From: a virus | Lineage: Duplodnaviria > Caudoviricetes | IMG/VR virus record: IMGVR_UViG_3300031785_000003 | Coordinates: 1-55,086 of that record | Strand: one strand, 5' to 3' | DNA length: 55,086 nucleotides | Shown here: one piece after another, positions 1 through 55,086 of the stretch | How the letters are laid out: every line of letters begins with the position of its first letter | Numbering within the stretch: the stretch's first letter is position 1 | Made by a program: the position numbers and the translations under genes | The notes under the pieces: generated by a model | Told to the model about the DNA's origin: nothing | Seen by the model: only the letters and a program-made list of their open reading frames with translations | Databases searched by the model: none

Positions 1-169
1 AAGGTCTGCTTTTACTGCAGCTGATACATCAGGACTGTGTATCAAAGTCCAAGAAGTTGTCAGGAGTTCTTCTGCCTGTGCCCGGGCCTTAACTTTGAAT
101 GTCATTCCCTTATCACGGATTTCATTTCTGTAAGACTCAACCTTCTTCAGAAAAACCTGATCCTTATTA
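1..169. repeat. Terminal direct repeat, copy 1 (circular overlap with 54918-55086)
   Basis: 1-169 matches 54918-55086 with 4 substitutions (positions 127, 148, 150, 154). Confidence 0.95.
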
Positions 170-309
170 TAAGTGATTATATCTTCCGCTTTGATTTTGT
201 GTCTTTCAATAACTTCATCTAAAGATTCACCGCTGCCCTCTAACATAAGAGCAACATCAAAAGCTAAACGGTCTGACCACTTAGTATGTTTCAATGGTAG
301 CGTATCCAT
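1..309 (-). CDS. terS: Putative terminase small subunit, 5' part; continues at 54917-54750 after circularisation (158 aa total)
   Basis: Read manually from ATG 309: MDTLPLKHTKWSDRLAFDVALMLEGSGESLDEV...IRDKG, in frame with ORF 54750..55022 (MTFKVKARAQAEELL...). First gene of the late arm, upstream of TerL; function inferred from position and size. Confidence 0.7.
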   Translation of the reverse strand, partial: MDTLPLKHTKWSDRLAFDVALMLEGSGESLDEVIERHKIKAEDIITYNKDQVFLKKVESYRNEIRDKGMTFKVKARAQAEELLTTSWTLIHSPDVSAAVKADL

Positions 310-315
310 AACGAC

Positions 316-343
316 ATCATACGCAAAACTAAAACTATGTCAA
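316..343 (-). promoter_or_regulatory. Sigma70-type leftward promoter for terS (likely leaderless mRNA)
   Basis: TTGACA (343-338), 16 nt, TATGAT (321-316), then 6 nt to ATG 309 with no SD. Confidence 0.7.
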
Positions 344-399
344 GCAGTAAACTTTACACCTCTGTTTTTTGGGTCTTGTTATATGAGGTTTACTTATAT

Positions 400-437
400 G
401 GGGGGGTGGCACGCGCGTGCAGTCCAAGTGCCCCCCC
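400..437. other. GC-rich inverted repeat between divergent promoters; candidate packaging or genome-end site
   Basis: G7 (400-406) ... C7 (431-437) enclosing the perfect palindrome GCACGCGCGTGC (409-420). Confidence 0.4.
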
Positions 438-508
438 TTTTGCCTTGTTTGTTGCCTTATTTAGTGCTATGGCTATCGTACTCTAGAAAGCCTAGTTTTC
501 TGCCTAAC

Positions 509-537
509 TTGACAAATGCGTAAAGTTTTGATAGCTT
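509..537 (+). promoter_or_regulatory. Sigma70-type early promoter P1
   Basis: TTGACA 509-514, 17 nt spacer ending TGA (extended -10), TAGCTT 532-537. Confidence 0.7.
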
Positions 538-623
538 TATAACATCAGCAAATCGCTGACTGACAATAACAAGTATCTAGTCAATACTTACATTAGCTCA
601 CATTGAGCTGGAAAGGATAGACT

Positions 624-1004
624 ATGTCTAAACTTTATAAAGGTAATGTGACTCTTGGTTTGCACAGAGAACCTGTTGTGGTGGTTCCTGCTGAGTTTGG
701 CCCAGACGGTTTTCCCGTTGTGCCAGCTGTAACCAAGTTGGTTGCAAAGGATTTGCGCCTCAAGGCAGATCCAAATGGTGCTTTCAATTCAGAGAATGCC
801 TCTGAGTTGTTGGCGAAGGCTGACGAAGCGGCTAAGAAGTACAAAGTACCTCTTAACACTTGGTCATTTTGGTTTCCACTAGGTAGGAAAAAAGGTCTTG
901 TACCTTGTTTGCTTGCCGCCAAATGGGGCAAACCAAAACTAGTTCTTCTTAAGCCTTTGGCTAAGAAGGCCAAACCAACAAGCAAGTTTGAACCACTTGC
1001 TTAA
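624..1004 (+). CDS. Early hypothetical protein, paralog of 1822..2130
   Basis: 126 aa ORF with GGAAAGGA upstream; shares M.KLY.GNV, GAFN.EN.SEL, VP.LLA and GKP.L with the second copy. Confidence 0.85.
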   Translation: MSKLYKGNVTLGLHREPVVVVPAEFGPDGFPVVPAVTKLVAKDLRLKADPNGAFNSENASELLAKADEAAKKYKVPLNTWSFWFPLGRKKGLVPCLLAAKWGKPKLVLLKPLAKKAKPTSKFEPLA

Positions 1005-1013
1005 TTGTCAACC

Positions 1014-1035
1014 GAGAGGAGCTTCGGCTCCTCTC
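1014..1035 (+). terminator. Stable cUUCGg hairpin (terminator or mRNA stabiliser)
   Basis: GAGAGGAGC-TTCG-GCTCCTCTC, 9-bp stem, no U-tract. Confidence 0.6.
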
Positions 1036-1056
1036 ATAACTTGAATGGAGAATAAC

Positions 1057-1221
1057 ATGGAGAAATTACGAACTTGGAAACTAACTTGGAAGGAAGACTA
1101 TTCTTATTATTTTAGATGGTTCAAATCTAAGAAGCAAGCTGAGAATTGGGCTTGGTCACAACTAATAGATAAAAGAATCTGTTATGCTAATCAAATCAAA
1201 ATCAATCAAGAAAGTAGATAA
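1057..1221 (+). CDS. Small Trp-rich hypothetical protein (54 aa; not in ORF track)
   Basis: GGAG SD at 1047; MEKLRTWKLTWKEDYSYYFRWFKSKKQAENWAWSQ...; ends just before a terminator. Confidence 0.75.
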   Translation: MEKLRTWKLTWKEDYSYYFRWFKSKKQAENWAWSQLIDKRICYANQIKINQESR

Positions 1222-1227
1222 GAGATT

Positions 1228-1259
1228 GGGGCTTCGGCCCCTTTCTTTTTTTGTTTTTT
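1228..1259 (+). terminator. Rho-independent terminator
   Basis: GGGGC-TTCG-GCCCC followed by a long T-tract. Confidence 0.9.
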
Positions 1260-1339
1260 AAATTTTATATATATCCCATAGCTCGGGGGGTTATCGCAGG
1301 CATACAAAGCGATATAATGTCAGCGTATACTGTAAAGTT

Positions 1340-1710
1340 ACAAGCTATCTAACTATCTAATCCTAACTATACACAATATGTTGTGTTTTAGATACCGAAA
1401 CTATACATTGTGGCTACCATACAGCGTTGATTTCTCTGGGTTATAGCGATATGGTAAGCGAAATACTATCTAGTTTATCTAAATTATCTACTAAATTAAC
1501 ATATACCCTTTGTCTGCGAGATAATACTAGCGATATATCAATAGCGAGAGTAGTACAACATTACTAAAATATATCCAGATAGTTTAGATACTAATGCTGT
1601 AACATACTGTAGTACTATCGTTCTAGCTATACAACATACTTCTGTATCCCCTTACTATACACTATATAAAGCAGATTGAAGTATTCTAGACTAGATACTT
1701 AGTTATCTGA
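1340..1710. repeat. Non-coding region with TATCTA/TAGATA iterons; candidate replication origin
   Basis: TATCTA at 1346, 1354, 1467, 1476, 1485; inverted TAGATA at 1389, 1585, 1692; no ORF in the track. Confidence 0.5.
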
Positions 1711-1716
1711 CCAAAC

Positions 1717-1745
1717 TTTACAACAAAATTTTTTTGTGATAAGTT
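1717..1745 (+). promoter_or_regulatory. Sigma70-type early promoter P2
   Basis: TTTACA 1717-1722, 17 nt spacer ending TGA, TAAGTT 1740-1745; same layout as P1. Confidence 0.6.
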
Positions 1746-1821
1746 TACAAAATCGGCAGGAAATTTTTTTGAGTTTCTTGATGCTGATTACCTATGAATT
1801 AACATAACAAGGAGGTATATT

Positions 1822-2130
1822 ATGGGTAAATTATATGAAGGTAACGTAGAAGTCTATGCTAACCACGAGACTAAGAAGATTAATCTAAGACCTAATCCTA
1901 AGGGAGCATTCAATAAGGAGAATGTATCTGAGTTGTATAAGACGATGAAGAAACATTCCGATAAGCTAGGGTATACTATGAATATCTATGTACCAGATGC
2001 TAGTAAGGCTGAAGTACCATTGCTACTAGCAAGTTACAGATTTGGTGGTAAACCTTACTTAGCAATGTTGGAGAAGAAAGACAACGTTACTACTGTTACT
2101 AAGAAGTCTAACATTGAAGTGTTGGCTTAA
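1822..2130 (+). CDS. Early hypothetical protein, paralog of 624..1004
   Basis: 102 aa, AAGGAGGT SD, alignable to 624..1004. Confidence 0.9.
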   Translation: MGKLYEGNVEVYANHETKKINLRPNPKGAFNKENVSELYKTMKKHSDKLGYTMNIYVPDASKAEVPLLLASYRFGGKPYLAMLEKKDNVTTVTKKSNIEVLA

Positions 2131-2146
2131 CATTTTGTTCAATCAT

Positions 2147-2176
2147 ACCCAGAGTAGTTGCTATGCTACTCTGGGT
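2147..2176 (+). terminator. Hairpin after second paralog
   Basis: ACCCAGAGTAG / CTACTCTGGGT 11-bp stem. Confidence 0.5.
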
Positions 2177-2195
2177 TCTAACTATGGAGGATATT

Positions 2196-2390
2196 ATGCA
2201 AGAAGTTTATTTGGGTACTACCCAGAGTGGTAAGTGTGGTTACTTTACTGACGGATTCCTAGCCTTGAGTATTCCAGACAGAGCATTCAAGACTTGGACT
2301 ACTGAGCAACATATTGAGTATTGTAAGAGGTTCAATTTCAAGTATGTTACTAGGGATTATACTAGTTGGATACAATCTTATGAGTGCTAA
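2196..2390 (+). CDS. Hypothetical protein (64 aa)
   Basis: Start moved to MQEVY behind GGAGG SD. Confidence 0.7.
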   Translation: MQEVYLGTTQSGKCGYFTDGFLALSIPDRAFKTWTTEQHIEYCKRFNFKYVTRDYTSWIQSYEC

Positions 2391-2592
2391 GTATCTATGT
2401 ACAGTGTGTTGTAATGAGTGGGTTAGTCCTGCTCGTTACAATCTTGGTTACAATACTTGTTTGAAATGTGGGGAGGTCTCGGCAGGTAAGCGTAAGTTTA
2501 CAGTAGTACCTATGCACAAGTCGAACTATGTTGTAGTATCTAATAAAGAAGAACTCAAAGGAATTAATAACAAGGGAGGTAAGTATGGATAA
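2380..2592 (+). CDS. C4 zinc-finger protein, DksA/TraR-like spacing (70 aa)
   Basis: CTVC-x16-CLKC containing 'SPARYNLG'; start MSAKYLC overlaps the upstream gene. Confidence 0.6.
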   Translation: MSAKYLCTVCCNEWVSPARYNLGYNTCLKCGEVSAGKRKFTVVPMHKSNYVVVSNKEELKGINNKGGKYG

Positions 2593-2686
2593 GAGTTTAT
2601 TATGGTGGGTATTCTATGGTGCAATACTAAGTGCTACTGTATCACTATTGGATATGTATTTTGGGTGGGGTATATTCCCACAATGA
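2585..2686 (+). CDS. Small membrane peptide (33 aa; not in ORF track)
   Basis: GGAGGT SD; MDKSLLWWVFYGAILSATVSLLDMYFGWGIFPQ, single hydrophobic helix. Confidence 0.7.
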   Translation: MDKSLLWWVFYGAILSATVSLLDMYFGWGIFPQ

Positions 2687-2711
2687 TTAACATAACACGA
2701 AAGGTTATCGA

Positions 2712-2924
2712 ATGAGTTTATATGTAGAGAATATGCATGATGTAGATAGGATACTATCCAATCTGGATAGGGCGTACAATAATGCAGAAGATGTAAGGTT
2801 CAAGAAACTATGGCTAGATAAATGGAATCAGTTTGTAACAGACTACAAAGACATTGCAGGAAATCTAAAGCCTAGAGATTTTGAGTATGAACAATTTTTA
2901 GACAAAGGAGGTGAAGATGAATAA
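2712..2924 (+). CDS. Hypothetical protein
   Basis: 70 aa ORF, AAAGG upstream, tight packing. Confidence 0.75.
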   Translation: MSLYVENMHDVDRILSNLDRAYNNAEDVRFKKLWLDKWNQFVTDYKDIAGNLKPRDFEYEQFLDKGGEDE

Positions 2925-3105
2925 GAGTATGTTGAGACTTTTTATGCTACGACAGCATCAAGGTGGAGTACCAGTAAGAGATGAGAAGGGCGACATCATC
3001 TACTACTCAGACAAGAAGGTCGCTAAGAGGGATAGGGTAGGCAATCAAGTCGTATCCTATGGTATAGACCATCGCAAATATACAAACAGAAAGGAAGGTG
3101 CGTAA
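2917..3105 (+). CDS. Hypothetical protein
   Basis: AGGAGGTG SD; TAATG coupling to the ATPase gene. Confidence 0.75.
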   Translation: MNKSMLRLFMLRQHQGGVPVRDEKGDIIYYSDKKVAKRDRVGNQVVSYGIDHRKYTNRKEGA

Positions 3106-4097
3106 TGCGAGCCACATTATTGAAGGAAACTATTAAGAAACTGTTCCCAACTAAGAGGACAGTATCTATCGAAGGTAGCCCAGGGGGTGGTAAGACTACC
3201 ATTGTACAACAAGTTGCTAAGGAACTTGGGATTGGGTACATCGAGAAACATATGCCGACTATGTTGGTGGAGGACTTCGGTATCCTCTATCCGAATGGAG
3301 ATGATATGTTACACTACAAACTGCCTGATTGGTTTCCATCGGAGGACAGAGCAGACATACCTGATGAAGGTATACTGTGCTTTGATGACAGAAACCAAGC
3401 CAACGCAGACTTGCAGAAGGTACTAGCAAACATATGTCAAGCTAGGAATCTACACGGCAAGGCTCTGAAGAAAGGGTGGATGGTAGTATCCACTGGTAAC
3501 AGACAGTCGGACAGAGCAGGTGCTAACAGAGTGCTGTCTCATCTGCGTAATCGTGAGACTGTGTTTGAACTTGAGACACACCTAGATGATTGGACTAGTT
3601 GGGCAATCGACAACGGAGTGAAACCTGTTGTCATATCATTCATTAGGTTTCGTTCTGCATTGTTGCACGACTTCGACCCACAGAGAGATGTGAACCCATC
3701 TCCTCGTAGTTGGGTAGAGGGTGTGTCTGATACCATTGGTATCGTACCATCGGAGGCAGAGTACGAAACATTCAAGGGTGCTGTTGGTGAAGGGTGTGCG
3801 GCAGAGTTTACAGGCTTTCTAAAGATTGAGAGGAAGTTGCCTAATCCTGACACAATCATTCAACGACCAATGGATGTAGCTGTACCTGATGACCCTGCCA
3901 CTTGCTATGCATTGACTGGTGCATTGGGTGATAGGGCAACCACTGAAAACTTTGGGAATATCGTGAAGTTTGCAGAACGTATGTCGCCTGAGTTCTCTGT
4001 GTTGTGTGTATCGTATGCTAGTCGTAAGAACCCTGACCTTGCATCGCACCAAGCATTCACAGAGTGGGCTGTTAAACACCAAGATGTTTTATTTTAA
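3105..4097 (+). CDS. AAA+ ATPase (MoxR/dynein-related type)
   Basis: Walker A GSPGGGKT, Walker B ILCFDD, sensor-1 STGNR, LRNR arginine finger, SPRSW sensor-2. Confidence 0.9.
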   Translation: MRATLLKETIKKLFPTKRTVSIEGSPGGGKTTIVQQVAKELGIGYIEKHMPTMLVEDFGILYPNGDDMLHYKLPDWFPSEDRADIPDEGILCFDDRNQANADLQKVLANICQARNLHGKALKKGWMVVSTGNRQSDRAGANRVLSHLRNRETVFELETHLDDWTSWAIDNGVKPVVISFIRFRSALLHDFDPQRDVNPSPRSWVEGVSDTIGIVPSEAEYETFKGAVGEGCAAEFTGFLKIERKLPNPDTIIQRPMDVAVPDDPATCYALTGALGDRATTENFGNIVKFAERMSPEFSVLCVSYASRKNPDLASHQAFTEWAVKHQDVLF

Positions 4098-4108
4098 AGG
4101 AGGTAATT

Positions 4109-4960
4109 ATGAAATTGAGTGATAAAGCATTACTAGTCCAGTTAAATATCTCGCAATGGACAGCGAGGAAGTACGACAAGAGAGCCACTGAACAAGTGGC
4201 TCAGCAGAATGGGAGTGCATCTCAAGCAGGTAGGTACAACAAGTCGTTGTTACCTATGAATGATGCACTGAATAACATTCATCAGAAGTCTACCTTGATT
4301 CGTAAGAAGTTCTACACGAACACACTACCTTGGGGTATTGAAGGTACGATGATGTTGCCATCAGCTAACTACCTGAACTTTATGACAGAGTTTAGAAAGG
4401 AGAAAGCTGATTGGGAATCACTTGTAGATACATTCTACCACGAGTATCCACGACTGCATGCAGATGCACAGAGGTTTCTTGGTAACTTGTACAACAAGGC
4501 TGACTATCCTGAACTGCACGATATACAACGCAAGTTCAAGATGGATATGGCTGTGTTTCCAGTACCATCGAATGACTTTCGTGTAAGCATCGGTGATGCA
4601 GAGTTGGAAAGGATACAGCAAGATGTTGAGGCAAGAGTTGAGAACTCTGCACAACAAGCAATGAAGGAGGCTTGGCAAAGGTTGTATGACAGAGTAAAGC
4701 ATATGGCTGAGAAACTTGCTGACCCAAAGGCTGTGTTCAGAGATACTCTGGTAGAGAACACTAAGGAAGTCTGCTCCATTTTGAGTAGGCTTAACTTTGC
4801 TGACGACCCTGACTTGGAAACTATGCGACAACAAGTTGAGGGGAGTCTGGCTAACAACCACCCTGAAAGTCTGCGTAATGACCCTGACCTTAGAAAGAAC
4901 AAGGCTGAAGAGGCTAAGGCTATTATGGACAAGATGGGTGCATTTATGGGAGGTAACTAA
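4109..4960 (+). CDS. Helical accessory protein of the AAA/VWA module (DUF3150-like)
   Basis: 283 aa, AAGGAGGT SD, sits between ATPase and VWA genes; family assignment from memory. Confidence 0.6.
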   Translation: MKLSDKALLVQLNISQWTARKYDKRATEQVAQQNGSASQAGRYNKSLLPMNDALNNIHQKSTLIRKKFYTNTLPWGIEGTMMLPSANYLNFMTEFRKEKADWESLVDTFYHEYPRLHADAQRFLGNLYNKADYPELHDIQRKFKMDMAVFPVPSNDFRVSIGDAELERIQQDVEARVENSAQQAMKEAWQRLYDRVKHMAEKLADPKAVFRDTLVENTKEVCSILSRLNFADDPDLETMRQQVEGSLANNHPESLRNDPDLRKNKAEEAKAIMDKMGAFMGGN

Positions 4961-6096
4961 TGGAGTTAGAAAGAAGAATTGCTAAGGCAAAGACGGCACT
5001 TATACTTGAGCATCCGTTCTTTGGTAACTTGGCTATGAATATGCCGTTCGAGATTACGAAGGAAGTACCAACAGCGGCGACTAATGGAGACAGAGTGTTG
5101 TTCAATCCTGACTTCTGTCAACCATTGAGTGATGAGGAACTTTTGTTCCTCGTTGCTCACGAAGTATGTCACCCAATGTTTGAGCATATCTTTCGTAGAG
5201 GTGAGAGAGATAAGTTCAAGTGGAACTATGCAGGTGATGCTGTCATCAATCCAATGCTCGAAGACGAGGGCATTGGTAAGTTTATCAAGGGTGGGGTTAT
5301 GGACAGAGACCTACTCAAACGAGGTGGTGGTACTACTGATGGTGTCTACAACTTGTTGCCACCAGAACCCAAAGACAAGAATGGTGGCGAAGGATTTGGC
5401 AATGGTATGAATCCATATGATGACATTGAAGATGCTACTGGTAACTCTTCACCTGCTGAGATTGAGAAGAAGAAAGCAGAGTGGAAAGTCAAGGTAGCCC
5501 AAGCGGCTCAGTCTGCAAAGATGATGGGTAAGCTGTCGGCAGGAGTGGAAAGATTTGTCGGTGATTTACTCAAGCCAAGAGTCAATTGGAAAGATGTTAT
5601 GCAGAGGTTTCTTGTCAAGCAACGAACTGACCAACGAACTTGGGCAAGACCAAACAGAAGGTTCTTGTCACAAGGTATGTATCTACCGAGTGTATCAGGT
5701 GAGGCTCTAGGTGAACTGTGCTTTGCTATTGATACATCAGGTTCGATTGGACAAAAGGAACTGACACAGTTTGCTAGTGAGATTGTGAAGGTGCATCAAG
5801 ACTTATCACCTACTAAGATACACATTATCTACTTTGATTCTCAAGTGTGTCATTACGATTGCTTTGAAGATGATGAGCCAGTCATATCCCCACATGGTGG
5901 AGGAGGTACTGCGTTCAGTCCTATCTTCAAGTATATGCAGGAGAAGGACATTGACCCTGTTGCTTGTGTTGTACTCACAGACCTATGTTGTGATGACTTC
6001 GGCGATGAACCTGCGTACCCAGTTCTATGGGTATCCAATATGAAAGGCAAAGCCCCTTGGGGTGAGGTTGTTTATATGGAGGGTGTCAATGGGTAA
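4960..6096 (+). CDS. Zn-metallopeptidase + VWA domain protein (DUF2201-like)
   Basis: TAATNG, HEVCH (HExxH), MIDAS DTSGS, GGGGT.F, LTD. Confidence 0.9.
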   Translation: MELERRIAKAKTALILEHPFFGNLAMNMPFEITKEVPTAATNGDRVLFNPDFCQPLSDEELLFLVAHEVCHPMFEHIFRRGERDKFKWNYAGDAVINPMLEDEGIGKFIKGGVMDRDLLKRGGGTTDGVYNLLPPEPKDKNGGEGFGNGMNPYDDIEDATGNSSPAEIEKKKAEWKVKVAQAAQSAKMMGKLSAGVERFVGDLLKPRVNWKDVMQRFLVKQRTDQRTWARPNRRFLSQGMYLPSVSGEALGELCFAIDTSGSIGQKELTQFASEIVKVHQDLSPTKIHIIYFDSQVCHYDCFEDDEPVISPHGGGGTAFSPIFKYMQEKDIDPVACVVLTDLCCDDFGDEPAYPVLWVSNMKGKAPWGEVVYMEGVNG

Positions 6097-6298
6097 AGTA
6101 AAAGGATTGTTGATGACTGCTGAGGCTGTACTCTATGAAGGATTAAATGATAGAGGTTGGACAAACGAACAGACCTTAGCATTCATTAAGAAGGAACTAG
6201 GACAGATGGCGTACGACCACGCTAAAAGTGTTCTGGAAGATTGGAACGAACTTGATAACCATAACAATGAAAGGAAGGTAACCGATGGCGACAGTTAG
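6089..6298 (+). CDS. Hypothetical protein
   Basis: Start MGKVK behind GGAGG; overlaps both neighbours. Confidence 0.7.
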   Translation: MGKVKGLLMTAEAVLYEGLNDRGWTNEQTLAFIKKELGQMAYDHAKSVLEDWNELDNHNNERKVTDGDS

Positions 6299-6983
6299 AT
6301 TTAGCCTAGACTTAACAGATAAGATAATAGCAAATGCTAGAGAGATGTTCACGGAGGACATAAGGAAAGCAAGAATGAATATACCAGTAGGGTGGGGGCA
6401 AAAGTTGTATGACAGTTTGTTCTCAGCAGAGGTACAAGCACAGATGAATGCTTTGCCTGATGGGTATATGAATACCATAACTGAGTTTGAACTCACTGGT
6501 TTCAAGAATGCACCAGATGATGTGTGGCAATCAGCGAATACTAAAGTAAAAACTTGGACAGAGGTGAATGTTGTACTTCACTTGACTAGTCCATTGAGAT
6601 TTCCAGATAGAGACAAGTGGTTCAATGGTAAGATAGACAGAGGATACTACGTTAGCTATGGTAGTAAGACTCTAGACTTTGGAAGAGATGAGTTCAGGTG
6701 GTTGCACGAGCCATTCAAGAAATACACAAGAGGTATCTTTGAGGCTCAGAAAAAACAAGATGACTTTGTAGCAGGTGTTCAACAAATTATCAGTGCATAT
6801 ACAACACTAGCACCTGCGTTGAAGGCTTGGCAACCACTATGGGATTTACTTCCTGATGAAACTAAACAAAGACACAAGAAGATTGTTGACAGACCTAAAG
6901 TAAAGACAGCACAAGACATTGGTGTAGACTTGAACAAGATGACTTCTGCTGTTGCATTTAACAAACTAACTAGAAAGAGGTAA
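6285..6983 (+). CDS. Hypothetical protein (possibly Nmad5-like)
   Basis: 232 aa, AAGGAAGG SD; C-terminal TTLAPALKAWQPLWDLLP resembles that family only by eye. Confidence 0.7.
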   Translation: MATVRFSLDLTDKIIANAREMFTEDIRKARMNIPVGWGQKLYDSLFSAEVQAQMNALPDGYMNTITEFELTGFKNAPDDVWQSANTKVKTWTEVNVVLHLTSPLRFPDRDKWFNGKIDRGYYVSYGSKTLDFGRDEFRWLHEPFKKYTRGIFEAQKKQDDFVAGVQQIISAYTTLAPALKAWQPLWDLLPDETKQRHKKIVDRPKVKTAQDIGVDLNKMTSAVAFNKLTRKR

Positions 6984-6986
6984 CTA

Positions 6987-8099
6987 ATGGGTATGATAAA
7001 AACAAAACAAGAACTAATCGAGTACATAACTGAGGAGTATGAAGGCGATAGACATCTCAGGGCTTGGTGTATAGATGACAATATGGGAAGGAGGTTGGAC
7101 AACTACCATATGTTTGCAGAACATTTTAGAAGATGCCGTGATAAAGCTAAAGGTAGAAAAGTATCATCAGCCTTTAGAATGTTCAGCACAGTAGAACAAG
7201 GTGTCAAGTGTTATGATTTGCACATTGATGGGTACGGAAGTAATCCTTTTATGCGTATAACACCTGACAACATAGTGGAGTTTGTTGCTACACCTGATGT
7301 GGTAGTGCAACACGCACAGTCTGTGGTGTCCTCTGTTCATCGTTGGATACCATTCACTTTCGAAAGACACAGAAAAGGTCTGTATCGTGTGAATAGTTCT
7401 CAGCATTTCAACAAGGAGTACATACATATTACTAAGACAAACCTAAAAAGACTGAAGGAAGATGCTGAAAACTATGAAGGGGAGATGTCTGAATCTATCA
7501 TCAATAAGTTTCAAGGTGAGTGTTGGCGAAATGGTTGGACTACTTCGTCTAAGATTATGCGTCAATCCCCTGCATACTTTCAAGGTATCAAGTTCAACAT
7601 ACTTTCTGGTAATTGTTTGAATCGTAGATTTGATGACAAGTTCATTGAGAAACCTAAACAGCGAAAAGAATGGAGACAAGCACTAGCTAAGTTCAAACGT
7701 GGTATCAGAGCAAGAGCAAAGATTCGTGCCTTTGACCCATTAATTGAGAAGATGTGGGCAGAGAGACAAACACAGAATCATTACCATTGGAAACAACCTG
7801 ATTGGTCAAGTAATTCTTGGATGAGTTTACTTGAACAGTCAATACGAGACAACAAGTTTCCAAAAGAATTGTTGCTAGGTCTTTGTACTACACCACCAAC
7901 TGGGTACTATCAATCAGAGAAACCCACAAGTAATGATGTGTACAAGAGTACTTGTAAGATATTGGCTGACTGTTCAACAGAATTGCGTAGACGATTCAAT
8001 GTTTTTGAAAGTGAAGGACACGATGAAAGACGACAAGACAAGTACTATACTTATCACGAATCAAGAAACTTAACAATAGAAGAGGCAGGTAAAATATGA
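6987..8099 (+). CDS. Hypothetical protein
   Basis: 370 aa ORF, GAGGT SD, ATGA coupling to the next gene. Confidence 0.8.
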   Translation: MGMIKTKQELIEYITEEYEGDRHLRAWCIDDNMGRRLDNYHMFAEHFRRCRDKAKGRKVSSAFRMFSTVEQGVKCYDLHIDGYGSNPFMRITPDNIVEFVATPDVVVQHAQSVVSSVHRWIPFTFERHRKGLYRVNSSQHFNKEYIHITKTNLKRLKEDAENYEGEMSESIINKFQGECWRNGWTTSSKIMRQSPAYFQGIKFNILSGNCLNRRFDDKFIEKPKQRKEWRQALAKFKRGIRARAKIRAFDPLIEKMWAERQTQNHYHWKQPDWSSNSWMSLLEQSIRDNKFPKELLLGLCTTPPTGYYQSEKPTSNDVYKSTCKILADCSTELRRRFNVFESEGHDERRQDKYYTYHESRNLTIEEAGKI

Positions 8100-8572
8100 C
8101 AGTAATAGCTTGGGATGGAAAGACCCTTGCTACTGACAGAATGGCTAATGATGGTTCTCAGAAATGGGAATCATCAAAGGCTTGGTATAGCAAGAGGTAT
8201 AAAGAAAGGGAGTGTATAATAACTGGCACTGGTTTGTTAGCACATATAATACAGATGAAGGCTTGGTATATACAAGGAGGTGATGTAGATTCTTTTAGAG
8301 ACTTGCCTTGTAACAGAGTATCGTACAACACATCACAACTTATTGTAGTAAGAAGAGAAGGGTTGTATGTATTTGAAGGACACCACCCTGTCCTACGAAA
8401 GGAAAAGTTCAATGCCTTCGGAGATGGTAAAGAAATAGCTATGGGTGCATTGGCTATGGGTGCAACAGCTAAACAAGCTGTGCTTATTTGTAACGATTTT
8501 TCTTTACATTGTGGTAAAGGTGTGGAAGTATTTAGTTTACAAGGAGGTAAAGATGCCGAAGAGGAATGTTAA
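8096..8572 (+). CDS. Ntn-hydrolase, HslV/proteasome beta-subunit-like peptidase
   Basis: N-terminal (M)TVIAWDGKTLATD, AFGDG..IAMGAL..G, C-terminal DFS..CG.GV. Confidence 0.7.
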   Translation: MTVIAWDGKTLATDRMANDGSQKWESSKAWYSKRYKERECIITGTGLLAHIIQMKAWYIQGGDVDSFRDLPCNRVSYNTSQLIVVRREGLYVFEGHHPVLRKEKFNAFGDGKEIAMGALAMGATAKQAVLICNDFSLHCGKGVEVFSLQGGKDAEEEC

Positions 8573-8888
8573 AGATGTTGCGTATGACAGAACTGTCATA
8601 CTTGGCACAGCACAACAGCTAGTATCTTCAGACAGACAGAAAGAACACGGAGATGCTAGTAAAAACTTTGCAATGGTAGCAGAGTTATGGAGTATATACT
8701 TGGGGGTAGACATTTTACCCCACGAAGTACCTATGATGATGACACTATATAAGATTGCTAGGACTACAGAAAACCCAACTAATGTTGATAACTATGTAGA
8801 CATTGCAGGTTACAGTGCATTGGCAGGAGAACAAGCCCCTGAAGTAGATGTTAAAGAACCTAGATTTATTAGGGGGTTTAGAAGATGA
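8553..8888 (+). CDS. DUF6378-like protein
   Basis: RQKEHGD...NF..VAELWS.YL...KIAR...DNYVDIAGY; start MPKRN behind GGAGGT. Confidence 0.75.
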   Translation: MPKRNVKDVAYDRTVILGTAQQLVSSDRQKEHGDASKNFAMVAELWSIYLGVDILPHEVPMMMTLYKIARTTENPTNVDNYVDIAGYSALAGEQAPEVDVKEPRFIRGFRR

Positions 8889-10759
8889 GGATAATCACGA
8901 TTGACTTTGAAACATATTACAGTCGTGAGTATTCCTTGTCAAAGATGACTACCGAATCCTACATCAGAGACCCTAGATTTGAGGTCATTGGTGTAGGTAT
9001 AAAGGTAGATGACAACCCACCTGATTGGTATAGTGGAGATAATGTCGGAAGGTTCTTGAACTCGTTGGACTATTCTAAAGATGCTATCGTTGCACACAAT
9101 ACTGTGTTTGATGGTGCTATACTATCTTGGATATATGGTATCAAGCCTAAGTTCTGGTTTGATACTTTGTCTATGGCTAGACCATTTCATCATTCAACTG
9201 TGGGGGGTTCTCTTAAGGCTCTGGCAAATCATTATAATCTAGGACAGAAAGGAGATGAAGTTATACAAGCACTTGGTAAGAATCGTAAGGACTTCTCACC
9301 ACAAGAACTTGACAGGTATGCTGACTATTGTTTGCAAGATGTAAACCTAACTTACGAACTGTATAAAAAACTAAAGGTTAGAGTACCAGTATCTGAACTT
9401 ATGATTATAGACCAGACGATTCGTATGTATACTGAACCTAGTATTATGCTAGACCGAAAGGTTCTGGAACAACATCTTCATAAGGTTAGAGAAGACAAGA
9501 AGAAGTTGATTGAATCTCTAGCACTTAAAGGTGTGAGTGAGGAGAGAGTTAAGAAGGCTTTGATGTCTAACCAAATCTTTGCAAAGATACTAGAAACTGT
9601 TGGAGTTGAAGCACCTATGAAGATTAGCCTACGAACAGGTAAAGAAACATATGCGTTTGCTAAAACAGATAAAGAGTTTACTGCTTTATTGGAGCATCCT
9701 AATCCAAAGGTACAAGCCTTAGTCGCAGCACGACTTGGTACGAAGTCTACCATTGAAGAAACTAGAACAGAAAACCTAATTAAAGTTTCAGACAGGGGTA
9801 GTCTACCTATACTATTAAACTACTACGGCGCACATACTGGCAGATTTAGTGGAGGTGATAAACTAAACTTACAAAACCTACCACGAAATGGAGCAATACG
9901 AAAAGCTATCACTGTGCCTGAAGGAAAGATATTGGTTGCTTGTGATTCATCACAGATTGAAGCTCGTATGGTTGCGTACATCGCAGGACAAGATGATTTG
10001 GTGCAAGCGTTCCGTGAAGGTCGTGATGTTTATAGTGAATTTGCTACTGAAGTATATGGTAAACGAGTAACTAAAGCTGACAAGATAGAGAGATTCGTAG
10101 GTAAGACTTGTATACTTGGACTAGGTTATGGCATGGGGCATGTAAAATTTAGAGCCACACTTGCTCTTGGACAAGGAGGTATTGCTGTAGATATAGATGA
10201 GAACGAGGCAAGAAGAATTGTAAACTTATACAGACAAAAGAACCATAAGATAGTATCATTATGGCATAGCTGTGGGCATGCTCTTACAGGTATGATTGCA
10301 GGGTCATCAGGTAATATATGTGAACTATTACCTTATGATAAAGATGGAATAACTTTACCTAATGGACTAAAGATAAAGTACCACGCCTTACGCAATACAT
10401 CTAATGGCTTTGAGTATATAGCTGACGCTAGAACTTTTCGTAAACTTGCACAGAAAAGAATACTGACTGGTGAACAACAGAAGATTGATTGGACTAGAAT
10501 TTATGGTGGTAAAGTTACAGAGAATGTAGTTCAAGCACTAGCTAGGATTGTAGTAGCAGAACAGATGGCGTCTATTGGACAGTCATATCGTGTTGCTTTT
10601 CAGGTACATGATGAAGTGATTATCACGACCAGGGAAAATGATTTGACTAACGCACGACAACTTGTTGAGAAACAAATGTCTACGCCACCAAGCTGGGCAA
10701 AAGACTTGCCTGTTGCATGTGAATCAGGTGTAGGTTATAATTATGGAGACGCAAAGTAA
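8885..10759 (+). CDS. polA: DNA polymerase family A with 3'-5' exonuclease
   Basis: ExoI DFETY, ExoII HNTVFD, ExoIII YCLQD, TGRFSG..NLQN, motif A DSSQIEAR, motif B KTCILGLGYG, motif C VHDE. Confidence 0.95.
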   Translation: MRIITIDFETYYSREYSLSKMTTESYIRDPRFEVIGVGIKVDDNPPDWYSGDNVGRFLNSLDYSKDAIVAHNTVFDGAILSWIYGIKPKFWFDTLSMARPFHHSTVGGSLKALANHYNLGQKGDEVIQALGKNRKDFSPQELDRYADYCLQDVNLTYELYKKLKVRVPVSELMIIDQTIRMYTEPSIMLDRKVLEQHLHKVREDKKKLIESLALKGVSEERVKKALMSNQIFAKILETVGVEAPMKISLRTGKETYAFAKTDKEFTALLEHPNPKVQALVAARLGTKSTIEETRTENLIKVSDRGSLPILLNYYGAHTGRFSGGDKLNLQNLPRNGAIRKAITVPEGKILVACDSSQIEARMVAYIAGQDDLVQAFREGRDVYSEFATEVYGKRVTKADKIERFVGKTCILGLGYGMGHVKFRATLALGQGGIAVDIDENEARRIVNLYRQKNHKIVSLWHSCGHALTGMIAGSSGNICELLPYDKDGITLPNGLKIKYHALRNTSNGFEYIADARTFRKLAQKRILTGEQQKIDWTRIYGGKVTENVVQALARIVVAEQMASIGQSYRVAFQVHDEVIITTRENDLTNARQLVEKQMSTPPSWAKDLPVACESGVGYNYGDAK

Positions 10760-10767
10760 AAGATACT

Positions 10768-11430
10768 ATGGAAAATACAAACTTAACACATTCATTCTCG
10801 TCTATAAAAATGTATGAGAATTGTCCTAAAAGATATTACCACCAGAGAATAACTAAAGAAGTACAAGACACTGGTAGTGATGCCACTATATATGGTGAAC
10901 GAGTACACGAGGCACTTGAACACAGACTAGATAAAAAAGTAGAACTACCTTCCGAATCTAAAACCTATGAACCTTTATGCAAAAGCATAGAGGGATTAGG
11001 TGGAACTTTACAAGTAGAACAGAAGCTGACACTAAGTGAAAACCTTACACCAACAACTTGGTGGGAGAAAGATGCTTGGCTACGGAGCATACTTGATGTC
11101 TTAATTATATTCGAAGATGAGGCTATCGTTATGGATTGGAAGACTGGTAAACGAAGACCTGACTTCTCACAGTTAGAGATGTTTGCACTACAAGTATTTA
11201 GTCATTACCCAAATATTAAAAAGGTCAAGTCAACTTTTGTGTGGCTGAAAGATTTATCATTAGACTCACATACATATAATAGACTAGATGCAGATGACCT
11301 ATGGGTAAAGTTATTATCAAAGACTGAACGCATTAACCAATCATTAACTAACAACAACTGGCCACCTAAACCTAGCGGATTATGTAGGTTTTGTCCTGCA
11401 AAAAATATTTGTGAATTTTCTTTAAATTAA
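10768..11430 (+). CDS. PD-(D/E)XK exonuclease (RecB/Cas4-like)
   Basis: SFSS...CP, G..VH..LE, D....MDWKTGK, QL..F, C-terminal CRFCP...C. Confidence 0.9.
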   Translation: MENTNLTHSFSSIKMYENCPKRYYHQRITKEVQDTGSDATIYGERVHEALEHRLDKKVELPSESKTYEPLCKSIEGLGGTLQVEQKLTLSENLTPTTWWEKDAWLRSILDVLIIFEDEAIVMDWKTGKRRPDFSQLEMFALQVFSHYPNIKKVKSTFVWLKDLSLDSHTYNRLDADDLWVKLLSKTERINQSLTNNNWPPKPSGLCRFCPAKNICEFSLN

Positions 11431-11433
11431 AAC

Positions 11434-11466
11434 TTGACAAGGATGTAAACAATCATTATATATAAT
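11434..11466 (+). promoter_or_regulatory. Sigma70-type promoter P3
   Basis: TTGACA 11434-11439, 17 nt, TATATA 11457-11462 (TATAAT at 11461). Confidence 0.7.
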
Positions 11467-11481
11467 AGTATAGTATATCGA

Positions 11482-11649
11482 GGAGAGTTGTCAATGGGTG
11501 AGGGCGGCTTATGAGATGTGATAATCTGATAGGTCAACTTGCATGGCACGTTCCTAGAGTAATAAAAGATAAGCCCTGTGAGTTATGGCGCAGGTGTCTA
11601 GGCAGGAACTATAACTTCCTGAAGATTGGTTCGAATCCTTTACTCTCCA
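11482..11649 (+). ncRNA. tRNA-like structured RNA with expanded arms
   Basis: Acceptor-type stem GGAGAGT/ACTCTCC+A, GGTTCGAATCC T-loop at the canonical distance from the 3' end, internal helices. Confidence 0.55.
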
Positions 11650-11670
11650 CGCTTTATACTAGGAGATAAG

Positions 11671-11967
11671 ATGAGTACCCCTGAAGGGAAAGTAAAACAG
11701 AAGTTAGACAAGGCATTGAAACAACTTGGTGTATGGTTTTACAGTCCACAAGCAGGGCCTTTTGGTAAAGCAGGCATACCTGATAGGGTAGCCATAGTGA
11801 GAGGAAGATTTGTAGGTATAGAATGCAAGGCTGATAAAAGTAAAAAGCCGACTGCATTACAAACCAAAACAATGAAGGAGATAGAAATGAATGGTGGCAA
11901 ATGTTTTTTAGTTTACGACAACGAAACTATACAAGAAGTTGTATTATATATTGAGGGTGAACAATGA
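11671..11967 (+). CDS. VRR-NUC domain nuclease
   Basis: TPEGKVK, GIPD, IECKA, PTALQ; AGGAG SD. Confidence 0.9.
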   Translation: MSTPEGKVKQKLDKALKQLGVWFYSPQAGPFGKAGIPDRVAIVRGRFVGIECKADKSKKPTALQTKTMKEIEMNGGKCFLVYDNETIQEVVLYIEGEQ

Positions 11968-13514
11968 TTGTTATTGAACAAGCAAAGGCTATTGCTCTTA
12001 AACCAAAGCACCCTAATCAAATATTACAAACAATACCTACGGCCCGTATGTTAAAGTATGACGGAGTAGAACTTGTTGTAGCACCCCACAAACTTGACGA
12101 AGTTAAAGTATTACGGAACTTAGGTTTCGAAGTACCTTCACCAATCTTACATTACTACGACTGGACAGGTCGTTTCACACCATACGAACATCAGAGAATG
12201 ACTTCAGCTTTCCTTACAATGCACAGAAGAGCATTGGTACTTAACGAGATAGGTACTGGTAAAACACAATCAGCATTGTGGGCATCAGATTATCTAATGC
12301 AGATAGGAAAGGTAAAGAAAGTTCTTATCATATCCCCCCTATCTACACTTGAAAGAGTATGGGGTGATAGTATCTTTATGAATTTTCCAAACAGAACATC
12401 AGTAACTTTACACGGAACAAGTGCAAGAAGAAAGAAGTTACTTAAAACACAAGCAGACTTTTATATTATTAACCACGATGGTTTCAATATTATATCTGAT
12501 GAGGCTGTCGATATGTTTGACCTTATTATTGTAGACGAATCTGCTGTGTTAAGAAACCCATCAACAAATAGATTTAGAACGCTCAGGAAGTTTATGGACA
12601 AACATCCTGAAACTCGTTTGTGGTTGATGACTGGCACACCAACTCCTAATGACCCTACTGATGCTTGGGCATTAGCAAAGCTAGTCGATAGTCCATACTG
12701 TACTAAAACATATACTGCTTTCAAAGAGGCTGTGATGATGAAGATAGGACAGTGGAAGTGGATACCCAGACCTGAATCAATAGCAACAGTAAAGCATATT
12801 CTGTATCCTGCTGTTAGATATACAAGAGACGAATGCTTTGACCTACCTGATACAGTCTATCAAACAAGAAAGATAGACCTCACTCCCGAACAGAAAAAAC
12901 ATTACGCAATAATGCTGAAACATTTTGTTACAGAACTTGAACAAGAAGGAACAATCACTGCTGTCAATGAAGCTGTAAAACTACAGAAACTTGTGCAGAT
13001 AAGTTGTGGTGTAGTTTACGGAGATGATGGCAGACACATTCAACTTGATTGTTCGCCACGAGTTAAAGTTATTAAAGAGATTATAGAACAAGTTGGTAAT
13101 AAGGTTATAGTTTTTGTTCCTTTAACTGGAACATTAAATATGTTGGAGAAAGAACTGTCAAAGGATTGGAACGTAGCGGTTGTTAATGGAGAAGTATCTT
13201 CTTCAAAACGAAATGATATATTCCATAACTTTCAGAACGAGAAGAATCCACATGTATTAATTGCTCACCCTGCAACTATGGCACATGGTCTAACTCTTAC
13301 CGCCGCATCTACTATTGTGTGGTATGGGCCAGTGACAAGCAACGAGCAATACATTCAAGCGAATGGCCGTATAGAAAGAATAGGTAAGAAACATGTTTCA
13401 AACATCATACACATTGAGTCAACAGATTTAGAGTATAGGATGTATGAAAGACTAAAGAATAAACAAAAACTACAAGGTCTTTTGTTAGACCTTATACAAC
13501 AGGAAACGAGGTAA
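11964..13514 (+). CDS. SNF2-like SF2 helicase
   Basis: HQ motif, EIGTGKT, IIVDES, MTGTP, HGLTL, QANGRIERIG. Confidence 0.92.
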   Translation: MIVIEQAKAIALKPKHPNQILQTIPTARMLKYDGVELVVAPHKLDEVKVLRNLGFEVPSPILHYYDWTGRFTPYEHQRMTSAFLTMHRRALVLNEIGTGKTQSALWASDYLMQIGKVKKVLIISPLSTLERVWGDSIFMNFPNRTSVTLHGTSARRKKLLKTQADFYIINHDGFNIISDEAVDMFDLIIVDESAVLRNPSTNRFRTLRKFMDKHPETRLWLMTGTPTPNDPTDAWALAKLVDSPYCTKTYTAFKEAVMMKIGQWKWIPRPESIATVKHILYPAVRYTRDECFDLPDTVYQTRKIDLTPEQKKHYAIMLKHFVTELEQEGTITAVNEAVKLQKLVQISCGVVYGDDGRHIQLDCSPRVKVIKEIIEQVGNKVIVFVPLTGTLNMLEKELSKDWNVAVVNGEVSSSKRNDIFHNFQNEKNPHVLIAHPATMAHGLTLTAASTIVWYGPVTSNEQYIQANGRIERIGKKHVSNIIHIESTDLEYRMYERLKNKQKLQGLLLDLIQQETR

Positions 13515-13516
13515 CT

Positions 13517-13924
13517 ATGGAACTAACTACAGATAAAGTTATTGCTACATACATTAAGTTGAGAGGACAGAAAGAGGCTATAGAATCTGAGGCTAAAGAA
13601 AAGGTTGCAGGTATCAAAGCTAATCTTCTTAAACTTGAGGCGTGGCTAAAAAATAAGATGGATGCAGAAGGAGAGACTTCTAAGAAGACACCCTTTGGCA
13701 CAGCCTTCATAACGACTACCGACTTTGCCCAAGTGGGAGATTGGGATGCAGTCTTGAACTTCATAAAAAATAATGAAGCGTGGGATATGCTAGAGAAAAG
13801 AGTCAGTAAGACAGCAGTGCGTGGATATATAGACCACAACAAAGCTGTTCCCGATGGTGTGAATTATGGTACACGAATAGATGTAAATGTTCGTAAGCCA
13901 GTTAACAAGGCAGACGATAAATGA
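13517..13924 (+). CDS. Hypothetical coiled-coil replication-module protein
   Basis: 135 aa, GAGGT SD, KTPFGT, DWD, VPDGV. Confidence 0.8.
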   Translation: MELTTDKVIATYIKLRGQKEAIESEAKEKVAGIKANLLKLEAWLKNKMDAEGETSKKTPFGTAFITTTDFAQVGDWDAVLNFIKNNEAWDMLEKRVSKTAVRGYIDHNKAVPDGVNYGTRIDVNVRKPVNKADDK

Positions 13925-14607
13925 TTGCACCAAAAATATCTATAAAAGGCTCACAGTTTCGTATTGTGAATGGAGAAGAAGAGACCGCATTAGATAGTAG
14001 CGTTGATGTGGTTATCGTTGGAGCAAACCCAAAACTTTCTAAGTCTTGGTATGCTGAAGATTGGTCTGAAGATAATCAATCTTCTACACCTGATTGCTAC
14101 TCACTAGATGGTATACACCCTAGCAAGAATAGTCATGCTATCCAAAATGATATGTGTGTTTCTTGTCCTCAAAATGCTTGGGGTTCTAGGACTACACCAA
14201 CTGGTAATAAAGTAAAAGCATGCGTTGACCAAAAGAGGTTAGCTGTTGTCTTAACAGAGGGCCCATTTAATCAGGCATACTTACTACAAGTTACTCCTGC
14301 GTCTTTGAAGAACTTAAACGCTTATCAAAAAGAATTGTCCATGCGTGGTATTGCACCTGAGATAGTAAGGACAAGGATAGAGTTTGATACACTAGCGTCT
14401 TTCCCGAAGCTACGATTTAGTTTTCGAGGATTCAATAGTGATAAGAATCAAACTCTTATCGATGAGCATTTGGGGACTAAGAAGACTAGGATTGTCACAG
14501 GAGAACTTGCTGTTGAAACAGGACAGTCCACCCATTCATTCGATGATTTCGGTTTTGTCGAAGAAGATGGATTTATTAATAACGAACTAGGAGGTTCAGA
14601 TGAATAA
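13921..14607 (+). CDS. Putative ssDNA-binding/annealing protein, Cys-containing
   Basis: PDCYS.DG, CVSCPQN.WGS, KAC motifs; acidic aromatic C-terminal tail; replication context. Confidence 0.6.
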   Translation: MIAPKISIKGSQFRIVNGEEETALDSSVDVVIVGANPKLSKSWYAEDWSEDNQSSTPDCYSLDGIHPSKNSHAIQNDMCVSCPQNAWGSRTTPTGNKVKACVDQKRLAVVLTEGPFNQAYLLQVTPASLKNLNAYQKELSMRGIAPEIVRTRIEFDTLASFPKLRFSFRGFNSDKNQTLIDEHLGTKKTRIVTGELAVETGQSTHSFDDFGFVEEDGFINNELGGSDE

Positions 14608-15334
14608 AACTTTTACAACCGCAAAAGGGATTGCGTACTACCCTTACATAAGTGCGCCCGACACTAAGTTTGATGAGCAAGGACACTATAAAGTTAATCT
14701 TTGTTTATCAGAGGAAGATGCTCAACCAGTTATCGAACTCATAAAACAAAGTGTTGTTGAAGGTATCAAGGCTTTGAAAAAAGATAAGCCTAATGCAGAA
14801 ATTAAACAAGCACCTTTGCCATTTAGTAAAGAGGTAGATGACGATGGTAATCCAACAGGTAATGTGATTATTAAATTCAAATCTAAAGCCGCATACAAAC
14901 CTGCTGTCTTTGATAGTAAAGGTAATATGATGACCAACTCTAATATCTATGGTGGGTCAGAGATAAAGGTGAATGGTTCGTGTGCTTTCTTTCACACAGC
15001 TATGATTGGTGCAGGTGTATCAATCAGACTTAGAGCAGTACAAGTTATCCAATATGTAGAAGGTGCGAATGGTGCTACTAAGTTTGGGTTCGAAGAAGTA
15101 GAAGGATTTACCATAGAGGAAGATGTTTCTGTAAGTGAAGCAACTCCTGCTGCAGCTGCAGAGAAGGTTGTTCCTGCTAAACCAAAAGTAGTACAAGCTA
15201 TTAAACCTGCACAGCAAGTAAAACCTGCGGCAGTACAGAAACCTGTTGAAGAACCAAAGGCGGCAAAGACTGTTAGTGGTGCTGATGACTTAGCCGCAGA
15301 GATTGCTCAGTTAGTAGGAGATGTAGATGGCTAA
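14600..15334 (+). CDS. ssb: Single-stranded DNA-binding protein, T7 gp2.5-like, with P/A/K-rich extension
   Basis: PDTKF...G.YK, P.VFDSKG, IYGGS..KV, GVS.RL.AVQVI, FGFEE. Confidence 0.85.
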   Translation: MNKTFTTAKGIAYYPYISAPDTKFDEQGHYKVNLCLSEEDAQPVIELIKQSVVEGIKALKKDKPNAEIKQAPLPFSKEVDDDGNPTGNVIIKFKSKAAYKPAVFDSKGNMMTNSNIYGGSEIKVNGSCAFFHTAMIGAGVSIRLRAVQVIQYVEGANGATKFGFEEVEGFTIEEDVSVSEATPAAAAEKVVPAKPKVVQAIKPAQQVKPAAVQKPVEEPKAAKTVSGADDLAAEIAQLVGDVDG

Positions 15335-15608
15335 TATACCACTTGATTTTAAGAAAGTGGAAGCCTTACGAAAGCATATGCTTTTAACTACAAGTAATAT
15401 GTCAGAACTTCTTGGTGTGTCTCGTATGACTTACTATGGATGGGTTAAAGGAAAACAAATCCGTAAGAATAATGATAAGAAAGTACGAAGCACACTCAAG
15501 AGTTTACTTGATATTATGACTGATGGGTGGCCTGCACCTGAAGTCATAGCTATGGAACAGAAGTATAGATTCGAAAGGCTTCTTGAAGTTATAAACAAAA
15601 CAGGGTAA
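15327..15608 (+). CDS. HTH (XRE/Cro-like) transcriptional regulator
   Basis: LRKHMLLTTSNMSELLGVSRMTYYGWVKG. Confidence 0.8.
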   Translation: MANIPLDFKKVEALRKHMLLTTSNMSELLGVSRMTYYGWVKGKQIRKNNDKKVRSTLKSLLDIMTDGWPAPEVIAMEQKYRFERLLEVINKTG

Positions 15609-15615
15609 TATAAAT

Positions 15616-15645
15616 TAAGAGGGAGTTTTTATGGTCTCCCTCTTA
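15616..15645 (+). terminator. Intergenic hairpin (attenuator or processing site)
   Basis: TAAGAGGGAG / CTCCCTCTTA 10-bp stem, no U-tract. Confidence 0.5.
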
Positions 15646-15663
15646 CAACATAGGTAGGAGAAT

Positions 15664-18519
15664 ATGGACACGCTAGAATTTTTAAAGCGAGTCCTACCGA
15701 TAGAAGGTTTCTATGTAACCACTGTCATTAACAAAGACGGAAGACGACAGGGTTTCTTTGATTCGGTAGAAGAACTTGCACAAGTATGTGAGAGGTTAGA
15801 TAGCACAGGTAATAACACTTACTTTGCTATATCTTCTTTCTTACAAAAAGGTAACAGAAAACAAGACAATGTAAAAGCTACTAAGGTAGTAGCAATAGAT
15901 GTGGATTGTGGTGAAGGTAAGCCATATACATCTTGGAAAGAAGGACTACAAGAACTAGGTAAATTTGTACATACAATGAGTTTACCTAAACCAATGATTA
16001 TATACTCAGGTAATGGACTACATGTTTACTGGGTATTAACAGAAGAACTAGAACCACAAGATTGGAAACCGCTAGCTAATGCTATGAAGCAAGCGGCACT
16101 AGATAAAGGATTTAAAATAGATGCAGGACTTACAGCTAACAGTGCATTGGTGTTAAGACCAGTTGGTACACATAACCCAAAGAATGGTAATGAAGTAAAA
16201 CTTTTAGTAGATGCAAAGCCAATAGAAGTCTCTAGTCTAACAAAATCTCTATCATATTTTATTCAAGATGGCCCCATGGTCGATGAAGGTCATACTCGTG
16301 ACAACACGTTGTTAGAAAACTTAGTATCTAAACAAGAGTTCCCACCTGCTGTTGGTTCTGTTGTAGCTTCTAAATGTAAACAGATTGAATGGGCAGTAGA
16401 TAATCAAGACAAAGTAGATGAGCCATTATGGTATGACCTTATAGGTGTCGCCGCTTTCTGTAATGATGCAGAGAAGACAGCAGTACAATGGAGTCAACGA
16501 CACCCCAAGTTTGATTATCATGCCACAGTTAGTAAATTAAAACACTGGAAAGAATCAGCTAGTGGCCCAACAACTTGTGGTAAGTTTGATGTTGATAGGC
16601 CGGGCGGGTGTAAAGGATGTATATATAAAGGTAAGATAGGTTCACCTGCTAGGTTAGGTGTTCAATACCAAGAAGTAGCATTATCAGCAGAAGCACCTGA
16701 TGCTCAAGCTAATCAGATTCCAATACCAAAACCATTTAAAAGAACACAAGATGGTATAAAGATAACCATAGATGATACAGATATAGACATCTGTAAGTTT
16801 GATATATACCCTGTTAGTTATGGGTTAGACGAATCACTAGGGTATGAGACAGTTAGATACCATTGGAATAGACCACACATGGGGTGGCAAGACCTTATAC
16901 TAAGACAAGCATATCTAACAGAAGGCAATCGTGAATTTGCTACAGCTATAGCAGACCAAGGGATTGTGTTATATAACAAAAAACAAACGGAGTATTTTCA
17001 GCTTATGTTAAGAACTTATATGGATGAGTTGAGGCAAATCCGTACTATGACTAACCTCTACTCAACTATGGGTTGGAAAGAAAAGAATACGGCATTTGTT
17101 TTAGGCGATACACTTTTTAAGCGTACAGCAGAAGGAGTGACAGAAGAATCAATTAGTCTTGCATCAGGTATACAAAGGCAGGGCGCGGACTTATATAATA
17201 AAAAAGGTGATGCAGAACAGTGGATAAATCTTACATCAGTATTAGAAAAAGCTGATTTGAAATCACATATGTTTGCTTTAGGTGTTGGATTCTCAGCACC
17301 ACTATATAATTTTACAGGTCTCAAAGGACTGACTGTATCTCTATATGGGCCAACTGGTGGAGGTAAAACACTAGCACAATACTGGGCGCAGTCTATCTAT
17401 GGTAATCCTGACAAGCTACACTTTGCGGCTAAGTACACACAGAACAGCTTGTTCTCTCGACTTGGTACATACGCTAACCTTCCACTGACAATAGACGAAG
17501 TAACTATGATGAATGATAAAGAGGTTGGTGACTTCTGCTATTGGGTATCACAGGGTAGAGATAAAGCTAGACTGAATCGTAACGCTGAAGAAAGAGATGC
17601 AAAGACTTGGTCAACACCTGTCATAGTATCCACTAACAAATCTTTACAAAGTAAACTGATAGCTTCTGGTCTGGATACAGATGCACAAATGGCTCGTCTA
17701 TTAGAACTTACTGTACCATCTGTGCCTTTATTTACTCGTGGCTCTGAAGCAGGTCGTAAAATATATGAAGCTATACATACTCATTATGGGCATGCAGGTA
17801 GACAGTATATTATAAACTTGTTGTCAATGGGTGAAGAAGGTATTCAGTCTGCTATAGCTGAAGCATCAGATAACTTTCATAAGAAATATAAATCTAAGTT
17901 TAGTGGTGAAGAAAGATACTGGGAGCAGTCTATTATACTTGCAGACTTAGGTATGAAACTAGCAGATGAATGGGGTTTGATTAAGTTTGATTATACAAAA
18001 GCAACAGAGTGGGTACTAACACAGATAGGTGCTATCCGTAGAACAGTACAAGAGAATCAAGTTGATTGCTTTGACCTTGTTGCTGAGTATATGGCTGACT
18101 GTGCAGATACTTCTGTAACTGTAATGCACACAGTAGGACAGAAAGCACAGCCTGACTTTGCTAGAATACCAAGAGGTGATATAAGAATTAGATTAGATGT
18201 ATTCCGAAAGTCTCCAGCCGAAGTCTTTGATAAAGGTACAATGATGATTGATAGGACTCACTTCCGCAAATGGTTGTCTGTACGCGGGGCCGATTATAAA
18301 TCATTCAAACAGGAACTTGTTTTAGAGAATGCGTTGGCTACACCGAGATCAGAGAAAGCGTCATTAGGCAAAGATACACCAATTAAACTAGCACAAACTT
18401 ATGTCATAGGTTTTAATCTGACACACCCAAGATTCCAAAGTCTTCTTGAAAATGCAGATGTAGTAGCAGACGACATGGCATACGGACAGTTGCAGGTAGT
18501 TAAAGATAGAGAAGTTTGA
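15664..18519 (+). CDS. Primase-helicase (RepB/AEP-like primase, PriCT-2, DUF927 helicase)
   Basis: DVD, SGNGLHVYW, LRPVGTHN; EPLW..., C...C.GC; Walker A GPTGGGKT, Walker B TIDE, STN. Confidence 0.9.
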   Translation: MDTLEFLKRVLPIEGFYVTTVINKDGRRQGFFDSVEELAQVCERLDSTGNNTYFAISSFLQKGNRKQDNVKATKVVAIDVDCGEGKPYTSWKEGLQELGKFVHTMSLPKPMIIYSGNGLHVYWVLTEELEPQDWKPLANAMKQAALDKGFKIDAGLTANSALVLRPVGTHNPKNGNEVKLLVDAKPIEVSSLTKSLSYFIQDGPMVDEGHTRDNTLLENLVSKQEFPPAVGSVVASKCKQIEWAVDNQDKVDEPLWYDLIGVAAFCNDAEKTAVQWSQRHPKFDYHATVSKLKHWKESASGPTTCGKFDVDRPGGCKGCIYKGKIGSPARLGVQYQEVALSAEAPDAQANQIPIPKPFKRTQDGIKITIDDTDIDICKFDIYPVSYGLDESLGYETVRYHWNRPHMGWQDLILRQAYLTEGNREFATAIADQGIVLYNKKQTEYFQLMLRTYMDELRQIRTMTNLYSTMGWKEKNTAFVLGDTLFKRTAEGVTEESISLASGIQRQGADLYNKKGDAEQWINLTSVLEKADLKSHMFALGVGFSAPLYNFTGLKGLTVSLYGPTGGGKTLAQYWAQSIYGNPDKLHFAAKYTQNSLFSRLGTYANLPLTIDEVTMMNDKEVGDFCYWVSQGRDKARLNRNAEERDAKTWSTPVIVSTNKSLQSKLIASGLDTDAQMARLLELTVPSVPLFTRGSEAGRKIYEAIHTHYGHAGRQYIINLLSMGEEGIQSAIAEASDNFHKKYKSKFSGEERYWEQSIILADLGMKLADEWGLIKFDYTKATEWVLTQIGAIRRTVQENQVDCFDLVAEYMADCADTSVTVMHTVGQKAQPDFARIPRGDIRIRLDVFRKSPAEVFDKGTMMIDRTHFRKWLSVRGADYKSFKQELVLENALATPRSEKASLGKDTPIKLAQTYVIGFNLTHPRFQSLLENADVVADDMAYGQLQVVKDREV

Positions 18520-18763
18520 GAAGATAAGACTCAAGAGAGGTAGGTATTTATATCTCAGATTAGATACTACTAGATATATATTTAGAACACCGCAAGAAAT
18601 CAGACGTATCAATAGAAAACTAATGAGTGGCGACAGAGTTTTAGCTAAAAGAAAAGCCTATTTAAAACGACAACAGGAAATTCATGACTCTTTTATTAGA
18701 AAAAAAGAGGCTAGGAAGCCCGTACAGAAACGTAAGCGTAGGTCTAGGTAGTAAGATACCTCT

Positions 18764-21700
18764 TTAATTATCTAGTTCAATACCCCATATCTCTGCCATC
18801 TCATCAATAGCATCACGGGATTGCTTTGGTGCAGTCTTTCTAAATCTTGCTGTTGCAGTTCGTCTTGCAGCTTTAAAAGATTTGTTTGCAGATTGGGTAA
18901 AGTTTCTAAAATAAAATTCTGAATCTCTACCTACGTCTTTGTTATGTTCATCTACAAACTTTAGTATCCTACGCATCTCACCTCTATCATTATCTAGTTT
19001 AGCTTTTACATAAGCCTGAATGTAATGTGCTTTCATAGATTTTAAATACGCTTGGTTTTGTCTGCTAGCTCTTATGATATCATTTTGTATTGATACAGAG
19101 TATGGATAAAAACCTAACATTCTCCAGAACACTGTCCACCCACCAACGTCTTTTGTTAAGACTGTACCATCTGCTTTAGTTATTCTTCCGTCTTCCATAT
19201 ATGAAAGACCATCAAATATTCCTCGTATAGCTGATGATGGGGCATCTCTTAATATAGACCTAAACTCTGTTGTGTCATCTTTGAGTCCTATGGTTTCAGC
19301 TCCATAACGAGCAAGTTGTGTTCCTGTAGCAAACAGTCCTGCTATTCCTGAGTACACTGGCCCTAAGAAATTTTTTGCTTCTTGCCAGTATTCACCTGAA
19401 TTATTCTTAGCTTGGAACACACCAGTCAGTGGAATTAAATCATTAAAACCAAGTCTTGTAGAGAAGGTAGCTCCAAGTACAGGGTCAAGTATTCCTCTCA
19501 TAAATATTGGTGACGCACCAGGAATGAGAGCATCAATAAGTTTACCTGCTTCCTGTTCAACAGTTCCCATTTTAATACCAAACTTTTGCGCTAATGTTTC
19601 AATTAAATCAGATAAGTCATCAGCAAATGGTAGACCTGATAGACCTGCAAGAACAAACAATGTGCCTAACATAGCGATCCTACCTTTAGGTGATAAGCCT
19701 TTCATTAACTGTACACTAACAATAACAAATTGTTTATACATGAAAATATATTGTGCTAAGTTTCCTCTAGCCATCTCAGGTCTGTTGTACATAGCATATT
19801 CACCCTGTGATGTGTTCACTGCCTTTGTTGCAAATGCCATTGCTCTTTGTTGTACAACCTCTTGTTCAGCTTCCGGAAGTTGAGCGAACCCTCCTTGGTT
19901 AGGATAATCAGTGGCTAGTATTCTTTCTCGTTCTAACCTATATGACGCAAGAAATGTAGCTCGTCTGTTAAGTTGTTCTGTATAAGAAAACATACTCATC
20001 CATGCTTTGATAGCACCATTGTAATTGTTACTAGCTCTACCGCCTCTTGATGTTCCGACTAATGCATTAAACTGTGCAGCCTGTAACACACCCGCACCTG
20101 TGGCTTCTAGCATAGCATTAGCTTCATCTTGTTCAATATTGTATTTAGCTAGTTCATCTGGGTCATTAGCTATTTTATATATAGTATCATAGTTAGCTAA
20201 ACCTCCTCTTTTTATATCAGACACAGCTCGTACCATTGCACCAGTAGAATTAGATAAACCAAATCCTCCACCATACCCTCTATTTTTATTATAAGTACCT
20301 AGGTATGGAATAGTGTGGGTAACCATAGACATTAAGTTAATTCCAGCAGTAGCAAACGAACCACCAAGTTGTAACAACACAGCGGCTAGTTTTAATCTTG
20401 AACCTACATCACCAGACAGTTGGTCTTCTGTTGAATCTACAATACTGGCAGAGTCAGAATAAAACTTAATTAATTTGTTAGCTTCTAATCTATAAGATTC
20501 GCCTCTACCTTCATTGGGTATAAAATCTTTGTTAGTTAAAGTTTCACCTCTTTCTGTTTTTTCTAGACCTTCTCTAGTTTTTGCTTGTTCTTGTGCATTT
20601 ATATCAGCAGAATGACTGTAAGCATATGCATATTGTTCATACTCTCTTTTAGCAGCTTCTCTTTGTTCCTCGCTACCTTTTCTTGTAGCTGCTTCAAGTC
20701 GTTTTAACTTATCAGGATCACCTTTAAAAAAATTATCGTTATCTAATATGTCATTAAGCTGCCATGTAAAAGTAACTTTTCCTGCAACATGCCCCATAGT
20801 TTCTAAATGTTCTGCAACACTTCGTACAACATCTTGATCCCACCCTGGGTTACCTGTTCTCTGTAAACTTTTTCTAGCTCTTTCACTAACTCCTGCTAGT
20901 GAGGTAACAACTCTTTGTCTTTCTTCTATAGTAAGTCCAATGTCTAATCTACTAACAATAGACATAAACTCTGTAAGATTTAATGTATTAGCAAGAGGTT
21001 GTGATTGTCTAGCTTCTGATACTTGTGGTCTAATTGCTACTACAACATCATTACCATCTGAATCTTTCATTTGGTATTTTATAGGTTTACCATCTTTATC
21101 TTGGACAAAATTTTTATTTAAATCATTCATTATATCCATTGCATCTTGTTCGCGCGCAGTTTGAAAATATGGTAGTGACCCAGCGAAATCTTCTTGTAGT
21201 TTAACAGCTGCACCATTTTTTACATTGTATGCCTGCATACGAACTTGGTATTTACCTCGTCTGGTAAACGGAACATAACCTGTCATCATAGTTCGTTTAG
21301 CTTGAAACTCTGCATTTACAATCTGTTGGTTATGTACAAATAAATTTTGAATAGTTCCTGTTATTTGAAAGGCTTTTTCTTTTCCATAATTTATATTAGC
21401 TAAATCTGGTAAGGAAGCAATGATGTCAGAAAATTCATCTGTTTGAAATTCAGCAGTATCGTCAAATGTTGGCTGACCAGTTTCTTTATCTATACTTCTA
21501 CCTGCCCAATCATCTAATTTTTTAGGCACCCACAATGCTCTGTTTATAGCTGCTATAAATCTTTTGCCTTTTTCAAATGATTCATTATTAATATTTCCTT
21601 CAAGGTCGGTATTTTCTCTTACTATTCTAGTATATTCTTCAATAATTCTATTAAAGGTTTGTATGTTTTCATCTGTAGGAAGACCATTTTGTCCTGCTAT

Positions 21701-24700
21701 ATTTTCAATATTGTTTAACGCTGCATCTTTTTGTCCTGTAGCAGAAAGTATATTTGCTTCAAGTACATCAATTGCAGCTTGGTTTACAGCATTTCTATTT
21801 TCTTCATATATTCTATAAGCATTGTCAAACTCTTTATCAGTTATAGCTTCACCTTTTTCATCTACTGTAAATGATTTTGTTTGTCTATCTTTATTAGGTA
21901 GTTGATATAAGATACCTTGTTTAAATTGTTCTTTACTAACTTTACCCATTGCTTCTAACGCACTACGTCTTTCAGTATCTATTACTGGTGCATCACCTTG
22001 TCTATTTAGTAAGGCTTCTTCTTGTTGTATACTGGCTGGAGTATGTTCATTAGCTTTAAACACAGCACCAAAAGCAAGCATCTCACCTCCTATTTGTAGT
22101 TCTCTTGCTGTTGGCCCTCCAGCTAATCCAAACCAATTTGGAGTGTGGGTATACGATGTCATTCTTTCATACTCAGACATTACTCTTCTAGTCTTACCAG
22201 CTGAACGCTGGAATATATTAAATATTTTTTGTAGTCCTTCACTTCTTTGAGCTTTGTTATCTAAAGTTTGCACAGTCTCAGCAACTCTTGCAAACAGTCT
22301 GCTAGTTGCTCTGCCTCTACCTTTAGGAAGATTTTTTAAATACTCTTGAAGTTTATCAAAACTACCAAAGGCTCCTGCTTTTTTATTAAGAGCATAAGCA
22401 TGTGTCCAATTAGTAGCATGTCCACTTGATACATTCTCCATAGAAAATCTACCCTGCTCAGCTTCTGATTCTAATGCTCTTATATTTTCTGCTATTTGTT
22501 TTACACCAACAACACCTTTACCACCTCTCATTAAGTTTCTACGAGATTGTCTTAAGAAGTACCGCGTAATATCTGCATCACCTATATTTATTAAATCACC
22601 CATACCTATTGTATCTAGTACAGCTTGAACTAAACTTCTGATACGATAAATTAAACTATTATCAAATGCTGCAGCTTTATCAGCAAGAACTTCTTCTACA
22701 GCTTCCATCATATCTATACCAGGGCGTGAACGCATTATAGTATCAGCAGCGGCTTTTACATGTTTATCTGTTCTGTATACTTCACGAAGAATAGCATCCA
22801 TTCTACTACGAGGCATGAAAGCACGAAAACCAAAATGCCCCAATGCCTCGTGAGCAACAACCAATCTTGCTTGTTCTTTTGATTTTATATAATCACTAAA
22901 GATTATAACTTGGTCACCAATAGAATATCCAGCTGCTTCTACTGTGTCAAAATCTTTGAGTGGTCTACCAGCTGCTGCGCGTCTGTAAAGCTCTGGGTTA
23001 CTTTGAGCTAGTTCTTGTACATTAGCGACTATAGTAACAGTTGGTTTTACTTTTAATTTGTTAAGAACTTTTTTAACAATGAGTTCTATCTCACCTCTAC
23101 CAAGAGGTTTTACAGGTTTACCATCTGCTCTACGAAATTTTCCTGAGTCATCAGTTTTTTGGTCAGCAGCTTCTACTTGAGCAGTAAGAGATTCTGTTGT
23201 GTTTTCTGTTGCGTCTTGGTTGGTTCCTCTTCTAAGTCTGCTTGCACCTGTTACTTGTGTTTCTGTTGTTTCAGGAGATGCATCAGGTACAAGTCTACCA
23301 TCATACATTCGTTTAACTTTTAACTTACCTCCAGTGGTAAAATAATCTTTTAGTTTACGACCATTAGCCATAGTGTATTCTTTATTTGAGTCGGCAAACA
23401 TCTGTTGCATTTGTTCTGTAGCAGGGTCAACTTTACCTGGAAGGTCAGTTCTTATTTCCATACCATAATTATATGCTCTATATGCACCTCCTTTAATATC
23501 TTGTTTTTCAAGATGTGAATTAATAAGTATGGCTAAGTTTTCACTTTGATTTTCTCTAAATTGTTTTTGTTTATCTGCTACATTTTTTCTACCAGATGCT
23601 CCAAGTGCTAGTTCATATAATTTTCTAAATTCATCCATAGGCATACTTTGACCAAGCAATTGTTTTTTACGCATTATATCTCGTAGTCTGTTTGCAGTTG
23701 CCTCACCAAGGACTGCTTCCTGTCCTGATATGTTTTCTGAAATTGCTTCTATTTGTTTGTTAGTAAACCATGTCGGCATGTCTGCAAGTGCAACTTCAAT
23801 TTCACTAACAAGATTTCTTTTTACAGCATATTCTAACCAAGGTTGTGTTTTACCTCCTATTGTTCCTTTAAGAGTAGCATCTTGACTACTAGCATTTATC
23901 ATTGCAATATAAGCCTTATCTAATGCTTGTTGCTGTAAAGAAGTAAAGTCGGTTAGGTTAAGATAGTTAATAGCCTGTTGTCTTATATCTTTATTTACAC
24001 CTCCTTGCGGATTAAAAAATGCAATCCCCATTAAATTATGGCCAAGCATTTGGGCAGGCCCGTAATCTTTAAATGCTTCTGGAGTTAAATCTACAACATC
24101 AAAATCTGCAATAATAGAATCAATTTCTTCTTGTTGAGAAATTCCGTCTACTCCTCTGTTATCTCTTGCTTCAAATTGTTCTAAAACTTCTTTACCTTGT
24201 ATATTTGTTAACGCAGCTAAATCGCCATTGACTGTATCTTCGGCGACTAAATTACTCCAAAGTGTTTTTAATTTAAATACTTGTTTTGTTCGAGGATGCG
24301 TAACATCTTCTGGTAATCTATCATAAGATAAAGCACCTCCTACAGTTAATGCATTCCACATTTCACGAGGTGTTCTACCTTTAACAGGTACAAAGACATT
24401 ACTTACGAAAGCGATTGATTCCTGAGCGCGTTTTTGCCTAGCGTCTTGGTCAGCTTCCCTAGCTGCTCTTTTTTCATCTTTCGTTGCAAACGCAATCTCG
24501 CGAGTTGTCGCTTTTCTGATTTGCTCCTGGAGCCTATTCTTTTGGGCAGTTGTAAGTTGCTGGGCGTCTCCTCTTCGAATCGCTTGGCCAGCTCCGGTTT
24601 GTTGGCGTACATCCACTTCTTCTGGGCTTCTGATTTGAACGGCATCTTGACTCCTTTCTATTTCTTCTTGTGTTGTTGGTGCTGCTACTCGTCTTCTTAA

Positions 24701-27310
24701 TCGTTCAGGAACTTCACTAGTTACTTGTTCCATATCTGCTATAAGATTATTTTGTTCTGTTAAATCATTGTTATCTAAAGCATTTTGAAAATCAATAATG
24801 TAATCGTTTATTGTATTCTGATCAAAACCTTGTTGTTGCATTTTTGCTAAAAGCGGTGCAATAGCAATAGCTCTATTAGGAACAGGAATAGGAAGTCTTT
24901 CTTGTCCTGCATCTTCTAACTCAGCTTGTGTAGGTTCTGCGACAGCTTCACCTTTTCGTAGTGTTTGTTGTGCAGTTGTTACTGGAGCTGGGCGAGGTAT
25001 TCCTGGTATTCTTAATTGTCTAGGTTGTCTAGCAGGTCTTTCTGGTATAGGAATTGTGTCTCGTCTAAGGCGAAATAATTCTCGTTGTATAGCAGTTAGT
25101 TCATCTTCTGAAATTAAACCTTCCATTGCTCGGTCTACTGTATTTATGTCTTCTTGGTCTATTATATCTGGAAAACCTCTTAAATATCTTTCCTCTGTTT
25201 GTCTAGCTTGCTCTAATCTTTGTTGTTCCATTCGTTGGATTTGTTGCTGTTGTGCTTGTTGTTGAGCTTCATTAAACTCTCTTTGTCTTTGTGCTAGCTC
25301 AGCTTCTTGTTGATTAATCTGTCGTAGTATAGCAAGTTGATTTTGCTGTTGTTCAATTTGATTTTGCTGTTGTTGAATTGTATTACTAGCTAGTAGAAGT
25401 TGTTGTCCTGCAGGTGTCTGTTGCGTTTCCTGTGCACTCTGAGTAGGTGTATCAAATGGAATTGTTTGCTGTTCTAACGGAAGTACTTGTTGTCCTGCTT
25501 GCTCTAGCTCAGTTGGTGTAGGCTCTGGTGTAACCACAGGTGCTGGTTGCTGTGGTATTTCTGATAATTGATTTAAATCACGAGCAGTAACTGGTTGTTG
25601 GGGTGGAAATATAATCCCCTGTTGTCCTTCAGTTTGAGCCGGCAGCACAGGTTGATTAGCCTGAACTACTGTATCCAATGGGTCTCCTTCACGAGTCTGT
25701 TGACCTGCTACAAAATTAGGAGGCCCAGATACCTGAGATATAGGAGGAACAGGAGGAGGAATAATTGGAGCACCACCTGGTGGTAATTGATCTGGTGAAG
25801 GAGGAGGCTCAGGGCCTAAGACATCACCTTCGATACCAGGACTTGGTAATAATTTTTGGTCAGCTTTTGGTTCAGTTTTATTTAATATATCAGTAGCTTC
25901 TCCTCGTTTAAGAAGATTAGCACCACCACCTAGTGGGCCACCAATAGCAAAACCTGCTGCAAAAGCATTGATTAATCGTTTACCTACTTCAGCATCACCT
26001 AATTGTCCTGTACCTGCAAGAAGAATACCTTCTTGTCCAACTTCAGTAAGACCTTCAAGTGTACCACCAACTGCTAAACCTTTACCTGCTCTTACAACTC
26101 TATTACCTTTTGTAAGAAGTTCAGGGCCAACACCAAAGATACGACCTGCTAGAAAAAATTCTGGAAGAGTTTCAAGTGCTGCATATGGTATAGCACCAAG
26201 AGCTGCTGTGGCTCTATTACCTACACCTGTGTCTCGCACTTCACCATAGATGTCACCTATACCCATAAGATAACTACCAGCTGTAGAAGTTATAGCAGCA
26301 CCTCCTGCCATAGCTTGACGTCTACCTTGCTTAAGTGCCCCTCTAGCACCACCTAATAATTCATCAGCTTCAAGTTTACGAAGCTGACTAGCGGTAGCTA
26401 ATGACCCAGGTTTAGGTCTAAGAGAAGCTGCACCATACAGACCTGCACCTTCACGAAGTAATTTTCTTTCACCTTTTGTAAGTTTTTGTCCGTTACTATA
26501 TTTTGTGGCGGCTTTTAATAATTCTTTTTTTACTTTACTTCTACCAAATACACTAAGTATAGCACCACCTGTAGCAGTAAAAGGGTTAGCACCACCACCT
26601 GCAACTGCACCTGCTCCAGCACCAGCAAGAGCTACCAGTATTGACTCTATTAAGTTTGGCCCTTGTTGTGCTAAGTTAGCAACAAACCAATCTATTGCAC
26701 CATGTCCACCTTCGTTTTCAAAATAATCAATGCTAGTAAATTCTCTTTGAAATGGTTGGTTATAATATAATTCTTGTGCCGCACTGTCTACCCAGTTCTG
26801 CCCTAGTTCTTCTGCACCAAGAAACTGTGCAGCTCTACCAGCAAGTAACTTTAGATTACTACCACCTATCTCAAAATTTCTTGCCATAAGAGTACCCTTA
26901 CCAGGGTCTTCTATATTTCTCATATAGTTCTTATAAGAATCAGGAGATACGCTTTGCCAGTCTGGGGCATCAGGTACAGTAGTAGCTCTAGGTTTATCTA
27001 AGAATCCTTGACCTTCTGCATCTAGTGCTGACTGTGCATCATCAGCATCATACAGTGCACCATTGACAAACATTTTATTTTGAGAAGGACTAAACAATAC
27101 AAGAGGCCCTGTCTTAGGAGGCTGGTTAGTAGATAACAAAGCAGATTCTAGTGAGTCAGCTTCTTGTTGTAGTTGTATAAATGGGTCAGCAGCATTTGCT
27201 CCAAGTTGTGATTTACCACTGATTGGGTCAAAAGGATTACCTGTTCCAGGAGCACTGGTAGCATCGTAGAAGTTACTTGAGAAAGGTTGTAATCCTGCTT
27301 TTTTTACCAC
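18764..27310 (-). CDS. Giant internal virion / DNA-ejection polyvalent protein (2848 aa)
   Basis: G/A-rich N-terminal helices, P/Q-rich linker, HEALGH zincin-like motif (22852-22835), helical C-terminal region; last gene of the late arm; GTG start overlaps upstream TAG. Confidence 0.85.
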   Translation of the reverse strand: MVKKAGLQPFSSNFYDATSAPGTGNPFDPISGKSQLGANAADPFIQLQQEADSLESALLSTNQPPKTGPLVLFSPSQNKMFVNGALYDADDAQSALDAEGQGFLDKPRATTVPDAPDWQSVSPDSYKNYMRNIEDPGKGTLMARNFEIGGSNLKLLAGRAAQFLGAEELGQNWVDSAAQELYYNQPFQREFTSIDYFENEGGHGAIDWFVANLAQQGPNLIESILVALAGAGAGAVAGGGANPFTATGGAILSVFGRSKVKKELLKAATKYSNGQKLTKGERKLLREGAGLYGAASLRPKPGSLATASQLRKLEADELLGGARGALKQGRRQAMAGGAAITSTAGSYLMGIGDIYGEVRDTGVGNRATAALGAIPYAALETLPEFFLAGRIFGVGPELLTKGNRVVRAGKGLAVGGTLEGLTEVGQEGILLAGTGQLGDAEVGKRLINAFAAGFAIGGPLGGGANLLKRGEATDILNKTEPKADQKLLPSPGIEGDVLGPEPPPSPDQLPPGGAPIIPPPVPPISQVSGPPNFVAGQQTREGDPLDTVVQANQPVLPAQTEGQQGIIFPPQQPVTARDLNQLSEIPQQPAPVVTPEPTPTELEQAGQQVLPLEQQTIPFDTPTQSAQETQQTPAGQQLLLASNTIQQQQNQIEQQQNQLAILRQINQQEAELAQRQREFNEAQQQAQQQQIQRMEQQRLEQARQTEERYLRGFPDIIDQEDINTVDRAMEGLISEDELTAIQRELFRLRRDTIPIPERPARQPRQLRIPGIPRPAPVTTAQQTLRKGEAVAEPTQAELEDAGQERLPIPVPNRAIAIAPLLAKMQQQGFDQNTINDYIIDFQNALDNNDLTEQNNLIADMEQVTSEVPERLRRRVAAPTTQEEIERSQDAVQIRSPEEVDVRQQTGAGQAIRRGDAQQLTTAQKNRLQEQIRKATTREIAFATKDEKRAAREADQDARQKRAQESIAFVSNVFVPVKGRTPREMWNALTVGGALSYDRLPEDVTHPRTKQVFKLKTLWSNLVAEDTVNGDLAALTNIQGKEVLEQFEARDNRGVDGISQQEEIDSIIADFDVVDLTPEAFKDYGPAQMLGHNLMGIAFFNPQGGVNKDIRQQAINYLNLTDFTSLQQQALDKAYIAMINASSQDATLKGTIGGKTQPWLEYAVKRNLVSEIEVALADMPTWFTNKQIEAISENISGQEAVLGEATANRLRDIMRKKQLLGQSMPMDEFRKLYELALGASGRKNVADKQKQFRENQSENLAILINSHLEKQDIKGGAYRAYNYGMEIRTDLPGKVDPATEQMQQMFADSNKEYTMANGRKLKDYFTTGGKLKVKRMYDGRLVPDASPETTETQVTGASRLRRGTNQDATENTTESLTAQVEAADQKTDDSGKFRRADGKPVKPLGRGEIELIVKKVLNKLKVKPTVTIVANVQELAQSNPELYRRAAAGRPLKDFDTVEAAGYSIGDQVIIFSDYIKSKEQARLVVAHEALGHFGFRAFMPRSRMDAILREVYRTDKHVKAAADTIMRSRPGIDMMEAVEEVLADKAAAFDNSLIYRIRSLVQAVLDTIGMGDLINIGDADITRYFLRQSRRNLMRGGKGVVGVKQIAENIRALESEAEQGRFSMENVSSGHATNWTHAYALNKKAGAFGSFDKLQEYLKNLPKGRGRATSRLFARVAETVQTLDNKAQRSEGLQKIFNIFQRSAGKTRRVMSEYERMTSYTHTPNWFGLAGGPTARELQIGGEMLAFGAVFKANEHTPASIQQEEALLNRQGDAPVIDTERRSALEAMGKVSKEQFKQGILYQLPNKDRQTKSFTVDEKGEAITDKEFDNAYRIYEENRNAVNQAAIDVLEANILSATGQKDAALNNIENIAGQNGLPTDENIQTFNRIIEEYTRIVRENTDLEGNINNESFEKGKRFIAAINRALWVPKKLDDWAGRSIDKETGQPTFDDTAEFQTDEFSDIIASLPDLANINYGKEKAFQITGTIQNLFVHNQQIVNAEFQAKRTMMTGYVPFTRRGKYQVRMQAYNVKNGAAVKLQEDFAGSLPYFQTAREQDAMDIMNDLNKNFVQDKDGKPIKYQMKDSDGNDVVVAIRPQVSEARQSQPLANTLNLTEFMSIVSRLDIGLTIEERQRVVTSLAGVSERARKSLQRTGNPGWDQDVVRSVAEHLETMGHVAGKVTFTWQLNDILDNDNFFKGDPDKLKRLEAATRKGSEEQREAAKREYEQYAYAYSHSADINAQEQAKTREGLEKTERGETLTNKDFIPNEGRGESYRLEANKLIKFYSDSASIVDSTEDQLSGDVGSRLKLAAVLLQLGGSFATAGINLMSMVTHTIPYLGTYNKNRGYGGGFGLSNSTGAMVRAVSDIKRGGLANYDTIYKIANDPDELAKYNIEQDEANAMLEATGAGVLQAAQFNALVGTSRGGRASNNYNGAIKAWMSMFSYTEQLNRRATFLASYRLERERILATDYPNQGGFAQLPEAEQEVVQQRAMAFATKAVNTSQGEYAMYNRPEMARGNLAQYIFMYKQFVIVSVQLMKGLSPKGRIAMLGTLFVLAGLSGLPFADDLSDLIETLAQKFGIKMGTVEQEAGKLIDALIPGASPIFMRGILDPVLGATFSTRLGFNDLIPLTGVFQAKNNSGEYWQEAKNFLGPVYSGIAGLFATGTQLARYGAETIGLKDDTTEFRSILRDAPSSAIRGIFDGLSYMEDGRITKADGTVLTKDVGGWTVFWRMLGFYPYSVSIQNDIIRASRQNQAYLKSMKAHYIQAYVKAKLDNDRGEMRRILKFVDEHNKDVGRDSEFYFRNFTQSANKSFKAARRTATARFRKTAPKQSRDAIDEMAEIWGIELDN
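24403..24645 (-). CDS. Overprinted small basic protein (80 aa), +1 frame inside the giant gene
   Basis: AAAGGAG 5 nt before ATG; MPFKSEAQKKWMYANKPELAKRFEEET; local GC increase. Confidence 0.75.
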   Translation of the reverse strand: MPFKSEAQKKWMYANKPELAKRFEEETPSNLQLPKRIGSRSKSEKRQLARLRLQRKMKKEQLGKLTKTLGKNALRNQSLS

Positions 27311-29631
27311 TACTTTGTCCTTTTAAATGATTCAGCTGGAGCATCTGAGTTTAAATTAAGAGGGGGCTGTACTGGAATTTCTTTTAGTATTTCTCTTGTT
27401 TTTCCATCAGCTTGTTTTTCTTCTACATAGTCTATTATAAAATATTGTCTTCCTCTTTGTATATAAGGTATTCCGTCTACTTTCTCTAATTTTACTGTGT
27501 TATTTGTTTTAAATTGTTCTTTATAATTTTCAAATATAGCATCTAATCTTTTTAGATAAGCATCGCCTCTTTGTTCTGCAGCTTTTAATTGTATTGCAAG
27601 TTGGTTTTTAAATGTTTCTAAATTCATCTCAGCTGCTAGCGTAGCTTGTGATGCTCTATAGCCTTGGTCAAATGCTAGTCGTAGAGTATCGCTAAGTTGA
27701 CTATAGTCCATAGTTTTATATGGTTTACCTCCAACAGTAACATCATACTTACCATCAGAGCGTGGGTTTATACGAATGTCTAAACCAGAAAATTCTGACC
27801 AGACCATAGCAGCTCTGTTTACACTACCTTTTTGTAAGTCAGATAGTGCTTGCATACCTTGTAACAGCATAATTTTATTTTCAGCTTTCTTAGCTTCTAA
27901 TGCACCTGAGTCACGCATTGTATTAGCTTTTGCCATAAGGTCTGTAGATTGCTTCATTAAATTATTAAATTCAGTTTCATCTCTAGTTATTCGTGCTAGT
28001 CTTCTAAAATAATCTGCACGCTGTGTTAAAACTTGTATGTTTTTATTAGTATTGTTAATTATTAATTCTCTTTCTTCAAGAAAGTTTCTTAACTCAAAAC
28101 CAATTCTACTAGGGTCTTCCATATAAAAAGCAGGAGGTTCTGGTTCTTTTGTGCTTGTAGGAACTTTTTCTTCTGGTGGTTGTTCACCAGTATCAACACC
28201 ACCTGTTTGGTCTATAACTTGAAAAGAACCTTGACCTGTGGTCGTGTTACCTCTGTTATTTGCTACAATAGTTTGATTAGCTGCTGGAGGCGGAGGCCCT
28301 TGTAAACCAGCACCTGTTGTTGTAGTTTGATTAACAGCTGTAGCTGCTGGAGGTTGATTAAGTTTGCCAGCTATATGATTGTAAAGACTTATATATGCTT
28401 GATTGTAGTCACTGTTAGAAATGTTTCCGTCATCTATAGGTAGTGGTTTACCTGCTTGTTGTACTTTATTTGCATTAGCTTGATAGCCTGCACCCCATAA
28501 ATTTTTAGGTAATCCTATAGCTTTATTATAAATAAGCTGAGCAAGACCAGCTACAAGCTCTCCTTCATTACCAGCAGGGCCAGACCTAGCTTTAGCTCTT
28601 TGCATGTTAGAAATCATACCAATAACTTTATCTACCATAGCAGGATTGTTAGGATAGATAGCTTCTATCTGAGCTCTATTTGCTGGATCAGCAAACCATC
28701 TTTTTAAATTGTTAAACTGAGCATTGGTAACTTGCATACTACCAAAAGCACCACGACCACTACCTTTGTTTACACGCCCAAAATCAGACTCGATACCAAA
28801 GATAGCTAATGCTGCAACTGGGTCTATACCCATTTCATTTGCTAGTTCTACAAGTTTTTTAGAATTACTACTATTAAGAATGTCATTATTATCTATAGCA
28901 GTTATACGACCATCTATAAGTTTTTTAGTTCTTTTAGAAGTTTCAGTTATTACTTCTTGTGTGGCTTGAGGTTTTCTATCAGTTTTATATCTTTCCATAA
29001 AACCAAATGGGTCATTTTTTATTTCATCTAAATACTTTGGGTTTTGGTATATAAAATCTTTAAACTCTTTACTGTTGTAAAAAGTATGAGCTTCTCCTTG
29101 CTGTTGAGTAACATTTCTACTTCCTTTACCAGCTTTACGTTTAATACCATACTGTTGAAGAATAGCATTAGTATTATCATCAATAGTTTTTCTTCTGTTT
29201 ATTTCAGCTGTACGTTCAGGACTTGCATTGTTTCTACCTGATCCTTTTGGTAAATCAATTTTATTTGGGTCAACAGCTGGAAATGTTACATTAGGTGTAT
29301 CAACTTTAATATTAGGAGATGGTGGTAAAGTACCATCGTCAACTTTCTGGTCAATCTGTGTATTATCAACAGGTGCTATTTCTTTCTTTTCTTCAGGTGG
29401 AGGTACATCAATATACTGACCACCAAAGTTATCAAGTCTTAAACCTGTAGAACCTTGATCTAAAGCAGTTACTTCAGGTAACTTAGGTGGCCCGCCAGTT
29501 AACTCTCTAAATTTAAGTCTATCAAGTCTATCTTGTTCTGCACGCTGTAATGCCTGTAAATTAAGTTCATCTTGTGCACCTTGTCTAAACGCAGTAGGGT
29601 TTAAATTACCAGCTATATTTCTTAATACCAT
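27310..29631 (-). CDS. Internal virion protein with lytic transglycosylase (SLT-like) domain
   Basis: A.EMGIDP..ALAI..IESDFG...GAFGSMQV matches SLT motifs I and II. Confidence 0.8.
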   Translation of the reverse strand: MVLRNIAGNLNPTAFRQGAQDELNLQALQRAEQDRLDRLKFRELTGGPPKLPEVTALDQGSTGLRLDNFGGQYIDVPPPEEKKEIAPVDNTQIDQKVDDGTLPPSPNIKVDTPNVTFPAVDPNKIDLPKGSGRNNASPERTAEINRRKTIDDNTNAILQQYGIKRKAGKGSRNVTQQQGEAHTFYNSKEFKDFIYQNPKYLDEIKNDPFGFMERYKTDRKPQATQEVITETSKRTKKLIDGRITAIDNNDILNSSNSKKLVELANEMGIDPVAALAIFGIESDFGRVNKGSGRGAFGSMQVTNAQFNNLKRWFADPANRAQIEAIYPNNPAMVDKVIGMISNMQRAKARSGPAGNEGELVAGLAQLIYNKAIGLPKNLWGAGYQANANKVQQAGKPLPIDDGNISNSDYNQAYISLYNHIAGKLNQPPAATAVNQTTTTGAGLQGPPPPAANQTIVANNRGNTTTGQGSFQVIDQTGGVDTGEQPPEEKVPTSTKEPEPPAFYMEDPSRIGFELRNFLEERELIINNTNKNIQVLTQRADYFRRLARITRDETEFNNLMKQSTDLMAKANTMRDSGALEAKKAENKIMLLQGMQALSDLQKGSVNRAAMVWSEFSGLDIRINPRSDGKYDVTVGGKPYKTMDYSQLSDTLRLAFDQGYRASQATLAAEMNLETFKNQLAIQLKAAEQRGDAYLKRLDAIFENYKEQFKTNNTVKLEKVDGIPYIQRGRQYFIIDYVEEKQADGKTREILKEIPVQPPLNLNSDAPAESFKRTK

Positions 29632-29640
29632 GTTACCCTC

Positions 29641-30936
29641 CTATATTGTTATTGTGTTGCCAATCTGTGGTGCTAAACCAGGACTAAACTTTTTTTCTTC
29701 TTCTTTCTTTTTTTGAGCATTAAATTCTGCAGCTGATTGTTCAATAGCTTCAGTTTCTTTATTAGTTCTACCAGCACTAGTATTAAAACCACCAAAGAAA
29801 TTCATAATGTTGCTTTTTTTAGTTTGAGCGGCTTGAGCATCTCTTGCACCTTTTGCGCTTGCTAACTCTAACAATCCTCCTGCTTGCGTAACACCGCCTG
29901 TAGACGCAGTTGGAATAAGATTAGTAGCTGTAGTTAAAGCCTGATTCTGTAATCCTACACCCTGTCCAAAACCTTGGTCAAACGCAGTTTGTACATTTAG
30001 ACCACCTGCTAAAGCTGCTCGTCTACGCTCACCTTGAGATAAACCACCACTTCGTAATGCTGCCGAACGTTCAAAATCTCGTAACTTACGACCTTCTACA
30101 ATAGCAGCTCTGTTGGCTGCTTGTAAGCCAAAGTAATTTGGATCATAATATCCAGCTTGAACCATATGTGCTTTAGCTGCATCCATCTTAGCATTAAACG
30201 CTGCTTCATCTTTTTGTCTAAGAGCTTGTAGTTCTGCTTTGTATTCTTCTATAGCCGCTTGTTCTTCAGCATTATCAGGTGTAGGAACTAGAGCTTCAGC
30301 AGCTGCAGCTCCACCAACTTGTAATACAGCGTTAGCTATTGCATCAGGACTAGTAATTTTACTTACGACTTTTTGTCCAACATCAGATAAACCTGCTTTC
30401 ATAGATTCAACAAAACCACCACTTGAAAGTCCACCAGTACCTCCACCAATATTTACAGCTGGTTGTATACCACCTGATGTATAAGCTGCATTTCGTAGCA
30501 GTGGGTCTCCTGCTTGTGCAATATTACCTGATGAACTAGCCACGTCTACTCCTGTAACTGGTTGTTGAGCTTGACCAAATCCAGACCTTGCTCCGTATCC
30601 GCCAATACCTCCTGCTATAGCTCCACCAATAGCACCAGCTCTTACACTGCCACCTGTAACTTTAGCTGTAATTGCACCAAGCCCAGCACCAACAATAGCT
30701 GAACTAATAACAGCTCCAGCTGTAGTAGCCATGGCTCCAGATATTGCTGCACCTAAAACACCTGATGCTGCAATAGAACTTGCAATTGCAGGTGCTGCGA
30801 TAGGAATAGCTACCATAGCTGCAACGGCAAGAACTTTTTTAGTTCCACCCCCATGATGTGTCATAGGAACGGGAGTAATAGTAGTCTCGTTAGTAGGGCC
30901 TACCGAAACTACTAAAGGATTTATGATAGTTTGCAT
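29641..30936 (-). CDS. Internal virion / ejection (pilot) protein
   Basis: Long G/A-rich hydrophobic N-terminal half then Q/A-rich helices; position among ejection genes. Confidence 0.75.
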   Translation of the reverse strand: MQTIINPLVVSVGPTNETTITPVPMTHHGGGTKKVLAVAAMVAIPIAAPAIASSIAASGVLGAAISGAMATTAGAVISSAIVGAGLGAITAKVTGGSVRAGAIGGAIAGGIGGYGARSGFGQAQQPVTGVDVASSSGNIAQAGDPLLRNAAYTSGGIQPAVNIGGGTGGLSSGGFVESMKAGLSDVGQKVVSKITSPDAIANAVLQVGGAAAAEALVPTPDNAEEQAAIEEYKAELQALRQKDEAAFNAKMDAAKAHMVQAGYYDPNYFGLQAANRAAIVEGRKLRDFERSAALRSGGLSQGERRRAALAGGLNVQTAFDQGFGQGVGLQNQALTTATNLIPTASTGGVTQAGGLLELASAKGARDAQAAQTKKSNIMNFFGGFNTSAGRTNKETEAIEQSAAEFNAQKKKEEEKKFSPGLAPQIGNTITI

Positions 30937-31413
30937 TTAGACCTCCTTTGTTAAATCCTGTCTTAGTAGTGAATACTTTCGTTCAAAGCCCTGTGCTTGC
31001 AAAATCTTTTCCATAGCTGGTGCGACTAAGCATTCTATTTTATTAACTCCGCAAATCTGTGCCCAACCACAAACTTGCTTCCAAAACTTTTTCATATTAT
31101 GTCGTAAATTTTTTCCGCCTAAAGCTAATACATTCATAGCTGTAAACCGAGGATAGTAAACTAATTCTAAAGCTATAGCTAATTGTACATCAGGAACTTC
31201 ATCGTCATCATTTTTAGCAACGATAACAAAAAGCTGACCCTTTAGTCCTCGCTCATATATATCTTCTACATTCATTTCACCGTGCATAGCTTTGTCAATA
31301 CACTCTTGAAACAACGGAATACACCCACCCCAATATTTATCAAACAACTCTTTTGTAGATAACAACTGAGCATTGTATTGTTTATATTCTTGTTGTACCG
31401 CTTGTAATGTCAT
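30937..31413 (-). CDS. GNAT-fold virion assembly protein (T7 gp13-like position)
   Basis: 158 aa, LALGG.NL, C..IEC, KIL...GFE. Confidence 0.6.
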   Translation of the reverse strand: MTLQAVQQEYKQYNAQLLSTKELFDKYWGGCIPLFQECIDKAMHGEMNVEDIYERGLKGQLFVIVAKNDDDEVPDVQLAIALELVYYPRFTAMNVLALGGKNLRHNMKKFWKQVCGWAQICGVNKIECLVAPAMEKILQAQGFERKYSLLRQDLTKEV

Positions 31414-32255
31414 TAACTTTTTAGTCCTTCTTCATTTAATTTATCAAAAAAATCTGTACCTTTTTTCGCAACAGTTTTGGCGTTGACAACATATTCTCCA
31501 CCTTCAACTTCAAAATCAACCTGGTCACTACCTCGTACTCTTCCACGGACACCCCCTTTAGAATGAGATGGGCCAACTACCAATCCACCGACTGCCATTT
31601 GAGCTGGTGGTTGAGCTGGTGTTTGTGGCACAGGAGCCATAGGAGCATCTGCACTTTCAATCTGTACATCAGCTTCCATAGCTTTTGCCGCCATAATAAT
31701 GGCAGTAATTAATCCTTCATCATATTGCTCTGGAATTTCTTCAGCTGGAAGTATTCCTCTTTGAATAGCCATCTGTCTAATCTGAGAATACATAGCTGGA
31801 TTTTGCTGTACTGTTTTAGCAAGCTGTATAATCATGTTAAGTTCATTAGCATCAAGTTCGCCTGATTGAATACCTGCTTCAATAGCTGCTCGTATTCTAG
31901 CAACAGCTTCTGGATTAGCTGATAGTGTTTGATTAATCTGACCTTCCATCATAGATGAATTCATAGGCCCTTGTGGCATTTGAGCAGAAGGAATCATACC
32001 TCCCTCTTGCATCATCATAGTTTGATCTTGCCCGCCCATAGGTTGATTTCTAAAAGCCAAAGATGGAGCATTAGGATTACCATCTTGTGTTGTACCTGTA
32101 GGTATCTCACCTAATGCTCCTGTAGTAACAGGAACCGTAGGCATTGTTATTAATGTTTCTATTGATTGTGGCAAATCCAATGACACAGATGTGGGTACAG
32201 CTGCTGGAATACCTTCTTCCATTGCCATAGGATTATTTGTTGGTTTCATTACCAT
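31413..32255 (-). CDS. Hypothetical virion-associated protein (M/P/Q-rich)
   Basis: MQEGGMI, MAVGGLV, GPSHSKGGV, EVEGGEYVV motifs. Confidence 0.75.
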   Translation of the reverse strand: MVMKPTNNPMAMEEGIPAAVPTSVSLDLPQSIETLITMPTVPVTTGALGEIPTGTTQDGNPNAPSLAFRNQPMGGQDQTMMMQEGGMIPSAQMPQGPMNSSMMEGQINQTLSANPEAVARIRAAIEAGIQSGELDANELNMIIQLAKTVQQNPAMYSQIRQMAIQRGILPAEEIPEQYDEGLITAIIMAAKAMEADVQIESADAPMAPVPQTPAQPPAQMAVGGLVVGPSHSKGGVRGRVRGSDQVDFEVEGGEYVVNAKTVAKKGTDFFDKLNEEGLKS

Positions 32256-32256
32256 A

Positions 32257-32616
32257 TTATAGCCCTTTCATTTGTTGAATTAGTAAATTAAGTGTAGCTC
32301 TTGTCTCAGCTACATCAGTAGCTAAAGTTTGCACATCAAGTACAAGTTTTTGAAAATCATCTAAAGATGCAACATTTTGACCGCTTATAGCAAAACCTGA
32401 ACCTTTTGCAGTTACCTGTACTAGTTTTTGTGCACCTAATGGGTTTGCTGTAATTTGACCCTGTGTGATAGCTTTACTTGCAGCATCAATCTCACCACGC
32501 AGTCCAGTTAGTAATTCTACATTTTCTTTAACTGTTTGTATAAGTCTAGTTTGATAGTCTGTAGCACCTCCTTGTGGTACTGCTGGTACACTTGTAAATC
32601 TATTGCTAATGCTCAT
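32257..32616 (-). CDS. Hypothetical tail protein
   Basis: 119 aa, coiled-coil C-terminus, ATGA-coupled to the nozzle gene. Confidence 0.7.
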   Translation of the reverse strand: MSISNRFTSVPAVPQGGATDYQTRLIQTVKENVELLTGLRGEIDAASKAITQGQITANPLGAQKLVQVTAKGSGFAISGQNVASLDDFQKLVLDVQTLATDVAETRATLNLLIQQMKGL

Positions 32617-35015
32617 GCTGTCCTCAATCCATATGGAGTTTCACCTATATGTATTGCCCGTATCCTTGCTGAACCTGAAACTCCTATTTCAAATGTATCA
32701 CTTCTATATCCGCTTGGCAATCTAAATACATCGTCAGAACTTACTGTCCCTTGAAATATTAACTGTTTGTCAACAAACAATTTAAAAGTAACTGGTAATA
32801 CTCCTGAAACTTCTAGTTGAAACTGCGTTTGTGCATCTGCATTTATTGCATATGAGTTTAATGTACCTGAATTTTCTACTCTATTTCCAGAATCCATATA
32901 ATCAGTTGGCCCGTTAACTGTACCAAGTTGTTCACTTTTAGCCCAGATTGCAGCATTGTTAGTAGGTACATTATTATTAAAATTTATAATATTTTCTGTT
33001 TCTGTAGCTGATGCATCAAAATCTGCAATAACTCTAGCAGCTCCAAGATTCATAAAATCTTTTGTAATAATAGCTTTTGACTTCCATTCTAATGGAGAAA
33101 GAACTTCATTTTTATTATCCCATTCATATAAATTACCTTGATTATCTCCTATATAATACATTACACCTGTTTGATAATCAGTGCATGCTGCAGTAAAAGT
33201 ATAGTTTATACTTACAAGAAGTCCTCCTACAGTATCATCTCTTTCAAATATAAACGAAGAAGCTGAATGAGAACCAAAATATTTACCATTGTAATAATGT
33301 CCAATAAGAGTAGCAGGGTCAAGAGCTGCATTCCAGGTATCCCAGTCGTGTACTAATTTAGTCGCAATGTCTGTACCTTGTGAAGGAGCATGACTAGCAA
33401 GCCCTCCGTGAGTAGCCCATAAAACAGCGTATCCCATATTAACTACAGATTTTTTAGAAAGACACGGATATAAACTATCAATACGAGCAGATGCCATAGT
33501 AGCAGGATCATTACCTGACACTTGATATGGATACTCTTTTGTAAGCACTAATATAAATCCTTGTATAGGTTCTATTGCTACAATGTCTGAATCAAAAGTC
33601 ATTCTAAATCGTTCAGGCCATGCATGTGGTTTATCAGGAAATGAAAAACATAACTGATTATCAAAAAATCCAACAAGTATATTGTTATGCGCTGCACGAA
33701 TACCTTTCATACCTGTAGGTGGTGGGTCGTTATCTTCAGAATCTAATATCCTAGATAAACCTGACACAAGAAAATTATCTGTAAAGTTAAAACTACTATC
33801 ACCCCAATATACTGCTGTTTGACTTAATGATTCAGCTACATCGTGAAACACAGTACCATTAGTATCAGCAGTTTCAGAAATAGCATTACCACTGTCAGTA
33901 AATGTAAACGAATACTTATCAACAATAGAAGCTACAGTAAATGTACCATTCATACTACCGCTATCTGTAGTCATACCAGATAGCTTAAATCTATCATCTA
34001 AAATAAAATTATGAGGGTGTGCTAAAGTTAAAGTAACTGTACTACCAACTCGTTTTACTTTAGTAGTAGTTGTTGGAAACCATAATGTCTTTAATAAAAA
34101 ATATTCTGTAGCTGCTGCAGAAACAACAGTTCTATATAACCTTACACCTCGCACAAAATTTTGAGTTGGTGAACTAGGTTTTTGTTGTGGTATGTTACTA
34201 ACTGTTACAGTTTGTCCTTCTTTAATATACACCTCAGCAGAGGGTAAAGATGGTATAGACTCTTCATCCCAAGGTGTAATCCATGTATAAACATATGTTC
34301 TAATCTGTGTGTTACCTGCCATATCAGCACGACCACTAGTGTTTGCTGTTTTTGCAACTTGGTCTCCAGGACTAAAATATGAAAAGTCAGTAGTGTTAAG
34401 AACAGTAATTTCTACATTAGTAGCATTAAAGGCTTTAGCTTCATCAGATGTACCAAAGTCTCTAACAGTAACAATATTACCTGAGCGTAAGTTGTGAGTT
34501 GTTGCTCCATAAAATGTTGCAGTATTACCACTATCCCTTTCATAGTGTGTAGCACTTACAACAGAAAATGATACTGCTGCAGTATTTAAAGTAGTTGTAG
34601 GTAAAGGTAATCCAAGGTCATAATATCCGTTTGTTACTGGATATGGAGCACTTCCATTAGTAGCTAAATCATAGTTAGATACTTTGGGTGTACCATCACC
34701 TGTGTAATAAAATCTTTGCTCAGTATCTTCTGTTGATGTAGTAGTTGTCCAAGGAGAAGAAGCAGTAGCAATATCTACATCATTAAGATAAGTAAGAAAC
34801 ACATTAGCATTGTTAGTAGGATTAGTAAGTTTATATAATGTTTGAATTGTACCTGTTCTTCCAATGTTTTCAACTAGCTTTGGAGTTCTATAAGGTATAA
34901 GGTCACCAGAATACAACTTAACATTATAAGCTGTTTGAGCTGCTCCATCAGGTAATAACTCCTCAGATATTTTTGGAGCTTCACCTAAAAATTTTAATAA
35001 CTTTACTGAACCCAT
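32613..35015 (-). CDS. Tail nozzle / tubular protein B-like stabilisation protein
   Basis: 800 aa beta-rich; F.GE.PK....LLP, CFS.P..PHAWP, WKSK; podovirus gene order. Confidence 0.75.
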   Translation of the reverse strand: MGSVKLLKFLGEAPKISEELLPDGAAQTAYNVKLYSGDLIPYRTPKLVENIGRTGTIQTLYKLTNPTNNANVFLTYLNDVDIATASSPWTTTTSTEDTEQRFYYTGDGTPKVSNYDLATNGSAPYPVTNGYYDLGLPLPTTTLNTAAVSFSVVSATHYERDSGNTATFYGATTHNLRSGNIVTVRDFGTSDEAKAFNATNVEITVLNTTDFSYFSPGDQVAKTANTSGRADMAGNTQIRTYVYTWITPWDEESIPSLPSAEVYIKEGQTVTVSNIPQQKPSSPTQNFVRGVRLYRTVVSAAATEYFLLKTLWFPTTTTKVKRVGSTVTLTLAHPHNFILDDRFKLSGMTTDSGSMNGTFTVASIVDKYSFTFTDSGNAISETADTNGTVFHDVAESLSQTAVYWGDSSFNFTDNFLVSGLSRILDSEDNDPPPTGMKGIRAAHNNILVGFFDNQLCFSFPDKPHAWPERFRMTFDSDIVAIEPIQGFILVLTKEYPYQVSGNDPATMASARIDSLYPCLSKKSVVNMGYAVLWATHGGLASHAPSQGTDIATKLVHDWDTWNAALDPATLIGHYYNGKYFGSHSASSFIFERDDTVGGLLVSINYTFTAACTDYQTGVMYYIGDNQGNLYEWDNKNEVLSPLEWKSKAIITKDFMNLGAARVIADFDASATETENIINFNNNVPTNNAAIWAKSEQLGTVNGPTDYMDSGNRVENSGTLNSYAINADAQTQFQLEVSGVLPVTFKLFVDKQLIFQGTVSSDDVFRLPSGYRSDTFEIGVSGSARIRAIHIGETPYGLRTA

Positions 35016-35530
35016 TAATCATCTACCATTTCTAAAGCAACTTCTGTTACATCATTATTTCTATTAGTCCAACCATTTCCAAATGTATCAAAAGTATCTA
35101 GGCTTTTATAAAAATCTTGTCTTACTTGTTTAAATTTTTCTACCATATATCTTTTGTTTTGTCCTTCTAATAACGCTAATGTTTTAGGGCCAATTATACC
35201 ATCAGGTTCTGCTCCACAACATTTTTGTAATCCTTTAGAACTTCTACTTACTCCGCTGTTTACTGCCCAATCAAAAACTATATAGTCTATACCAGAAGGT
35301 AAAAAATCACATCTAGCTTTTTCCCAATAATTTTCTAGGTATATTGGAGCAACATCTTCTGGTGTAAGTTTTTTCATATCTTCTTCAGTAACCTCGTGGC
35401 CTACCCAATCTTCATATACTTTTTTAGTAACTCCAAGATTAGTTATACCTCCGGGATCACTAGGATGATTTACATATCCCCCTTCATGTTTTAATAAAAG
35501 CTCTAATGCTTTATCAAAATTTTCTTTCAT
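35015..35530 (-). CDS. Endolysin, glycoside hydrolase family 108 with peptidoglycan-binding domain
   Basis: HEGGYVNHPSDPGGITNLGVT, FDWAVNSG, DGIIGPKT, FGNGWTNR. Confidence 0.95.
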   Translation of the reverse strand: MKENFDKALELLLKHEGGYVNHPSDPGGITNLGVTKKVYEDWVGHEVTEEDMKKLTPEDVAPIYLENYWEKARCDFLPSGIDYIVFDWAVNSGVSRSSKGLQKCCGAEPDGIIGPKTLALLEGQNKRYMVEKFKQVRQDFYKSLDTFDTFGNGWTNRNNDVTEVALEMVDD

Positions 35531-35907
35531 TTTTTAGTATCCGTTTTTTTGTATTTGTCAAAACTTCTCAATCCTGAAATTCCTAGCATACCGAATAAAA
35601 GCGGCATCATGACTGTCATGTCAGCCTGAGGAATTACAATACCAAACCCTGCCATAATTGGTGAAACCATATAGTTAATAGCAAGCGACAGCCCGCAAAT
35701 CCAACCAATTAGGGGGCGCCACGATGATTGAAACCAGTTACCTTTTGCTTCTGCTTTGTTAACTTCTATTTGTTGAAGGGCAAGTTGCTGGGCATGTTTC
35801 TCTGCCATAGTGGCTATGTCGTGGCTCAACTTTTGTTGTAAGTCTTTGTCTTTAACAAACTTACCAATTAACTTTGTTGCTGGGCCTATAAGTGCTGTTA
35901 GTGCCAT
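35527..35907 (-). CDS. Holin (3TM, GTA-holin-like)
   Basis: WRPLIGW, GMLGISGLRSFDK; adjacent to endolysin. Confidence 0.85.
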   Translation of the reverse strand: MALTALIGPATKLIGKFVKDKDLQQKLSHDIATMAEKHAQQLALQQIEVNKAEAKGNWFQSSWRPLIGWICGLSLAINYMVSPIMAGFGIVIPQADMTVMMPLLFGMLGISGLRSFDKYKKTDTKK

Positions 35908-36098
35908 ATGTCTATCCTTATATCTTCTGACTTAATCAGAATTGGTTTACAAAAACTTTTTACATTTTTAATTGTTTTATTCTGTACTTGAGCTGCAGTA
36001 CTTTCACAATCAGTTTTACTCATAAACAAAGTAGGATTGAATCTATCTTGTATCGGTTCATTGTTTAATAAAATAATTAACATATATACTTTTATCAT
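35898..36098 (-). CDS. Hypothetical protein
   Basis: 66 aa, hydrophobic N-terminus, two Cys, coupled to neighbours. Confidence 0.7.
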   Translation of the reverse strand: MIKVYMLIILLNNEPIQDRFNPTLFMSKTDCESTAAQVQNKTIKNVKSFCKPILIKSEDIRIDIWH

Positions 36099-36400
36099 TT
36101 TTTTCTGTTGTTCATAATAGCTGCACTTCCCATGTATGCTCCAACTATACCTGCACCACTAATATACATAAGATTACTAATATCAGCTAGTGCATTTACT
36201 CTTTCAATATCTACTATAAACATAGCTATTGTAAACAAACCCATACCAACAAGTGAAGCTGTAGCCATTCTGCGCTGTGCTCTTTGCTTTCTTAAATCAT
36301 GTTGTAGCTCAGCTGCATGCATTTCTTCATCACTTACAACACCATCTTTATTTATATCTAATTCATTATACATTGATTTTTTCTGTAGTTTTTTCTGCAT
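36095..36400 (-). CDS. Membrane protein with EF-hand-like loop
   Basis: Start MQKKL (TAATG coupling); DINKDGVVSDEE then two TM helices. Confidence 0.75.
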   Translation of the reverse strand: MQKKLQKKSMYNELDINKDGVVSDEEMHAAELQHDLRKQRAQRRMATASLVGMGLFTIAMFIVDIERVNALADISNLMYISGAGIVGAYMGSAAIMNNRKK

Positions 36401-36897
36401 TAATTTAAACTCATTATATATTTTATATAATAATCTCCAGCCACAGTTAGTAAATATTTTATGTAATAGTAGCCAGCAAATCCTACGGCTATTGCTAAAC
36501 AGATACAAATAGTTATTTGTTGTTGTAATCTTTTTCTTTTTATTTCTTCTTCAACTGCATCCATTTGTATTTTTCTTTGTCTAGCTATCTCTGCTTGTAA
36601 TCTTTCCCATTGTCCTGGAGAACCATATAACATAAACAATTCTCTTAATTCTTTTCTAGCTTGAGCAACTTCTTCTTTTTTAAAAAATTCATCTATTGCG
36701 TTGGCTTCTACTCCACCAAACTTAGAAAAGAAAGAATTCTTTTTTGCTTTTGCACCTGCTTGTAATTGAGCTTCTGCTTTTGCATATTTAGCTATAGGGC
36801 CACTCAATGATGCTATATCTCTACCACTTTTAATAGCAGATGATATTGCTCCGCTAGCTGCAGATATTGCTGCAAATGCTGACATAGGGTCAATCAT
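36400..36897 (-). CDS. Coiled-coil protein with C-terminal TM helix
   Basis: MIDPMSAFAA...; ITICICLAIAVGFAGYYYI. Confidence 0.8.
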   Translation of the reverse strand: MIDPMSAFAAISAASGAISSAIKSGRDIASLSGPIAKYAKAEAQLQAGAKAKKNSFFSKFGGVEANAIDEFFKKEEVAQARKELRELFMLYGSPGQWERLQAEIARQRKIQMDAVEEEIKRKRLQQQITICICLAIAVGFAGYYYIKYLLTVAGDYYIKYIMSLN

Positions 36898-36901
36898 TTA
36901 C

Positions 36902-37111
36902 TTATCCCATTTTATTTTTCTTTGATTTTTTAATCTCATCTTGTAATGCTTTTGGTAATGTTTTTTGAGCTTTAGTTAAGATACCACCGTTACCAAATTT
37001 TGGTACTAGCCCACCATTTTTATACATAGCTACATTTTTCTTTTTCTTTATTTCACCACCATAACCATACATTTTCTTTTTCTTTTTGTCTTTCATCATA
37101 TAACCTGGCAT
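36902..37111 (-). CDS. Small Lys-rich protein with three [YF]xxGG motifs
   Basis: AAGGAGG SD; YGYGGEI, YKNGGLV, FGNGGIL. Confidence 0.85.
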   Translation of the reverse strand: MPGYMMKDKKKKKMYGYGGEIKKKKNVAMYKNGGLVPKFGNGGILTKAQKTLPKALQDEIKKSKKNKMG

Positions 37112-37122
37112 ATAATCCTCCT

Positions 37123-37305
37123 TTAGTTTAATAAGGTTAATATTATTGATACTAATCCTGCAATCACAGCTGCAGCTGAACCAACCATAATTCGTTCAAG
37201 CCTAGAAATTCTAGATAAAATCATTTTATAACGCTCCGCACATATTGCTTCGTGTTGTAAAAGTTTATTATCTATTTCAGTTGTAGTCATACGTTTATTA
37301 CTCAT
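37123..37305 (-). CDS. Small protein with coiled coil and C-terminal TM helix
   Basis: HEAICAERY...RLE...hydrophobic tail. Confidence 0.8.
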   Translation of the reverse strand: MSNKRMTTTEIDNKLLQHEAICAERYKMILSRISRLERIMVGSAAAVIAGLVSIILTLLN

Positions 37306-37465
37306 CTTCACCTTTCACCGCTGCTGTTTGGTCTTCAACGACTGGCGGTTTTTCATAAAGAGGTGGTTCATCAACAACCACTCCTTCGCTTACAAATTCA
37401 TCACCTCGCATAAATCTACCATCAGGCATCATAACAAGAGGTGTTCTTTTAATTTCTTTTTGCAT
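37298..37465 (-). CDS. Small acidic protein (55 aa; not in ORF track)
   Basis: GGAG SD; MQKEIKRTPLVMMPDGRF...KGEDE fills the gap between neighbours. Confidence 0.7.
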   Translation of the reverse strand: MQKEIKRTPLVMMPDGRFMRGDEFVSEGVVVDEPPLYEKPPVVEDQTAAVKGEDE

Positions 37466-37467
37466 AC

Positions 37468-37800
37468 TTACTCCGGTTTAGTTGGCATTGTAACTTTATT
37501 AACTTTGTCAACTGTGTCTAAACCTTTGGTTATATCTCTTAAGTTTTGTCTATAAGTTTTCATATCGTCAGACATAGTAACATCTGATAAAGCACACCAG
37601 TCAGTTGCAGCTAACAATTCATTTCTTATGTTTCTTAAAGAGTCAAGTGCTAATTCTAATTCCACTGCTGAAAATTGTGCTTCAATGTCAGATTTTGATA
37701 TAGGTTTTGTACCATTTACCCATTCTATATTATCTATATCTCCTCCATTTATAGTAAACTCTGCTTTTGGGTTTATTTTTAATATTGCTCGTTCTATCAT
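37468..37800 (-). CDS. Tail fibre assembly chaperone
   Basis: LRNIRNELLAATDW, YRQNLRDIT, terminal PTKP; start MIERA behind GGAG. Confidence 0.85.
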   Translation of the reverse strand: MIERAILKINPKAEFTINGGDIDNIEWVNGTKPISKSDIEAQFSAVELELALDSLRNIRNELLAATDWCALSDVTMSDDMKTYRQNLRDITKGLDTVDKVNKVTMPTKPE

Positions 37801-38933
37801 TATGCTCCTATCTCCATACAAGTTAAAGTTGATATACCTCTAGGTGTGTTTGCATTGTTATTGCTTGAATCATCTGCATGTCTATTTATAAAAATAGTGC
37901 TACTTCTTGCTTTTACTTTTACAGTATAAGTTTGTTGAGATGTTGAATTAGGTAAATCTATTAAATGATAACAAAGTGCTTCTATATGACCAAAAGTTCT
38001 AAATCCATGTTGTGATAATGTTCCTGTTCTACTTCCTTGACCAGTAATTAAATCATCAACAATATTTGTTGACCCTCTAAAAAGATTTACTCTGTTATGG
38101 CTATTCACACCATTTGAGTCCGTATAATGGCCCAGACAAGCTGTTAAATTTAAAAGAACAAAAATTTTACTTGAAGTTGCTGACGGAGTTATATTTAACG
38201 TTAATCCTGTAACTGTTGTATCTGAAGTACTTGATGTAGAAAAAGTATCATTTTTTTGAACAGTTACTACTTGTAATACTTTACCACCACCAGCTGCGTC
38301 AAAACTTAAATTACCAGAGCCATCTGTTTTTAAAAACTGATTAGCACTTCCGTCTGCTGCAGGAAAAGTTAAATTGTCAATAGTAACTTGACCAGAACCT
38401 TTTGGTTGTATTGACACACCAATGTTAGTATCACCTCCAGATGCAGTAAGTGTTGGTTTATTTCCTGTAGCTGCATTTGCATATGTTAGTTCATTAACAG
38501 CAGAACCTGTAGCTGTAAGTTTAAATAATTCATTACCATTTGTATCTAGAATAGCTGTACCTATTTTAGGAGAGGTTATAGTTTTGTTTGTTAAAGTTTC
38601 TGTACCAGTAAGAGTAACATCTCCTGCTGCATCTATTATTGATTCAAACAAAGCAGCTACAGGTCTAAGCTCAAATCTGTCTCCAGTTGAAAAAGACCTA
38701 GCTGTAGTATTATCATGTCCTCGTACTACTGTCATAGAATCATTAGAACGAGCTGTAACTTTTACAATTTCAAGATTATTTGATGTATCAATGATAGTAG
38801 CAAAAAAGAAATCACTACCTGTAAGAGTTGGAAATTTAGCTCCTTGCCCAGCATCAAGAGCAATAGTAGTAACGGAACTATTAATACCAGCTGAAAGAGT
38901 TCCGAATGCGTTATTAGTTACTTTAACTCCCAT
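37800..38933 (-). CDS. Tail fibre protein B
   Basis: Anchor domain, TLTNKT, FPAADG...Q.LKTDGSGNLSF, GKVLQV...MEIGA C-terminal domain. Confidence 0.85.
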   Translation of the reverse strand: MGVKVTNNAFGTLSAGINSSVTTIALDAGQGAKFPTLTGSDFFFATIIDTSNNLEIVKVTARSNDSMTVVRGHDNTTARSFSTGDRFELRPVAALFESIIDAAGDVTLTGTETLTNKTITSPKIGTAILDTNGNELFKLTATGSAVNELTYANAATGNKPTLTASGGDTNIGVSIQPKGSGQVTIDNLTFPAADGSANQFLKTDGSGNLSFDAAGGGKVLQVVTVQKNDTFSTSSTSDTTVTGLTLNITPSATSSKIFVLLNLTACLGHYTDSNGVNSHNRVNLFRGSTNIVDDLITGQGSRTGTLSQHGFRTFGHIEALCYHLIDLPNSTSQQTYTVKVKARSSTIFINRHADDSSNNNANTPRGISTLTCMEIGA

Positions 38934-38948
38934 ATTTTACTCCTTGTT

Positions 38949-39584
38949 TTATCTAATATAGTTTTGAACCGTGCTATCACTAGTCCACCTATTTATTCTA
39001 TTTATAGTTTTTACTGAGCCATCGCTATTTAATTCATCTGTATACAATGTTTTAAACGCAGCCATATCTTTAGCGTTAGTAATTGCTGTTTCTATCGCAG
39101 CACAATCTGTTCGTATGCTTTCAACATATTTTTTTACTGCATCAGGAATTGCTTTACTACTATCATAAATACTGCGTTCTACTAACCAATTAAATCTAGC
39201 TATATAATTATTAGCAGTTATTTTACATTGATTTTTAGCTATTGTTTTCAGACCATAATTAATTACCTTGTTACCATCATCGTCTAATATATTTTTACCA
39301 TCACTATCTTTAGCTTCAGCATCATCTAATGCTTTATCAGTAGTAGTGTATTTTGTAGTAACTTTTTTATTAGCTTTGCTAAATGTGTATGTAGGTTGAC
39401 TTGTTATTTCAAACCTATCATCACCTTTTGTTCCTGCCTCTACAGTATAAATACCTATGGTATTTAATTCTGACCAAGTCCAAGATGTAAATATTCTTCG
39501 AGAATGTCTAACATCATCTATAACCATATCTTTGGGTCTAGCAATTATCTCCTCTATTTTATTATCTTTTATATATGCCCACAT
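38949..39584 (-). CDS. Tail-fibre-associated protein
   Basis: 211 aa, AAGGAGGTG SD, follows the lectin-like fibre genes. Confidence 0.75.
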   Translation of the reverse strand: MWAYIKDNKIEEIIARPKDMVIDDVRHSRRIFTSWTWSELNTIGIYTVEAGTKGDDRFEITSQPTYTFSKANKKVTTKYTTTDKALDDAEAKDSDGKNILDDDGNKVINYGLKTIAKNQCKITANNYIARFNWLVERSIYDSSKAIPDAVKKYVESIRTDCAAIETAITNAKDMAAFKTLYTDELNSDGSVKTINRINRWTSDSTVQNYIR

Positions 39585-39596
39585 ATTATCACCTCC

Positions 39597-41372
39597 TTAA
39601 AAAGCGTTGCTATATTTTGCTGGTACATCTGCCCATGCAGCATAAATTATTGTAGTTCCACTTGGATTTTGACTAGCACTTGTACTACGCATCTTGAATC
39701 CGTTACTTAAAAAATCAACCAAATTACTTCCAGTTTGTGCAGCACTGTCATTCCATTGTAAAAAATTACCCATTACATTGTGAGGACTTCTAGCTGAATC
39801 ATATACAAATAAACTATCAGTGCCTGTATATCTTCGTATCATTATCATTTTGGGCTTGAACCCAGTATAGATAAAAGTCCCATCAGCATTTCCGTTGCCA
39901 ACATAAGAACCGAACTTACTGAACCCTGGAATTGAAGTCCACGCCATAAACAAAAAGGTATGACCATTAGTATTTAAGCCATCAGTATAATTAGTATCAA
40001 AAGTAGTTGCATTAGGTGCTGACATATTACCATTATGAGATTTACTTGTTTCTGCTCCTGTTGTTTCAACTTGTAAAACGTGATCTTCACTAGACAAAGA
40101 AACGTGTCTTAAAATTCTTTGACTGTTACCATCAGACCTAAAACTTATTATCATCTCTGGTGCTTTACCCAAACCATGTCCTACTGTAGCTGTGCCTGAA
40201 CCAGATAAATTTCCTGTATAAGTTCCTGTGCTAAAACCTATATCAGCATTTACTTGTATTGTTGAAGTTCTATCTCCATCATTGTTGGTTGTGGTAGTTG
40301 CACCTTTAGCTCTCCAACACCACGCAACATAAGTTCTTCCGTTATCGTTAGGCCCACTTCCGCTTGAGCCCAAAGTAAAACCATCAGTATCAAAACTTGA
40401 AATCATAGGATTATTATTGCCTTGTGCCGTATCACTAATACGAGAAGTTGTATCCATCTGAAACATATATGGAGTAGGTGTTGGACTTCTACTATTTAAA
40501 ACTTGTGAATGAAATACTTGATTGTTTTGTGAATGACTACTACACTTTGCCCAGATGACATCAGGCTTGAATCCTAATCCTGTTATTGCTTGTCCTGTTG
40601 TTGAATTACCTGTGTAAGTTACAATACCAAATTGCTTGCCCCCAACATAATCGTCATTAGTTTGTGCTGGGTCAATATCAGAATCAATAAATAAGTTTTT
40701 GGTATTTAACGCAAGAAAGCCAGCAGGAACGGAGTAATAAAAATTTCCGTCACCGTTCTCATCTGTATTATTTTGAGCAGTCAAAGTTCCAGAAAAATCT
40801 CCATTTTGTCCAAAATTCATAATACATCTGCCAGTATTAGTTGACCTATTATGTAAAACTCCTATAGGTGCACCTGCATAAGTTGATATAGTGCCAGATG
40901 GATTAGTGCCATTAGCTGGATCACCTACTCCACTACCTACATTAAAAAATTCTTGAGAACCTCCTAGCCATACTTTTCCATTACTACAATCCCAAGCCAT
41001 TCTTAAAACTTCATTACCAGAAATTCCAGGAGCTGAAGAATAATTTCCGCCAATATTTACTTGTGTGTTACCTTGAAGTATATAAGTATAATAATAAATT
41101 ATTGCATTATTATGTTTAGTTGTATTAATAGCTAAAGAATCATAATTACCAATACCACAAACTGTTGAACCTCCACCAGAGCTACCATAATTAACAAACT
41201 CTGCATAATATTTACCTGTGCTTCCACCAAATCCTGCTAAAGTCATTCTTGACCAAACACTACTAGACCAAAAACTTCCTGATTCTACTTCTAAATTTCC
41301 ATTTACATGAGTTAAACTTTGCCCTGTATTTACTAAAGGATTAAAAGTTGGATAATTTCCACTACTTGTCAT
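39597..41372 (-). CDS. Tail fibre / receptor-binding protein (SPRY/ConA-like plus repeated YTGN modules)
   Basis: GKYYAEF, NFGQ, YTGN..T...ITGLGFKPD, HGLGKAP, FSKFGSYVGNG. Confidence 0.85.
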   Translation of the reverse strand: MTSSGNYPTFNPLVNTGQSLTHVNGNLEVESGSFWSSSVWSRMTLAGFGGSTGKYYAEFVNYGSSGGGSTVCGIGNYDSLAINTTKHNNAIIYYYTYILQGNTQVNIGGNYSSAPGISGNEVLRMAWDCSNGKVWLGGSQEFFNVGSGVGDPANGTNPSGTISTYAGAPIGVLHNRSTNTGRCIMNFGQNGDFSGTLTAQNNTDENGDGNFYYSVPAGFLALNTKNLFIDSDIDPAQTNDDYVGGKQFGIVTYTGNSTTGQAITGLGFKPDVIWAKCSSHSQNNQVFHSQVLNSRSPTPTPYMFQMDTTSRISDTAQGNNNPMISSFDTDGFTLGSSGSGPNDNGRTYVAWCWRAKGATTTTNNDGDRTSTIQVNADIGFSTGTYTGNLSGSGTATVGHGLGKAPEMIISFRSDGNSQRILRHVSLSSEDHVLQVETTGAETSKSHNGNMSAPNATTFDTNYTDGLNTNGHTFLFMAWTSIPGFSKFGSYVGNGNADGTFIYTGFKPKMIMIRRYTGTDSLFVYDSARSPHNVMGNFLQWNDSAAQTGSNLVDFLSNGFKMRSTSASQNPSGTTIIYAAWADVPAKYSNAF

Positions 41373-41374
41373 AA

Positions 41375-42193
41375 TTAACTCCCAAATGTTGGACTATCAA
41401 TAACTTGATGGTCTGCGCCGAGTCCGTTAATTGTATTAAAATCATTATTGTTGCCACTCGAATCATTTCCAAAATTGCTTGTATCTTCAAACTTTAAATG
41501 AAAACCATTATTTCCAAAAGCTGTACCACTTGGGTCTTTTGGAATCCACACACCATTTTTTGTTTCGCCAAACTGTGTAGGAGCATATGCTGTTCCATCA
41601 ACCCAAATCCATTCTGCAAAATACATATCTGTTCCATTAACTGCATGACCAGCTGGTTCTTTTGCACCTATAATAAAATTAGTTGTGTTCCAATGAATTA
41701 AATCTTCATTTAAACCAACATTACTTGTAGTAAAACCACTAATTTGAGTGCCATTTACATAAAAAATAAGTCTATCAGATTGTGTACTTTGTGTAGAATC
41801 AAATTTTATAACCATATGATACCAAGCTGTGGGGTCACGATATACTCCATCTGAACGACCAGCATCTAAATTGTGCATATTTGCTGCACTTAGTTTCATA
41901 TTATTAGGATCATTCTGTTGAGTTTCAAAAAACATATATCCTCCAGCACCACCACTTGTACCAGCTGCAAAATGTACATGCATTGCTGTATTATTATGTG
42001 ATAAATCTCCATGCATTTTAAACCAATAACTCCAAGTTCCTTTTTTTAAACTTGTAGGTGTACCTAATGATGATTTAAAAAGGTAAGAATTCTCAGATTC
42101 AGTAAATCTACAACTTTGTTCGATTTGATAAGGATAAAATCCACTACCAGAACTACTTCCTGGATTTTGAAAAAATTCACCTTGTAACGGCAT
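41375..42193 (-). CDS. LamG/concanavalin-A-like tail protein
   Basis: RDPTAWYH, YVNG, FG.NGFHLKF...DSSGNNN. Confidence 0.85.
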   Translation of the reverse strand: MPLQGEFFQNPGSSSGSGFYPYQIEQSCRFTESENSYLFKSSLGTPTSLKKGTWSYWFKMHGDLSHNNTAMHVHFAAGTSGGAGGYMFFETQQNDPNNMKLSAANMHNLDAGRSDGVYRDPTAWYHMVIKFDSTQSTQSDRLIFYVNGTQISGFTTSNVGLNEDLIHWNTTNFIIGAKEPAGHAVNGTDMYFAEWIWVDGTAYAPTQFGETKNGVWIPKDPSGTAFGNNGFHLKFEDTSNFGNDSSGNNNDFNTINGLGADHQVIDSPTFGS

Positions 42194-42205
42194 TACTTAT
42201 GTCTC

Positions 42206-42880
42206 CTATGCAAATGCAAGTTGTGGTGCTCCTAGTTGTATTGACCCAGAAGCCTTAACAAAATATGGTATGACATCGACTGCATTAGCAGCTGTTGATA
42301 TAGTTAAACCAGCACCACCTGCTGTTTCATAATCTGTACCAAGACTTAATGTTCTACTTCCTGTACCATCTTGTATAAATACTATAATACCAGATTGCCC
42401 CACTGACTCCGTGCTTGGATTAGCTAAGGTAACATTACCTGTTGCAGTCAGCACAAAATGCTGATAGGTATCAAAATCTAATGTAACACTGCCTGTCTGT
42501 GACCCAGCTGTTTGTGTACTACCTCTTTGTGCTTTAGTAAATGTACTGTTAGTATTTGTAAACACTATATCAGAAGGTGTAATTAACTCACCGAGTCCTG
42601 CTGCTGTTATACGAAGTTCAATTCTATCTCCAGATGAAAAAGACCTAGCTGACGTACTTTCTTGTGCTCTAGTAACTGTAAGAACATCTGTACTTCTTCC
42701 AGTAACTTTTACAATTTCAAGATTATTAGAAGAGTCAATTAGAGTTGCGAAAAAAAATTCGGCACCCGCTAGAGATGGAAAACGAGCTCCGTGACCACTT
42801 GCAACAGTAATACTTGTAGCACTAGTATTTATACCAGAAGCTAAAGTAGAATGGGCGTTGTTTGCAAATTTTATACTCAT
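42206..42880 (-). CDS. Tail fibre protein A (anchor paralogous to fibre B)
   Basis: N-terminal ~95 aa alignable to 37800..38933; IQDGTGSRTL C-terminal domain. Confidence 0.85.
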   Translation of the reverse strand: MSIKFANNAHSTLASGINTSATSITVASGHGARFPSLAGAEFFFATLIDSSNNLEIVKVTGRSTDVLTVTRAQESTSARSFSSGDRIELRITAAGLGELITPSDIVFTNTNSTFTKAQRGSTQTAGSQTGSVTLDFDTYQHFVLTATGNVTLANPSTESVGQSGIIVFIQDGTGSRTLSLGTDYETAGGAGLTISTAANAVDVIPYFVKASGSIQLGAPQLAFA

Positions 42881-42890
42881 ATTTAACTCC

Positions 42891-43331
42891 TTAGTTTACC
42901 GATACAGTCCAAGTAATACCTAATGTATCAGCTGATGCTTTGTTAATAACCGAAAAAACTGTTCTACATAATAATGTACCGCTTGAACTTGCATTAAATA
43001 TTCCAGCTTCTGTAAGTGCTCCTGTTCCTGTACCCGCAGGAAATGTTGCAACATAAGCTACATCATTGTTAGTTACAGTGGTAGAAGTAAGTGCTACTCT
43101 ACCTGCTTCAGAACCTAAAGCTGTATTTCCTGCAGCTGCAGCAGTACTACCTGTACCAATAGCCATATGACTCATGGCTGTTGCAGATGCATCTTTCATC
43201 CTTGACGCTATGTAACTTTTACCTGTTGTAACAACAAGGTTAGGTATAATTACCTCATGTTTTACATTTCCGTCAGGGCGTGTAAGAGTAAGTTTTAACT
43301 CACCCGTAACCTTAATAGAATCGTTTATCAT
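42891..43331 (-). CDS. Tail structural protein
   Basis: NLVVTTG, MAIGTG, TEAGIFN, ITWT. Confidence 0.8.
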   Translation of the reverse strand: MINDSIKVTGELKLTLTRPDGNVKHEVIIPNLVVTTGKSYIASRMKDASATAMSHMAIGTGSTAAAAGNTALGSEAGRVALTSTTVTNNDVAYVATFPAGTGTGALTEAGIFNASSSGTLLCRTVFSVINKASADTLGITWTVSVN

Positions 43332-43349
43332 TTATCCATCTCCTTTATT

Positions 43350-44678
43350 TTAATGTGATCCTGCTCCCATTGGTGTTTCATTAAAGAAATGCCCGTTCAC
43401 CGCATGAGAACCTGTTGTTGGTGAATCACTGGTATCAGTATATATAAAATTAACTAATAGTCCAGCATTTGTTAATTCACCATAAGTTATTGTATCAGAG
43501 TTTACAATAGGTTGTCCAATATATCCATCGCCACCTATCAAACCTGTAAACTCTTGAACACCATTGCTATCAGAAGTATCATCTAATATTACTGTGCTAT
43601 TTAATAAACTATCATCGTTTGAAATTTGTCCAGAAAAATCTAAAACTCTAAGCCTAAATAAATCTTGGTTAAACACTCTATTATAGTGTCGCACTGTATC
43701 TGAAGCACCCCCTAAAAACTTTTCATTAACTGCACTAAAACCTTCGTTAAGCAAAAATGATACGTCTGCTACCCTAGATACTTCGTTACTATTTCCTATA
43801 TGAAACCCTCTAACTTTACCTGTTTCTGCTCCATCAAATGCTGAAATTCTAGTTGGATATAATCTAGTCGTATCTCCTAATGTTAATGTCGTAGCTATAC
43901 TTTCTACAGCACTAACAGTATCTGTAGGATTTATTCCTATAGTAAATGGCCCAAATGAATCAGCCATAGTAATACTATCTGTAGAAATTCTATCTGGTTG
44001 TAATACTGGAGAATCAGAAGCAGTTACAGAATCAGTTTTACCTGCTGGTGTTACAGTCATTGCAGGTACATCACTTGCAGCCACAGTACTAGTTTTAGTA
44101 TTACCTGTATTTGCTTCGTTAATAATCTCTGTAATACTTACACTATCAGTTGGATTTAACCCTATAGTAAATGGCCCAAACGAGTCAGCCATAGTAATAC
44201 TATTTGAAAAACCTTTGTTTGGTACTATAAATGGAGAATCAGAAGCAGTTACAGAATCAGTTTTACCTGCTGGTGTTACAGTCATTGCAGGTGCATCAGA
44301 AATACTAATCGGGTCTGGATCAACATCAGAATCAGATAAATCAAAATCTATACTAGAATTAATAATTTTATTTGGTGTATCTGTTACATTAACTGAATCA
44401 GTCCTAACAATATCAACAGCCATAACAGGTGTATCAGAAACAGTTATTGAATCACCAGGTACTTTAGTTATTTCTAATACAAAACTAGAATCAGTTACAG
44501 ATACTGAATCGTCTGCTAATGATCTTGTAGGTACAATTTCAGTTGTAAAACTAATACTTCTAGCAGGAGCTGCAGCGTATGTTAAATTGGTAAATGTATT
44601 AGAAGCTGATATACTGTTTGCTACAGTTGTAAGAGATAGTAAAGTTACTGCGGCATATGTAAATTTTATATTAGCCAT
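43350..44678 (-). CDS. S/T/D-rich repeat tail protein
   Basis: Many 'DSV.V.D' units plus a 75-aa tandem duplication. Confidence 0.8.
   Translation of the reverse strand: MANIKFTYAAVTLLSLTTVANSISASNTFTNLTYAAAPARSISFTTEIVPTRSLADDSVSVTDSSFVLEITKVPGDSITVSDTPVMAVDIVRTDSVNVTDTPNKIINSSIDFDLSDSDVDPDPISISDAPAMTVTPAGKTDSVTASDSPFIVPNKGFSNSITMADSFGPFTIGLNPTDSVSITEIINEANTGNTKTSTVAASDVPAMTVTPAGKTDSVTASDSPVLQPDRISTDSITMADSFGPFTIGINPTDTVSAVESIATTLTLGDTTRLYPTRISAFDGAETGKVRGFHIGNSNEVSRVADVSFLLNEGFSAVNEKFLGGASDTVRHYNRVFNQDLFRLRVLDFSGQISNDDSLLNSTVILDDTSDSNGVQEFTGLIGGDGYIGQPIVNSDTITYGELTNAGLLVNFIYTDTSDSPTTGSHAVNGHFFNETPMGAGSH
43936..44292. repeat. 225-bp-period intragenic duplication
   Basis: 61 bp identical at 44007-44067 and 44232-44292; 43936 aligns with 44161. 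Confidence 0.9.
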
Positions 44679-45355
44679 TAGCTTATTATATTCCCCATAC
44701 CATTACCATGAACAGTACAATAATACTGAGTAGGTAAAGCTCCAGTTGCAGGTACGACTATTGTCACTTTAGCCCCAGCTTGTCCTGCAGTTCCTGTTAC
44801 TGTAACACCTGTTGTATATTGACTACCTGATGAATCTTTAAAATGCAAAGGATGACCAGAATTAGTTCCATCACTTTGATCAAATATATAAGTATTACCT
44901 CTAACAAAATTTAATACTGGATTACTAGAACCATTTAAATAAAACACATTACCTGTTCCACCACCATACAAATTACCACTGGCAACTGTTACAGTATAAG
45001 TAGTAGTGGTAGGAGTAGTATCAGAAAAATTTTCTCTTACTCTGAATCTTAATACATCATATACTGTTTGTAACTGTCCGTTAAAATCTACAACAATCTC
45101 ACCTTCGTATTCACCAGGGTCTACATTAAGAACATTGCCAGAAAAATTAAATTGAACTTTGCCATCTGTACCATCAGTTAAATTAGTACAAGTTATAGTA
45201 TTCAAAGTAGAAGTTCCTCCTACTGCTTTAAATTTAACTTTAACTATTGTTGTACCAGCAGAGACATCTAAAACTGTATTAGCAACATCATCTGTAAGTG
45301 TAACAATAATATTTGGAAGTTCGTCTCCTTTTACTAGTCTAATAATATCAGCCAT
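44678..45355 (-). CDS. Virion protein: BppU-like N-domain plus cupredoxin-like C-domain
   Basis: GKVQF...GEYEGEI; RGNTYIFDQSD, GHPLHF, YYCTVHGNGMG. Confidence 0.75.
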   Translation of the reverse strand: MADIIRLVKGDELPNIIVTLTDDVANTVLDVSAGTTIVKVKFKAVGGTSTLNTITCTNLTDGTDGKVQFNFSGNVLNVDPGEYEGEIVVDFNGQLQTVYDVLRFRVRENFSDTTPTTTTYTVTVASGNLYGGGTGNVFYLNGSSNPVLNFVRGNTYIFDQSDGTNSGHPLHFKDSSGSQYTTGVTVTGTAGQAGAKVTIVVPATGALPTQYYCTVHGNGMGNIIS

Positions 45356-45363
45356 AAATTACC

Positions 45364-46026
45364 TCACGCAAATTTTTGTGATTGTACCCTCATAGACGCT
45401 TTTGCTGCACCTAAGTTAGTTCTAGCTCTACGCTCAGATAACTTAAATGCAAACTGTCTAGCGTGATATGAAGCTAGTTCTCTATCACTCCATGTTCTAT
45501 CAGGCAACACTAAAAGATGTTGTAACGCTCCGTGCATTATAACATTTTCTAATTCATCTAAAAACTTTTTATCCATCTTTGTTGCTGTTCGTAATGGTTT
45601 TAAACATACAATCATTCTTACATCATATGTTTTACTATCATCTGGAATCGGAGCAACAGAAAAATTATCAGGGTCTAACTGTGTTATATATCTTGGCTCA
45701 GCTCTTTCATTAGCATCTTGGTTAGGCCATTTTGGATATATATCATATAGTTGTTCTAAAGTAAGTGGTTTTAATGAATTACCATTTACTGTAGCAGTTA
45801 CAAACGCATGTACTTCAGAATCATCTGGTGCTTCATATGCATAGTCATGTGCACCAGGGACTAACCTTATTCTAGGTTGTTCATAACGCCAAGCTAAAGT
45901 ACGCTCACATGCTTCTATAGCAGCATCACGAACATACTGCTCTATAACAGGAGTAGGACATCCGGGTACACTAGGGGAAAGTCTGTTAACAATATCGAGA
46001 AAAGTTCTGGTTGTATATGTAGGCAT
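45364..46026 (-). CDS. Head-tail adaptor-like protein
   Basis: 220 aa, VPGCP, AIEACERT..W; position after capsid module. Confidence 0.7.
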   Translation of the reverse strand: MPTYTTRTFLDIVNRLSPSVPGCPTPVIEQYVRDAAIEACERTLAWRYEQPRIRLVPGAHDYAYEAPDDSEVHAFVTATVNGNSLKPLTLEQLYDIYPKWPNQDANERAEPRYITQLDPDNFSVAPIPDDSKTYDVRMIVCLKPLRTATKMDKKFLDELENVIMHGALQHLLVLPDRTWSDRELASYHARQFAFKLSERRARTNLGAAKASMRVQSQKFA

Positions 46027-46670
46027 TACGCAACATCCTCCTCATCTAATCCACCTCGTTCTGTATCAGTAATAGCTCTGCTTTGTGCAGCTACCCCTAG
46101 AGCTTGGGTAAACGAAGTTTGGAATAATTGTGCTCTATTAGAATTAACATGTTCATTATCTACTGACTCTGCTATAAATACAGTTGCATCTATAACAACA
46201 GGAAAGTAAGCATCAGGTAGTAAAGCTACAGTTGCATCTCCAGCATAAACAGGAGGAGTTTGTGCATACTCACCTATTAATGTTTGGTTAGCAGGAGCTT
46301 TTGGATATATAAAAAATTTGTTTGCATTTCTTACATGACGCATAAAATTAATAGCAGGGCCTGCCGCAGTATTCATCCAAGTTGGTAATGATTGGTCTAG
46401 TATTTCTCTGTTAGTTTCAATAACACCATCACCATTTTTTACAGAATAAATTTCTAACAAACGAATTGAATCAGCAGGCATTGATTGTACTACAGCATTT
46501 TCTGTAGTAGGTATATCTGCAATAATTGCAAACAAATCAGGTCGCAAAACAGCAATACGTTTTAACGCTTGATTTGCAAAACCTAACATTACACTATCAC
46601 TATATCTTTGTGGTGATACAGTATCCTGTAATATTCGTCTTGCTTCTGTTATTACATCATTTAATATCAT
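46026..46670 (-). CDS. Head-tail adaptor / tubular protein A-like
   Basis: 214 aa, R.ILQD....RYSD, LRPD, FFIYP. Confidence 0.7.
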   Translation of the reverse strand: MILNDVITEARRILQDTVSPQRYSDSVMLGFANQALKRIAVLRPDLFAIIADIPTTENAVVQSMPADSIRLLEIYSVKNGDGVIETNREILDQSLPTWMNTAAGPAINFMRHVRNANKFFIYPKAPANQTLIGEYAQTPPVYAGDATVALLPDAYFPVVIDATVFIAESVDNEHVNSNRAQLFQTSFTQALGVAAQSRAITDTERGGLDEEDVA

Positions 46671-46914
46671 TTTCCAAACCTTTACTAGCTTCTTCTGCTA
46701 GTTCTGGTGGAGTCTCACCTTTTGGATTAGGTATGTTTTCTGTTTCCAAATTTACTTTAGGTGGTCTACCACGTTGTTTTTTTGGCATATGTTTTTCAGG
46801 AAATGCTTCTTCTTCAGTAACTTCTTCAGTCAATGGGTTCTCGGCTAGAATTTCATTCCATCCGTAAATCTCACCATCTTTAATATTTCTTAACCATTTC
46901 TTTTTTTCTGCCAT
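46657..46914 (-). CDS. Hypothetical protein
   Basis: AAGGAG SD; contains AT-hook-like KQRGRPPK. Confidence 0.8.
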   Translation of the reverse strand: MAEKKKWLRNIKDGEIYGWNEILAENPLTEEVTEEEAFPEKHMPKKQRGRPPKVNLETENIPNPKGETPPELAEEASKGLENDIK

Positions 46915-46926
46915 TTTTTTTCTCCT

Positions 46927-47166
46927 TTATGATTTCCAGCTTACACGACTAGATGAATTTTTCTTTCTCATTGCTGTCTTTGCTGCTGCAGTTTTACATT
47001 GTGCCATAGTAGGGCGACAAGCAGGGTACCCTCTTTTACTATCTTTTTTTGAACCACTTCGACCACAGGGTTTACCTGTTTTACAATCTACCCATCCTTT
47101 ACCTTTATTCTGAGCAAACCACTTACGAAGTGATGCACCTTTCTTAGTTTTTCTTACTGCCCCCAT
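46927..47166 (-). CDS. Small basic Cys-containing protein (79 aa)
   Basis: Start revised to MGAVRK just after the stop of 47168..47329; LRKWF...WVDCKTGKPCGR...YPACRP. Confidence 0.8.
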   Translation of the reverse strand: MGAVRKTKKGASLRKWFAQNKGKGWVDCKTGKPCGRSGSKKDSKRGYPACRPTMAQCKTAAAKTAMRKKNSSSRVSWKS

Positions 47167-47167
47167 A

Positions 47168-47329
47168 CTATGTTTTCTTCTTTTTACTTTTGTTACCCCA
47201 GTTAGCTGCGCCAACTTTTCTGCATTTAGCTAAAGCACCTGATGCATATGCACTAGGCCAAACTGAATAACGAGCTTTTACTTTATGATAACAAGCGTCT
47301 TTTTTAGATTTTACTTTTGGTGCTGCCAT
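47168..47329 (-). CDS. Small basic protein (53 aa; not in ORF track)
   Basis: MAAPKVKSKKDACYHKVKARYSVWPSAYASGALAKCRKVGAANWGNKSKKKKT fills the gap between neighbours. Confidence 0.85.
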   Translation of the reverse strand: MAAPKVKSKKDACYHKVKARYSVWPSAYASGALAKCRKVGAANWGNKSKKKKT

Positions 47330-47333
47330 AATA

Positions 47334-47582
47334 CTACCATTTCTTGCACGACCAATATCGTGCAGTTAGTTTACTTGGAGGAGACGTATCACATCTGTGT
47401 CTCGCTCTAAAATTTTTACGTCTGCCTGGTTGGTTCTTTTTAATTTTCATATTAGCATCTCCAAATCTAATAATTTTTTCTTTACCATTTGCGCATGCTT
47501 TTACAACAAACTTTTTACCGCCAGAAACCTGACGTCTCGGTTTATTACATGCCATTTTGGATTTATCAAGTTTTGGAGCCAT
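47334..47582 (-). CDS. Small basic protein (82 aa)
   Basis: KKFVVKAC...IRFGD...RRKNFRARHRC...ARYWSCKKW. Confidence 0.85.
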   Translation of the reverse strand: MAPKLDKSKMACNKPRRQVSGGKKFVVKACANGKEKIIRFGDANMKIKKNQPGRRKNFRARHRCDTSPPSKLTARYWSCKKW

Positions 47583-47751
47583 TACCCTTTGCTTTCATTT
47601 TTGCTTTTTTTGATAACTCACTAAAGTGAAATAATTTTACACTTGTCTTACCATGTGTTTTACCAGAATGTAATTCACCATTAGGCATTTTATGAGTATT
47701 ACCTGTAAAAAGAGTACCATCTCTTTTATAGTGTTTCATATTTTTACCCAT
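47566..47751 (-). CDS. Small basic His-rich protein
   Basis: AAGGAG SD; HY..DG, THKMPNG.LHSGKTH. Confidence 0.85.
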   Translation of the reverse strand: MGKNMKHYKRDGTLFTGNTHKMPNGELHSGKTHGKTSVKLFHFSELSKKAKMKAKGNGSKT

Positions 47752-47769
47752 GCTTACTCCTTTGTAAGA

Positions 47770-47787
47770 GGGGGGCCGAAGCCCCCC
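47770..47787 (-). terminator. cUUCGg hairpin after the capsid operon
   Basis: GGGGGGC-TTCG-GCCCCCC on the minus strand, weak U-tract. Confidence 0.75.
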
Positions 47788-47796
47788 TAGTTAGTT

Positions 47797-48255
47797 TTAC
47801 TCTGAACAATCAACCATTACGGCAGTTAAAGTCATAACTGCTGCATCAGCTGCGTTGTTTAGTTTAACATCAATAGTATCTGCTGCTGTGTAAAACCTAC
47901 CTTGCTCGTAAGCATCTGTTCCAGCAACAGTAATATATGCTGCTGTAGCATTAGCGTTAACACCGTCAATGTAACCATCATCATTTGAGCCATCACCAAC
48001 GTCAACAGTTAATGTCCCTCCTTCAGCGGTTGTTACATTCAGAGCCACGTTAGTTACTAACGTATTAGCAGGAACTCTTATTACTTCAAGAATATCACCA
48101 CTTGTAAGTGCAGTCAGACCAGCTGCTGCTCTCTCAGTAGTAATAGTCGCAAAGTTTAAGTCCACGCTTATGGTTGAAACTTTATTAATACCTTTAGCAA
48201 CATGTGCTGCACCAGTACCAAGTTTATAACCTTTTCCATCATTGTATGTAGCCAT
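47797..48255 (-). CDS. Capsid decoration / minor capsid protein
   Basis: 152 aa beta-rich, strong SD, immediately after MCP. Confidence 0.7.
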   Translation of the reverse strand: MATYNDGKGYKLGTGAAHVAKGINKVSTISVDLNFATITTERAAAGLTALTSGDILEVIRVPANTLVTNVALNVTTAEGGTLTVDVGDGSNDDGYIDGVNANATAAYITVAGTDAYEQGRFYTAADTIDVKLNNAADAAVMTLTAVMVDCSE

Positions 48256-48265
48256 TTCGCCCTCC

Positions 48266-49171
48266 TTATACTGTTACAATCATTGTGGCAAGAGCTTCAG
48301 GCTTGACGACTTTATAGCCGTAAACTTGAAGACCACGAATGATGTTACCAAAAGTTGTTTCAGAACGAATAGTTTCCATATTTGTCATCTGTGATGCAAA
48401 TGTGAATCCCATTGTGTGTCCACCAATAACGCTAAACTCACTACCATTTTTAAAAAGGTTGTGAGAAACGTAAACAGTAAATCTGTCAATCATACCAAGT
48501 CTTCCGTTTCTCAATGGTGTACTTCCGTCACCAGTGATAGACGCATCTTTAAGGTCTGATTGCTTGATTAGACCAGCCATCTTAGCAGGAATCACAAGAA
48601 AACGATTCTGCTCAGGACAGTTAGCTTCGTCAAGAACTGTTCCCATGTCTACGATTTTACCAATCACGTTGGTAGCATCAAGAGCTTCAGGAGTACCTGC
48701 TACACCAAGATCAATGTTACCAGAAATTCTTCCAGCTGTTTGACCTTTGTTGTTTGCGGATACATCAGGTAACAAATCAGTTAAAACTCTTTGGTCAATT
48801 TTAATCTTCATACGCTCAGAAGCGTCTTTAGACCACATGTCCATTAAGTTCATGTCTGTTTGTACTTGATCAATATCATCTTCAACGCAGGCAAAGTATT
48901 CACCTTTGTCAATGATGAGTTGTAGTTTAGCCTTGTCAGGATTCTCTACTGAAAGAGTTTGACCCTTAACATAGGTTTGAATAGTGATTTCAGGAGTGGT
49001 TCGGATATTAACCGTATCACCCATGTTTCTGATTTCACCCTCATAGTCAGTGTTTGAGATTGCTGCGAGCACTGTGGCATCGTAGAAATTCTCTATAAGT
49101 TTCCCCGACCATATTTCAGGAATAAAATTTCCTGTATACTGCGGGTTCCCTGATGATGTTGCATAAGCCAT
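48266..49171 (-). CDS. Major capsid protein (HK97 fold, P22-coat-like)
   Basis: FIPEIWSGKL, NTDYEGEI...GDTVNI, RGLQVYGYKVVKPEAL. Confidence 0.92.
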   Translation of the reverse strand: MAYATSSGNPQYTGNFIPEIWSGKLIENFYDATVLAAISNTDYEGEIRNMGDTVNIRTTPEITIQTYVKGQTLSVENPDKAKLQLIIDKGEYFACVEDDIDQVQTDMNLMDMWSKDASERMKIKIDQRVLTDLLPDVSANNKGQTAGRISGNIDLGVAGTPEALDATNVIGKIVDMGTVLDEANCPEQNRFLVIPAKMAGLIKQSDLKDASITGDGSTPLRNGRLGMIDRFTVYVSHNLFKNGSEFSVIGGHTMGFTFASQMTNMETIRSETTFGNIIRGLQVYGYKVVKPEALATMIVTV

Positions 49172-49193
49172 ATATGACCTCCTTTATTGTTAA

Positions 49194-50201
49194 TTAAGCA
49201 ACGACAATGCGACCTTCTTGCTGTGCGGCAAAAATGTCACGTTCAATACGACCTCGCTCATCATCTCTTCCTTTATATTTACCTTTTCTGACATCAGCAA
49301 AAAATTCCTTAATATCTTTCTGGGTATATGTTTTGGCTTGTCCAGAAGGTTTTACTCCATTGTTTCTACTTTTACCTGGAGAAACTTGTTTCTGTAACTG
49401 AGACTGTTGAGCACTACGGTCAACCTGAGCAGTATCCGTCTTACCATTTGCCCCTTCCCAAGTTCTAAAAAACTGAATTACTCTGTTTGCATCTAGCTGC
49501 TTTTGTGCATCTTCTAAGTACGTTTGTCGGCTAATACCAGTCAAAGGATCAATTTCTAATAACCAAGATTTAAAATCTTCGTTACTATTAATTTCGTTCC
49601 AATTTGGTACTTCATTAGAAATAGTAGTCCAAAATATTTGCTCACCAGACTTTTTCTGTTGTGCTTGTACCTGTTGTACTTGAGGTAAAACACCTTGAAG
49701 CTGTCCTAATTGTTGTTTTAACTGTGCAATCTCTTGAGAAACTTCTTCACGAGCTGCTTTCTTCATAACAGCAATTGAGTCGCCGTACTCTTTAACATCG
49801 TCATCTGTAATTAATTTAGCAGTTTGAACTGGTGTTTTTTGAGCAGGTTCATCTTTTACTGTACTTAACAGTTGTTCTAATTGAGCTACACGGGAAGTAA
49901 GGTCTCTGTTCTGCGCGTTTAAACGAGGAACATCAGAATTATACATCCCTTGTAAAGACTTATATTTCTGTTGCCAGTTGTCTTTCGGTTCTTGGTCGCC
50001 TGACTCCGTTTGCTCTTGCGGTTCAGACTGAGGTGCTTGTTCTTTCACACTGTCGGAAGGTGTAGGTTCTTCTACATTCTCAACGACAGGCTCAGTAGTA
50101 GCCTCGGCTTTTGCCTGTGCTTCTTCTGGTTCTCCGTTAATTTGTTTATACAACTCTTGTACTTCCTCTGATTGTTTTTGAACTTGCTTTGGTATTGACA
50201 T
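49194..50201 (-). CDS. Capsid scaffolding protein
   Basis: Acidic/Q-rich coiled coil, YKSLQGMY, terminal I.AA..EGRI; just upstream of MCP. Confidence 0.85.
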   Translation of the reverse strand: MSIPKQVQKQSEEVQELYKQINGEPEEAQAKAEATTEPVVENVEEPTPSDSVKEQAPQSEPQEQTESGDQEPKDNWQQKYKSLQGMYNSDVPRLNAQNRDLTSRVAQLEQLLSTVKDEPAQKTPVQTAKLITDDDVKEYGDSIAVMKKAAREEVSQEIAQLKQQLGQLQGVLPQVQQVQAQQKKSGEQIFWTTISNEVPNWNEINSNEDFKSWLLEIDPLTGISRQTYLEDAQKQLDANRVIQFFRTWEGANGKTDTAQVDRSAQQSQLQKQVSPGKSRNNGVKPSGQAKTYTQKDIKEFFADVRKGKYKGRDDERGRIERDIFAAQQEGRIVVA

Positions 50202-50235
50202 AATCGCTCCTATCGGTGTGCGTAATTAACAGCTG

Positions 50236-50457
50236 TCATTTTGACTTTGCTGAAAACGTTTCAGGGGACTGTTCTATTAACCTAGTAATTTCTGACAAAA
50301 CTTGGCACCGCCCCTGTGCAAGTGCTGTGTTTTGCAAGACACTTGGTAGCGTCTGTAACTCGTGATCGCGCCATTCCTTTAACCATTCTAAGATTTCAGG
50401 ATACTGACGACTCACTGTAGCTATAGACTTAACAACCTCTGGCTTTGGACTAATCAT
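50236..50457 (-). CDS. Small protein between portal and scaffold
   Basis: 73 aa, AQGR motif, ATGA coupling to portal. Confidence 0.8.
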   Translation of the reverse strand: MISPKPEVVKSIATVSRQYPEILEWLKEWRDHELQTLPSVLQNTALAQGRCQVLSEITRLIEQSPETFSAKSK

Positions 50458-52496
50458 CCAGCACCTCCAGTGTCACGGTTGCTCACTATGTTTCCATCTC
50501 TTCCTCCTTGAGGAGAACCATCAGGTTGAGTAGGTGTAGGCTGTGCTTGCTGTGTTTTTTCTTGCATAGCTTGCATTTGTGCTTTCACTTTGTCCTCAAA
50601 CTTTTCTTTCTCTCTAGACGGAATAATGTCATCCACAGGCATTTGCAAACTCTTAGCCACTTCACGAAGAATCGCTGCACGGCCATCCTTGCCAACGATT
50701 GCCATATCGGTTTCGTTGGCGGTTGCATTAAGAAATTCTAAACGGCGAACATTTACAGTTTCTTTAACTGCAAGATTAACTGCACCTTTTGGTACTATAT
50801 TAACATCGCCTTTAATTGATTCATCTTCATCATAACGCATATTGTACACAAACTGTCTGTGTACTACTGGTTTTATAATCTCATTATCTATGTGCATAAC
50901 CACTTGTCGTATACCTTTACCAGCTGCACCCATTAACATAGACAAACCAGAAGATGTTCTACCGGCGCCTTTGACATCCAGGTCACCATACACATAGGCT
51001 GGTATACCTGAATGGTCATCGGCTAGCTTGGAGAATTTATCATAAACACCTAACAATGTATTTGCATTGTCATCTGGTTGTGTAAATCTAACAGCAGGTG
51101 AACTAGAGCCCAGTGGGTCATTTGTTACTTGCCAGATTTTCCACGGGTGGAGCTGCGTGATGTCTTCGTTCGGCGGGATTCTTTCGAGGTTGACTTCGAC
51201 TTGGGGGCCTGACGAAATGCCCATATTGTTGACCAAAGCTCTCGCAGCCGCGTTACACACATTTTGTAAATCTTCAATAATTTCTGGTATGCCTTTACCC
51301 CAAAACGCACCGGGGCATTTAATAAACGAACTTTTCGCATAAGGTTTTTCTCCTAAAGGGTCATAGTTTAATACTGCTTTAATAATGTAGTTGCCTACAG
51401 CCCAAACATTAGCATCATATTCTTTTGATTCATCAGGTACTTCTTCTTCAGTAAGTCCCCACTCTTTCAACATCTTACCACTTACTTTACCCCAAAATTC
51501 TAAAGCATCATAAGTTGTAGTAGGTTTGTTGTGTGTATGAAACTTTCTTTCTTCTTGTTCTTTAGTAAGTTCTACGTCTTCACTAAACCAAGATGTACCA
51601 TTGCCAACATCAAGTACTTCTCTAATAGCATCATCATCGTAACCCGGAACACCAACTAGGTCTGCTAGTTCCGAACGACTCAAAGGATGATGCTGAAATA
51701 AATAACCTTCATTAAGATTAGTTATACCTGGTTCAGGATATATTCTAAATGGATCGACCCTTTCAAACTCTGGAGCAATAATCTCATCTGCTTCTACAGT
51801 AGTTCTACCATCTTCATATTTCCAACCAAGTTTTCTTTGTCTACGAACCACGGGGCCTTTTATAAAACCACAAGGGTAAGTAACCAAATCTGTTATAAAA
51901 TCATTAAATGATTCGCCCCAGCCACCTTGTGTAAACTGGTCTCGAATCTTAATATCCATTTTCTTTGCACGATTATCTGCAGCTTGTAATAATTTAAAAC
52001 GATAATCTTGTGTCACCATTTCTTTTAACTCAATCATTTCTTCTTGGGTTGGTGCTTGTCCGTTCATCTCAACAATTTTTACAACTTGTTCAGCAAACGA
52101 ATTTTCTATCTCTGCAGTTTGTTGTGGTGATAAATCTGGAATAGGTGTAGGTTCTAAACCCCATGGAGGCGAACCTTGATCAAGTAAAATATCTCGTAGC
52201 CAACTTTCAGCTGCACGACATTTTACTTCTGTAATCATCATATAAACATCAGACCCACCTTGTTGATTAATCTGTGCTAATTTATCTGCTTCATATTCTC
52301 CGTTTCTTTGACGAAGTCCTTTCAGCATAATGTTTTCAATAGGCTTTTTTGCTGTTCTTGCAGCATCCCAACAAGTTCGTAAGTGAGAAGCTAAGCCAAG
52401 AATAAGAGGGTCGTTTTGTCTTTCAGCAATCTCTTGTTTTATAGCAGCTTCTTCTTGCTTTACTAAATCTTCATTACCTATGACTTTTAGTACCAT
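50454..52496 (-). CDS. Portal protein
   Basis: 680 aa between TerL and scaffold; G.IKGP, FWGKG, TSSGLSMLM, Q-rich tail. Confidence 0.9.
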   Translation of the reverse strand: MVLKVIGNEDLVKQEEAAIKQEIAERQNDPLILGLASHLRTCWDAARTAKKPIENIMLKGLRQRNGEYEADKLAQINQQGGSDVYMMITEVKCRAAESWLRDILLDQGSPPWGLEPTPIPDLSPQQTAEIENSFAEQVVKIVEMNGQAPTQEEMIELKEMVTQDYRFKLLQAADNRAKKMDIKIRDQFTQGGWGESFNDFITDLVTYPCGFIKGPVVRRQRKLGWKYEDGRTTVEADEIIAPEFERVDPFRIYPEPGITNLNEGYLFQHHPLSRSELADLVGVPGYDDDAIREVLDVGNGTSWFSEDVELTKEQEERKFHTHNKPTTTYDALEFWGKVSGKMLKEWGLTEEEVPDESKEYDANVWAVGNYIIKAVLNYDPLGEKPYAKSSFIKCPGAFWGKGIPEIIEDLQNVCNAAARALVNNMGISSGPQVEVNLERIPPNEDITQLHPWKIWQVTNDPLGSSSPAVRFTQPDDNANTLLGVYDKFSKLADDHSGIPAYVYGDLDVKGAGRTSSGLSMLMGAAGKGIRQVVMHIDNEIIKPVVHRQFVYNMRYDEDESIKGDVNIVPKGAVNLAVKETVNVRRLEFLNATANETDMAIVGKDGRAAILREVAKSLQMPVDDIIPSREKEKFEDKVKAQMQAMQEKTQQAQPTPTQPDGSPQGGRDGNIVSNRDTGGAG
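51125..51340 (-). CDS. Candidate overprinted basic protein (71 aa), +1 frame inside portal
   Basis: AGGAG 9 nt before ATG; portal codons switch to C/G endings within the overlap. Confidence 0.5.
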   Translation of the reverse strand: MRKVRLLNAPVRFGVKAYQKLLKIYKMCVTRLRELWSTIWAFRQAPKSKSTSKESRRTKTSRSSTRGKSGK

Positions 52497-52497
52497 A

Positions 52498-52722
52498 TTA
52501 AGTTTCCAAATCCCTCATATTTATTTTTGTATCTTCATCATTCTTATCAGTATAAACTTTACCACCTTTGCCATACTTGACAACTGCGCCCATATCTTTT
52601 ACTTCAATCTCTCCACCTTCTTCCATCATTTCTATAGTCATTTCATTAGACATTCCGCTTGTATCCATCTTTGGATTATCTGAATATATAATAGATTTTT
52701 TGTGTCCGCATTTAGCTTTCAT
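52498..52722 (-). CDS. Small protein with xxGG motifs
   Basis: AGGAGG SD; MEEGGEI, YGKGGKV. Confidence 0.8.
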   Translation of the reverse strand: MKAKCGHKKSIIYSDNPKMDTSGMSNEMTIEMMEEGGEIEVKDMGAVVKYGKGGKVYTDKNDEDTKINMRDLET

Positions 52723-52749
52723 TAGTACCCTCCTAAAAGTTTACGATTA

Positions 52750-52778
52750 AATATACATGTAAACAAGTATATGTGCAA
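52750..52778 (-). promoter_or_regulatory. Sigma70-type late promoter for the portal/capsid operon
   Basis: TTGCAC (52778-52773), 17 nt, TATATT (52755-52750). Confidence 0.6.
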
Positions 52779-52796
52779 GTTTTTAAATTGCAAGAG

Positions 52797-52833
52797 AAAC
52801 CCATCTGCTGAATGGAGAAGCGCAGATGGGTTT
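52797..52833 (-). terminator. Hairpin downstream of terL
   Basis: AAACCCATCTGC / GCAGATGGGTTT 12-bp stem. Confidence 0.65.
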
Positions 52834-52873
52834 AGAGGTAACATAGTTTGAAGGTAACTATAAAACAATTGTA

Positions 52874-54253
52874 TCAAGTCCAGCCTCCTGCTGCAACCTT
52901 TTTTATTTCACGCCTCTGTACAACAAATCCTCCTTCACCTGTAATGCCGACATGCAACATAAAATATTGTAGTGCTTCTGCTACATGAGAATGTTTGTTT
53001 TTATCTATAGTACCATTTTTGTAATGGAATCTATATCCTCCCATCATCGCTGCCTTAAGCTGTGTACATCTAGGGTCAACTAAAAAAGCTGAGTCCCCAT
53101 CGACTTGTCTCATAAGAAAGTCGTCTACCGCAGACAGTCTCGCAGATACATTATTGGTTTTAGCTGGGAGAACTCTAAAACCTTCAGCTTTGATTATATC
53201 TACGGCAGACCTCTCGTCAGTCTGTGCTCTTTGCACTCCTGCTGGATCAGTAACAATTAAAACGGGTGCGCCCGCGAACCTATCAGTCAACAACGGGCGC
53301 AGAATAGTGCGGATAAATCTTTGTATTCCCATATCAAAACTAACAGCTTCATCAAGAATCAAGACTCGCCCACGAGGGTCTTGCTGTCCTATAACAGCAG
53401 CTGGTGTCAAACCTAAGTCTATTCCAACTACAACTGGTCGTACTCCATTTATAATAGGTTTTATTTTTTCATTAGCCATATGATAGTCTGGTCTAAAGTA
53501 TTTATATACAGGCTGACCTGCAGAACTCATTCCATATTCGCCGTCTATATACACACGAATATATTCGTCTGACCTACCTTGCGTATCATAATAACCTTCA
53601 GGTAGATTGTTTATATTTTCTGCTAAGGAGCTTCTACCCGAAGGTTGTTTGAATACATCCCACCCGTTATCATTGATACTCACTCCATCTGAAATATCTA
53701 AACCTTCCATCTGGTAGTACCACCATGTATCCATTGTGGGAGGGTTAGTGTCCCCCCACATCCCAAACCATGAAGGGCCGCCATCCTTAGATGATGGGAA
53801 TCGCCCTATACGTTTTGACATAGCATCAACAATATCAGGGTTAATATCCCTGCACTCGTTGAACCATGCAAACGTTAATTCTAATGAGTTCAAGTTTGCT
53901 ACATCGTCAGAGTCATCAAGAGCACGAAACATAATCTCACACTCTACATCTCCAACCTTGAAGAAATATGTTTTAGTAGTACGCATATAGTCTCCACATA
54001 TTCCAGGTGGAAACCAATCGTGAAAAGTTTTTATTGTTGTATCCTGTAACTGCCTGGCAGTTTCACGAACAATAGCTACTCGCGATTTACGAATACCTTG
54101 TTTGTTAGGCTTCTGCATTGTAGCTCGTCTGATAACTTCAAAACAACTTGCCACAGATTTACCAGAACCAACTGGCCCCATAAGCACACGCATCTTTGCA
54201 TTCGACATCATAAAGTCTTTACATGTTTTAGATGGTGTGTAGTCTATATCCAT
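52874..54253 (-). CDS. terL: Terminase large subunit
   Basis: Walker A GPVGSGKS, Walker B AWFNE, DTNPP, nuclease GIDLG, TDPAG, SHVAEALQY. Confidence 0.93.
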   Translation of the reverse strand: MDIDYTPSKTCKDFMMSNAKMRVLMGPVGSGKSVASCFEVIRRATMQKPNKQGIRKSRVAIVRETARQLQDTTIKTFHDWFPPGICGDYMRTTKTYFFKVGDVECEIMFRALDDSDDVANLNSLELTFAWFNECRDINPDIVDAMSKRIGRFPSSKDGGPSWFGMWGDTNPPTMDTWWYYQMEGLDISDGVSINDNGWDVFKQPSGRSSLAENINNLPEGYYDTQGRSDEYIRVYIDGEYGMSSAGQPVYKYFRPDYHMANEKIKPIINGVRPVVVGIDLGLTPAAVIGQQDPRGRVLILDEAVSFDMGIQRFIRTILRPLLTDRFAGAPVLIVTDPAGVQRAQTDERSAVDIIKAEGFRVLPAKTNNVSARLSAVDDFLMRQVDGDSAFLVDPRCTQLKAAMMGGYRFHYKNGTIDKNKHSHVAEALQYFMLHVGITGEGGFVVQRREIKKVAAGGWT

Positions 54254-54322
54254 TTATATAATACCTGCATTATGCAAACCTATAATAGTCTGTATAATTG
54301 TATATGCTATAATAAGCTCCAT
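54254..54322 (-). CDS. 22-aa hydrophobic peptide (not in ORF track)
   Basis: MELIIAYTIIQTIIGLHNAGII; TAATG overlap upstream, TAA-ATG abutting terL. Confidence 0.55.
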   Translation of the reverse strand: MELIIAYTIIQTIIGLHNAGII

Positions 54323-54465
54323 TATTTTATTGCCTTCTTTCTTAACTTCTTTACTGTATATTTTAAATCTCTATCTCGTATTCTGCAAAAGAAAAAATCA
54401 TGCAGCTCATCTAAACTAGGTTTACGATTAGCTACTAGTTTTATTATTATCTCATATTCTTTCAT
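54322..54465 (-). CDS. Small basic hypothetical protein (47 aa)
   Basis: Start MKEYE behind GGGGTAGG, right after the upstream stop. Confidence 0.65.
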   Translation of the reverse strand: MKEYEIIIKLVANRKPSLDELHDFFFCRIRDRDLKYTVKKLRKKAIK

Positions 54466-54466
54466 C

Positions 54467-54781
54467 CTACCCCCAGAATCCTTGATAGCTTGATTCATCA
54501 GTCCACCCCATATCGCCACAATGTTTACACCAAGAAATATCCACAAGTTTTGCACCGCATCTGTCACAGATTCCGTGGTCTACAGTCAAGTTATCCACAA
54601 GTATTATGTAGAACATTGTGAATGGTTTTCTTAAAACTTTTGTTTTGTACGGTACTTCTAACCTGGCAAGCTCTGTTGTTATTATATCATGCTCTGCCAT
54701 GTTCGTAGTCTTACATGCCTTTGTACCTTCGTAAAGTGTATTGAACTTATCAAGAAGTGCCAATGGCAGTTTTTTCTTCAT
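54467..54781 (-). CDS. Hypothetical protein with C-terminal zinc ribbon
   Basis: CDRC...WCKHC; start uncertain (MKKKL chosen). Confidence 0.65.
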   Translation of the reverse strand: MKKKLPLALLDKFNTLYEGTKACKTTNMAEHDIITTELARLEVPYKTKVLRKPFTMFYIILVDNLTVDHGICDRCGAKLVDISWCKHCGDMGWTDESSYQGFWG

Positions 54782-55086
54782 CGGGTTCTGCGTCAACGAT
54801 AGTTGCTCGGTGTTCTTGGTCTCCGAGATTAATTGTAATTTTAACTCCACCTGATCCTCCTTCCGTTAAGACATCATTCTTTGGTTCGAGTCCGCCCCAC
54901 TTGACAGTTGATTTAATAAGGTCTGCTTTTACTGCAGCTGATACATCAGGACTGTGTATCAAAGTCCAAGAAGTTGTCAGGAGTTCTTCTGCCTGTGCCC
55001 GGGCCTTAACTTTGAATGTCATTCCCTTATCACGGATTTCATTCCTGTAAGACTCAACCTTCTTTAAAAATACCTGATCCTTATTA
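54750..55086 (-). CDS. terS: Putative terminase small subunit, 3' part
   Basis: Open to the window end and in frame with 1..309; C-terminal GVKITINLG strand. Confidence 0.7.
   Translation of the reverse strand, partial: NKDQVFLKKVESYRNEIRDKGMTFKVKARAQAEELLTTSWTLIHSPDVSAAVKADLIKSTVKWGGLEPKNDVLTEGGSGGVKITINLGDQEHRATIVDAEPDEEKTAIGTS
54918..55086. repeat. Terminal direct repeat, copy 2
   Basis: Matches 1-169. Confidence 0.95.

What the first reader, a model, noticed from the sequence alone, without database searches (positions are those of the whole stretch)
11434..11660. Promoter-driven ~168-nt tRNA-shaped RNA with expanded arms and a possible pseudoknot
Seen: after a TTGACA promoter, GGAGAGT (11482-88) pairs with ACTCTCC (11642-48) plus an unpaired A. 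GG-TTCGAAT-CC sits where a T-loop belongs, though the T-stem has two T-T mismatches. A mini D-arm TCA-ATGGG-TGA follows the 5' strand. The anticodon-arm position holds GGCTTAT/ATAAGCC (11506-12/11569-75) closing 56 nt. The variable region holds hairpin CAGGAA/TTCCTG, whose loop CTATAAC can pair with AGTTATGG (11581-88). It is about twice tRNA length, lacks the G3-U70 pair of tmRNA and has no encoded CCA after the discriminator. Inference: a tRNA mimic, such as a decoy for anticodon nucleases, an RNase P/Z processing signal for the downstream operon, or an interrupted tRNA.
Basis: partly seen in the sequence, partly recalled or inferred. Interest (0 to 1): 0.8.

Follow-up and report, generated by a model that had tools for sequence, protein, structure and literature searches.

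The report
Phage tRNA look-alike with sealed anticodon
Some marine phages carry a 168-base RNA folded like a tRNA whose anticodon loop is locked by pairing with another loop of the same molecule, so it imitates a tRNA but almost certainly cannot read codons; its job is unknown.

Summary
Window 11482-11649 (+) is one member of a conserved structured-RNA family. I found 31 distinct full-length sequences in marine viral and metagenome contigs.

On a 30-sequence alignment, a 55-pair model is 95.1% paired, against 35-52% for slid controls. Twenty-five pairs change on both sides.

The fold has:
- a 7-bp acceptor stem that covaries, and an unpaired A after it;
- a canonical T-loop;
- a 4-bp D-like stem whose loop holds a long hairpin;
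- a hairpin at the anticodon-arm position.

The 7-nt loop of that hairpin pairs with the loop of a second hairpin. It covaries (GUA/CUA/AUA with matching partners), even between RNAs that are otherwise identical.

It is therefore a non-decoding tRNA mimic. It is not an interrupted tRNA, and the 52-codon ORF is open in only 4 of 31 sequences. Rfam has no match.

In this phage lineage the RNA is a recent insertion: 75 of 78 related loci have only a 16-53 nt gap. An unrelated phage group also carries it, and that group shares tail-fibre and holin genes with this phage.

The closest design is phage T4 RNA C, whose function is unknown. The function here is inferred, not shown.

The parts
11434..11466 (+). 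Promoter-like motif TTGACA-N4-TGTAAA...TATATAAT, ancestral to the locus
   Evidence: The same motif sits in the short nuclease-to-endonuclease gaps of relatives that lack the RNA. The strict sigma-70 scan does not list TTGACA-N17-TATATA because the second hexamer lacks T at position 6.
11467..11481 (+). 5' leader of the inserted segment (15 nt); base -1 is A
   Evidence: Insertion boundary from comparison with L003 and other relatives. Base -1 is U in 24 of 31 family members and A in the 4 window-type members.
11482..11488 (+). P1 5' strand (acceptor stem), GGAGAGU
   Evidence: Pairs with 11642-48. 7 pairs, 100% paired in 30 sequences; 2 pairs change on both sides (A-U to G-C at pairs 3 and 5).
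11489..11492 (+). P2 5' strand (D-stem-like), UGUC, pairs with GGCA 11545-48
   Evidence: 4 pairs, 100% paired, 3 with changes on both sides. Recovered independently by RNAalifold.
11495..11498 (+). UGGG, a D-loop-like GG (two G invariant)
   Evidence: Invariant G16 and G17 in alignment A1. A role as G18/G19 analogue contacting the T-loop is inferred from tRNA knowledge.
11498..11542 (+). Hairpin domain inserted in the D-like loop: H1 (11498-502 / 11538-42), H1b (11506-17 / 11524-35, one G.G mismatch), apical loop GUGAUA 11518-23
   Evidence: Helices 3-5 are 92-97.5% paired; 11 of 14 pairs change on both sides. The window-type H1 pairing is read with a one-column shift (direct reading). In L083 a G-to-U change turns the G.G mismatch into G.U.
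11545..11548 (+). P2 3' strand, GGCA
   Evidence: helix 2.
11553..11558 (+). Helix X 5' strand, CCUAGA, pairs with UCUAGG 11597-602
   Evidence: 6 pairs, 100% paired, 3 with changes on both sides (helix 6).
11559..11573 (+). Unpaired A-rich strand GUAAUAAAAGAUAAG; 14 of 15 bases invariant
   Evidence: Invariant columns G78-A91 in A1. Note that the search patterns required this block, so its invariance is partly by selection.
11575..11594 (+). Hairpin K: stem CCUGUG/CGCAGG, loop AGUUAUGG 11581-88
   Evidence: 6 pairs, 99.4% paired, 3 with changes on both sides (helix 7).
11597..11602 (+). Helix X 3' strand, UCUAGG
   Evidence: helix 6.
11603..11621 (+). Hairpin at the anticodon-arm position: stem CAGGAA/UUCCUG, 7-nt loop CUAUAAC 11609-15
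   Evidence: 6 pairs, 100% paired; the outer pair is U-A in 22 and C-G in 8 sequences (helix 9). ARAGORN reads the loop as anticodon AUA.
11582..11615 (+). Loop-loop (kissing) pairing GUUAUGG 11582-88 with CUAUAAC 11609-15
   Evidence: 7 pairs, 100% paired in 30 sequences. The pair at anticodon position 34 is U-A in 17, G-C in 7 and C-G in 6. The pair at position 32 is G-C in 24 and A-U in 6 (helix 8). The swaps occur between RNAs with 0-1 other differences.
11625..11641 (+). T arm: stem AUUGG/CCUUU with two U.U mismatches, loop UUCGAAU 11630-36
   Evidence: helix 10: 3 invariant pairs and 2 U.U positions. L088 turns one U.U into A-U. RNAalifold prefers an alternative 4-bp GAUU/AAUC pairing here. 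Two natural variants (L088, L102) break that alternative but not the T arm.
11642..11649 (+). P1 3' strand ACUCUCC plus unpaired A (discriminator position)
   Evidence: No encoded CCA in 0 of 31 members.
11650..11670 (+). Trailer of the inserted segment, carrying AGGAG (11661-65) for the downstream gene
11511..11669 (+). 52-codon ORF overlapping the RNA; not conserved
   Evidence: Open only in the 4 window-type sequences of 31. Elsewhere the longest overlapping ORFs are 14-44 codons at other places.
10768..11430 (+). Upstream gene: PD-(D/E)XK (Cas4-like) exonuclease
   Evidence: PF12705 at 1.6e-15; PHROG 69 exonuclease.
11671..11967 (+).
   Evidence: No Pfam hit at E<=0.01. PHROG 93 endonuclease at 1.8e-18.

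Best explanation
SHOWN. Window 11482-11649 encodes, on the + strand, a member of a conserved ~165-183-nt structured RNA family of marine phages. The fold is tRNA-shaped:
- a 7-bp acceptor stem followed by an unpaired A;
- a T arm with the canonical UUCGAAU loop;
- a 4-bp D-like stem whose loop keeps the GG and carries a ~45-nt hairpin domain.

A further domain (helix X, an invariant A-rich strand and hairpin K) is inserted where tRNA position 26 would be. It folds back so that the K loop pairs with all 7 bases of the loop of the hairpin at the anticodon-arm position.

INFERRED. Because that loop is sealed, the RNA does not decode. Because it keeps the parts that tRNA-processing enzymes recognise, it is probably cut out of the phage transcript by host RNase P at G11482. 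It would then be trimmed after A11649, given a CCA end and accumulate as a stable small RNA.

MOST LIKELY ACTION. It works in trans as a tRNA look-alike. It would occupy or divert a host factor that recognises the acceptor/T-arm half of tRNAs. Candidates are a tRNA-targeting defence or toxin, or a tRNA-processing or charging enzyme. The sealed anticodon and the tandem U.U pairs in the T stem would keep it out of translation. It behaves as an exchangeable, host-specific accessory gene rather than a core phage function.

The confidence given (0.45) is for the whole mechanism. The structural part alone I hold at about 0.95.
For: Structure:
- 55-pair model, 95.1% of 1650 cells paired. 0 of 500 shuffles reach this. 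Slid controls give 35.2-51.8%. 25 pairs change on both sides, against 2-5 in slid controls.
- RNAalifold, run without my model, recovers P1, P2, H1b, X, K, the anticodon-position hairpin and part of H1 (3 of its 5 pairs).
- U.G and G.U pairs in P2, H1, H1b and the kissing helix fit only the + strand.

Sealed loop:
- All 7 loop-loop pairs form in 30 of 30 sequences, and the K and anticodon-like loops read as complementary in the 28 of 31 distinct sequences where both were parsed.
- L092 (G-C) and L122 (U-A) differ nowhere else. L108 (C-G) differs from each at 1 position.

Not a decoder:
- The Rfam tRNA model finds nothing even at E<=10.
- ARAGORN of 31.
- TAG ends 24% of long ORFs in loci with a CUA loop, against 25% and 24% in the GUA and AUA loci.

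tRNA-enzyme features:
- G1-C72, an unpaired A and the T-loop are conserved.
- U at -1 in 24 of 31.

Accessory and exchangeable:
- 75 of 78 related loci have a 16-53 nt gap. Only L002 has the RNA.
- The CM finds no copy in 14 relatives searched.
- The other carrier group is unrelated except for tail-fibre genes (39-59% identity) and a holin (52%).
- No phage protein is shared near the RNA.
- Neither the window nor G001 has an ordinary tRNA gene.

More than a cutting signal: the extra domains and unpaired blocks (GUGAUA loop, 14-nt A-rich strand) are conserved.

Weak expression hint: contigs from 4 RNA libraries lie on 11495-11781.
Against: - No RNA ends, CCA addition or abundance could be seen. 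The RNA-library contigs are low depth, may be DNA carry-over, and three of them run on across 11649 into the next gene.
- No binding partner is identified.
- The T stem has two U.U mismatches, and RNAalifold prefers another local pairing there.
- There are no spacer bases between the acceptor and D-like stems, so the three-dimensional tRNA likeness is unproven.
- In the second phage group a 10-12 bp leader-trailer helix extends the acceptor stem (z -3.2 to -7.3 in 24 of 25 flank sets). The 'ends' may therefore stay paired inside the mRNA, which suits a cis role.
- The invariance of the A-rich block is partly forced by my search patterns.
- Changes concentrate at the pair corresponding to anticodon position 34. 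A purely structural helix does not explain that.
Confidence: 0.45

Rival explanations
1. Cis-acting punctuation element. The tRNA-shaped fold exists only to make host RNase P and 3'-processing enzymes cut the polycistronic phage message at this point, and perhaps to protect the new ends. The excised RNA itself has no further role.
For: - It lies inside transcription units in both contexts: between a promoter-like motif and the endonuclease gene here, and 5 nt after a 53-codon ORF in the other group.
- The leader-trailer helix in the second group overlaps a hairpin at the upstream ORF's stop codon. That hairpin could cap the upstream mRNA after cleavage.
- RNA-library contigs bridge the 3' end into the next gene.
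- Earlier scan notes read several shorter phage tRNA mimics this way.
Against: - A cutting signal needs only an acceptor/T-arm minihelix. Here ~100 extra nucleotides, a 7-bp kissing pair and invariant unpaired blocks are conserved.
- 75 of 78 relatives express the same gene pair without it.
- The leader-trailer helix is not significant in the window-type copies (z -0.5 to -1.3).
Confidence: 0.25
2. Masked decoding tRNA. It is a real Tyr or stop-suppressor tRNA for the UAN codon box, and its anticodon is hidden by hairpin K until the extra domain is opened or removed.
For: - The loop has tRNA form: Y32-U33-N34-U35-A36-A37-C38.
- Only position 34 varies (A, G, C), always with its partner, even between otherwise identical RNAs.
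- G1-C72 and A73 match what I recall of bacterial tRNA-Tyr identity.
Against: - The seal is kept in 30 of 30 sequences.
- There is no sign of TAG read-through in loci with a CUA loop.
- A34 is the commonest state (18 of 31) and is unusual for a decoder.
- Tandem U.U pairs sit in the T-stem pairs that, as I recall, tune EF-Tu binding.
- No known bacterial mechanism removes inserts at these positions.
- tRNA models reject it.
Confidence: 0.07
3. Miniature tmRNA-like ribosome-rescue RNA: a tRNA-like domain plus a pseudoknot and a short tag frame ending in UAAUAA.
For: - It has an acceptor/T-arm domain with a D-loop-like GG and a pseudoknot.
- A short frame ends in the invariant UAAUAA (direct reading..HRPFLE**).
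- Marine phages do carry tmRNA genes (PMC9004378, passages read).
Against: - No G3-U70: the pair is A-U or G-C in 30 of 30.
- ARAGORN in tmRNA mode finds nothing.
- No Rfam tmRNA family matches at E<=10.
- The putative frame lies almost wholly inside covarying helices, and its upstream part changes with them.
- A local hairpin, not a long P2 helix, precedes the T arm.
Confidence: 0.03
4. Small protein gene (the 52-codon ORF 11511-11669), or a decaying tRNA gene or attachment-site remnant with no RNA function.
For: - The ORF is open in the window and its 3 closest relatives, and GAGG sits 8-11 nt before the ATG.
- 3 of the 5 substitutions between the window and L083 are synonymous (direct reading).
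- The same slot holds a small-ORF insert in L057 and L073.
Against: - The frame is broken in 27 of 31 family sequences.
- Conservation follows base pairing, with 25 compensated pairs. A decaying gene or an attachment-site core would not show this.
Confidence: 0.02

Closest known systems
Phage T4 RNA C (species 1 RNA, rnaC; NC_000866 70908-71046)
   Same: - It is a phage-encoded small stable RNA with a canonical T arm (CCGGG-UUCGAAU-CCCGG) and an acceptor-like closing helix with two U.U pairs.
- A hairpin just before the T arm has loop CGUCAA, which is complementary to UUUGACG in an upstream hairpin.
- Both motifs are invariant in 5 Tevenvirinae homologues.
- Function unknown (passages in PMC3014915 and PMC9697503).
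   Different: - No detectable sequence homology: the family model scores it 14 bits, mostly on the T arm.
- It is 139 nt with a different arrangement of inner helices.
- It lies in a tRNA gene cluster of a large myovirus.
- Its loop-loop pairing shows no covariation, so it is untested. Here it is proven by covariation.
Canonical tRNA, specifically tRNA-Tyr (Rfam RF00005)
   Same: - 7-bp acceptor stem, unpaired A at position 73, T-loop, GG in the D-like loop.
- A 6-bp hairpin with a 7-nt loop of the form CU-NUA-AC, placed 4 nt before the T stem.
- ARAGORN labels the window copy tRNA-Tyr(AUA).
   Different: - 165-183 nt long.
- No bases 8-9.
- The D loop and position 26 carry large structured inserts.
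- The anticodon loop is fully paired in cis.
- Not accepted by the Rfam model.
tRNA-like domain of tmRNA
   Same: An acceptor/T-arm module with a D-loop analogue, joined to a pseudoknotted body. It does not decode through an anticodon.
   Different: No G3-U70, no credible tag frame, half the size, and a different topology before the T arm. No hit with ARAGORN -m or Rfam.
tRNA-like processing modules (mascRNA of MALAT1, plant-mitochondrial t-elements); recalled, and named in earlier scan notes
   Same: tRNA-shaped folds embedded in longer transcripts that recruit RNase P or RNase Z.
   Different: Those are minimal (about 45-60 nt) and lack conserved extra domains. Cleavage here is untested.
Candidate structured RNA 'DNAVirus_1423' of Fremin et al. 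2023 (PMC10690425, section 2.3 read)
   Same: An IMG/VR-derived candidate RNA that overlaps ARAGORN tRNA-Tyr calls 'only sometimes'. That matches this family's behaviour: 4 of 31 are called tRNA-Tyr.
   Different: Identity cannot be checked. The sequence and coordinates are in a supplementary table and a figure that I could not open. The paper assigns no structure details or function in the text I read.

Membership tests
tRNA (Rfam RF00005) | Scores above the family threshold with the covariance model | tested here: not met
   No match at gathering score over the whole window or at E<=10 over 11380-11720. ARAGORN gives a weak call with a 5-of-7 acceptor stem, in 4 of 31 members only.
tRNA (Rfam RF00005) | 7-bp acceptor stem with an unpaired discriminator, and a T arm with a T-loop | tested here: met
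   Acceptor stem 100% paired with 2 compensated pairs. T-loop UUCGAAU is conserved. The T stem has two U.U mismatches.
tRNA (Rfam RF00005) | Free 7-nt anticodon loop available for codon pairing | tested here: not met
   All 7 loop bases pair with the loop of hairpin K in 30 of 30 sequences, with covariation.
tRNA (Rfam RF00005) | Aminoacylation and CCA 3' end | not testable with these tools
   CCA is not encoded in any of 31 members. Charging needs an experiment.
tmRNA | G3-U70 alanine identity pair | tested here: not met
   Pair 3-70 is A-U in 26 and G-C in 4 of 30.
tmRNA | Recognised by tmRNA detectors or models, and carries a tag reading frame | tested here: not met
   ARAGORN -m finds nothing. 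No Rfam tmRNA family matches at E<=10. The only frame ending at UAAUAA lies inside helices.
T4 RNA C-like phage tRNA mimics | Acceptor-like closing helix, T arm, and a hairpin at the anticodon position whose loop is complementary to an upstream loop | tested here: met
   Present in both: this family and T4 rnaC.
T4 RNA C-like phage tRNA mimics | Sequence or profile homology to rnaC | tested here: not met
   Model R1 scores rnaC at 14.1 bits, aligned mainly on the T arm.
Bacterial Y RNA (YrlA) tRNA-like module | Rfam model match; the 5'/3' ends form the Ro-binding stem at the anticodon side (architecture recalled) | tested here: not met
   No Rfam match of any family at E<=10 apart from three chance-level hits. 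Here the ends close the acceptor stem.
RNase P/Z processing module (t-element, mascRNA-like) | Cleavage by RNase P at the 5' end of the acceptor stem | not testable with these tools
   Only indirect evidence: U at -1 in 24 of 31. Contig data show no ends.

The most novel reading that the evidence does not exclude
The RNA is a tRNA body with its own built-in 'codon'. The anticodon is pre-paired in cis, so the molecule presents a finished codon-anticodon helix.

It could then act on the translation machinery without mRNA, as an RNA-only counterpart of tmRNA-SmpB or a ribosome or elongation-factor trap. Alternatively it could be switched open to decode the UAN box.

The concerted swaps of the position-34 pair (A, G, C) between otherwise identical RNAs would then reflect selection on anticodon identity, not just on helix stability.
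Probability: 0.07. Interest if true: 0.9.

Novelty: new variant of a known kind. Interest (0 to 1): 0.66.

Why it matters
Phage T4's tRNA-like 'RNA C' has had no known function for about fifty years, and it has too little sequence variation to prove its fold. This marine family has the same design: a tRNA top half plus an anticodon-position loop paired to a second loop. It also has enough natural variation to establish every helix and the loop-loop contact by covariation.

That gives a concrete, testable structural model for a class of phage tRNA mimics that cannot decode. It also shows that such an RNA gene moves as a ~200-nt cassette between unrelated phages that share host-recognition genes, which points to a host-directed role.

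If the target is a tRNA-directed defence or a tRNA-handling enzyme, this would be a new type of RNA-based counter-measure. The fold itself, a tRNA braced by a domain that caps its anticodon, is also of interest for RNA structure and for tRNA-scaffold engineering.

Tried and rejected
- **DNA similarity to cultured phages.** blastn of 10400-12600 found no match. By protein, the polymerase is only 38% identical to Rhizobium and Pseudomonas phages, so no annotated relative could be used.
- **Prokaryote genomes.** The pattern scan of genome contigs gave 2 stretches, both chance matches (L131, L132). No prophage or host copy was found with that strict pattern.
- **False and partial hits.** L098 (a real tRNA next to a chance motif), L109, L115, L131 and L132 are false hits. 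L102 and L116 are 5'-truncated members. All seven were left out of the 31 distinct sequences. L105 (contains N) is among the 31 but was left out of alignment A1.
- **Antisense target.** The complement of the invariant A-rich strand occurs 7 times in the window at <=3 mismatches, against 5.9 expected. No target is suggested.
- **RNA libraries.** Only single low-depth contigs were found. They give no 5' or 3' ends, no strand and no CCA. Uncovered parts mean nothing.
- **Amber recoding in CUA-type loci.** No difference in TAG use.
- **Model-based realignment.** Alignment A2 did not repair the one-column shift of the window-type rows in H1. I read that helix directly.
Counted and not supported. 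However, the four pairs UUAU/AUAA are nearly invariant, so an alternative contact cannot be excluded.
- **Shared partner protein.** Of 238 window ORFs searched against 30 type-2 loci, none is shared near the RNA.
- **Earlier scan notes.** Nothing by place or by sequence.
- **Literature.** Searches for a described family found only the Fremin et al. catalogue entry.
- **Not attempted.** Removing the two inserts in silico to score the remainder as a tRNA.
Full report
**1. What is in the window**

The window is a complete 55,086-bp uncultured virus record. The finding lies between a PD-(D/E)XK exonuclease gene (10768-11430; PF12705) and a 98-codon endonuclease gene (11671-11967; PHROG 93). This is a replication module that also holds a family-A DNA polymerase and an SNF2 helicase.

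ARAGORN makes one weak call in the whole window, tRNA-Tyr(AUA) at 11577-11650, using a 5-of-7 acceptor stem. Rfam finds nothing at gathering score in the window. At E<=10 in 11380-11720 it finds only three chance-level hits. The minimum-energy fold of 11482-11649 is only modestly better than shuffles (z -2.45), so the single sequence cannot settle the matter.

**2. The element is an insertion in this lineage**

The exonuclease protein recovered 80 related viral loci. Of the 78 related loci that hold both flanking genes, 75 have a gap of 16-53 nt. One (L002, 98% identical protein) has the same 238-nt gap as the window. Two (L057, L073) have a different insert that encodes a small Cys-rich ORF.

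blastn of the 237-nt region hits only the window itself and L002 among the 81 loci. The short gaps keep the motif TTGACA-N4-TGTAAA...TATAAT directly before the ATG. The roughly 200-nt segment was inserted downstream of it and brings its own AGGAG for the next gene.

**3. A family elsewhere**

Exact and gapped pattern scans gave 6 and 8 viral stretches, 41 metagenome stretches and 2 prokaryote stretches. After sorting:
- 45 loci hold the full element, with 31 distinct sequences;
- 2 are 5'-truncated members;
- 5 are false hits, including both prokaryote stretches.

Five loci are in the window's context. The rest are in an unrelated phage group ('type 2'). There the RNA follows a 53-codon ORF inside a run of small early-type ORFs.

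One type-2 record (G001, 46 kb, 77% complete) has one copy and no ordinary tRNA gene. The window also has none. The window and G001 share only tail-fibre genes (39-59% identity), a holin (52%) and a few weak or short protein matches. This suggests a common or related host and exchange of the RNA as a cassette.

All samples named in the run listing are marine.

**4. Structure**

On a 30-sequence MAFFT alignment (A1) I wrote a 55-pair model including one pseudoknot. Results:
- 95.1% of 1650 cells pair. The shuffle mean is 86.7%, and 0 of 500 shuffles reach the observed value. Slid controls give 35.2-51.8%.
- 25 pairs change on both sides, against 2-5 in slid controls.

RNAalifold, run blind to my model, predicts 46 pairs, 22 of them compensated. 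It recovers P1, P2, H1b, X, K, the anticodon-position hairpin and part of H1 (3 of its 5 pairs).

In window coordinates the helices are:

| Helix | 5' strand | 3' strand | Notes |
|---|---|---|---|
| P1 (acceptor) | 11482-88 | 11642-48 | Pairs 3 and 5 switch A-U to G-C |
| P2 | 11489-92 | 11545-48 | 4 bp, D-stem-like |
| H1 | 11498-502 | 11538-42 | Inside the P2 loop |
| H1b | 11506-17 | 11524-35 | Apical loop GUGAUA 11518-23 |
| X | 11553-58 | 11597-602 | |
| K | 11575-80 | 11589-94 | Loop 11581-88 |
| Anticodon-position hairpin | 11603-08 | 11616-21 | Loop 11609-15 |
| T arm | 11625-29 | 11637-41 | Loop UUCGAAU 11630-36 |

The P2 loop keeps an invariant GG (11496-98). An invariant A-rich strand lies at 11559-73. 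A11649 is unpaired.

The T stem has two conserved U.U mismatches. RNAalifold prefers a local 4-bp alternative there. Two natural variants (L088, L102) fit the T arm and break the alternative.

Wobble pairs fit only the + strand.

The GGCTTAT/ATAAGCC helix is 80% paired; the two proposals together score 64.1%, no better than their slid controls.

**5. The sealed loop**

The K loop and the anticodon-like loop are complementary over 7 bases in every member:
- GUUAUAG / CUAUAAC
- GUUACAG / CUGUAAC
- GUUAGAG / CUCUAAC
- GUUAUAA / UUAUAAC
- GUUAUGG / CUAUAAC in the window, with one G.U

L092 and L122 differ only at this pair. L108 differs from each at one further position. The 'anticodon' (AUA in 18, GUA in 6 and CUA in 7 of 31 sequences) is therefore one strand of an intramolecular helix.

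Loci with CUA use TAG as a stop as often as the others: 24% against 25% and 24%. I conclude that the RNA does not decode.

Why changes concentrate at the position-34 pair is unexplained. A short gene-conversion tract could move both bases together, since they lie 25 nt apart.

**6. The ORF**

The 52-codon frame is open in only the 4 window-type sequences of 31. Elsewhere the longest overlapping frames are 14-44 codons, at other positions. Conservation follows base pairing, not codons.

**7. Flanks**

In type 2, a 10-12 bp leader-trailer helix extends the acceptor stem. RNAduplex z is -3.2 to -7.3 in 24 of 25 flank sets. Changes are compensated, and there is a conserved U.G. Its 5' strand overlaps a hairpin that spans the upstream ORF's stop codon. 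That hairpin is not a canonical terminator on this strand.

In the window type, the corresponding pairing (UAGUAUA/UAUACUA) is not significant (z -0.5 to -1.3).

Base -1 is U in 24 of 31. No member encodes CCA.

**8. Expression**

Contigs from four RNA libraries of four studies lie on the element or its 3' flank:
- 11495-11645
- 11509-11659
- 11510-11722
- 11625-11775
- 11631-11781

Three of them continue into the next gene. Depth is low, DNA carry-over is possible, and contigs show no ends. This is a weak hint of co-transcription at most.

**9. Comparison with known RNAs**

An earlier scan note (e1-6035235) pointed to phage T4 RNA C. I fetched it.

T4 RNA C has a canonical T arm and an acceptor-like helix with two U.U pairs. 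The hairpin before its T arm has loop CGUCAA, complementary to UUUGACG upstream. Both motifs are invariant in five Tevenvirinae homologues, so that pairing cannot be tested by covariation.

My family model scores rnaC at 14 bits, mostly on the T arm. The design is the same, but there is no demonstrable homology. Two papers state that the roles of RNA C and RNA D are unknown (PMC3014915 and PMC9697503, passages read).

tmRNA membership fails: no G3-U70, and no detector hit.

Fremin et al. 2023 (PMC10690425; abstract, section 2.3 and passages read) list a candidate RNA, DNAVirus_1423, that 'only sometimes' overlaps ARAGORN tRNA-Tyr calls. This family behaves the same way: 4 of 31 are called. A text search finds that name in no other paper.

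**10. Reading**

Shown: a conserved, tRNA-shaped, non-coding RNA with a cis-sealed anticodon-like loop. It is patchily distributed and shared between unrelated phages that have similar host-recognition genes.

Inferred:
- It matures through the host tRNA-processing enzymes.
- It acts as a non-decoding tRNA look-alike on a host tRNA-binding factor (about 0.45).
- The main rival is a pure processing signal (0.25). That rival does not explain the conserved extra domains.
- Masked decoder (0.07), tmRNA-like rescue RNA (0.03) and ORF or remnant (0.02) are minor.

It is a new variant of a known but unexplained kind, the phage tRNA mimics of the T4 RNA C type. It is the best-supported structural example I know of from these searches.

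Noticed in passing
window 11434-11466, and L003-L081 just downstream of the exonuclease stop: The motif TTGACA-N4-TGTAAA...TATAAT is conserved. In most relatives its TATAAT abuts or overlaps the ATG of the endonuclease gene. A sigma-70 start 7 nt downstream would miss the start codon. The motif may therefore drive a leaderless message or be something other than a promoter. Only one other near-copy exists in the window, at 509-524.
   Followed up: partly
L057 3667-3839 and L073 3667-3791: The same intergenic slot holds a different insert in two relatives. It has a strong AGGAG site and a small Cys-rich ORF (MLKNI.VKE.CNKWCNCHTCF...). The slot seems to be a hot spot for accessory cassettes.
   Followed up: no
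alignment A1 columns 122/147 (window 11586 and 11611): The loop-loop pair at 'anticodon position 34' is U-A, G-C or C-G in RNAs that differ at 0-1 other positions. A-U was not seen in 31 sequences. This may reflect diversifying selection or short-tract recombination. It is unexplained.
   Followed up: partly
type-2 loci, e.g. L093 4575-4600 and 4768-4795 (minus strand): A 10-12 bp leader-trailer helix (AUAGCCUUUAUA / UAUAAGGGCUAU, covarying) brackets the RNA. It competes with a hairpin that contains the stop codon of the upstream 53-codon ORF.
   Followed up: partly
window 38949-42880 and 35527-35907 (minus strand), against G001 41470-45852 and 27714-28103: Tail-fibre genes (39-59% identity) and a holin (52%) are essentially the only genes the window phage shares with the unrelated type-2 phage G001.
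   Followed up: partly
L133 1109-1247 (T4 rnaC) and alignment A3: T4 RNA C has complementary loops UUUGACG and CGUCAA. Both are invariant even in Kosakonia phage 305, where the surrounding stems differ. In two relatives the RNA sits between tRNA-Trp and tRNA-Gly, and part of it is annotated as tRNA-Met in phage PG7.
   Followed up: partly
family consensus, window 11538-11564: A short frame runs into the invariant UAAUAA..HRPFLE** in type 2 and VNLHGTFLE** in the window. The helix-X changes CUA/UUA/UUG are all Leu in this frame. This is probably coincidence, because the frame lies inside helices.
   Followed up: partly
L105 about 1020-1055: A window-type copy from a 62.8-kb metagenome contig has scattered N in the H1b hairpin region. 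This may be an assembly consensus over co-existing variants of that hairpin.
   Followed up: no
L002 4847-4939 (minus strand): ARAGORN calls a 93-nt tRNA-Ile(AAU) on the strand opposite the SNF2 helicase gene. It is likely a false positive in an AT-rich coding sequence.
   Followed up: no

What the first reader, a model, noticed from the sequence alone, without database searches (positions are those of the whole stretch)
24403..24657. Overprinted gene with its own SD inside the 2848-aa ejection protein gene
Seen: on the same strand in the +1 frame (host codons ~889-969), AAAGGAG-5nt-ATG opens an 80-codon ORF, MPFKSEAQKKWMYANKPELAKRFEEETP..., that is very basic. The DNA here is visibly more GC-rich than its flanks, and the host frame reads as low-complexity linker (DAVQIRSPEEVDVRQQTGAGQAIRRGD). 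From recollection, 'MPFKS.AQ..WMYAN.PE.AKR' also starts stand-alone small phage proteins; I could not search this. Inference: a small gene was absorbed into a disordered linker of the giant protein, and both frames are translated. Gene callers would miss this dual coding.
Basis: partly seen in the sequence, partly recalled or inferred. Interest (0 to 1): 0.9.

Follow-up and report, generated by a model that had tools for sequence, protein, structure and literature searches.

The report
Small gene nested inside giant phage gene
An 80-codon gene for a small basic protein, with its own ribosome-binding site, lies in a second reading frame inside a 2848-codon phage virion-protein gene; the same nesting is kept in many related uncultured phages, so one stretch of DNA very probably encodes two proteins that gene callers report as one.

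Summary
AAAGGAG (24657-24651), a 5-nt spacer and ATG (24645) open an 80-codon ORF ending at 24403, in the +1 frame of the 2848-codon gene 27310-18764.

The peptide belongs to a large, unnamed family of small basic phage proteins that begin MPFKSxAQ..WMYANxP (1559 cluster representatives). Most stand alone.

Among 80 giant-gene relatives found through their N-terminal domain alone, 68 cover the region. Of these, 49 carry a family member in the +1 frame and 19 do not.

Selection acts on the nested frame. Its pN/pS is 0.42, against 1.11 for the host frame over the same bases and about 0.6 for the host frame in the flanks.

Nested copies almost never use T at their third codon positions (47 of 2004, against 512 of 2140 in stand-alone copies). 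That keeps the host frame free of stops. With the window's codon usage the host frame stayed open in 0 of 20000 recodings.

The GC bump is therefore a recoding signature, not foreign DNA. The small gene is the older one, and the giant protein's linker is read across it.

Translation is inferred, not shown. The function is unknown; my best guess is a head-interior or packaged protein.

The parts
24651..24657 (-). Shine-Dalgarno sequence AAAGGAG, 5 nt before the nested start codon
   Evidence: Read directly. AAGGAG or a close variant lies 4-6 nt before the start in 9 of 9 relatives. An SD-like site is present in 46 of 49 nested copies. 27 of 37 window genes have an SD-like site.
24403..24645 (-). 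Nested gene: 80 codons plus stop, +1 frame of the giant gene; small basic protein P0001
   Evidence: Nested-frame pN/pS 0.42 against 1.11 for the host frame on the same bases. Family membership.
24538..24645 (-). Codons 1-36: family-wide N-terminal module (MPFKSxAQ..WMYANxP ... TP...LP)
   Evidence: Alignments A3 and A5. pN/pS 0.31 for codons 1-28. AF2 places helices at residues 6-15 and 17-26, with block-mean pLDDT 91-97 over residues 1-40.
24406..24537 (-). Codons 37-80: basic C-terminal extension with the conserved signature SEKRxxAR ... GKL ... NK(L/F)RNQ; predicted long helix
   Evidence: Gapless alignment in 7 close relatives. pN/pS 0.48 in the nested frame against 1.02 in the host frame for codons 29-79. 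Helix at residues 44-75.
18764..27310 (-). Host gene: 2848-codon giant virion (internal/ejection-type) protein, last gene of the minus-strand structural operon
   Evidence: PHROG matches are confined to the C-terminal part (phrog_11358 and phrog_21376, both of unknown function). Neighbours are an internal virion protein, tail fibre, major head protein, portal and terminase.
24647..24718 (-). Hypervariable, indel-rich host linker just upstream of the nested start
   Evidence: Host-frame pair identity is 0.07-0.29 with many gaps, then jumps to 0.68 at the nested start.
24335..24402 (-). A host-frame block conserved in all relatives begins right after the nested stop (F/I-x-P/D-V-x-G-x-T-P-x-E-x-W)
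   Evidence: Alignments. The nested ORF ends where host-frame constraint resumes.

Best explanation
This is true dual coding. The DNA at 24645-24403 (minus strand) is read in two frames.

Frame 0 is a hydrophilic linker of the 2848-aa virion protein. Frame +1 is a separate 80-aa basic protein, started by 30S binding at its own strong SD (AAAGGAG, 5 nt) and ATG inside the long mRNA.

The small gene is the older and more constrained partner. It belongs to a widespread family of stand-alone small phage genes. The giant protein's linker is read across it and is constrained mainly to stay free of stop codons. It achieves that by avoiding T at the nested gene's third codon positions, and this produces the local GC rise.

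Shown here:
- the family membership;
- the conservation of start, SD and both open frames;
- the frame-specific selection;
- the recoding signature.

Inferred:
- that both products are made;
- that initiation is internal rather than from a separate transcript.

On function, I give about 35% to this reading: a head-interior or packaged protein, whose N-terminal helical hairpin docks it onto (or targets it to) the assembling head or internal-protein complex and whose K/R tail binds DNA.
For: Family membership:
- tblastn shows residues 1-27 matching the N-termini of small stand-alone ORFs in phages C75C1, P-RSP2, S-CBS2 and FlowerPower.
- A 45-aa stand-alone copy is 81% identical over residues 1-27.
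- There are 706 clusters and 1559 representatives.

Conservation:
- 9 of 9 relatives covering the site keep SD, ATG and a 79-89-codon +1 ORF. Two of them have only 28-29% host-frame identity.
- In 80 giant genes found by the N-terminal domain alone, 47 have a +1 nested copy at residues 745-1163, 2 have it in a split giant, 19 lack it and 12 are too short to tell.
- At motif position 1 the start codon is ATG in 37 and GTG in 7; in 3 more an ATG sits at position 2. An SD-like site is present in 46 of 49.

Selection:
- Host third positions are the least variable (33 of 78) and host first positions the most (49 of 78). The flanks show the reverse (178 of 252 and 238 of 302 at host position 3).
- pN/pS is 0.42 in the nested frame, 1.11 in the host frame and 0.58/0.62 in the flanks.
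- Over 38 distinct nested sequences it is 0.45 against 1.60.
- A TCA/AGC serine switch at codon 5 is silent only in the nested frame.

Host frame kept open by selection:
- 0 of 20000 recodings of the small protein with window codon usage leave the host frame open; the analytic estimate is 1.3e-7.
- The host-type frame is stop-free in 1 of 38 stand-alone copies. The 34 nested copies are open by definition.
- T at nested third positions is 3 of 80 here, against 40% genome-wide. It is 47 of 2004 in nested copies against 512 of 2140 in stand-alone copies.

Generality:
- The same nesting occurs in an unrelated ~400-aa gene between portal and a virion structural protein, with pN/pS 0.33 against 1.00.

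Function hints:
- Stand-alone copies lie directly after giant genes (10 loci), between terminase and portal, or after portal.
- The module is N-terminal on larger proteins carrying SAM-lyase, M48-like peptidase, cupin and DUF5661 domains.
Against: - No expression data of any kind. Translation of either frame over this stretch is inferred.
- NG86 pN/pS is biased in overlapping frames, pS is near saturation (0.5-0.6), and the pairs are not phylogenetically independent.
- 19 of 68 informative giant genes lack the nested gene, and 3 records estimated 96-100% complete have no family member at all. It is therefore dispensable in some lineages.
- Three loci carry decayed relics.
- Four cultured relatives (HMO-2011, CRP-3, HTVC033P, RHph_TM3_14A) have no copy, so no laboratory system is at hand.
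- Function: no Pfam family; phrog_1375 is of unknown function; no fold or sequence match to solved structures. One stand-alone copy sits beside ribonucleotide reductase and one in a T7-like early/middle region, which does not fit a strictly structural role.
Confidence: 0.8

Rival explanations
1. The +1 frame is reached by programmed +1 ribosomal frameshifting from the giant ORF. That would give a truncated N-terminal product with a basic tail, and the SD-like sequence would act as a frameshift stimulator rather than an initiation site.
For: An internal SD just upstream of a frame change is the arrangement used by prfB (recalled, not tested). Both frames are open across the junction.
Against: A start codon sits exactly at motif position 1 or 2 in 47 of 49 nested copies. 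Stand-alone homologs begin at that same Met. No shared slippery or stop codon lies upstream: the preceding host sequence is hypervariable with indels. The SD spacing of 4-6 nt fits initiation.
Confidence: 0.05
2. The nested ORF is an untranslated relic of a captured small gene. Its conservation reflects constraint on the giant protein or on the nucleic acid, not on a second protein.
For: Relics without a clean start exist in some lineages (L165, L167, L170). 19 of 68 giant genes lack it.
Against: Variation is concentrated at nested third positions (host first positions), and host-frame pN/pS is 1.0-1.6. A constrained host protein would show the opposite. SD and start are kept over host-frame divergence down to 28% identity. 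The relics show what loss of constraint looks like: the start is lost and conserved aromatic residues are replaced.
Confidence: 0.07
3. The small gene is a mobile mini-cassette that inserts into linkers of head and internal-protein genes and is tolerated because it can be read through. On this reading its presence here is an insertion rather than ancestral gene fusion. This concerns origin and does not exclude dual coding.
For: Two collinear homologous giant genes differ in placement: nested at about residue 1045 (L068) and free-standing just after the stop (L099), with a single copy per record in the five records checked, L099's among them. It is also nested in an unrelated ~400-aa gene. Its presence varies among giant genes.
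Against: Within the window's giant family the position is homologous: the same alignment column in 9 of 9 and always in the linker after the N-terminal domain. No convincing flanking repeats were found, only a 14-nt direct repeat at 79% identity and a 10-nt inverted repeat, of a size the tool itself warns is often chance. No near-identical copies in different contexts were seen.
Confidence: 0.25
4. The giant ORF is really two genes, and the host frame is open across the small gene by chance or by assembly error.
For: One lineage (L160/L161) has the giant gene split upstream of the nested ORF.
Against: The host frame is open in every one of the 34 + 47 nested cases, from independent contigs. 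The chance of that with normal codon usage is about 1e-7 per copy, and it holds in 1 of 38 stand-alone copies. T-avoidance at nested third positions is a specific signature of selection for an open host frame.
Confidence: 0.02

Closest known systems
Lambda-type spanin genes Rz/Rz1 (embedded architecture); recalled knowledge. Papers on nested Rz1 appeared only in a search listing.
   Same: A small gene with its own ribosome-binding site and start lies wholly inside a larger phage gene in the +1 frame, and both are expressed from one mRNA.
   Different: P0001 has no cysteine and therefore no lipobox (sequence). It is not in a lysis cassette. The host is a giant virion protein. Here the nested gene is the older, widely distributed one, and the host segment is the unconstrained frame.
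Classical overprinting in viruses: phiX174 E in D and B in A are recalled; reviews PMC8227390 and PMC6195259 were seen as abstracts only.
   Same: Two proteins come from one DNA stretch in different frames. One frame is constrained and the other is compositionally odd.
   Different: In overprinting a new ORF is born inside an old gene. Here the small ORF pre-exists as a stand-alone family, and the new reading is an ~80-residue linker of the large protein. This is closer to the 'stop-codon loss / extension over a neighbour' route listed in the abstract of PMC2268670.
phrog_1375 and the unnamed family of small MPFKS... phage proteins
   Same: The N-terminal 36-45 residues align without gaps (A5). 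The tail is basic. The length falls within the family's range.
   Different: Most members are stand-alone, 40-70 aa long, and use ordinary codons. The window's copy is nested, recoded (T-poor third positions) and carries a 35-residue clade-specific helical extension.
In-frame nested genes, such as the second endolysin inside lysA of mycobacteriophage Ms6 (PMC3111421, title and abstract seen)
   Same: Internal initiation inside a phage structural or lysis gene gives a second product.
   Different: Those products share the host frame and sequence. Here the frames differ and the two proteins are unrelated.
Small packaged/ejected head proteins and capsid-targeting peptides (T7 gp6.7, T4 internal proteins with an N-terminal targeting sequence); recalled, a functional analogy only
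   Same: Small basic proteins or N-terminal tags, encoded in head modules and attached to varied cargo.
   Different: No sequence or fold relation was found. Packaging of P0001 has not been tested.

Membership tests
Small MPFKS-type basic phage protein family (includes phrog_1375) | N-terminal module M-P-F-K-S-x-A-Q-x-x-W-M-x-A-N-x-P ... T-P ... L-P starting at residue 1 | tested here: met
   A5 invariant columns are S5, Q8, P17, L33 and P34; nearly invariant are M1, P2, W11, N15, A20, T27 and P28. The profile search found 1559 representatives, nearly all matching from their residue 1.
Small MPFKS-type basic phage protein family (includes phrog_1375) | Significant profile match to the PHROG model | tested here: inconclusive
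   P0001 against phrog_1375 gives E=0.0021, 19.4 bits. Longer family members give E=5e-5 to 2e-4.
Small MPFKS-type basic phage protein family (includes phrog_1375) | Short length with a K/R-rich tail | tested here: met
   80 aa, 22 K+R against 7 D+E. Family members listed are mostly 40-70 aa with K/R tails.
Nested out-of-frame phage gene pair (Rz/Rz1-type architecture) | Whole ORF inside a larger gene, same strand, +1 frame, own SD and start | tested here: met
   and conserved in relatives.
Nested out-of-frame phage gene pair (Rz/Rz1-type architecture) | Both products made | not testable with these tools
   Supported only by selection on both open frames.
o-spanin (Rz1) | Lipoprotein signal with a lipobox cysteine; location in a lysis cassette | tested here: not met
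   P0001 has no cysteine. The gene lies in the internal-protein part of the structural operon.
Pfam DUF3008 (PF11450) | Match to the Pfam model at or above its gathering score | tested here: not met
   No Pfam family at E<=1 for P0001 or for 8 family members. The only link is a weak Atlas feature similarity of 0.78.
Programmed +1 frameshift product | Conserved shift site and no independent start | tested here: not met
   A start codon lies at motif position 1 or 2 in 47 of 49 copies. The upstream sequence is not conserved.

The most novel reading that the evidence does not exclude
The MPFKS module is a portable head-interior (packaging/ejection) targeting tag. Phages attach it to varied cargo: a DNA-binding basic tail, SAM lyase, metallopeptidase, cupin. 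The gene for its minimal form has repeatedly been swallowed by, or has moved into, the linkers of scaffold-position and giant ejection-protein genes. This gives a widespread class of 'reverse-overprinted' dual-coding loci, in which the big protein is the newcomer frame. Nesting would tie synthesis of the small protein in time and place to the protein it travels with.
Probability: 0.25. Interest if true: 0.85.

Novelty: new variant of a known kind. Interest (0 to 1): 0.75.

Why it matters
Three reasons.

Annotation. A conserved protein-coding gene is invisible to standard gene callers in at least 83 viral contigs examined here: 34 loci and 49, with some contigs shared between the two sets. These phages are relatives of the marine HMO-2011-type group.

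Evolution. This is a clear natural case in which the constrained, older gene is the nested one, and a large protein's linker is threaded through it under the single rule 'no stops'. It also leaves a measurable recoding signature (T-poor third positions and a local GC rise) that could be used to find more such loci.

Biology. It ties an unstudied family of more than 1500 small-protein clusters to head-assembly and ejection-protein genes, which gives a concrete place to look for their function.

I found no description of this locus type in four full-text searches.

Tried and rejected
Foreign, GC-rich origin of the segment: rejected. The nesting is old (relatives with 28% host-frame identity keep it), and the extra G+C sits at nested third positions as T-avoidance.

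Cultured relatives of the giant gene. blastn and tblastn of the region, the N-terminal 480 aa and the middle 967 aa against 50,697 phage records found nothing. tblastn with two other family members found only the same few phages. The profile found no copy in four cultured portal relatives.

A first viral-contig scan with the 451-aa stretch around the site found no relative.

Function by homology or fold led nowhere:
- Pfam: none.
- Foldseek against PDB: nothing at E<=0.001.
- BFVD: only uncharacterised family members.
- PDB sequence profile: only chance hits at E 0.5-0.64.
- Atlas: viral hypothetical clusters.

Internal promoter: 5 promoter-like sites against 3.1 +/- 2.0 in shuffles, so not distinguishable from chance.

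Flanking repeats as marks of insertion: only short imperfect pairs.

Complex prediction of the small protein with the window's portal returned 'no answer (no support, and no evidence against)'. It is not used either way.

Not done: sequencing-run and read-laying tools were not used, because RNA coverage cannot show internal translation initiation. No phylogenetic tree of small genes against hosts was built (the module is only 27-45 residues). No supplements of papers were seen.
Full report
WHAT IS THERE. The feature lies on the minus strand. AAAGGAG (24657-24651), the 5-nt spacer TCAAG and ATG (24645) open an 80-codon ORF that stops at 24405-24403. It sits wholly inside the 2848-codon ORF 27310-18764 (GTG start), shifted +1: host codon 889 starts at 24646. 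The product (P0001) has 22 K+R against 7 D+E and no cysteine. GC rises to 0.47-0.51 across 24400-24700, from 0.28-0.35 on the flanks.

The window is a complete 55,086-bp virus record. Its minus-strand structural operon runs terminase, portal, probable scaffold, major head protein, tail fibres and an internal virion protein (phrog_511). Several unassigned genes follow, and the giant gene comes last. The nearest cultured portals are those of Rhizobium phages (33%) and of HMO-2011-type marine phages (26-27%).

THE PEPTIDE BELONGS TO A REAL FAMILY. tblastn against phage records matched residues 1-23 or 1-27, always from residue 1, in 16 records. Four of them were inspected.
- In phages C75C1, P-RSP2 and S-CBS2 the match is the start of an unannotated 34-40-aa basic ORF lying between genes.
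- In Streptomyces phage FlowerPower it is the annotated 72-aa gp48.

A viral contig carries a 45-aa stand-alone copy that is 81% identical over residues 1-27. A profile of seven copies found 706 clusters at E<=0.01. In the exhaustive search it found 1559 representatives at E<=0.001, nearly all matching from their own residue 1.

Members are mostly 40-70 aa with a K/R tail. Some are the N-terminus of larger proteins that carry SAM-lyase, AAA-like, M48-like peptidase, cupin or DUF5661 domains.

No Pfam family matches. The PHROG is phrog_1375, of unknown function. AlphaFold2 on a 40-row alignment gives mean pLDDT 86: a helical hairpin (residues 6-15 and 17-26), a loop and a long helix (44-75). 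Foldseek finds nothing in the PDB and only uncharacterised relatives in BFVD. A PDB sequence-profile search gives only chance hits.

THE NESTING IS CONSERVED. A scan with the giant protein's N-terminal domain found six viral contigs. Five reach the site, and all five have the +1 ORF. A metagenome scan added three more, two of them with only 28-29% host-frame identity. All 9 of 9 sequences, the window included, keep AAGGAG-like SD 4-6 nt before ATG and an open 79-89-codon +1 frame. The start falls in the same alignment column in every one.

A wider scan that did not depend on the nested gene (N-terminal domain profile A6) returned 80 loci, the best of 165:
- 47 have a family member nested in the +1 frame at giant residue 745-1163.
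- 2 (L160/L161) have the giant gene split, with the ORF nested in the downstream 1602+-aa piece.
- 19 cover at least 1746 aa and have none.
- 12 are too short to tell.

Across the 49 nested copies, motif position 1 is ATG in 37 and GTG in 7. An ATG sits at position 2 in 3, and there is no start at either position in 2. An SD-like site precedes 46 of the 49.

Three loci (L165, L167, L170) look like decaying relics. Three records estimated 96-100% complete carry the giant gene but no family member anywhere.

WHICH FRAME IS UNDER SELECTION. In six close-clade sequences (15 pairs) the most variable positions in the overlap are nested third positions, which are host first positions (49 of 78 columns). 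The least variable are host third positions (33 of 78). In both flanks, host third positions are the most variable (178 of 252 and 238 of 302).

Nei-Gojobori pN/pS values are as follows.
- Nested frame: 0.42 overall (0.31 for codons 1-28, 0.48 for codons 29-79).
- Host frame on the same bases: 1.11 overall (1.56 and 1.02).
- Third frame: 0.92.
- Host frame in the flanks: 0.58 and 0.62.

Host-frame pS falls to 0.25 in the overlap, from 0.49-0.55 in the flanks. With 38 distinct nested sequences (codons 2-27, 703 pairs) the figures are 0.45 nested against 1.60 host. A TCA/AGC serine switch at codon 5 is silent only in the nested frame.

These estimators are biased for overlapping frames, pS is near saturation, and the pairs are not independent. 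I read the direction of the contrast, not the values.

THE HOST FRAME IS KEPT OPEN ON PURPOSE. Genome-wide, third positions are 40% T (11,384 codons). The nested ORF has 3 T in 80, and 0 T in the 31 codons that precede a codon starting AA, AG or GA, where a T would create a host-frame stop.

Recoding the small protein with the window's codon usage left the host frame open in 0 of 20000 draws; the analytic estimate is 1.3e-7. I also compared copies from the family-based scan (80 loci, 77 with a recognisable ORF). The host-type frame is stop-free in 1 of 38 stand-alone copies; the 34 nested copies are open by definition. T at third positions is 512 of 2140 in stand-alone copies against 47 of 2004 in nested ones.

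The GC bump is therefore the footprint of dual coding, not a sign of recent import.

THE HOST SEGMENT IS A LINKER. Host-frame identity is 0.07-0.29 with many indels just upstream of the nested start, and jumps to 0.68 at the start. A host block conserved in all relatives begins right after the nested stop. A weak model from a 6-row alignment puts the first ~25 overlapped host residues below pLDDT 50 and the rest in one long helix.

BEYOND THIS GIANT FAMILY. In the family-based scan, 23 nested copies lie in long ORFs (more than 1400 aa seen), always with the same frame relation. By tblastn only 16 loci have hosts detectably related to the window's giant protein. The other hosts fall into at least three further groups.

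Eleven copies are nested near the N-terminus of a 279-405-aa gene. In the loci whose neighbours were scanned, this gene lies between portal and a virion structural protein, the usual place of a scaffold gene. There too the nested frame is the constrained one, 0.33 against 1.00 over 36 pairs.

Ten stand-alone copies start within a few bases of the stop of a giant ORF. One such giant (2842 aa, in a complete 62-kb record) is collinear with a giant that carries the gene nested at about residue 1045. Its own record, like the four other records of this kind that were checked, holds a single copy.

Other stand-alone copies lie between terminase and portal, after portal, or (one case) beside ribonucleotide reductase.

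HOW IT MOST LIKELY WORKS. Ribosomes read the giant ORF straight through in frame 0. Free 30S subunits also load at the strong internal SD-ATG and make the 80-aa protein. This phage uses SD sites at 27 of 37 genes, and AAGGAG-N4-8-ATG marks an ORF of 26 aa or more in 15 of 17 occurrences.

The small gene is the older frame, because it has a wide stand-alone family. The linker is the younger reading. Whether the arrangement arose by fusion of flanking genes across the small gene or by insertion into a linker is open. The differing positions in homologous giants suggest that the gene has moved at least once.

Function is not established. The association with head-assembly and internal-protein genes, the strictly N-terminal module, the varied C-terminal cargo and the polybasic tail make a head-interior, packaged or DNA-associated role my best guess, at about 35%.

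WHAT IS KNOWN. Nested +1 genes are known in phages (Rz/Rz1, phiX174; recalled). P0001 is not a spanin: it has no cysteine and is not in a lysis cassette. Reviews of overprinting (abstracts of PMC8227390 and PMC6195259) describe new ORFs born inside old genes, which is the reverse of this polarity. The abstract of PMC2268670 lists stop-codon loss between neighbouring genes as another route to overlap, which fits better. Four full-text searches found no description of this family or of this nesting.

VERDICT. I file it as a new variant of a known kind. Confidence in dual coding is about 0.8, and interest is 0.75.

Noticed in passing
window 23006-23080 (minus strand; giant protein residues ~1411-1435): A zincin-like HEALGH motif lies within the giant protein. 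There is a weak match to phrog_18074 (E=0.0067). One larger family member carrying the MPFKS module also has an M48-like peptidase domain (L050).
   Followed up: no
window 18764-27310 compared with L008/L100: The closest relative is 97% identical in the N-terminal 480 aa of the giant protein but only 41-70% identical through much of the middle. The gene looks mosaic, as if recombined.
   Followed up: partly
L160 5869-13206 and L161: In two contigs the giant gene is split into a 689-aa N-terminal gene, an overlapping 254-aa ORF and a 1602+-aa gene. The nested ORF sits about 100 codons into the last piece and has no start codon at motif position 1; an ATG lies 11 codons upstream.
   Followed up: partly
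L167 ~7900-8100; L165; L170: Degenerate +1-frame relics of the nested gene (VVLKSQKQLRFLQ...) lie at the homologous place in giant genes. They have no ATG at motif position 1 (GTG in L165 and L170, none in L167), and aromatic residues conserved across the family are replaced.
   Followed up: partly
L099 7426-16096 (complete 62.4-kb record) compared with L068: Homologous, collinear giant genes differ in where the small gene lies: free-standing just after the stop in one, nested at about residue 1045 in the other.
   Followed up: partly
P0189, P0130, L050, L037/L063, L032, L034: The MPFKS module forms the N-terminus of larger proteins with SAM-lyase (PF23780), cupin, M48-like peptidase or DUF5661 domains. 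It also heads 889- and 1152-aa proteins in 177-195-kb contigs.
   Followed up: partly
window 47566-47751 and 36902-37111 (minus strand): Two further small ORFs (61 and 69 aa, the second lysine-rich) sit behind strong AAGGAG sites in the structural operon. They fall below the 100-aa ORF list used here.
   Followed up: no
L001 3998-4105, L002 ~3001-3123, L003 3001-3111: In the GenBank records of phages C75C1, P-RSP2 and S-CBS2 the small family member lies in an unannotated gap between genes.
   Followed up: yes

Follow-up and report, generated by a model that had tools for sequence, protein, structure and literature searches.

A predicted overprinted gene for a small basic peptide within the portal gene of a marine tailed phage

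The portal gene and a nested reading frame

The stretch of DNA analysed here, referred to as the window, comprises 55,086 nucleotides from the IMG/VR record IMGVR_UViG_3300031785_000003, and carries a portal gene on its minus strand. The assignment is based on a match of the 680-residue product to a Pfam family (49.9 bits against a gathering cut-off of 30; E 2.3e-13) and on matches to phrog_332 and phrog_1216; moreover, annotated portal proteins were found by tblastn in 37 phage records. A PDB sequence search with the portal gave no match, leaving residues 386–457 without a solved-fold placement. It is this part of the gene that holds a second reading frame, and the relevant features are as follows.

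50454..52496, minus strand: portal gene, 680 aa (Pfam PF23899 SU10_portal), whose frame hosts the overlap
51353..51355, minus strand: TAG in the +1 frame, four codons upstream of the internal ATG, which closes the +1 frame just 5' of the nested ORF and overlaps the Shine–Dalgarno-like element
51350..51354, minus strand: Shine–Dalgarno (SD)-like AGGAG, 9 nt 5' of the internal ATG, in portal codons Leu381 (TTA), Gly382 (GGA) and Glu383 (GAA)
51125..51340, minus strand: candidate overprinted ORF in the +1 frame, 71 codons plus TAA, across portal codons 386–457
51159..51323, minus strand: span of the ten portal codons able to create a +1 stop, all with endings that do not form one
51129..51266, minus strand: GC3-rich patch, portal codons ~411–456, with a core at 51132–51206 (GC3 0.76)

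The initial annotation of this DNA had proposed that AGGAG, placed nine nucleotides before an ATG, opens a 71-codon ORF in the +1 frame of the same strand, and this is borne out by the sequence: at the start of the ORF the minus strand reads TTAGGAGAAAAACCTTATG, in which AGGAG occupies 51354–51350, the spacer 9 nt and the ATG 51340–51338. The ATG lies at offset +1 in portal codon 386 (T-ATG-CG), and the terminating TAA, at 51127–51125, is made by portal codons 457 and 458 (GTA ACA). Thirty instances of AGGAG-N5-10-ATG lie in the window, for the most part at true gene starts, and GGAG, GAGG or AGGA is found upstream of 30 of its 40 genes, as befits a host with SD-led initiation.

The +1 peptide of 71 residues contains 21 Lys or Arg and two Asp or Glu (pI 11.9; net charge about +19), in keeping with its earlier description as K/R-rich. 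An AF2 model, calculated from a 36-sequence alignment, consists of a single helix spanning residues 9–62 (mean pLDDT 67.5, with values of 88–89 for residues 21–40). Among clades, the C-terminal half alternates between an S/T/R/K-rich and an L/K-rich form, and a hydrophobic C-terminal extension is seen only in 120-aa versions, which account for four of 35 intact relatives. The peptide has no match in Pfam, PHROGs or the ESM Atlas, and none was found among candidates of 39–125 aa in a word-indexed collection of 5.8 billion proteins. A profile search of a library of 1.84 billion representatives gave five matches: the three examined are fragments of portal in which an indel leads into the +1 frame, none of them a free-standing homologue, and the remaining two (608 and 559 aa; E 1.8e-6 and 6.5e-4) are multi-stretch matches. 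Metatranscriptome contigs from four of six RNA runs cover parts of the portal gene, including 51026–51249, with strand and transcript ends undefined and DNA carry-over possible. The coding strand gave no match in a scan for promoter-like sites, and the search for terminator-like sites was likewise negative.

In the single genome, the length of the ORF is borderline only. An ATG-started +1 ORF of at least 71 codons arose in 4.1% of 5000 within-gene synonymous-codon shuffles (P = 0.041), and this is not significant alone because the window holds some 40 genes; the codon-permutation check suggested at the outset gave a borderline result when confined to this genome. The local probability that codons 386–456 are stop-free is 0.009. 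The signal exceeds chance at the level of the family and not in the single genome.

The GC3-rich patch, by contrast with the gene average of 0.25, reaches a GC3 of 0.76 in 25-codon windows (codons 431–455), a value exceeded by none of the 14,477 windows taken over 38 ORFs (runner-up 0.68), so the patch described in the initial annotation is real and the most extreme of the window. It encodes the C-terminal S/T/R/K-rich half of the +1 peptide, and the run of 19 C/G-ending portal codons that had been quoted is exactly as written. The explanation offered with it, namely that the C/G endings remove +1 stops, stands for four of these codons (Val433, Val435, Leu437 and Ile446), which could form a stop, and fails for the remainder, which could not; furthermore, T-ending codons would avoid +1 stops just as well. 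What the G/C endings mainly bring to the +1 peptide is Arg, Ser and Thr. On the other strand, the same patch opens an antisense ORF of 91 aa (51067–51342).

The patch is near-identical in nucleotides across low-GC subclades whose other third positions are saturated: over ~70 nt (codons 433–456), third positions are 92–96% identical between lineages that are 41–54% identical at third positions elsewhere. It had been conceded that such a patch might track a segment recombined from a higher-GC relative, but no such donor was found among 83 relatives (best GC-rich third-position identity 0.71, against 0.92–0.96 for low-GC relatives). The portal gene is nevertheless visibly mosaic, the closest relative of the window changing by segment: the patch is 97.6% identical to that of L021 (74% elsewhere) and 80% identical to that of L003 (85% elsewhere), and both tail alleles are present in each of three subclades. 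With such mosaicism, an open allele could be passed around by recombination, so that conservation would look stronger than it is.

Stop avoidance, initiation signals and codon choice in related portals

Portal relatives from IMG/VR were dereplicated into sets of 42 and 84 representatives, drawn from the best 80 per scan of ~600 or more. The open +1 frame is conserved among them beyond neutral expectation. In the 84 representatives, which are phylogenetically non-independent, codons 386–456 contain 60 +1 stops where 194 are expected (ratio 0.31, against 0.87 for the whole gene), and the count in the +2 frame is normal; for the 42, the corresponding figures are 22 and 124 (0.18, against 0.89), again with a normal +2 frame. 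The openness of the frame in relatives, a check proposed with the original claim, is thus seen in 54 of the 84, the other 30 being interrupted. On permutation of column order, an equally depleted run of sensitive columns is obtained with P = 2.5e-5 (42 representatives) or 1.45e-4 (84 representatives). Removal of the window's whole clade leaves 65 representatives with 55 stops against 135.5 expected (P = 0.015), of which 36 are stop-free against ~11 expected, and the minimum run again begins at codon 392. Intact ORFs occur in at least eight separate clades of the portal tree.

The stop-capable codons are 392, 406, 407, 421, 422, 427, 433, 435, 437 and 446, for which the observed and expected numbers of stops in the 84 representatives are, respectively, 3/12.1, 3/14.5, 3/12.2, 4/19.0, 13/35.5, 3/9.1, 6/15.5, 12/35.8, 8/18.5 and 1/14.0. 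The depletion is specific to context: in the same set, purine endings of Val, Leu and Ile codons are found at 0.40 of expectation where the next codon starts with a purine, against 1.01 where it starts with a pyrimidine and 1.08 for other four-fold codons. Ile403, for example, is followed by C and is ATA in 24 of the 42 representatives, whereas Ile392, Ile406, Ile407 and Ile446, all followed by A or G, are ATA in 0–3 of the 42. A ratio of 0.96 is found for equally conserved columns outside the region. Translational accuracy or a general preference for pyrimidine endings was also considered, and is ruled out by the latter value together with the 1.01–1.08 at non-sensitive contexts.

The start codon and ribosome-binding site are conserved too and, as the proposed check of relatives brought out, they are kept via unusual codon choice: Gly382 is GGA in 29 of the 84 representatives (10.2 expected), Leu381, the column of the upstream +1 stop, is TTA or CTA in 35 (18.6 expected) and Tyr386 is TAT in 48 (38.0 expected). 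The ATG is present in 46 representatives, 37 of which also have GGAG or GGGG, and is absent from 38. Those 37 with both signals have nine stops against 89.9 expected, and the low-GC3 representatives devoid of the ATG have nine against 10.8. Stops in related portals had been named as grounds for rejecting the ORF; they do occur, in the 30 interrupted representatives, but because these are mostly lineages that also lack the ATG or the SD, they fit gene loss. Given these 30 interruptions and the 38 missing ATGs, the ORF would be dispensable or often lost. In one such lineage, L026, the SD is lost, +1 stops occur at the expected number and the patch codons are normally AT-ending (patch GC3 0.29), and it appears to be a natural knockout. 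As for distant relatives in culture, HMO-2011, CRP-3, HTVC033P and phiM6 have six to eight +1 stops in the homologous region and no annotated nested CDS, and in RHph_TM3_14A the region is open but has a GC3 of 0.72 and no ATG.

Synonymous variability of the host frame is reduced across the overlap in intact lineages; the reduction is weak when all are pooled (0.86 for intact–intact pairs and 0.83–1.08 for all pairs, family-wide). In the intact lineages, the windows with the lowest synonymous divergence in the whole portal gene lie within the ORF. For 104 between-subclade pairs of the low-GC clade, the values are 0.57–0.63 at codons 386–415 and 0.70 at codons 436–460; clade D has its five lowest windows at codons 421–460 (0.30–0.47), and all eight lowest windows of clade F lie within codons 386–445 (0.30–0.59). 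The broken-ORF control sets give 0.64–1.19, and pairs that include L026 reach 1.35–1.40 at codons 431–460.

Codon choice additionally bears on individual residues of the +1 peptide, including those at the following two places.

51306..51308, minus strand: Ala397 GCG, a rare codon that gives Arg12 of the +1 peptide, for which intact and broken lineages were counted
51144..51176, minus strand: Pro441 CCG, Pro442 CCG, Thr447 ACG and Pro451 CCG, rare G-ending codons that give Arg56, Arg57, Arg62 and Arg66

Ala397 is GCG in 29 of 36 ORF-intact representatives (6.8 expected) against seven of 30 that are ORF-broken (8.3 expected), and Thr447 is ACG in 23 of 36 (5.9 expected) against seven of 30 (7.6 expected). 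In the intact set, CCG is used for Pro451 in 24 and for Pro441 in 18 (8.0 expected in either case), and Ile440, which gives Ser55 in the +1 frame, is ATC in 33 of 36 intact against 10 of 30 broken representatives. When stop-free synonymous recodings were drawn with a sequential sampler for 20 of the 36 intact representatives, the net charge of the actual peptide exceeded that of the recodings in 17 of the 20 lineages (z = +5.4 for the window). The comparison between lineages shows that the open +1 frame, the start, the SD and specific arginines are kept by selection through codons that are rare for the portal frame, and that all four decay together in lineages from which the gene was lost.

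Alternative explanations

The ORF could instead be a chance by-product of a short GC3-rich segment that recombines among related phages within the most conserved part of the portal and happens to be free of AT-rich stops, the SD and ATG simply following from the invariant Leu-Gly-Glu-Lys-Pro-Tyr-Ala, with no peptide made or needed. We consider this unlikely, notwithstanding the single-genome permutation (P = 0.04), the antisense ORF opened by the same patch, the strong mosaicism of the portal with its tail alleles spread over three subclades and a peptide that has no homologues in the collections searched. AT-rich lineages that do not have the patch are also stop-depleted, as illustrated by L045 (GC3 0.27, patch GC3 0.37), which has no stops against 5.3 expected, and the depletion is limited to stop-forming contexts. 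Moreover, the SD and ATG are built from the rare codons GGA and TAT, both of which are enriched, the open frame and start decay together, enrichment of rare codons that encode Arg is confined to intact lineages and no higher-GC donor is apparent; L026, having no SD, has stops at the expected number and normal AT-ending codons in the patch. The near-identity of the ~70 nt at codons 433–456 could be taken for constraint on a nucleic-acid element (RNA structure, a packaging or recombination site, or an antisense feature) rather than on a protein. To this we give the least credence, since neither the linkage of ATG and SD nor an avoidance of stops that is specific to frame and context and extends over 71 codons would follow from such an element; additionally, the RNA folds less stably than shuffled sequences do (−60.4 kcal/mol, where the shuffles average −66.7; z +1.2), Rfam gives no match at E ≤ 1, and the scans for promoter- and terminator-like sites were negative as described above.

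It may be that the act of translation alone matters, with ribosomes loaded internally so as to adjust how much portal is made or to shield the late mRNA, and with the peptide as a functionless by-product. Several observations are in accord with this, namely that stop avoidance and SD/ATG conservation far exceed the overall sequence constraint (0.86 family-wide), that the C-terminal half of the peptide varies in character, that the SD-like match at the portal's own start is weak and poorly spaced while the internal site has AGGAG, and that the region is no more structured than shuffles. Site-specific +1 arginines encoded via rare codons, a net charge above the recoding null and the strong within-clade synonymous constraint (as in clade D) are, however, not needed for it, and we regard it as improbable. 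A programmed +1 frameshift would produce a truncated portal (residues 1 to ~385) with a basic tail, AGGAG acting as the stimulator as in prfB. At sites of this kind, a shift-prone codon is conserved and the A site is occupied by a slow codon or a stop; here, there is no known +1 slippery pattern, slow codon or stop codon, although the SD-like element does stand directly 5' of an A-rich run, GAAAAACC. That run is broken in the ORF-intact L027, L029, L035 and L042 (GAG AAG CCT), the +1 stop four codons upstream overlaps the SD, and the ATG, for which a frameshift has no need, is conserved above expectation and co-varies with openness. A database protein, P0001, passes from the portal frame to the +1 frame exactly here, but its one-base deletion is best read as a contig indel and not recoding. 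A frameshift thus appears very unlikely.

A predicted product and its possible role

Our preferred reading, to which we assign a probability of about 0.75 on the strength of these sequence comparisons, is that the 71-codon +1 ORF is a real, selected, overprinted gene in the portal of a marine phage, with a predicted product. The gene would lie in the most conserved segment of the portal gene, and the late portal mRNA would be translated by ribosomes that start independently at the internal AGGAG and ATG. The product would be a small, very basic, largely α-helical, Arg/Lys-rich peptide, and the GC3 patch of the window may represent a hydrophilic 'S-type' allele of its C-terminal half, in which a third-position C or G would lead to Ser, Thr and Arg in the +1 frame. 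The initial annotation had further suggested that the phage nests small basic proteins repeatedly, citing a second +1 ORF at 24403–24645, which would encode a small basic protein within a giant virion-protein gene of the same genome. This ORF has one nested and one free-standing homologue and, because of these, repeated nesting gains independent support; no loci related to the giant-protein segment around it were found.

Some likenesses to known systems can be drawn. In lambda, the Rz1 gene is embedded in Rz in the +1 frame, and the hallmark of such an o-spanin is a lipobox Cys after an N-terminal signal sequence. Like Rz1, the small nested ORF has its own start and is contained entirely in a larger late phage gene, whose strand it shares and whose +1 frame it occupies. 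Rz1, however, has the signal sequence and lipobox of a lipoprotein, and its functional partner is the product of its host gene, whereas here the host is the portal and the peptide sequence has neither a hydrophobic N-terminal region nor a lipobox, its sole cysteine, Cys28, following Tyr-Lys-Met. No spanin was recognised among the 45 ORFs scanned in the window. Lysis genes are also overprinted in phiX174, where E lies inside D, and in MS2, as L. E and L are likewise short proteins with a de novo origin in an essential gene, in a frame other than that of the host, but they have a hydrophobic membrane domain and the window's peptide does not. The Rz/Rz1 spanin complex is named in PMC10865782, and E and L are named as single-gene lysis proteins in 10.1101/2023.10.16.562596.

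A closer parallel in composition is the disruptin gp28 of coliphage phiKT, described in Holt et al. (bioRxiv 10.1101/515445) as a protein of 56 aa with a net charge of +7, encoded by a free-standing gene in the lysis cassette; the same source gives a disruptin screening rule of <80 aa and a net charge of at least +4. The nested peptide falls within this rule (71 aa, K+R 21, D+E 2, AF2 helix), and, on that account of gp28, both are small, highly cationic, predicted α-helical phage peptides that have no homologues. It differs from gp28 in its greater length, its net charge of about +19, its much more hydrophilic character and its position, 15 kb from the holin and endolysin.

35527..35907: holin, of the lysis pair; the nested gene lies outside this cassette
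35015..35530: endolysin, of the same pair

With overprinted viral accessory proteins, as portrayed in PMC8227390, PMC6195259 and PMC6188560, the ORF shares its unusual composition and its restricted taxonomic range, and it is open to ORF-length and codon-permutation logic, with the borderline outcome given above for the single genome; these proteins are mostly documented in small RNA and ssDNA viruses, whereas the present host is the portal of a ~55-kb tailed dsDNA phage family, and detection here came mainly through frame-specific stop avoidance across relatives. The titles and opening lines of abstracts searched describe no gene nested out of frame in a portal gene.

If the gene is real, the foremost candidate for its product, at somewhat less than even odds, is a nucleic-acid-binding or charge-neutralising peptide that acts at packaging or in the virion. 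A disruptin-like, cationic and membrane-active lysis accessory ranks second, at perhaps one chance in four; tuning of portal expression by translation alone is less likely still, and some other role is given the same low weight.

More tentatively, and with the odds against the picture as a whole, the invariant portal core of an abundant marine podophage family may be a dual-coding module, whose +1 frame specifies an Arg-rich helical peptide with its own function, either neutralisation of DNA charge in packaging or the virion, or a disruptin-like lysis that replaces spanins. Its two C-terminal alleles, S-type (hydrophilic) and L-type (amphipathic), would be shuffled among subclades by recombination, and overprinting in essential virion genes might be a recurrent way to gain and protect small accessory genes.

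To our knowledge, genes nested out of frame are never reported by gene callers, and the case presented here, built on hundreds of environmental relatives that include a putative natural knockout lineage, suggests that real small genes of tailed phages can stay invisible: the nested peptide is absent even from the 5.8-billion-protein collection. It also indicates how selection on a second frame would shape codon usage, leaving a GC3 island of rare codons that give Arg within a genome that is AT-rich. If the gene is confirmed, the extreme conservation of this portal segment may partly reflect dual coding, studies of lysis or DNA packaging would gain small cationic phage peptides as a new candidate class, and the context-specific stop-avoidance test could be scaled to metagenomic phage families. 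Overall, it would appear that additional genes can be concealed within virion genes, the most conserved of them included.

The portal gene and its nested reading frame

The window (~55 kb, GC 37.7%) looks like a whole phage genome in which the plus strand carries the replication genes and the minus strand a long structural module. The portal protein is assigned to Pfam SU10_portal (49.9 bits; cut-off 30) and to phrog_332 and phrog_1216, and it matches annotated portals from 37 cultured phages at below 60% identity (24–33% among the matches listed), HMO-2011, CRP roseophages, pelagiphages and Rhizobium phages among them.

Portal gene and nested +1 reading frames
50454..52496, minus strand: portal gene, 680 aa
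51354-51350, minus strand: Shine-Dalgarno-like motif (SD) AGGAG within TTAGGAGAAAAACCTTATG, 9 nt 5' of the ATG
51340 to 51125, minus strand: nested +1 ORF of 71 codons, from ATG (51340, +1 frame of portal codon 386) to TAA (51127-51125)
24645..24403, minus strand: second nested +1 ORF, 80 aa, basic, with AGGAG 5 nt 5' of its ATG, inside a 2848-aa gene (18764-27310)

The coordinates, codon list and description of the portal-nested ORF in the initial annotation agree with the minus-strand sequence; the peptide has a pI of 11.9, with 21 Lys and Arg and two Asp and Glu residues. The codon-permutation test proposed there proved weak in a single genome: 4.1% of 5000 synonymous-codon shuffles within the portal contain an ATG-started +1 ORF of at least 71 codons. 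Moreover, the window contains 30 instances of AGGAG-N5-10-ATG, and the same GC-rich patch opens an antisense ORF of 91 aa (51067-51342, plus strand), which we take to be a by-product of locally scarce AT-rich stop triplets; GTC or GTT before AAC in the portal frame makes stops in another antisense frame. On these data alone, the nested ORF would count as an ordinary chance ORF. Judged with the comparative sequence data, it is probably a real overprinted gene, at odds of roughly three to one.

Stop avoidance and constraint among related portals

Related portals in IMG/VR number at least 598, of which the best 80 were kept per scan; with two further scans seeded with divergent members, 237 loci were collected. 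Of these, 226 yielded an N-free portal reading frame of 1800 nt or longer, the other 11 being excluded on account of length or N; adding the window's own copy gives 227 frames (150 unique) and, after dereplication at 95% nucleotide identity, 84 representatives, window included. These are not independent of one another, and recombination among them is frequent. Segment 380–460 of the protein is near-invariant among relatives of 61–97% overall identity, while its third codon positions vary freely.

The expectation for +1 stops was set, for each representative, by its protein sequence and its codon usage over the gene; for the whole portal gene, +1 stops have an observed/expected ratio of 0.89 and +2 stops one of 1.06. 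Within codons 386–456, a set of 42 representatives has 22 +1 stops against 124 expected (0.18), and 32 are stop-free against 2.4 expected. Related portals with +1 stops here had been named as evidence against the ORF: the frame is open in 54 of the 84, where 60 stops remain against 194 expected (0.31), and depletion is seen at all ten columns able to form one. Permutation of column order, which preserves the phylogenetic over-dispersion of each column, gives P = 2.5e-5 (42 representatives) and 1.45e-4 (84) for a run this depleted. Because the region had been chosen for being open in this genome, the window's whole 19-member low-GC clade was also removed; the remaining 65 representatives have 55 stops against 135.5 expected, 36 being stop-free (~11 expected), and their most depleted run again starts at codon 392 (P = 0.015).

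A general codon preference at conserved sites might produce such a pattern; it is ruled out by the dependence on context and by columns of equal conservation elsewhere in the gene, which show no depletion (ratio 0.96). Within the region, purine endings of Val, Leu and Ile codons occur at 0.40 of expectation before a purine-starting codon, as against 1.01 before a pyrimidine and 1.08 for other four-fold codons. For Ile403, where the next base is C, ATA is the commonest codon (24 of 42); at Ile392, 406, 407 and 446, where the next base is A or G, it is found in 0, 0, 3 and 1 of 42. A weaker +1 stop trough lies at portal codons ~541–651 (window ~50545-50875; 0.55–0.68 with 42 and 0.58–0.64 with 65 representatives); it is patchy, with stops at or above expectation at columns 565, 573, 581 and 586, so no continuous conserved ORF is present there.

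The start signals, whose conservation the initial annotation had thought worth checking, are likewise favoured across the 84 representatives: Leu381 is TTA or CTA in 35 (18.6 expected), Gly382 is GGA, making GGAG, in 29 (10.2 expected) and Tyr386 is TAT, making the ATG, in 48 (38.0 expected). The 37 representatives with both ATG and SD have nine stops against 89.9 expected; among low-GC3 representatives, those with the ATG have five against 79.6, and those without it nine against 10.8. A substantial minority of lineages lack the ORF or carry a broken version, and on a portal tree built without codons 380–465, intact ORFs fall in at least eight separate clades, interspersed with broken ones. 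In L026, a member of the window's low-GC clade, the SD is gone (CTA GGT GAA), there are five +1 stops (4.8 expected) and the patch has ordinary AT-ending codons (GC3 0.29); it acts as a natural knockout. More distantly, four of five cultured relatives examined have 6–8 stops in the homologous region, and none of the five carries a nested CDS annotation; in RHph_TM3_14A the region is open, but with GC3 of 0.72 and without the ATG. In four of 35 intact relatives, all mid-GC, the +1 ORF runs to 120 aa (L042:2654-3013, L062:2094-2453, L069:2654-3013 and L173:1457-1816), its basic N-terminal part being followed by a hydrophobic, membrane-like end (e.g. ...AVLLMIILVFLLMSMAT); this extension may be a chance product of GC-richer DNA.

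With lineages pooled, the overlap shows only a slight drop in synonymous divergence (0.83–1.08 over all pairs; 0.86 for intact–intact versus 0.97 for broken–broken pairs), whereas the signal is clear within ORF-intact clades. When subclades of the low-GC clade are compared (104 pairs), codons 386–460 contain all six of the lowest 20-codon windows (0.57–0.70), while pairs with L026 reach 1.35–1.40 at codons 431–460. The gene's five lowest windows in a second AT-rich clade (L045, L063, L065, L070 and L072) lie at 421–460 (0.30–0.47), and the eight lowest in clade F at 386–445; three control sets in which the ORF is not intact (+1 stops in two, an open frame without ATG in the third) give 0.64–1.19. 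Site by site, intact lineages favour rare G-ending codons that read as +1 Arg: at Ala397, 29 of 36 intact representatives have GCG (6.8 expected), compared with 7 of 30 broken representatives; at Thr447, ACG is used by 23 of 36 and 7 of 30, respectively; and at Pro451, 24 of 36 intact representatives have CCG. Similarly, 33 of 36 intact and 10 of 30 broken representatives use ATC (+1 Ser) at Ile440. In 17 of the 20 lineages picked across clades from the 36 intact representatives, the peptide's net positive charge exceeds that of stop-free synonymous recodings (window z +5.4).

Origin of the GC3 patch and other explanations

The GC-rich patch described in the initial annotation is real: GC3 is 0.25 over the portal gene and 0.76 in codons 431–455, which rank first among 14,477 25-codon windows from 38 ORFs; the terminase gene is second (0.68). 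Its proposed purpose, removal of +1 stops, accounts for part of the pattern, as only four of the 19 quoted codons can form such a stop and T endings are equally safe; the G/C endings encode +1 Arg, Ser and Thr. Codon composition contrasts sharply between modules, with GC3 of 0.10–0.20 in the tail/structural genes (27310-48255, minus), 0.28–0.47 in the early/replication genes (3105-8099, plus) and 0.25–0.32 in the portal, capsid and terminase genes. The terminase peak lies near codon 158 of the large subunit (52874-54253, minus; 0.31 gene-wide), and a primase/helicase-like gene (15664-18519, plus) reaches 0.64 near codon 573 (0.26 gene-wide).

The patch might also be a segment recombined from a higher-GC relative, yet no GC-rich donor was found among the relatives, the best third-position match being 0.71. 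Low-GC lineages sharing the S-type allele (our name for the patch; tail ...SKESRRTKTSRSSTRGKSGK) are 0.75–0.96 identical at its third positions and 0.41–0.54 at the remainder, and a more hydrophobic L-type (...LSVSRRMKTLRNFIRGKFGK) is found in each of the same three subclades. Third-position identity is strongly mosaic along the whole portal in L001–L242, the nearest relative changing between 25-codon segments; the GC-rich relative L048 (GC3 0.72) has a window-like, AT-ending stretch at codons ~396–420. These sequence profiles point to frequent short-patch recombination among these phages and, with the allele distribution, show recombination within the portal family. Given the +1 residues encoded and the missing donor, the patch is most readily explained by selection at the protein level on the +1 tail, together with allelic exchange, rather than by import from a GC-rich phage.

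RNA structure is rejected as the cause, since the fold is weaker than that of shuffles (z +1.2) and Rfam gives no match; no internal promoter or terminator was found on the coding strand. Programmed +1 frameshifting is likewise rejected: no conserved shift motif is present, and the A-run varies in intact relatives. Three public-library predicted proteins (P0001, P0003 and P0004) begin in the portal frame and continue in +1; single-base indels in metagenome contigs, at GGAGAAAAA or TTTTGGGG runs, account for them.

A companion nested ORF and possible function

The initial suggestion of repeated nesting is supported by the second ORF, which matches phrog_1375 weakly (E 0.002). A locus with a homologue nested in the same way, L243, is 60% identical in the nested and 49% in the host frame over the same bases, and a free-standing 45-aa homologue (L244:1501-1638) has the N-terminal MPFKSEAQKKWMYANKPE motif in common. 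On these homologies the companion ORF is very probably a real gene, which raises the prior for the portal ORF.

Searches of Pfam, PHROGs, large protein libraries (word and profile) and the ESM Atlas found no known family for the portal-nested peptide, and its sequence contains no signal sequence, lipobox or membrane span. AF2 on 36 sequences predicts a single helix over residues 9–62 (mean pLDDT 67.5; 88–89 at residues 21–40). The peptide would presumably be made late, from portal mRNA; parts of the gene, 51026-51249 among them, are covered by metatranscriptome contigs, with DNA carry-over possible and initiation not readable from them. A free-standing 69-aa Lys-rich ORF (36902-37111, minus; MPGYMMKDKKKKKMYGYGG...) near the tail-fibre and lysis region is another small, very basic protein in this genome.

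A disruptin-like role is our second candidate, by analogy with phiKT gp28, described as a 56-aa helical protein of net charge +7, without homologues, that replaces spanins (10.1101/515445); the predicted peptide is likewise cationic, helical by prediction and without homologues. The window has a holin and an endolysin, and no spanin was recognized among 45 ORFs scanned, a set outside which several small ORFs adjoining the lysis cassette lie. For the predicted peptide, we favour a nucleic-acid-binding or charge-neutralising role.
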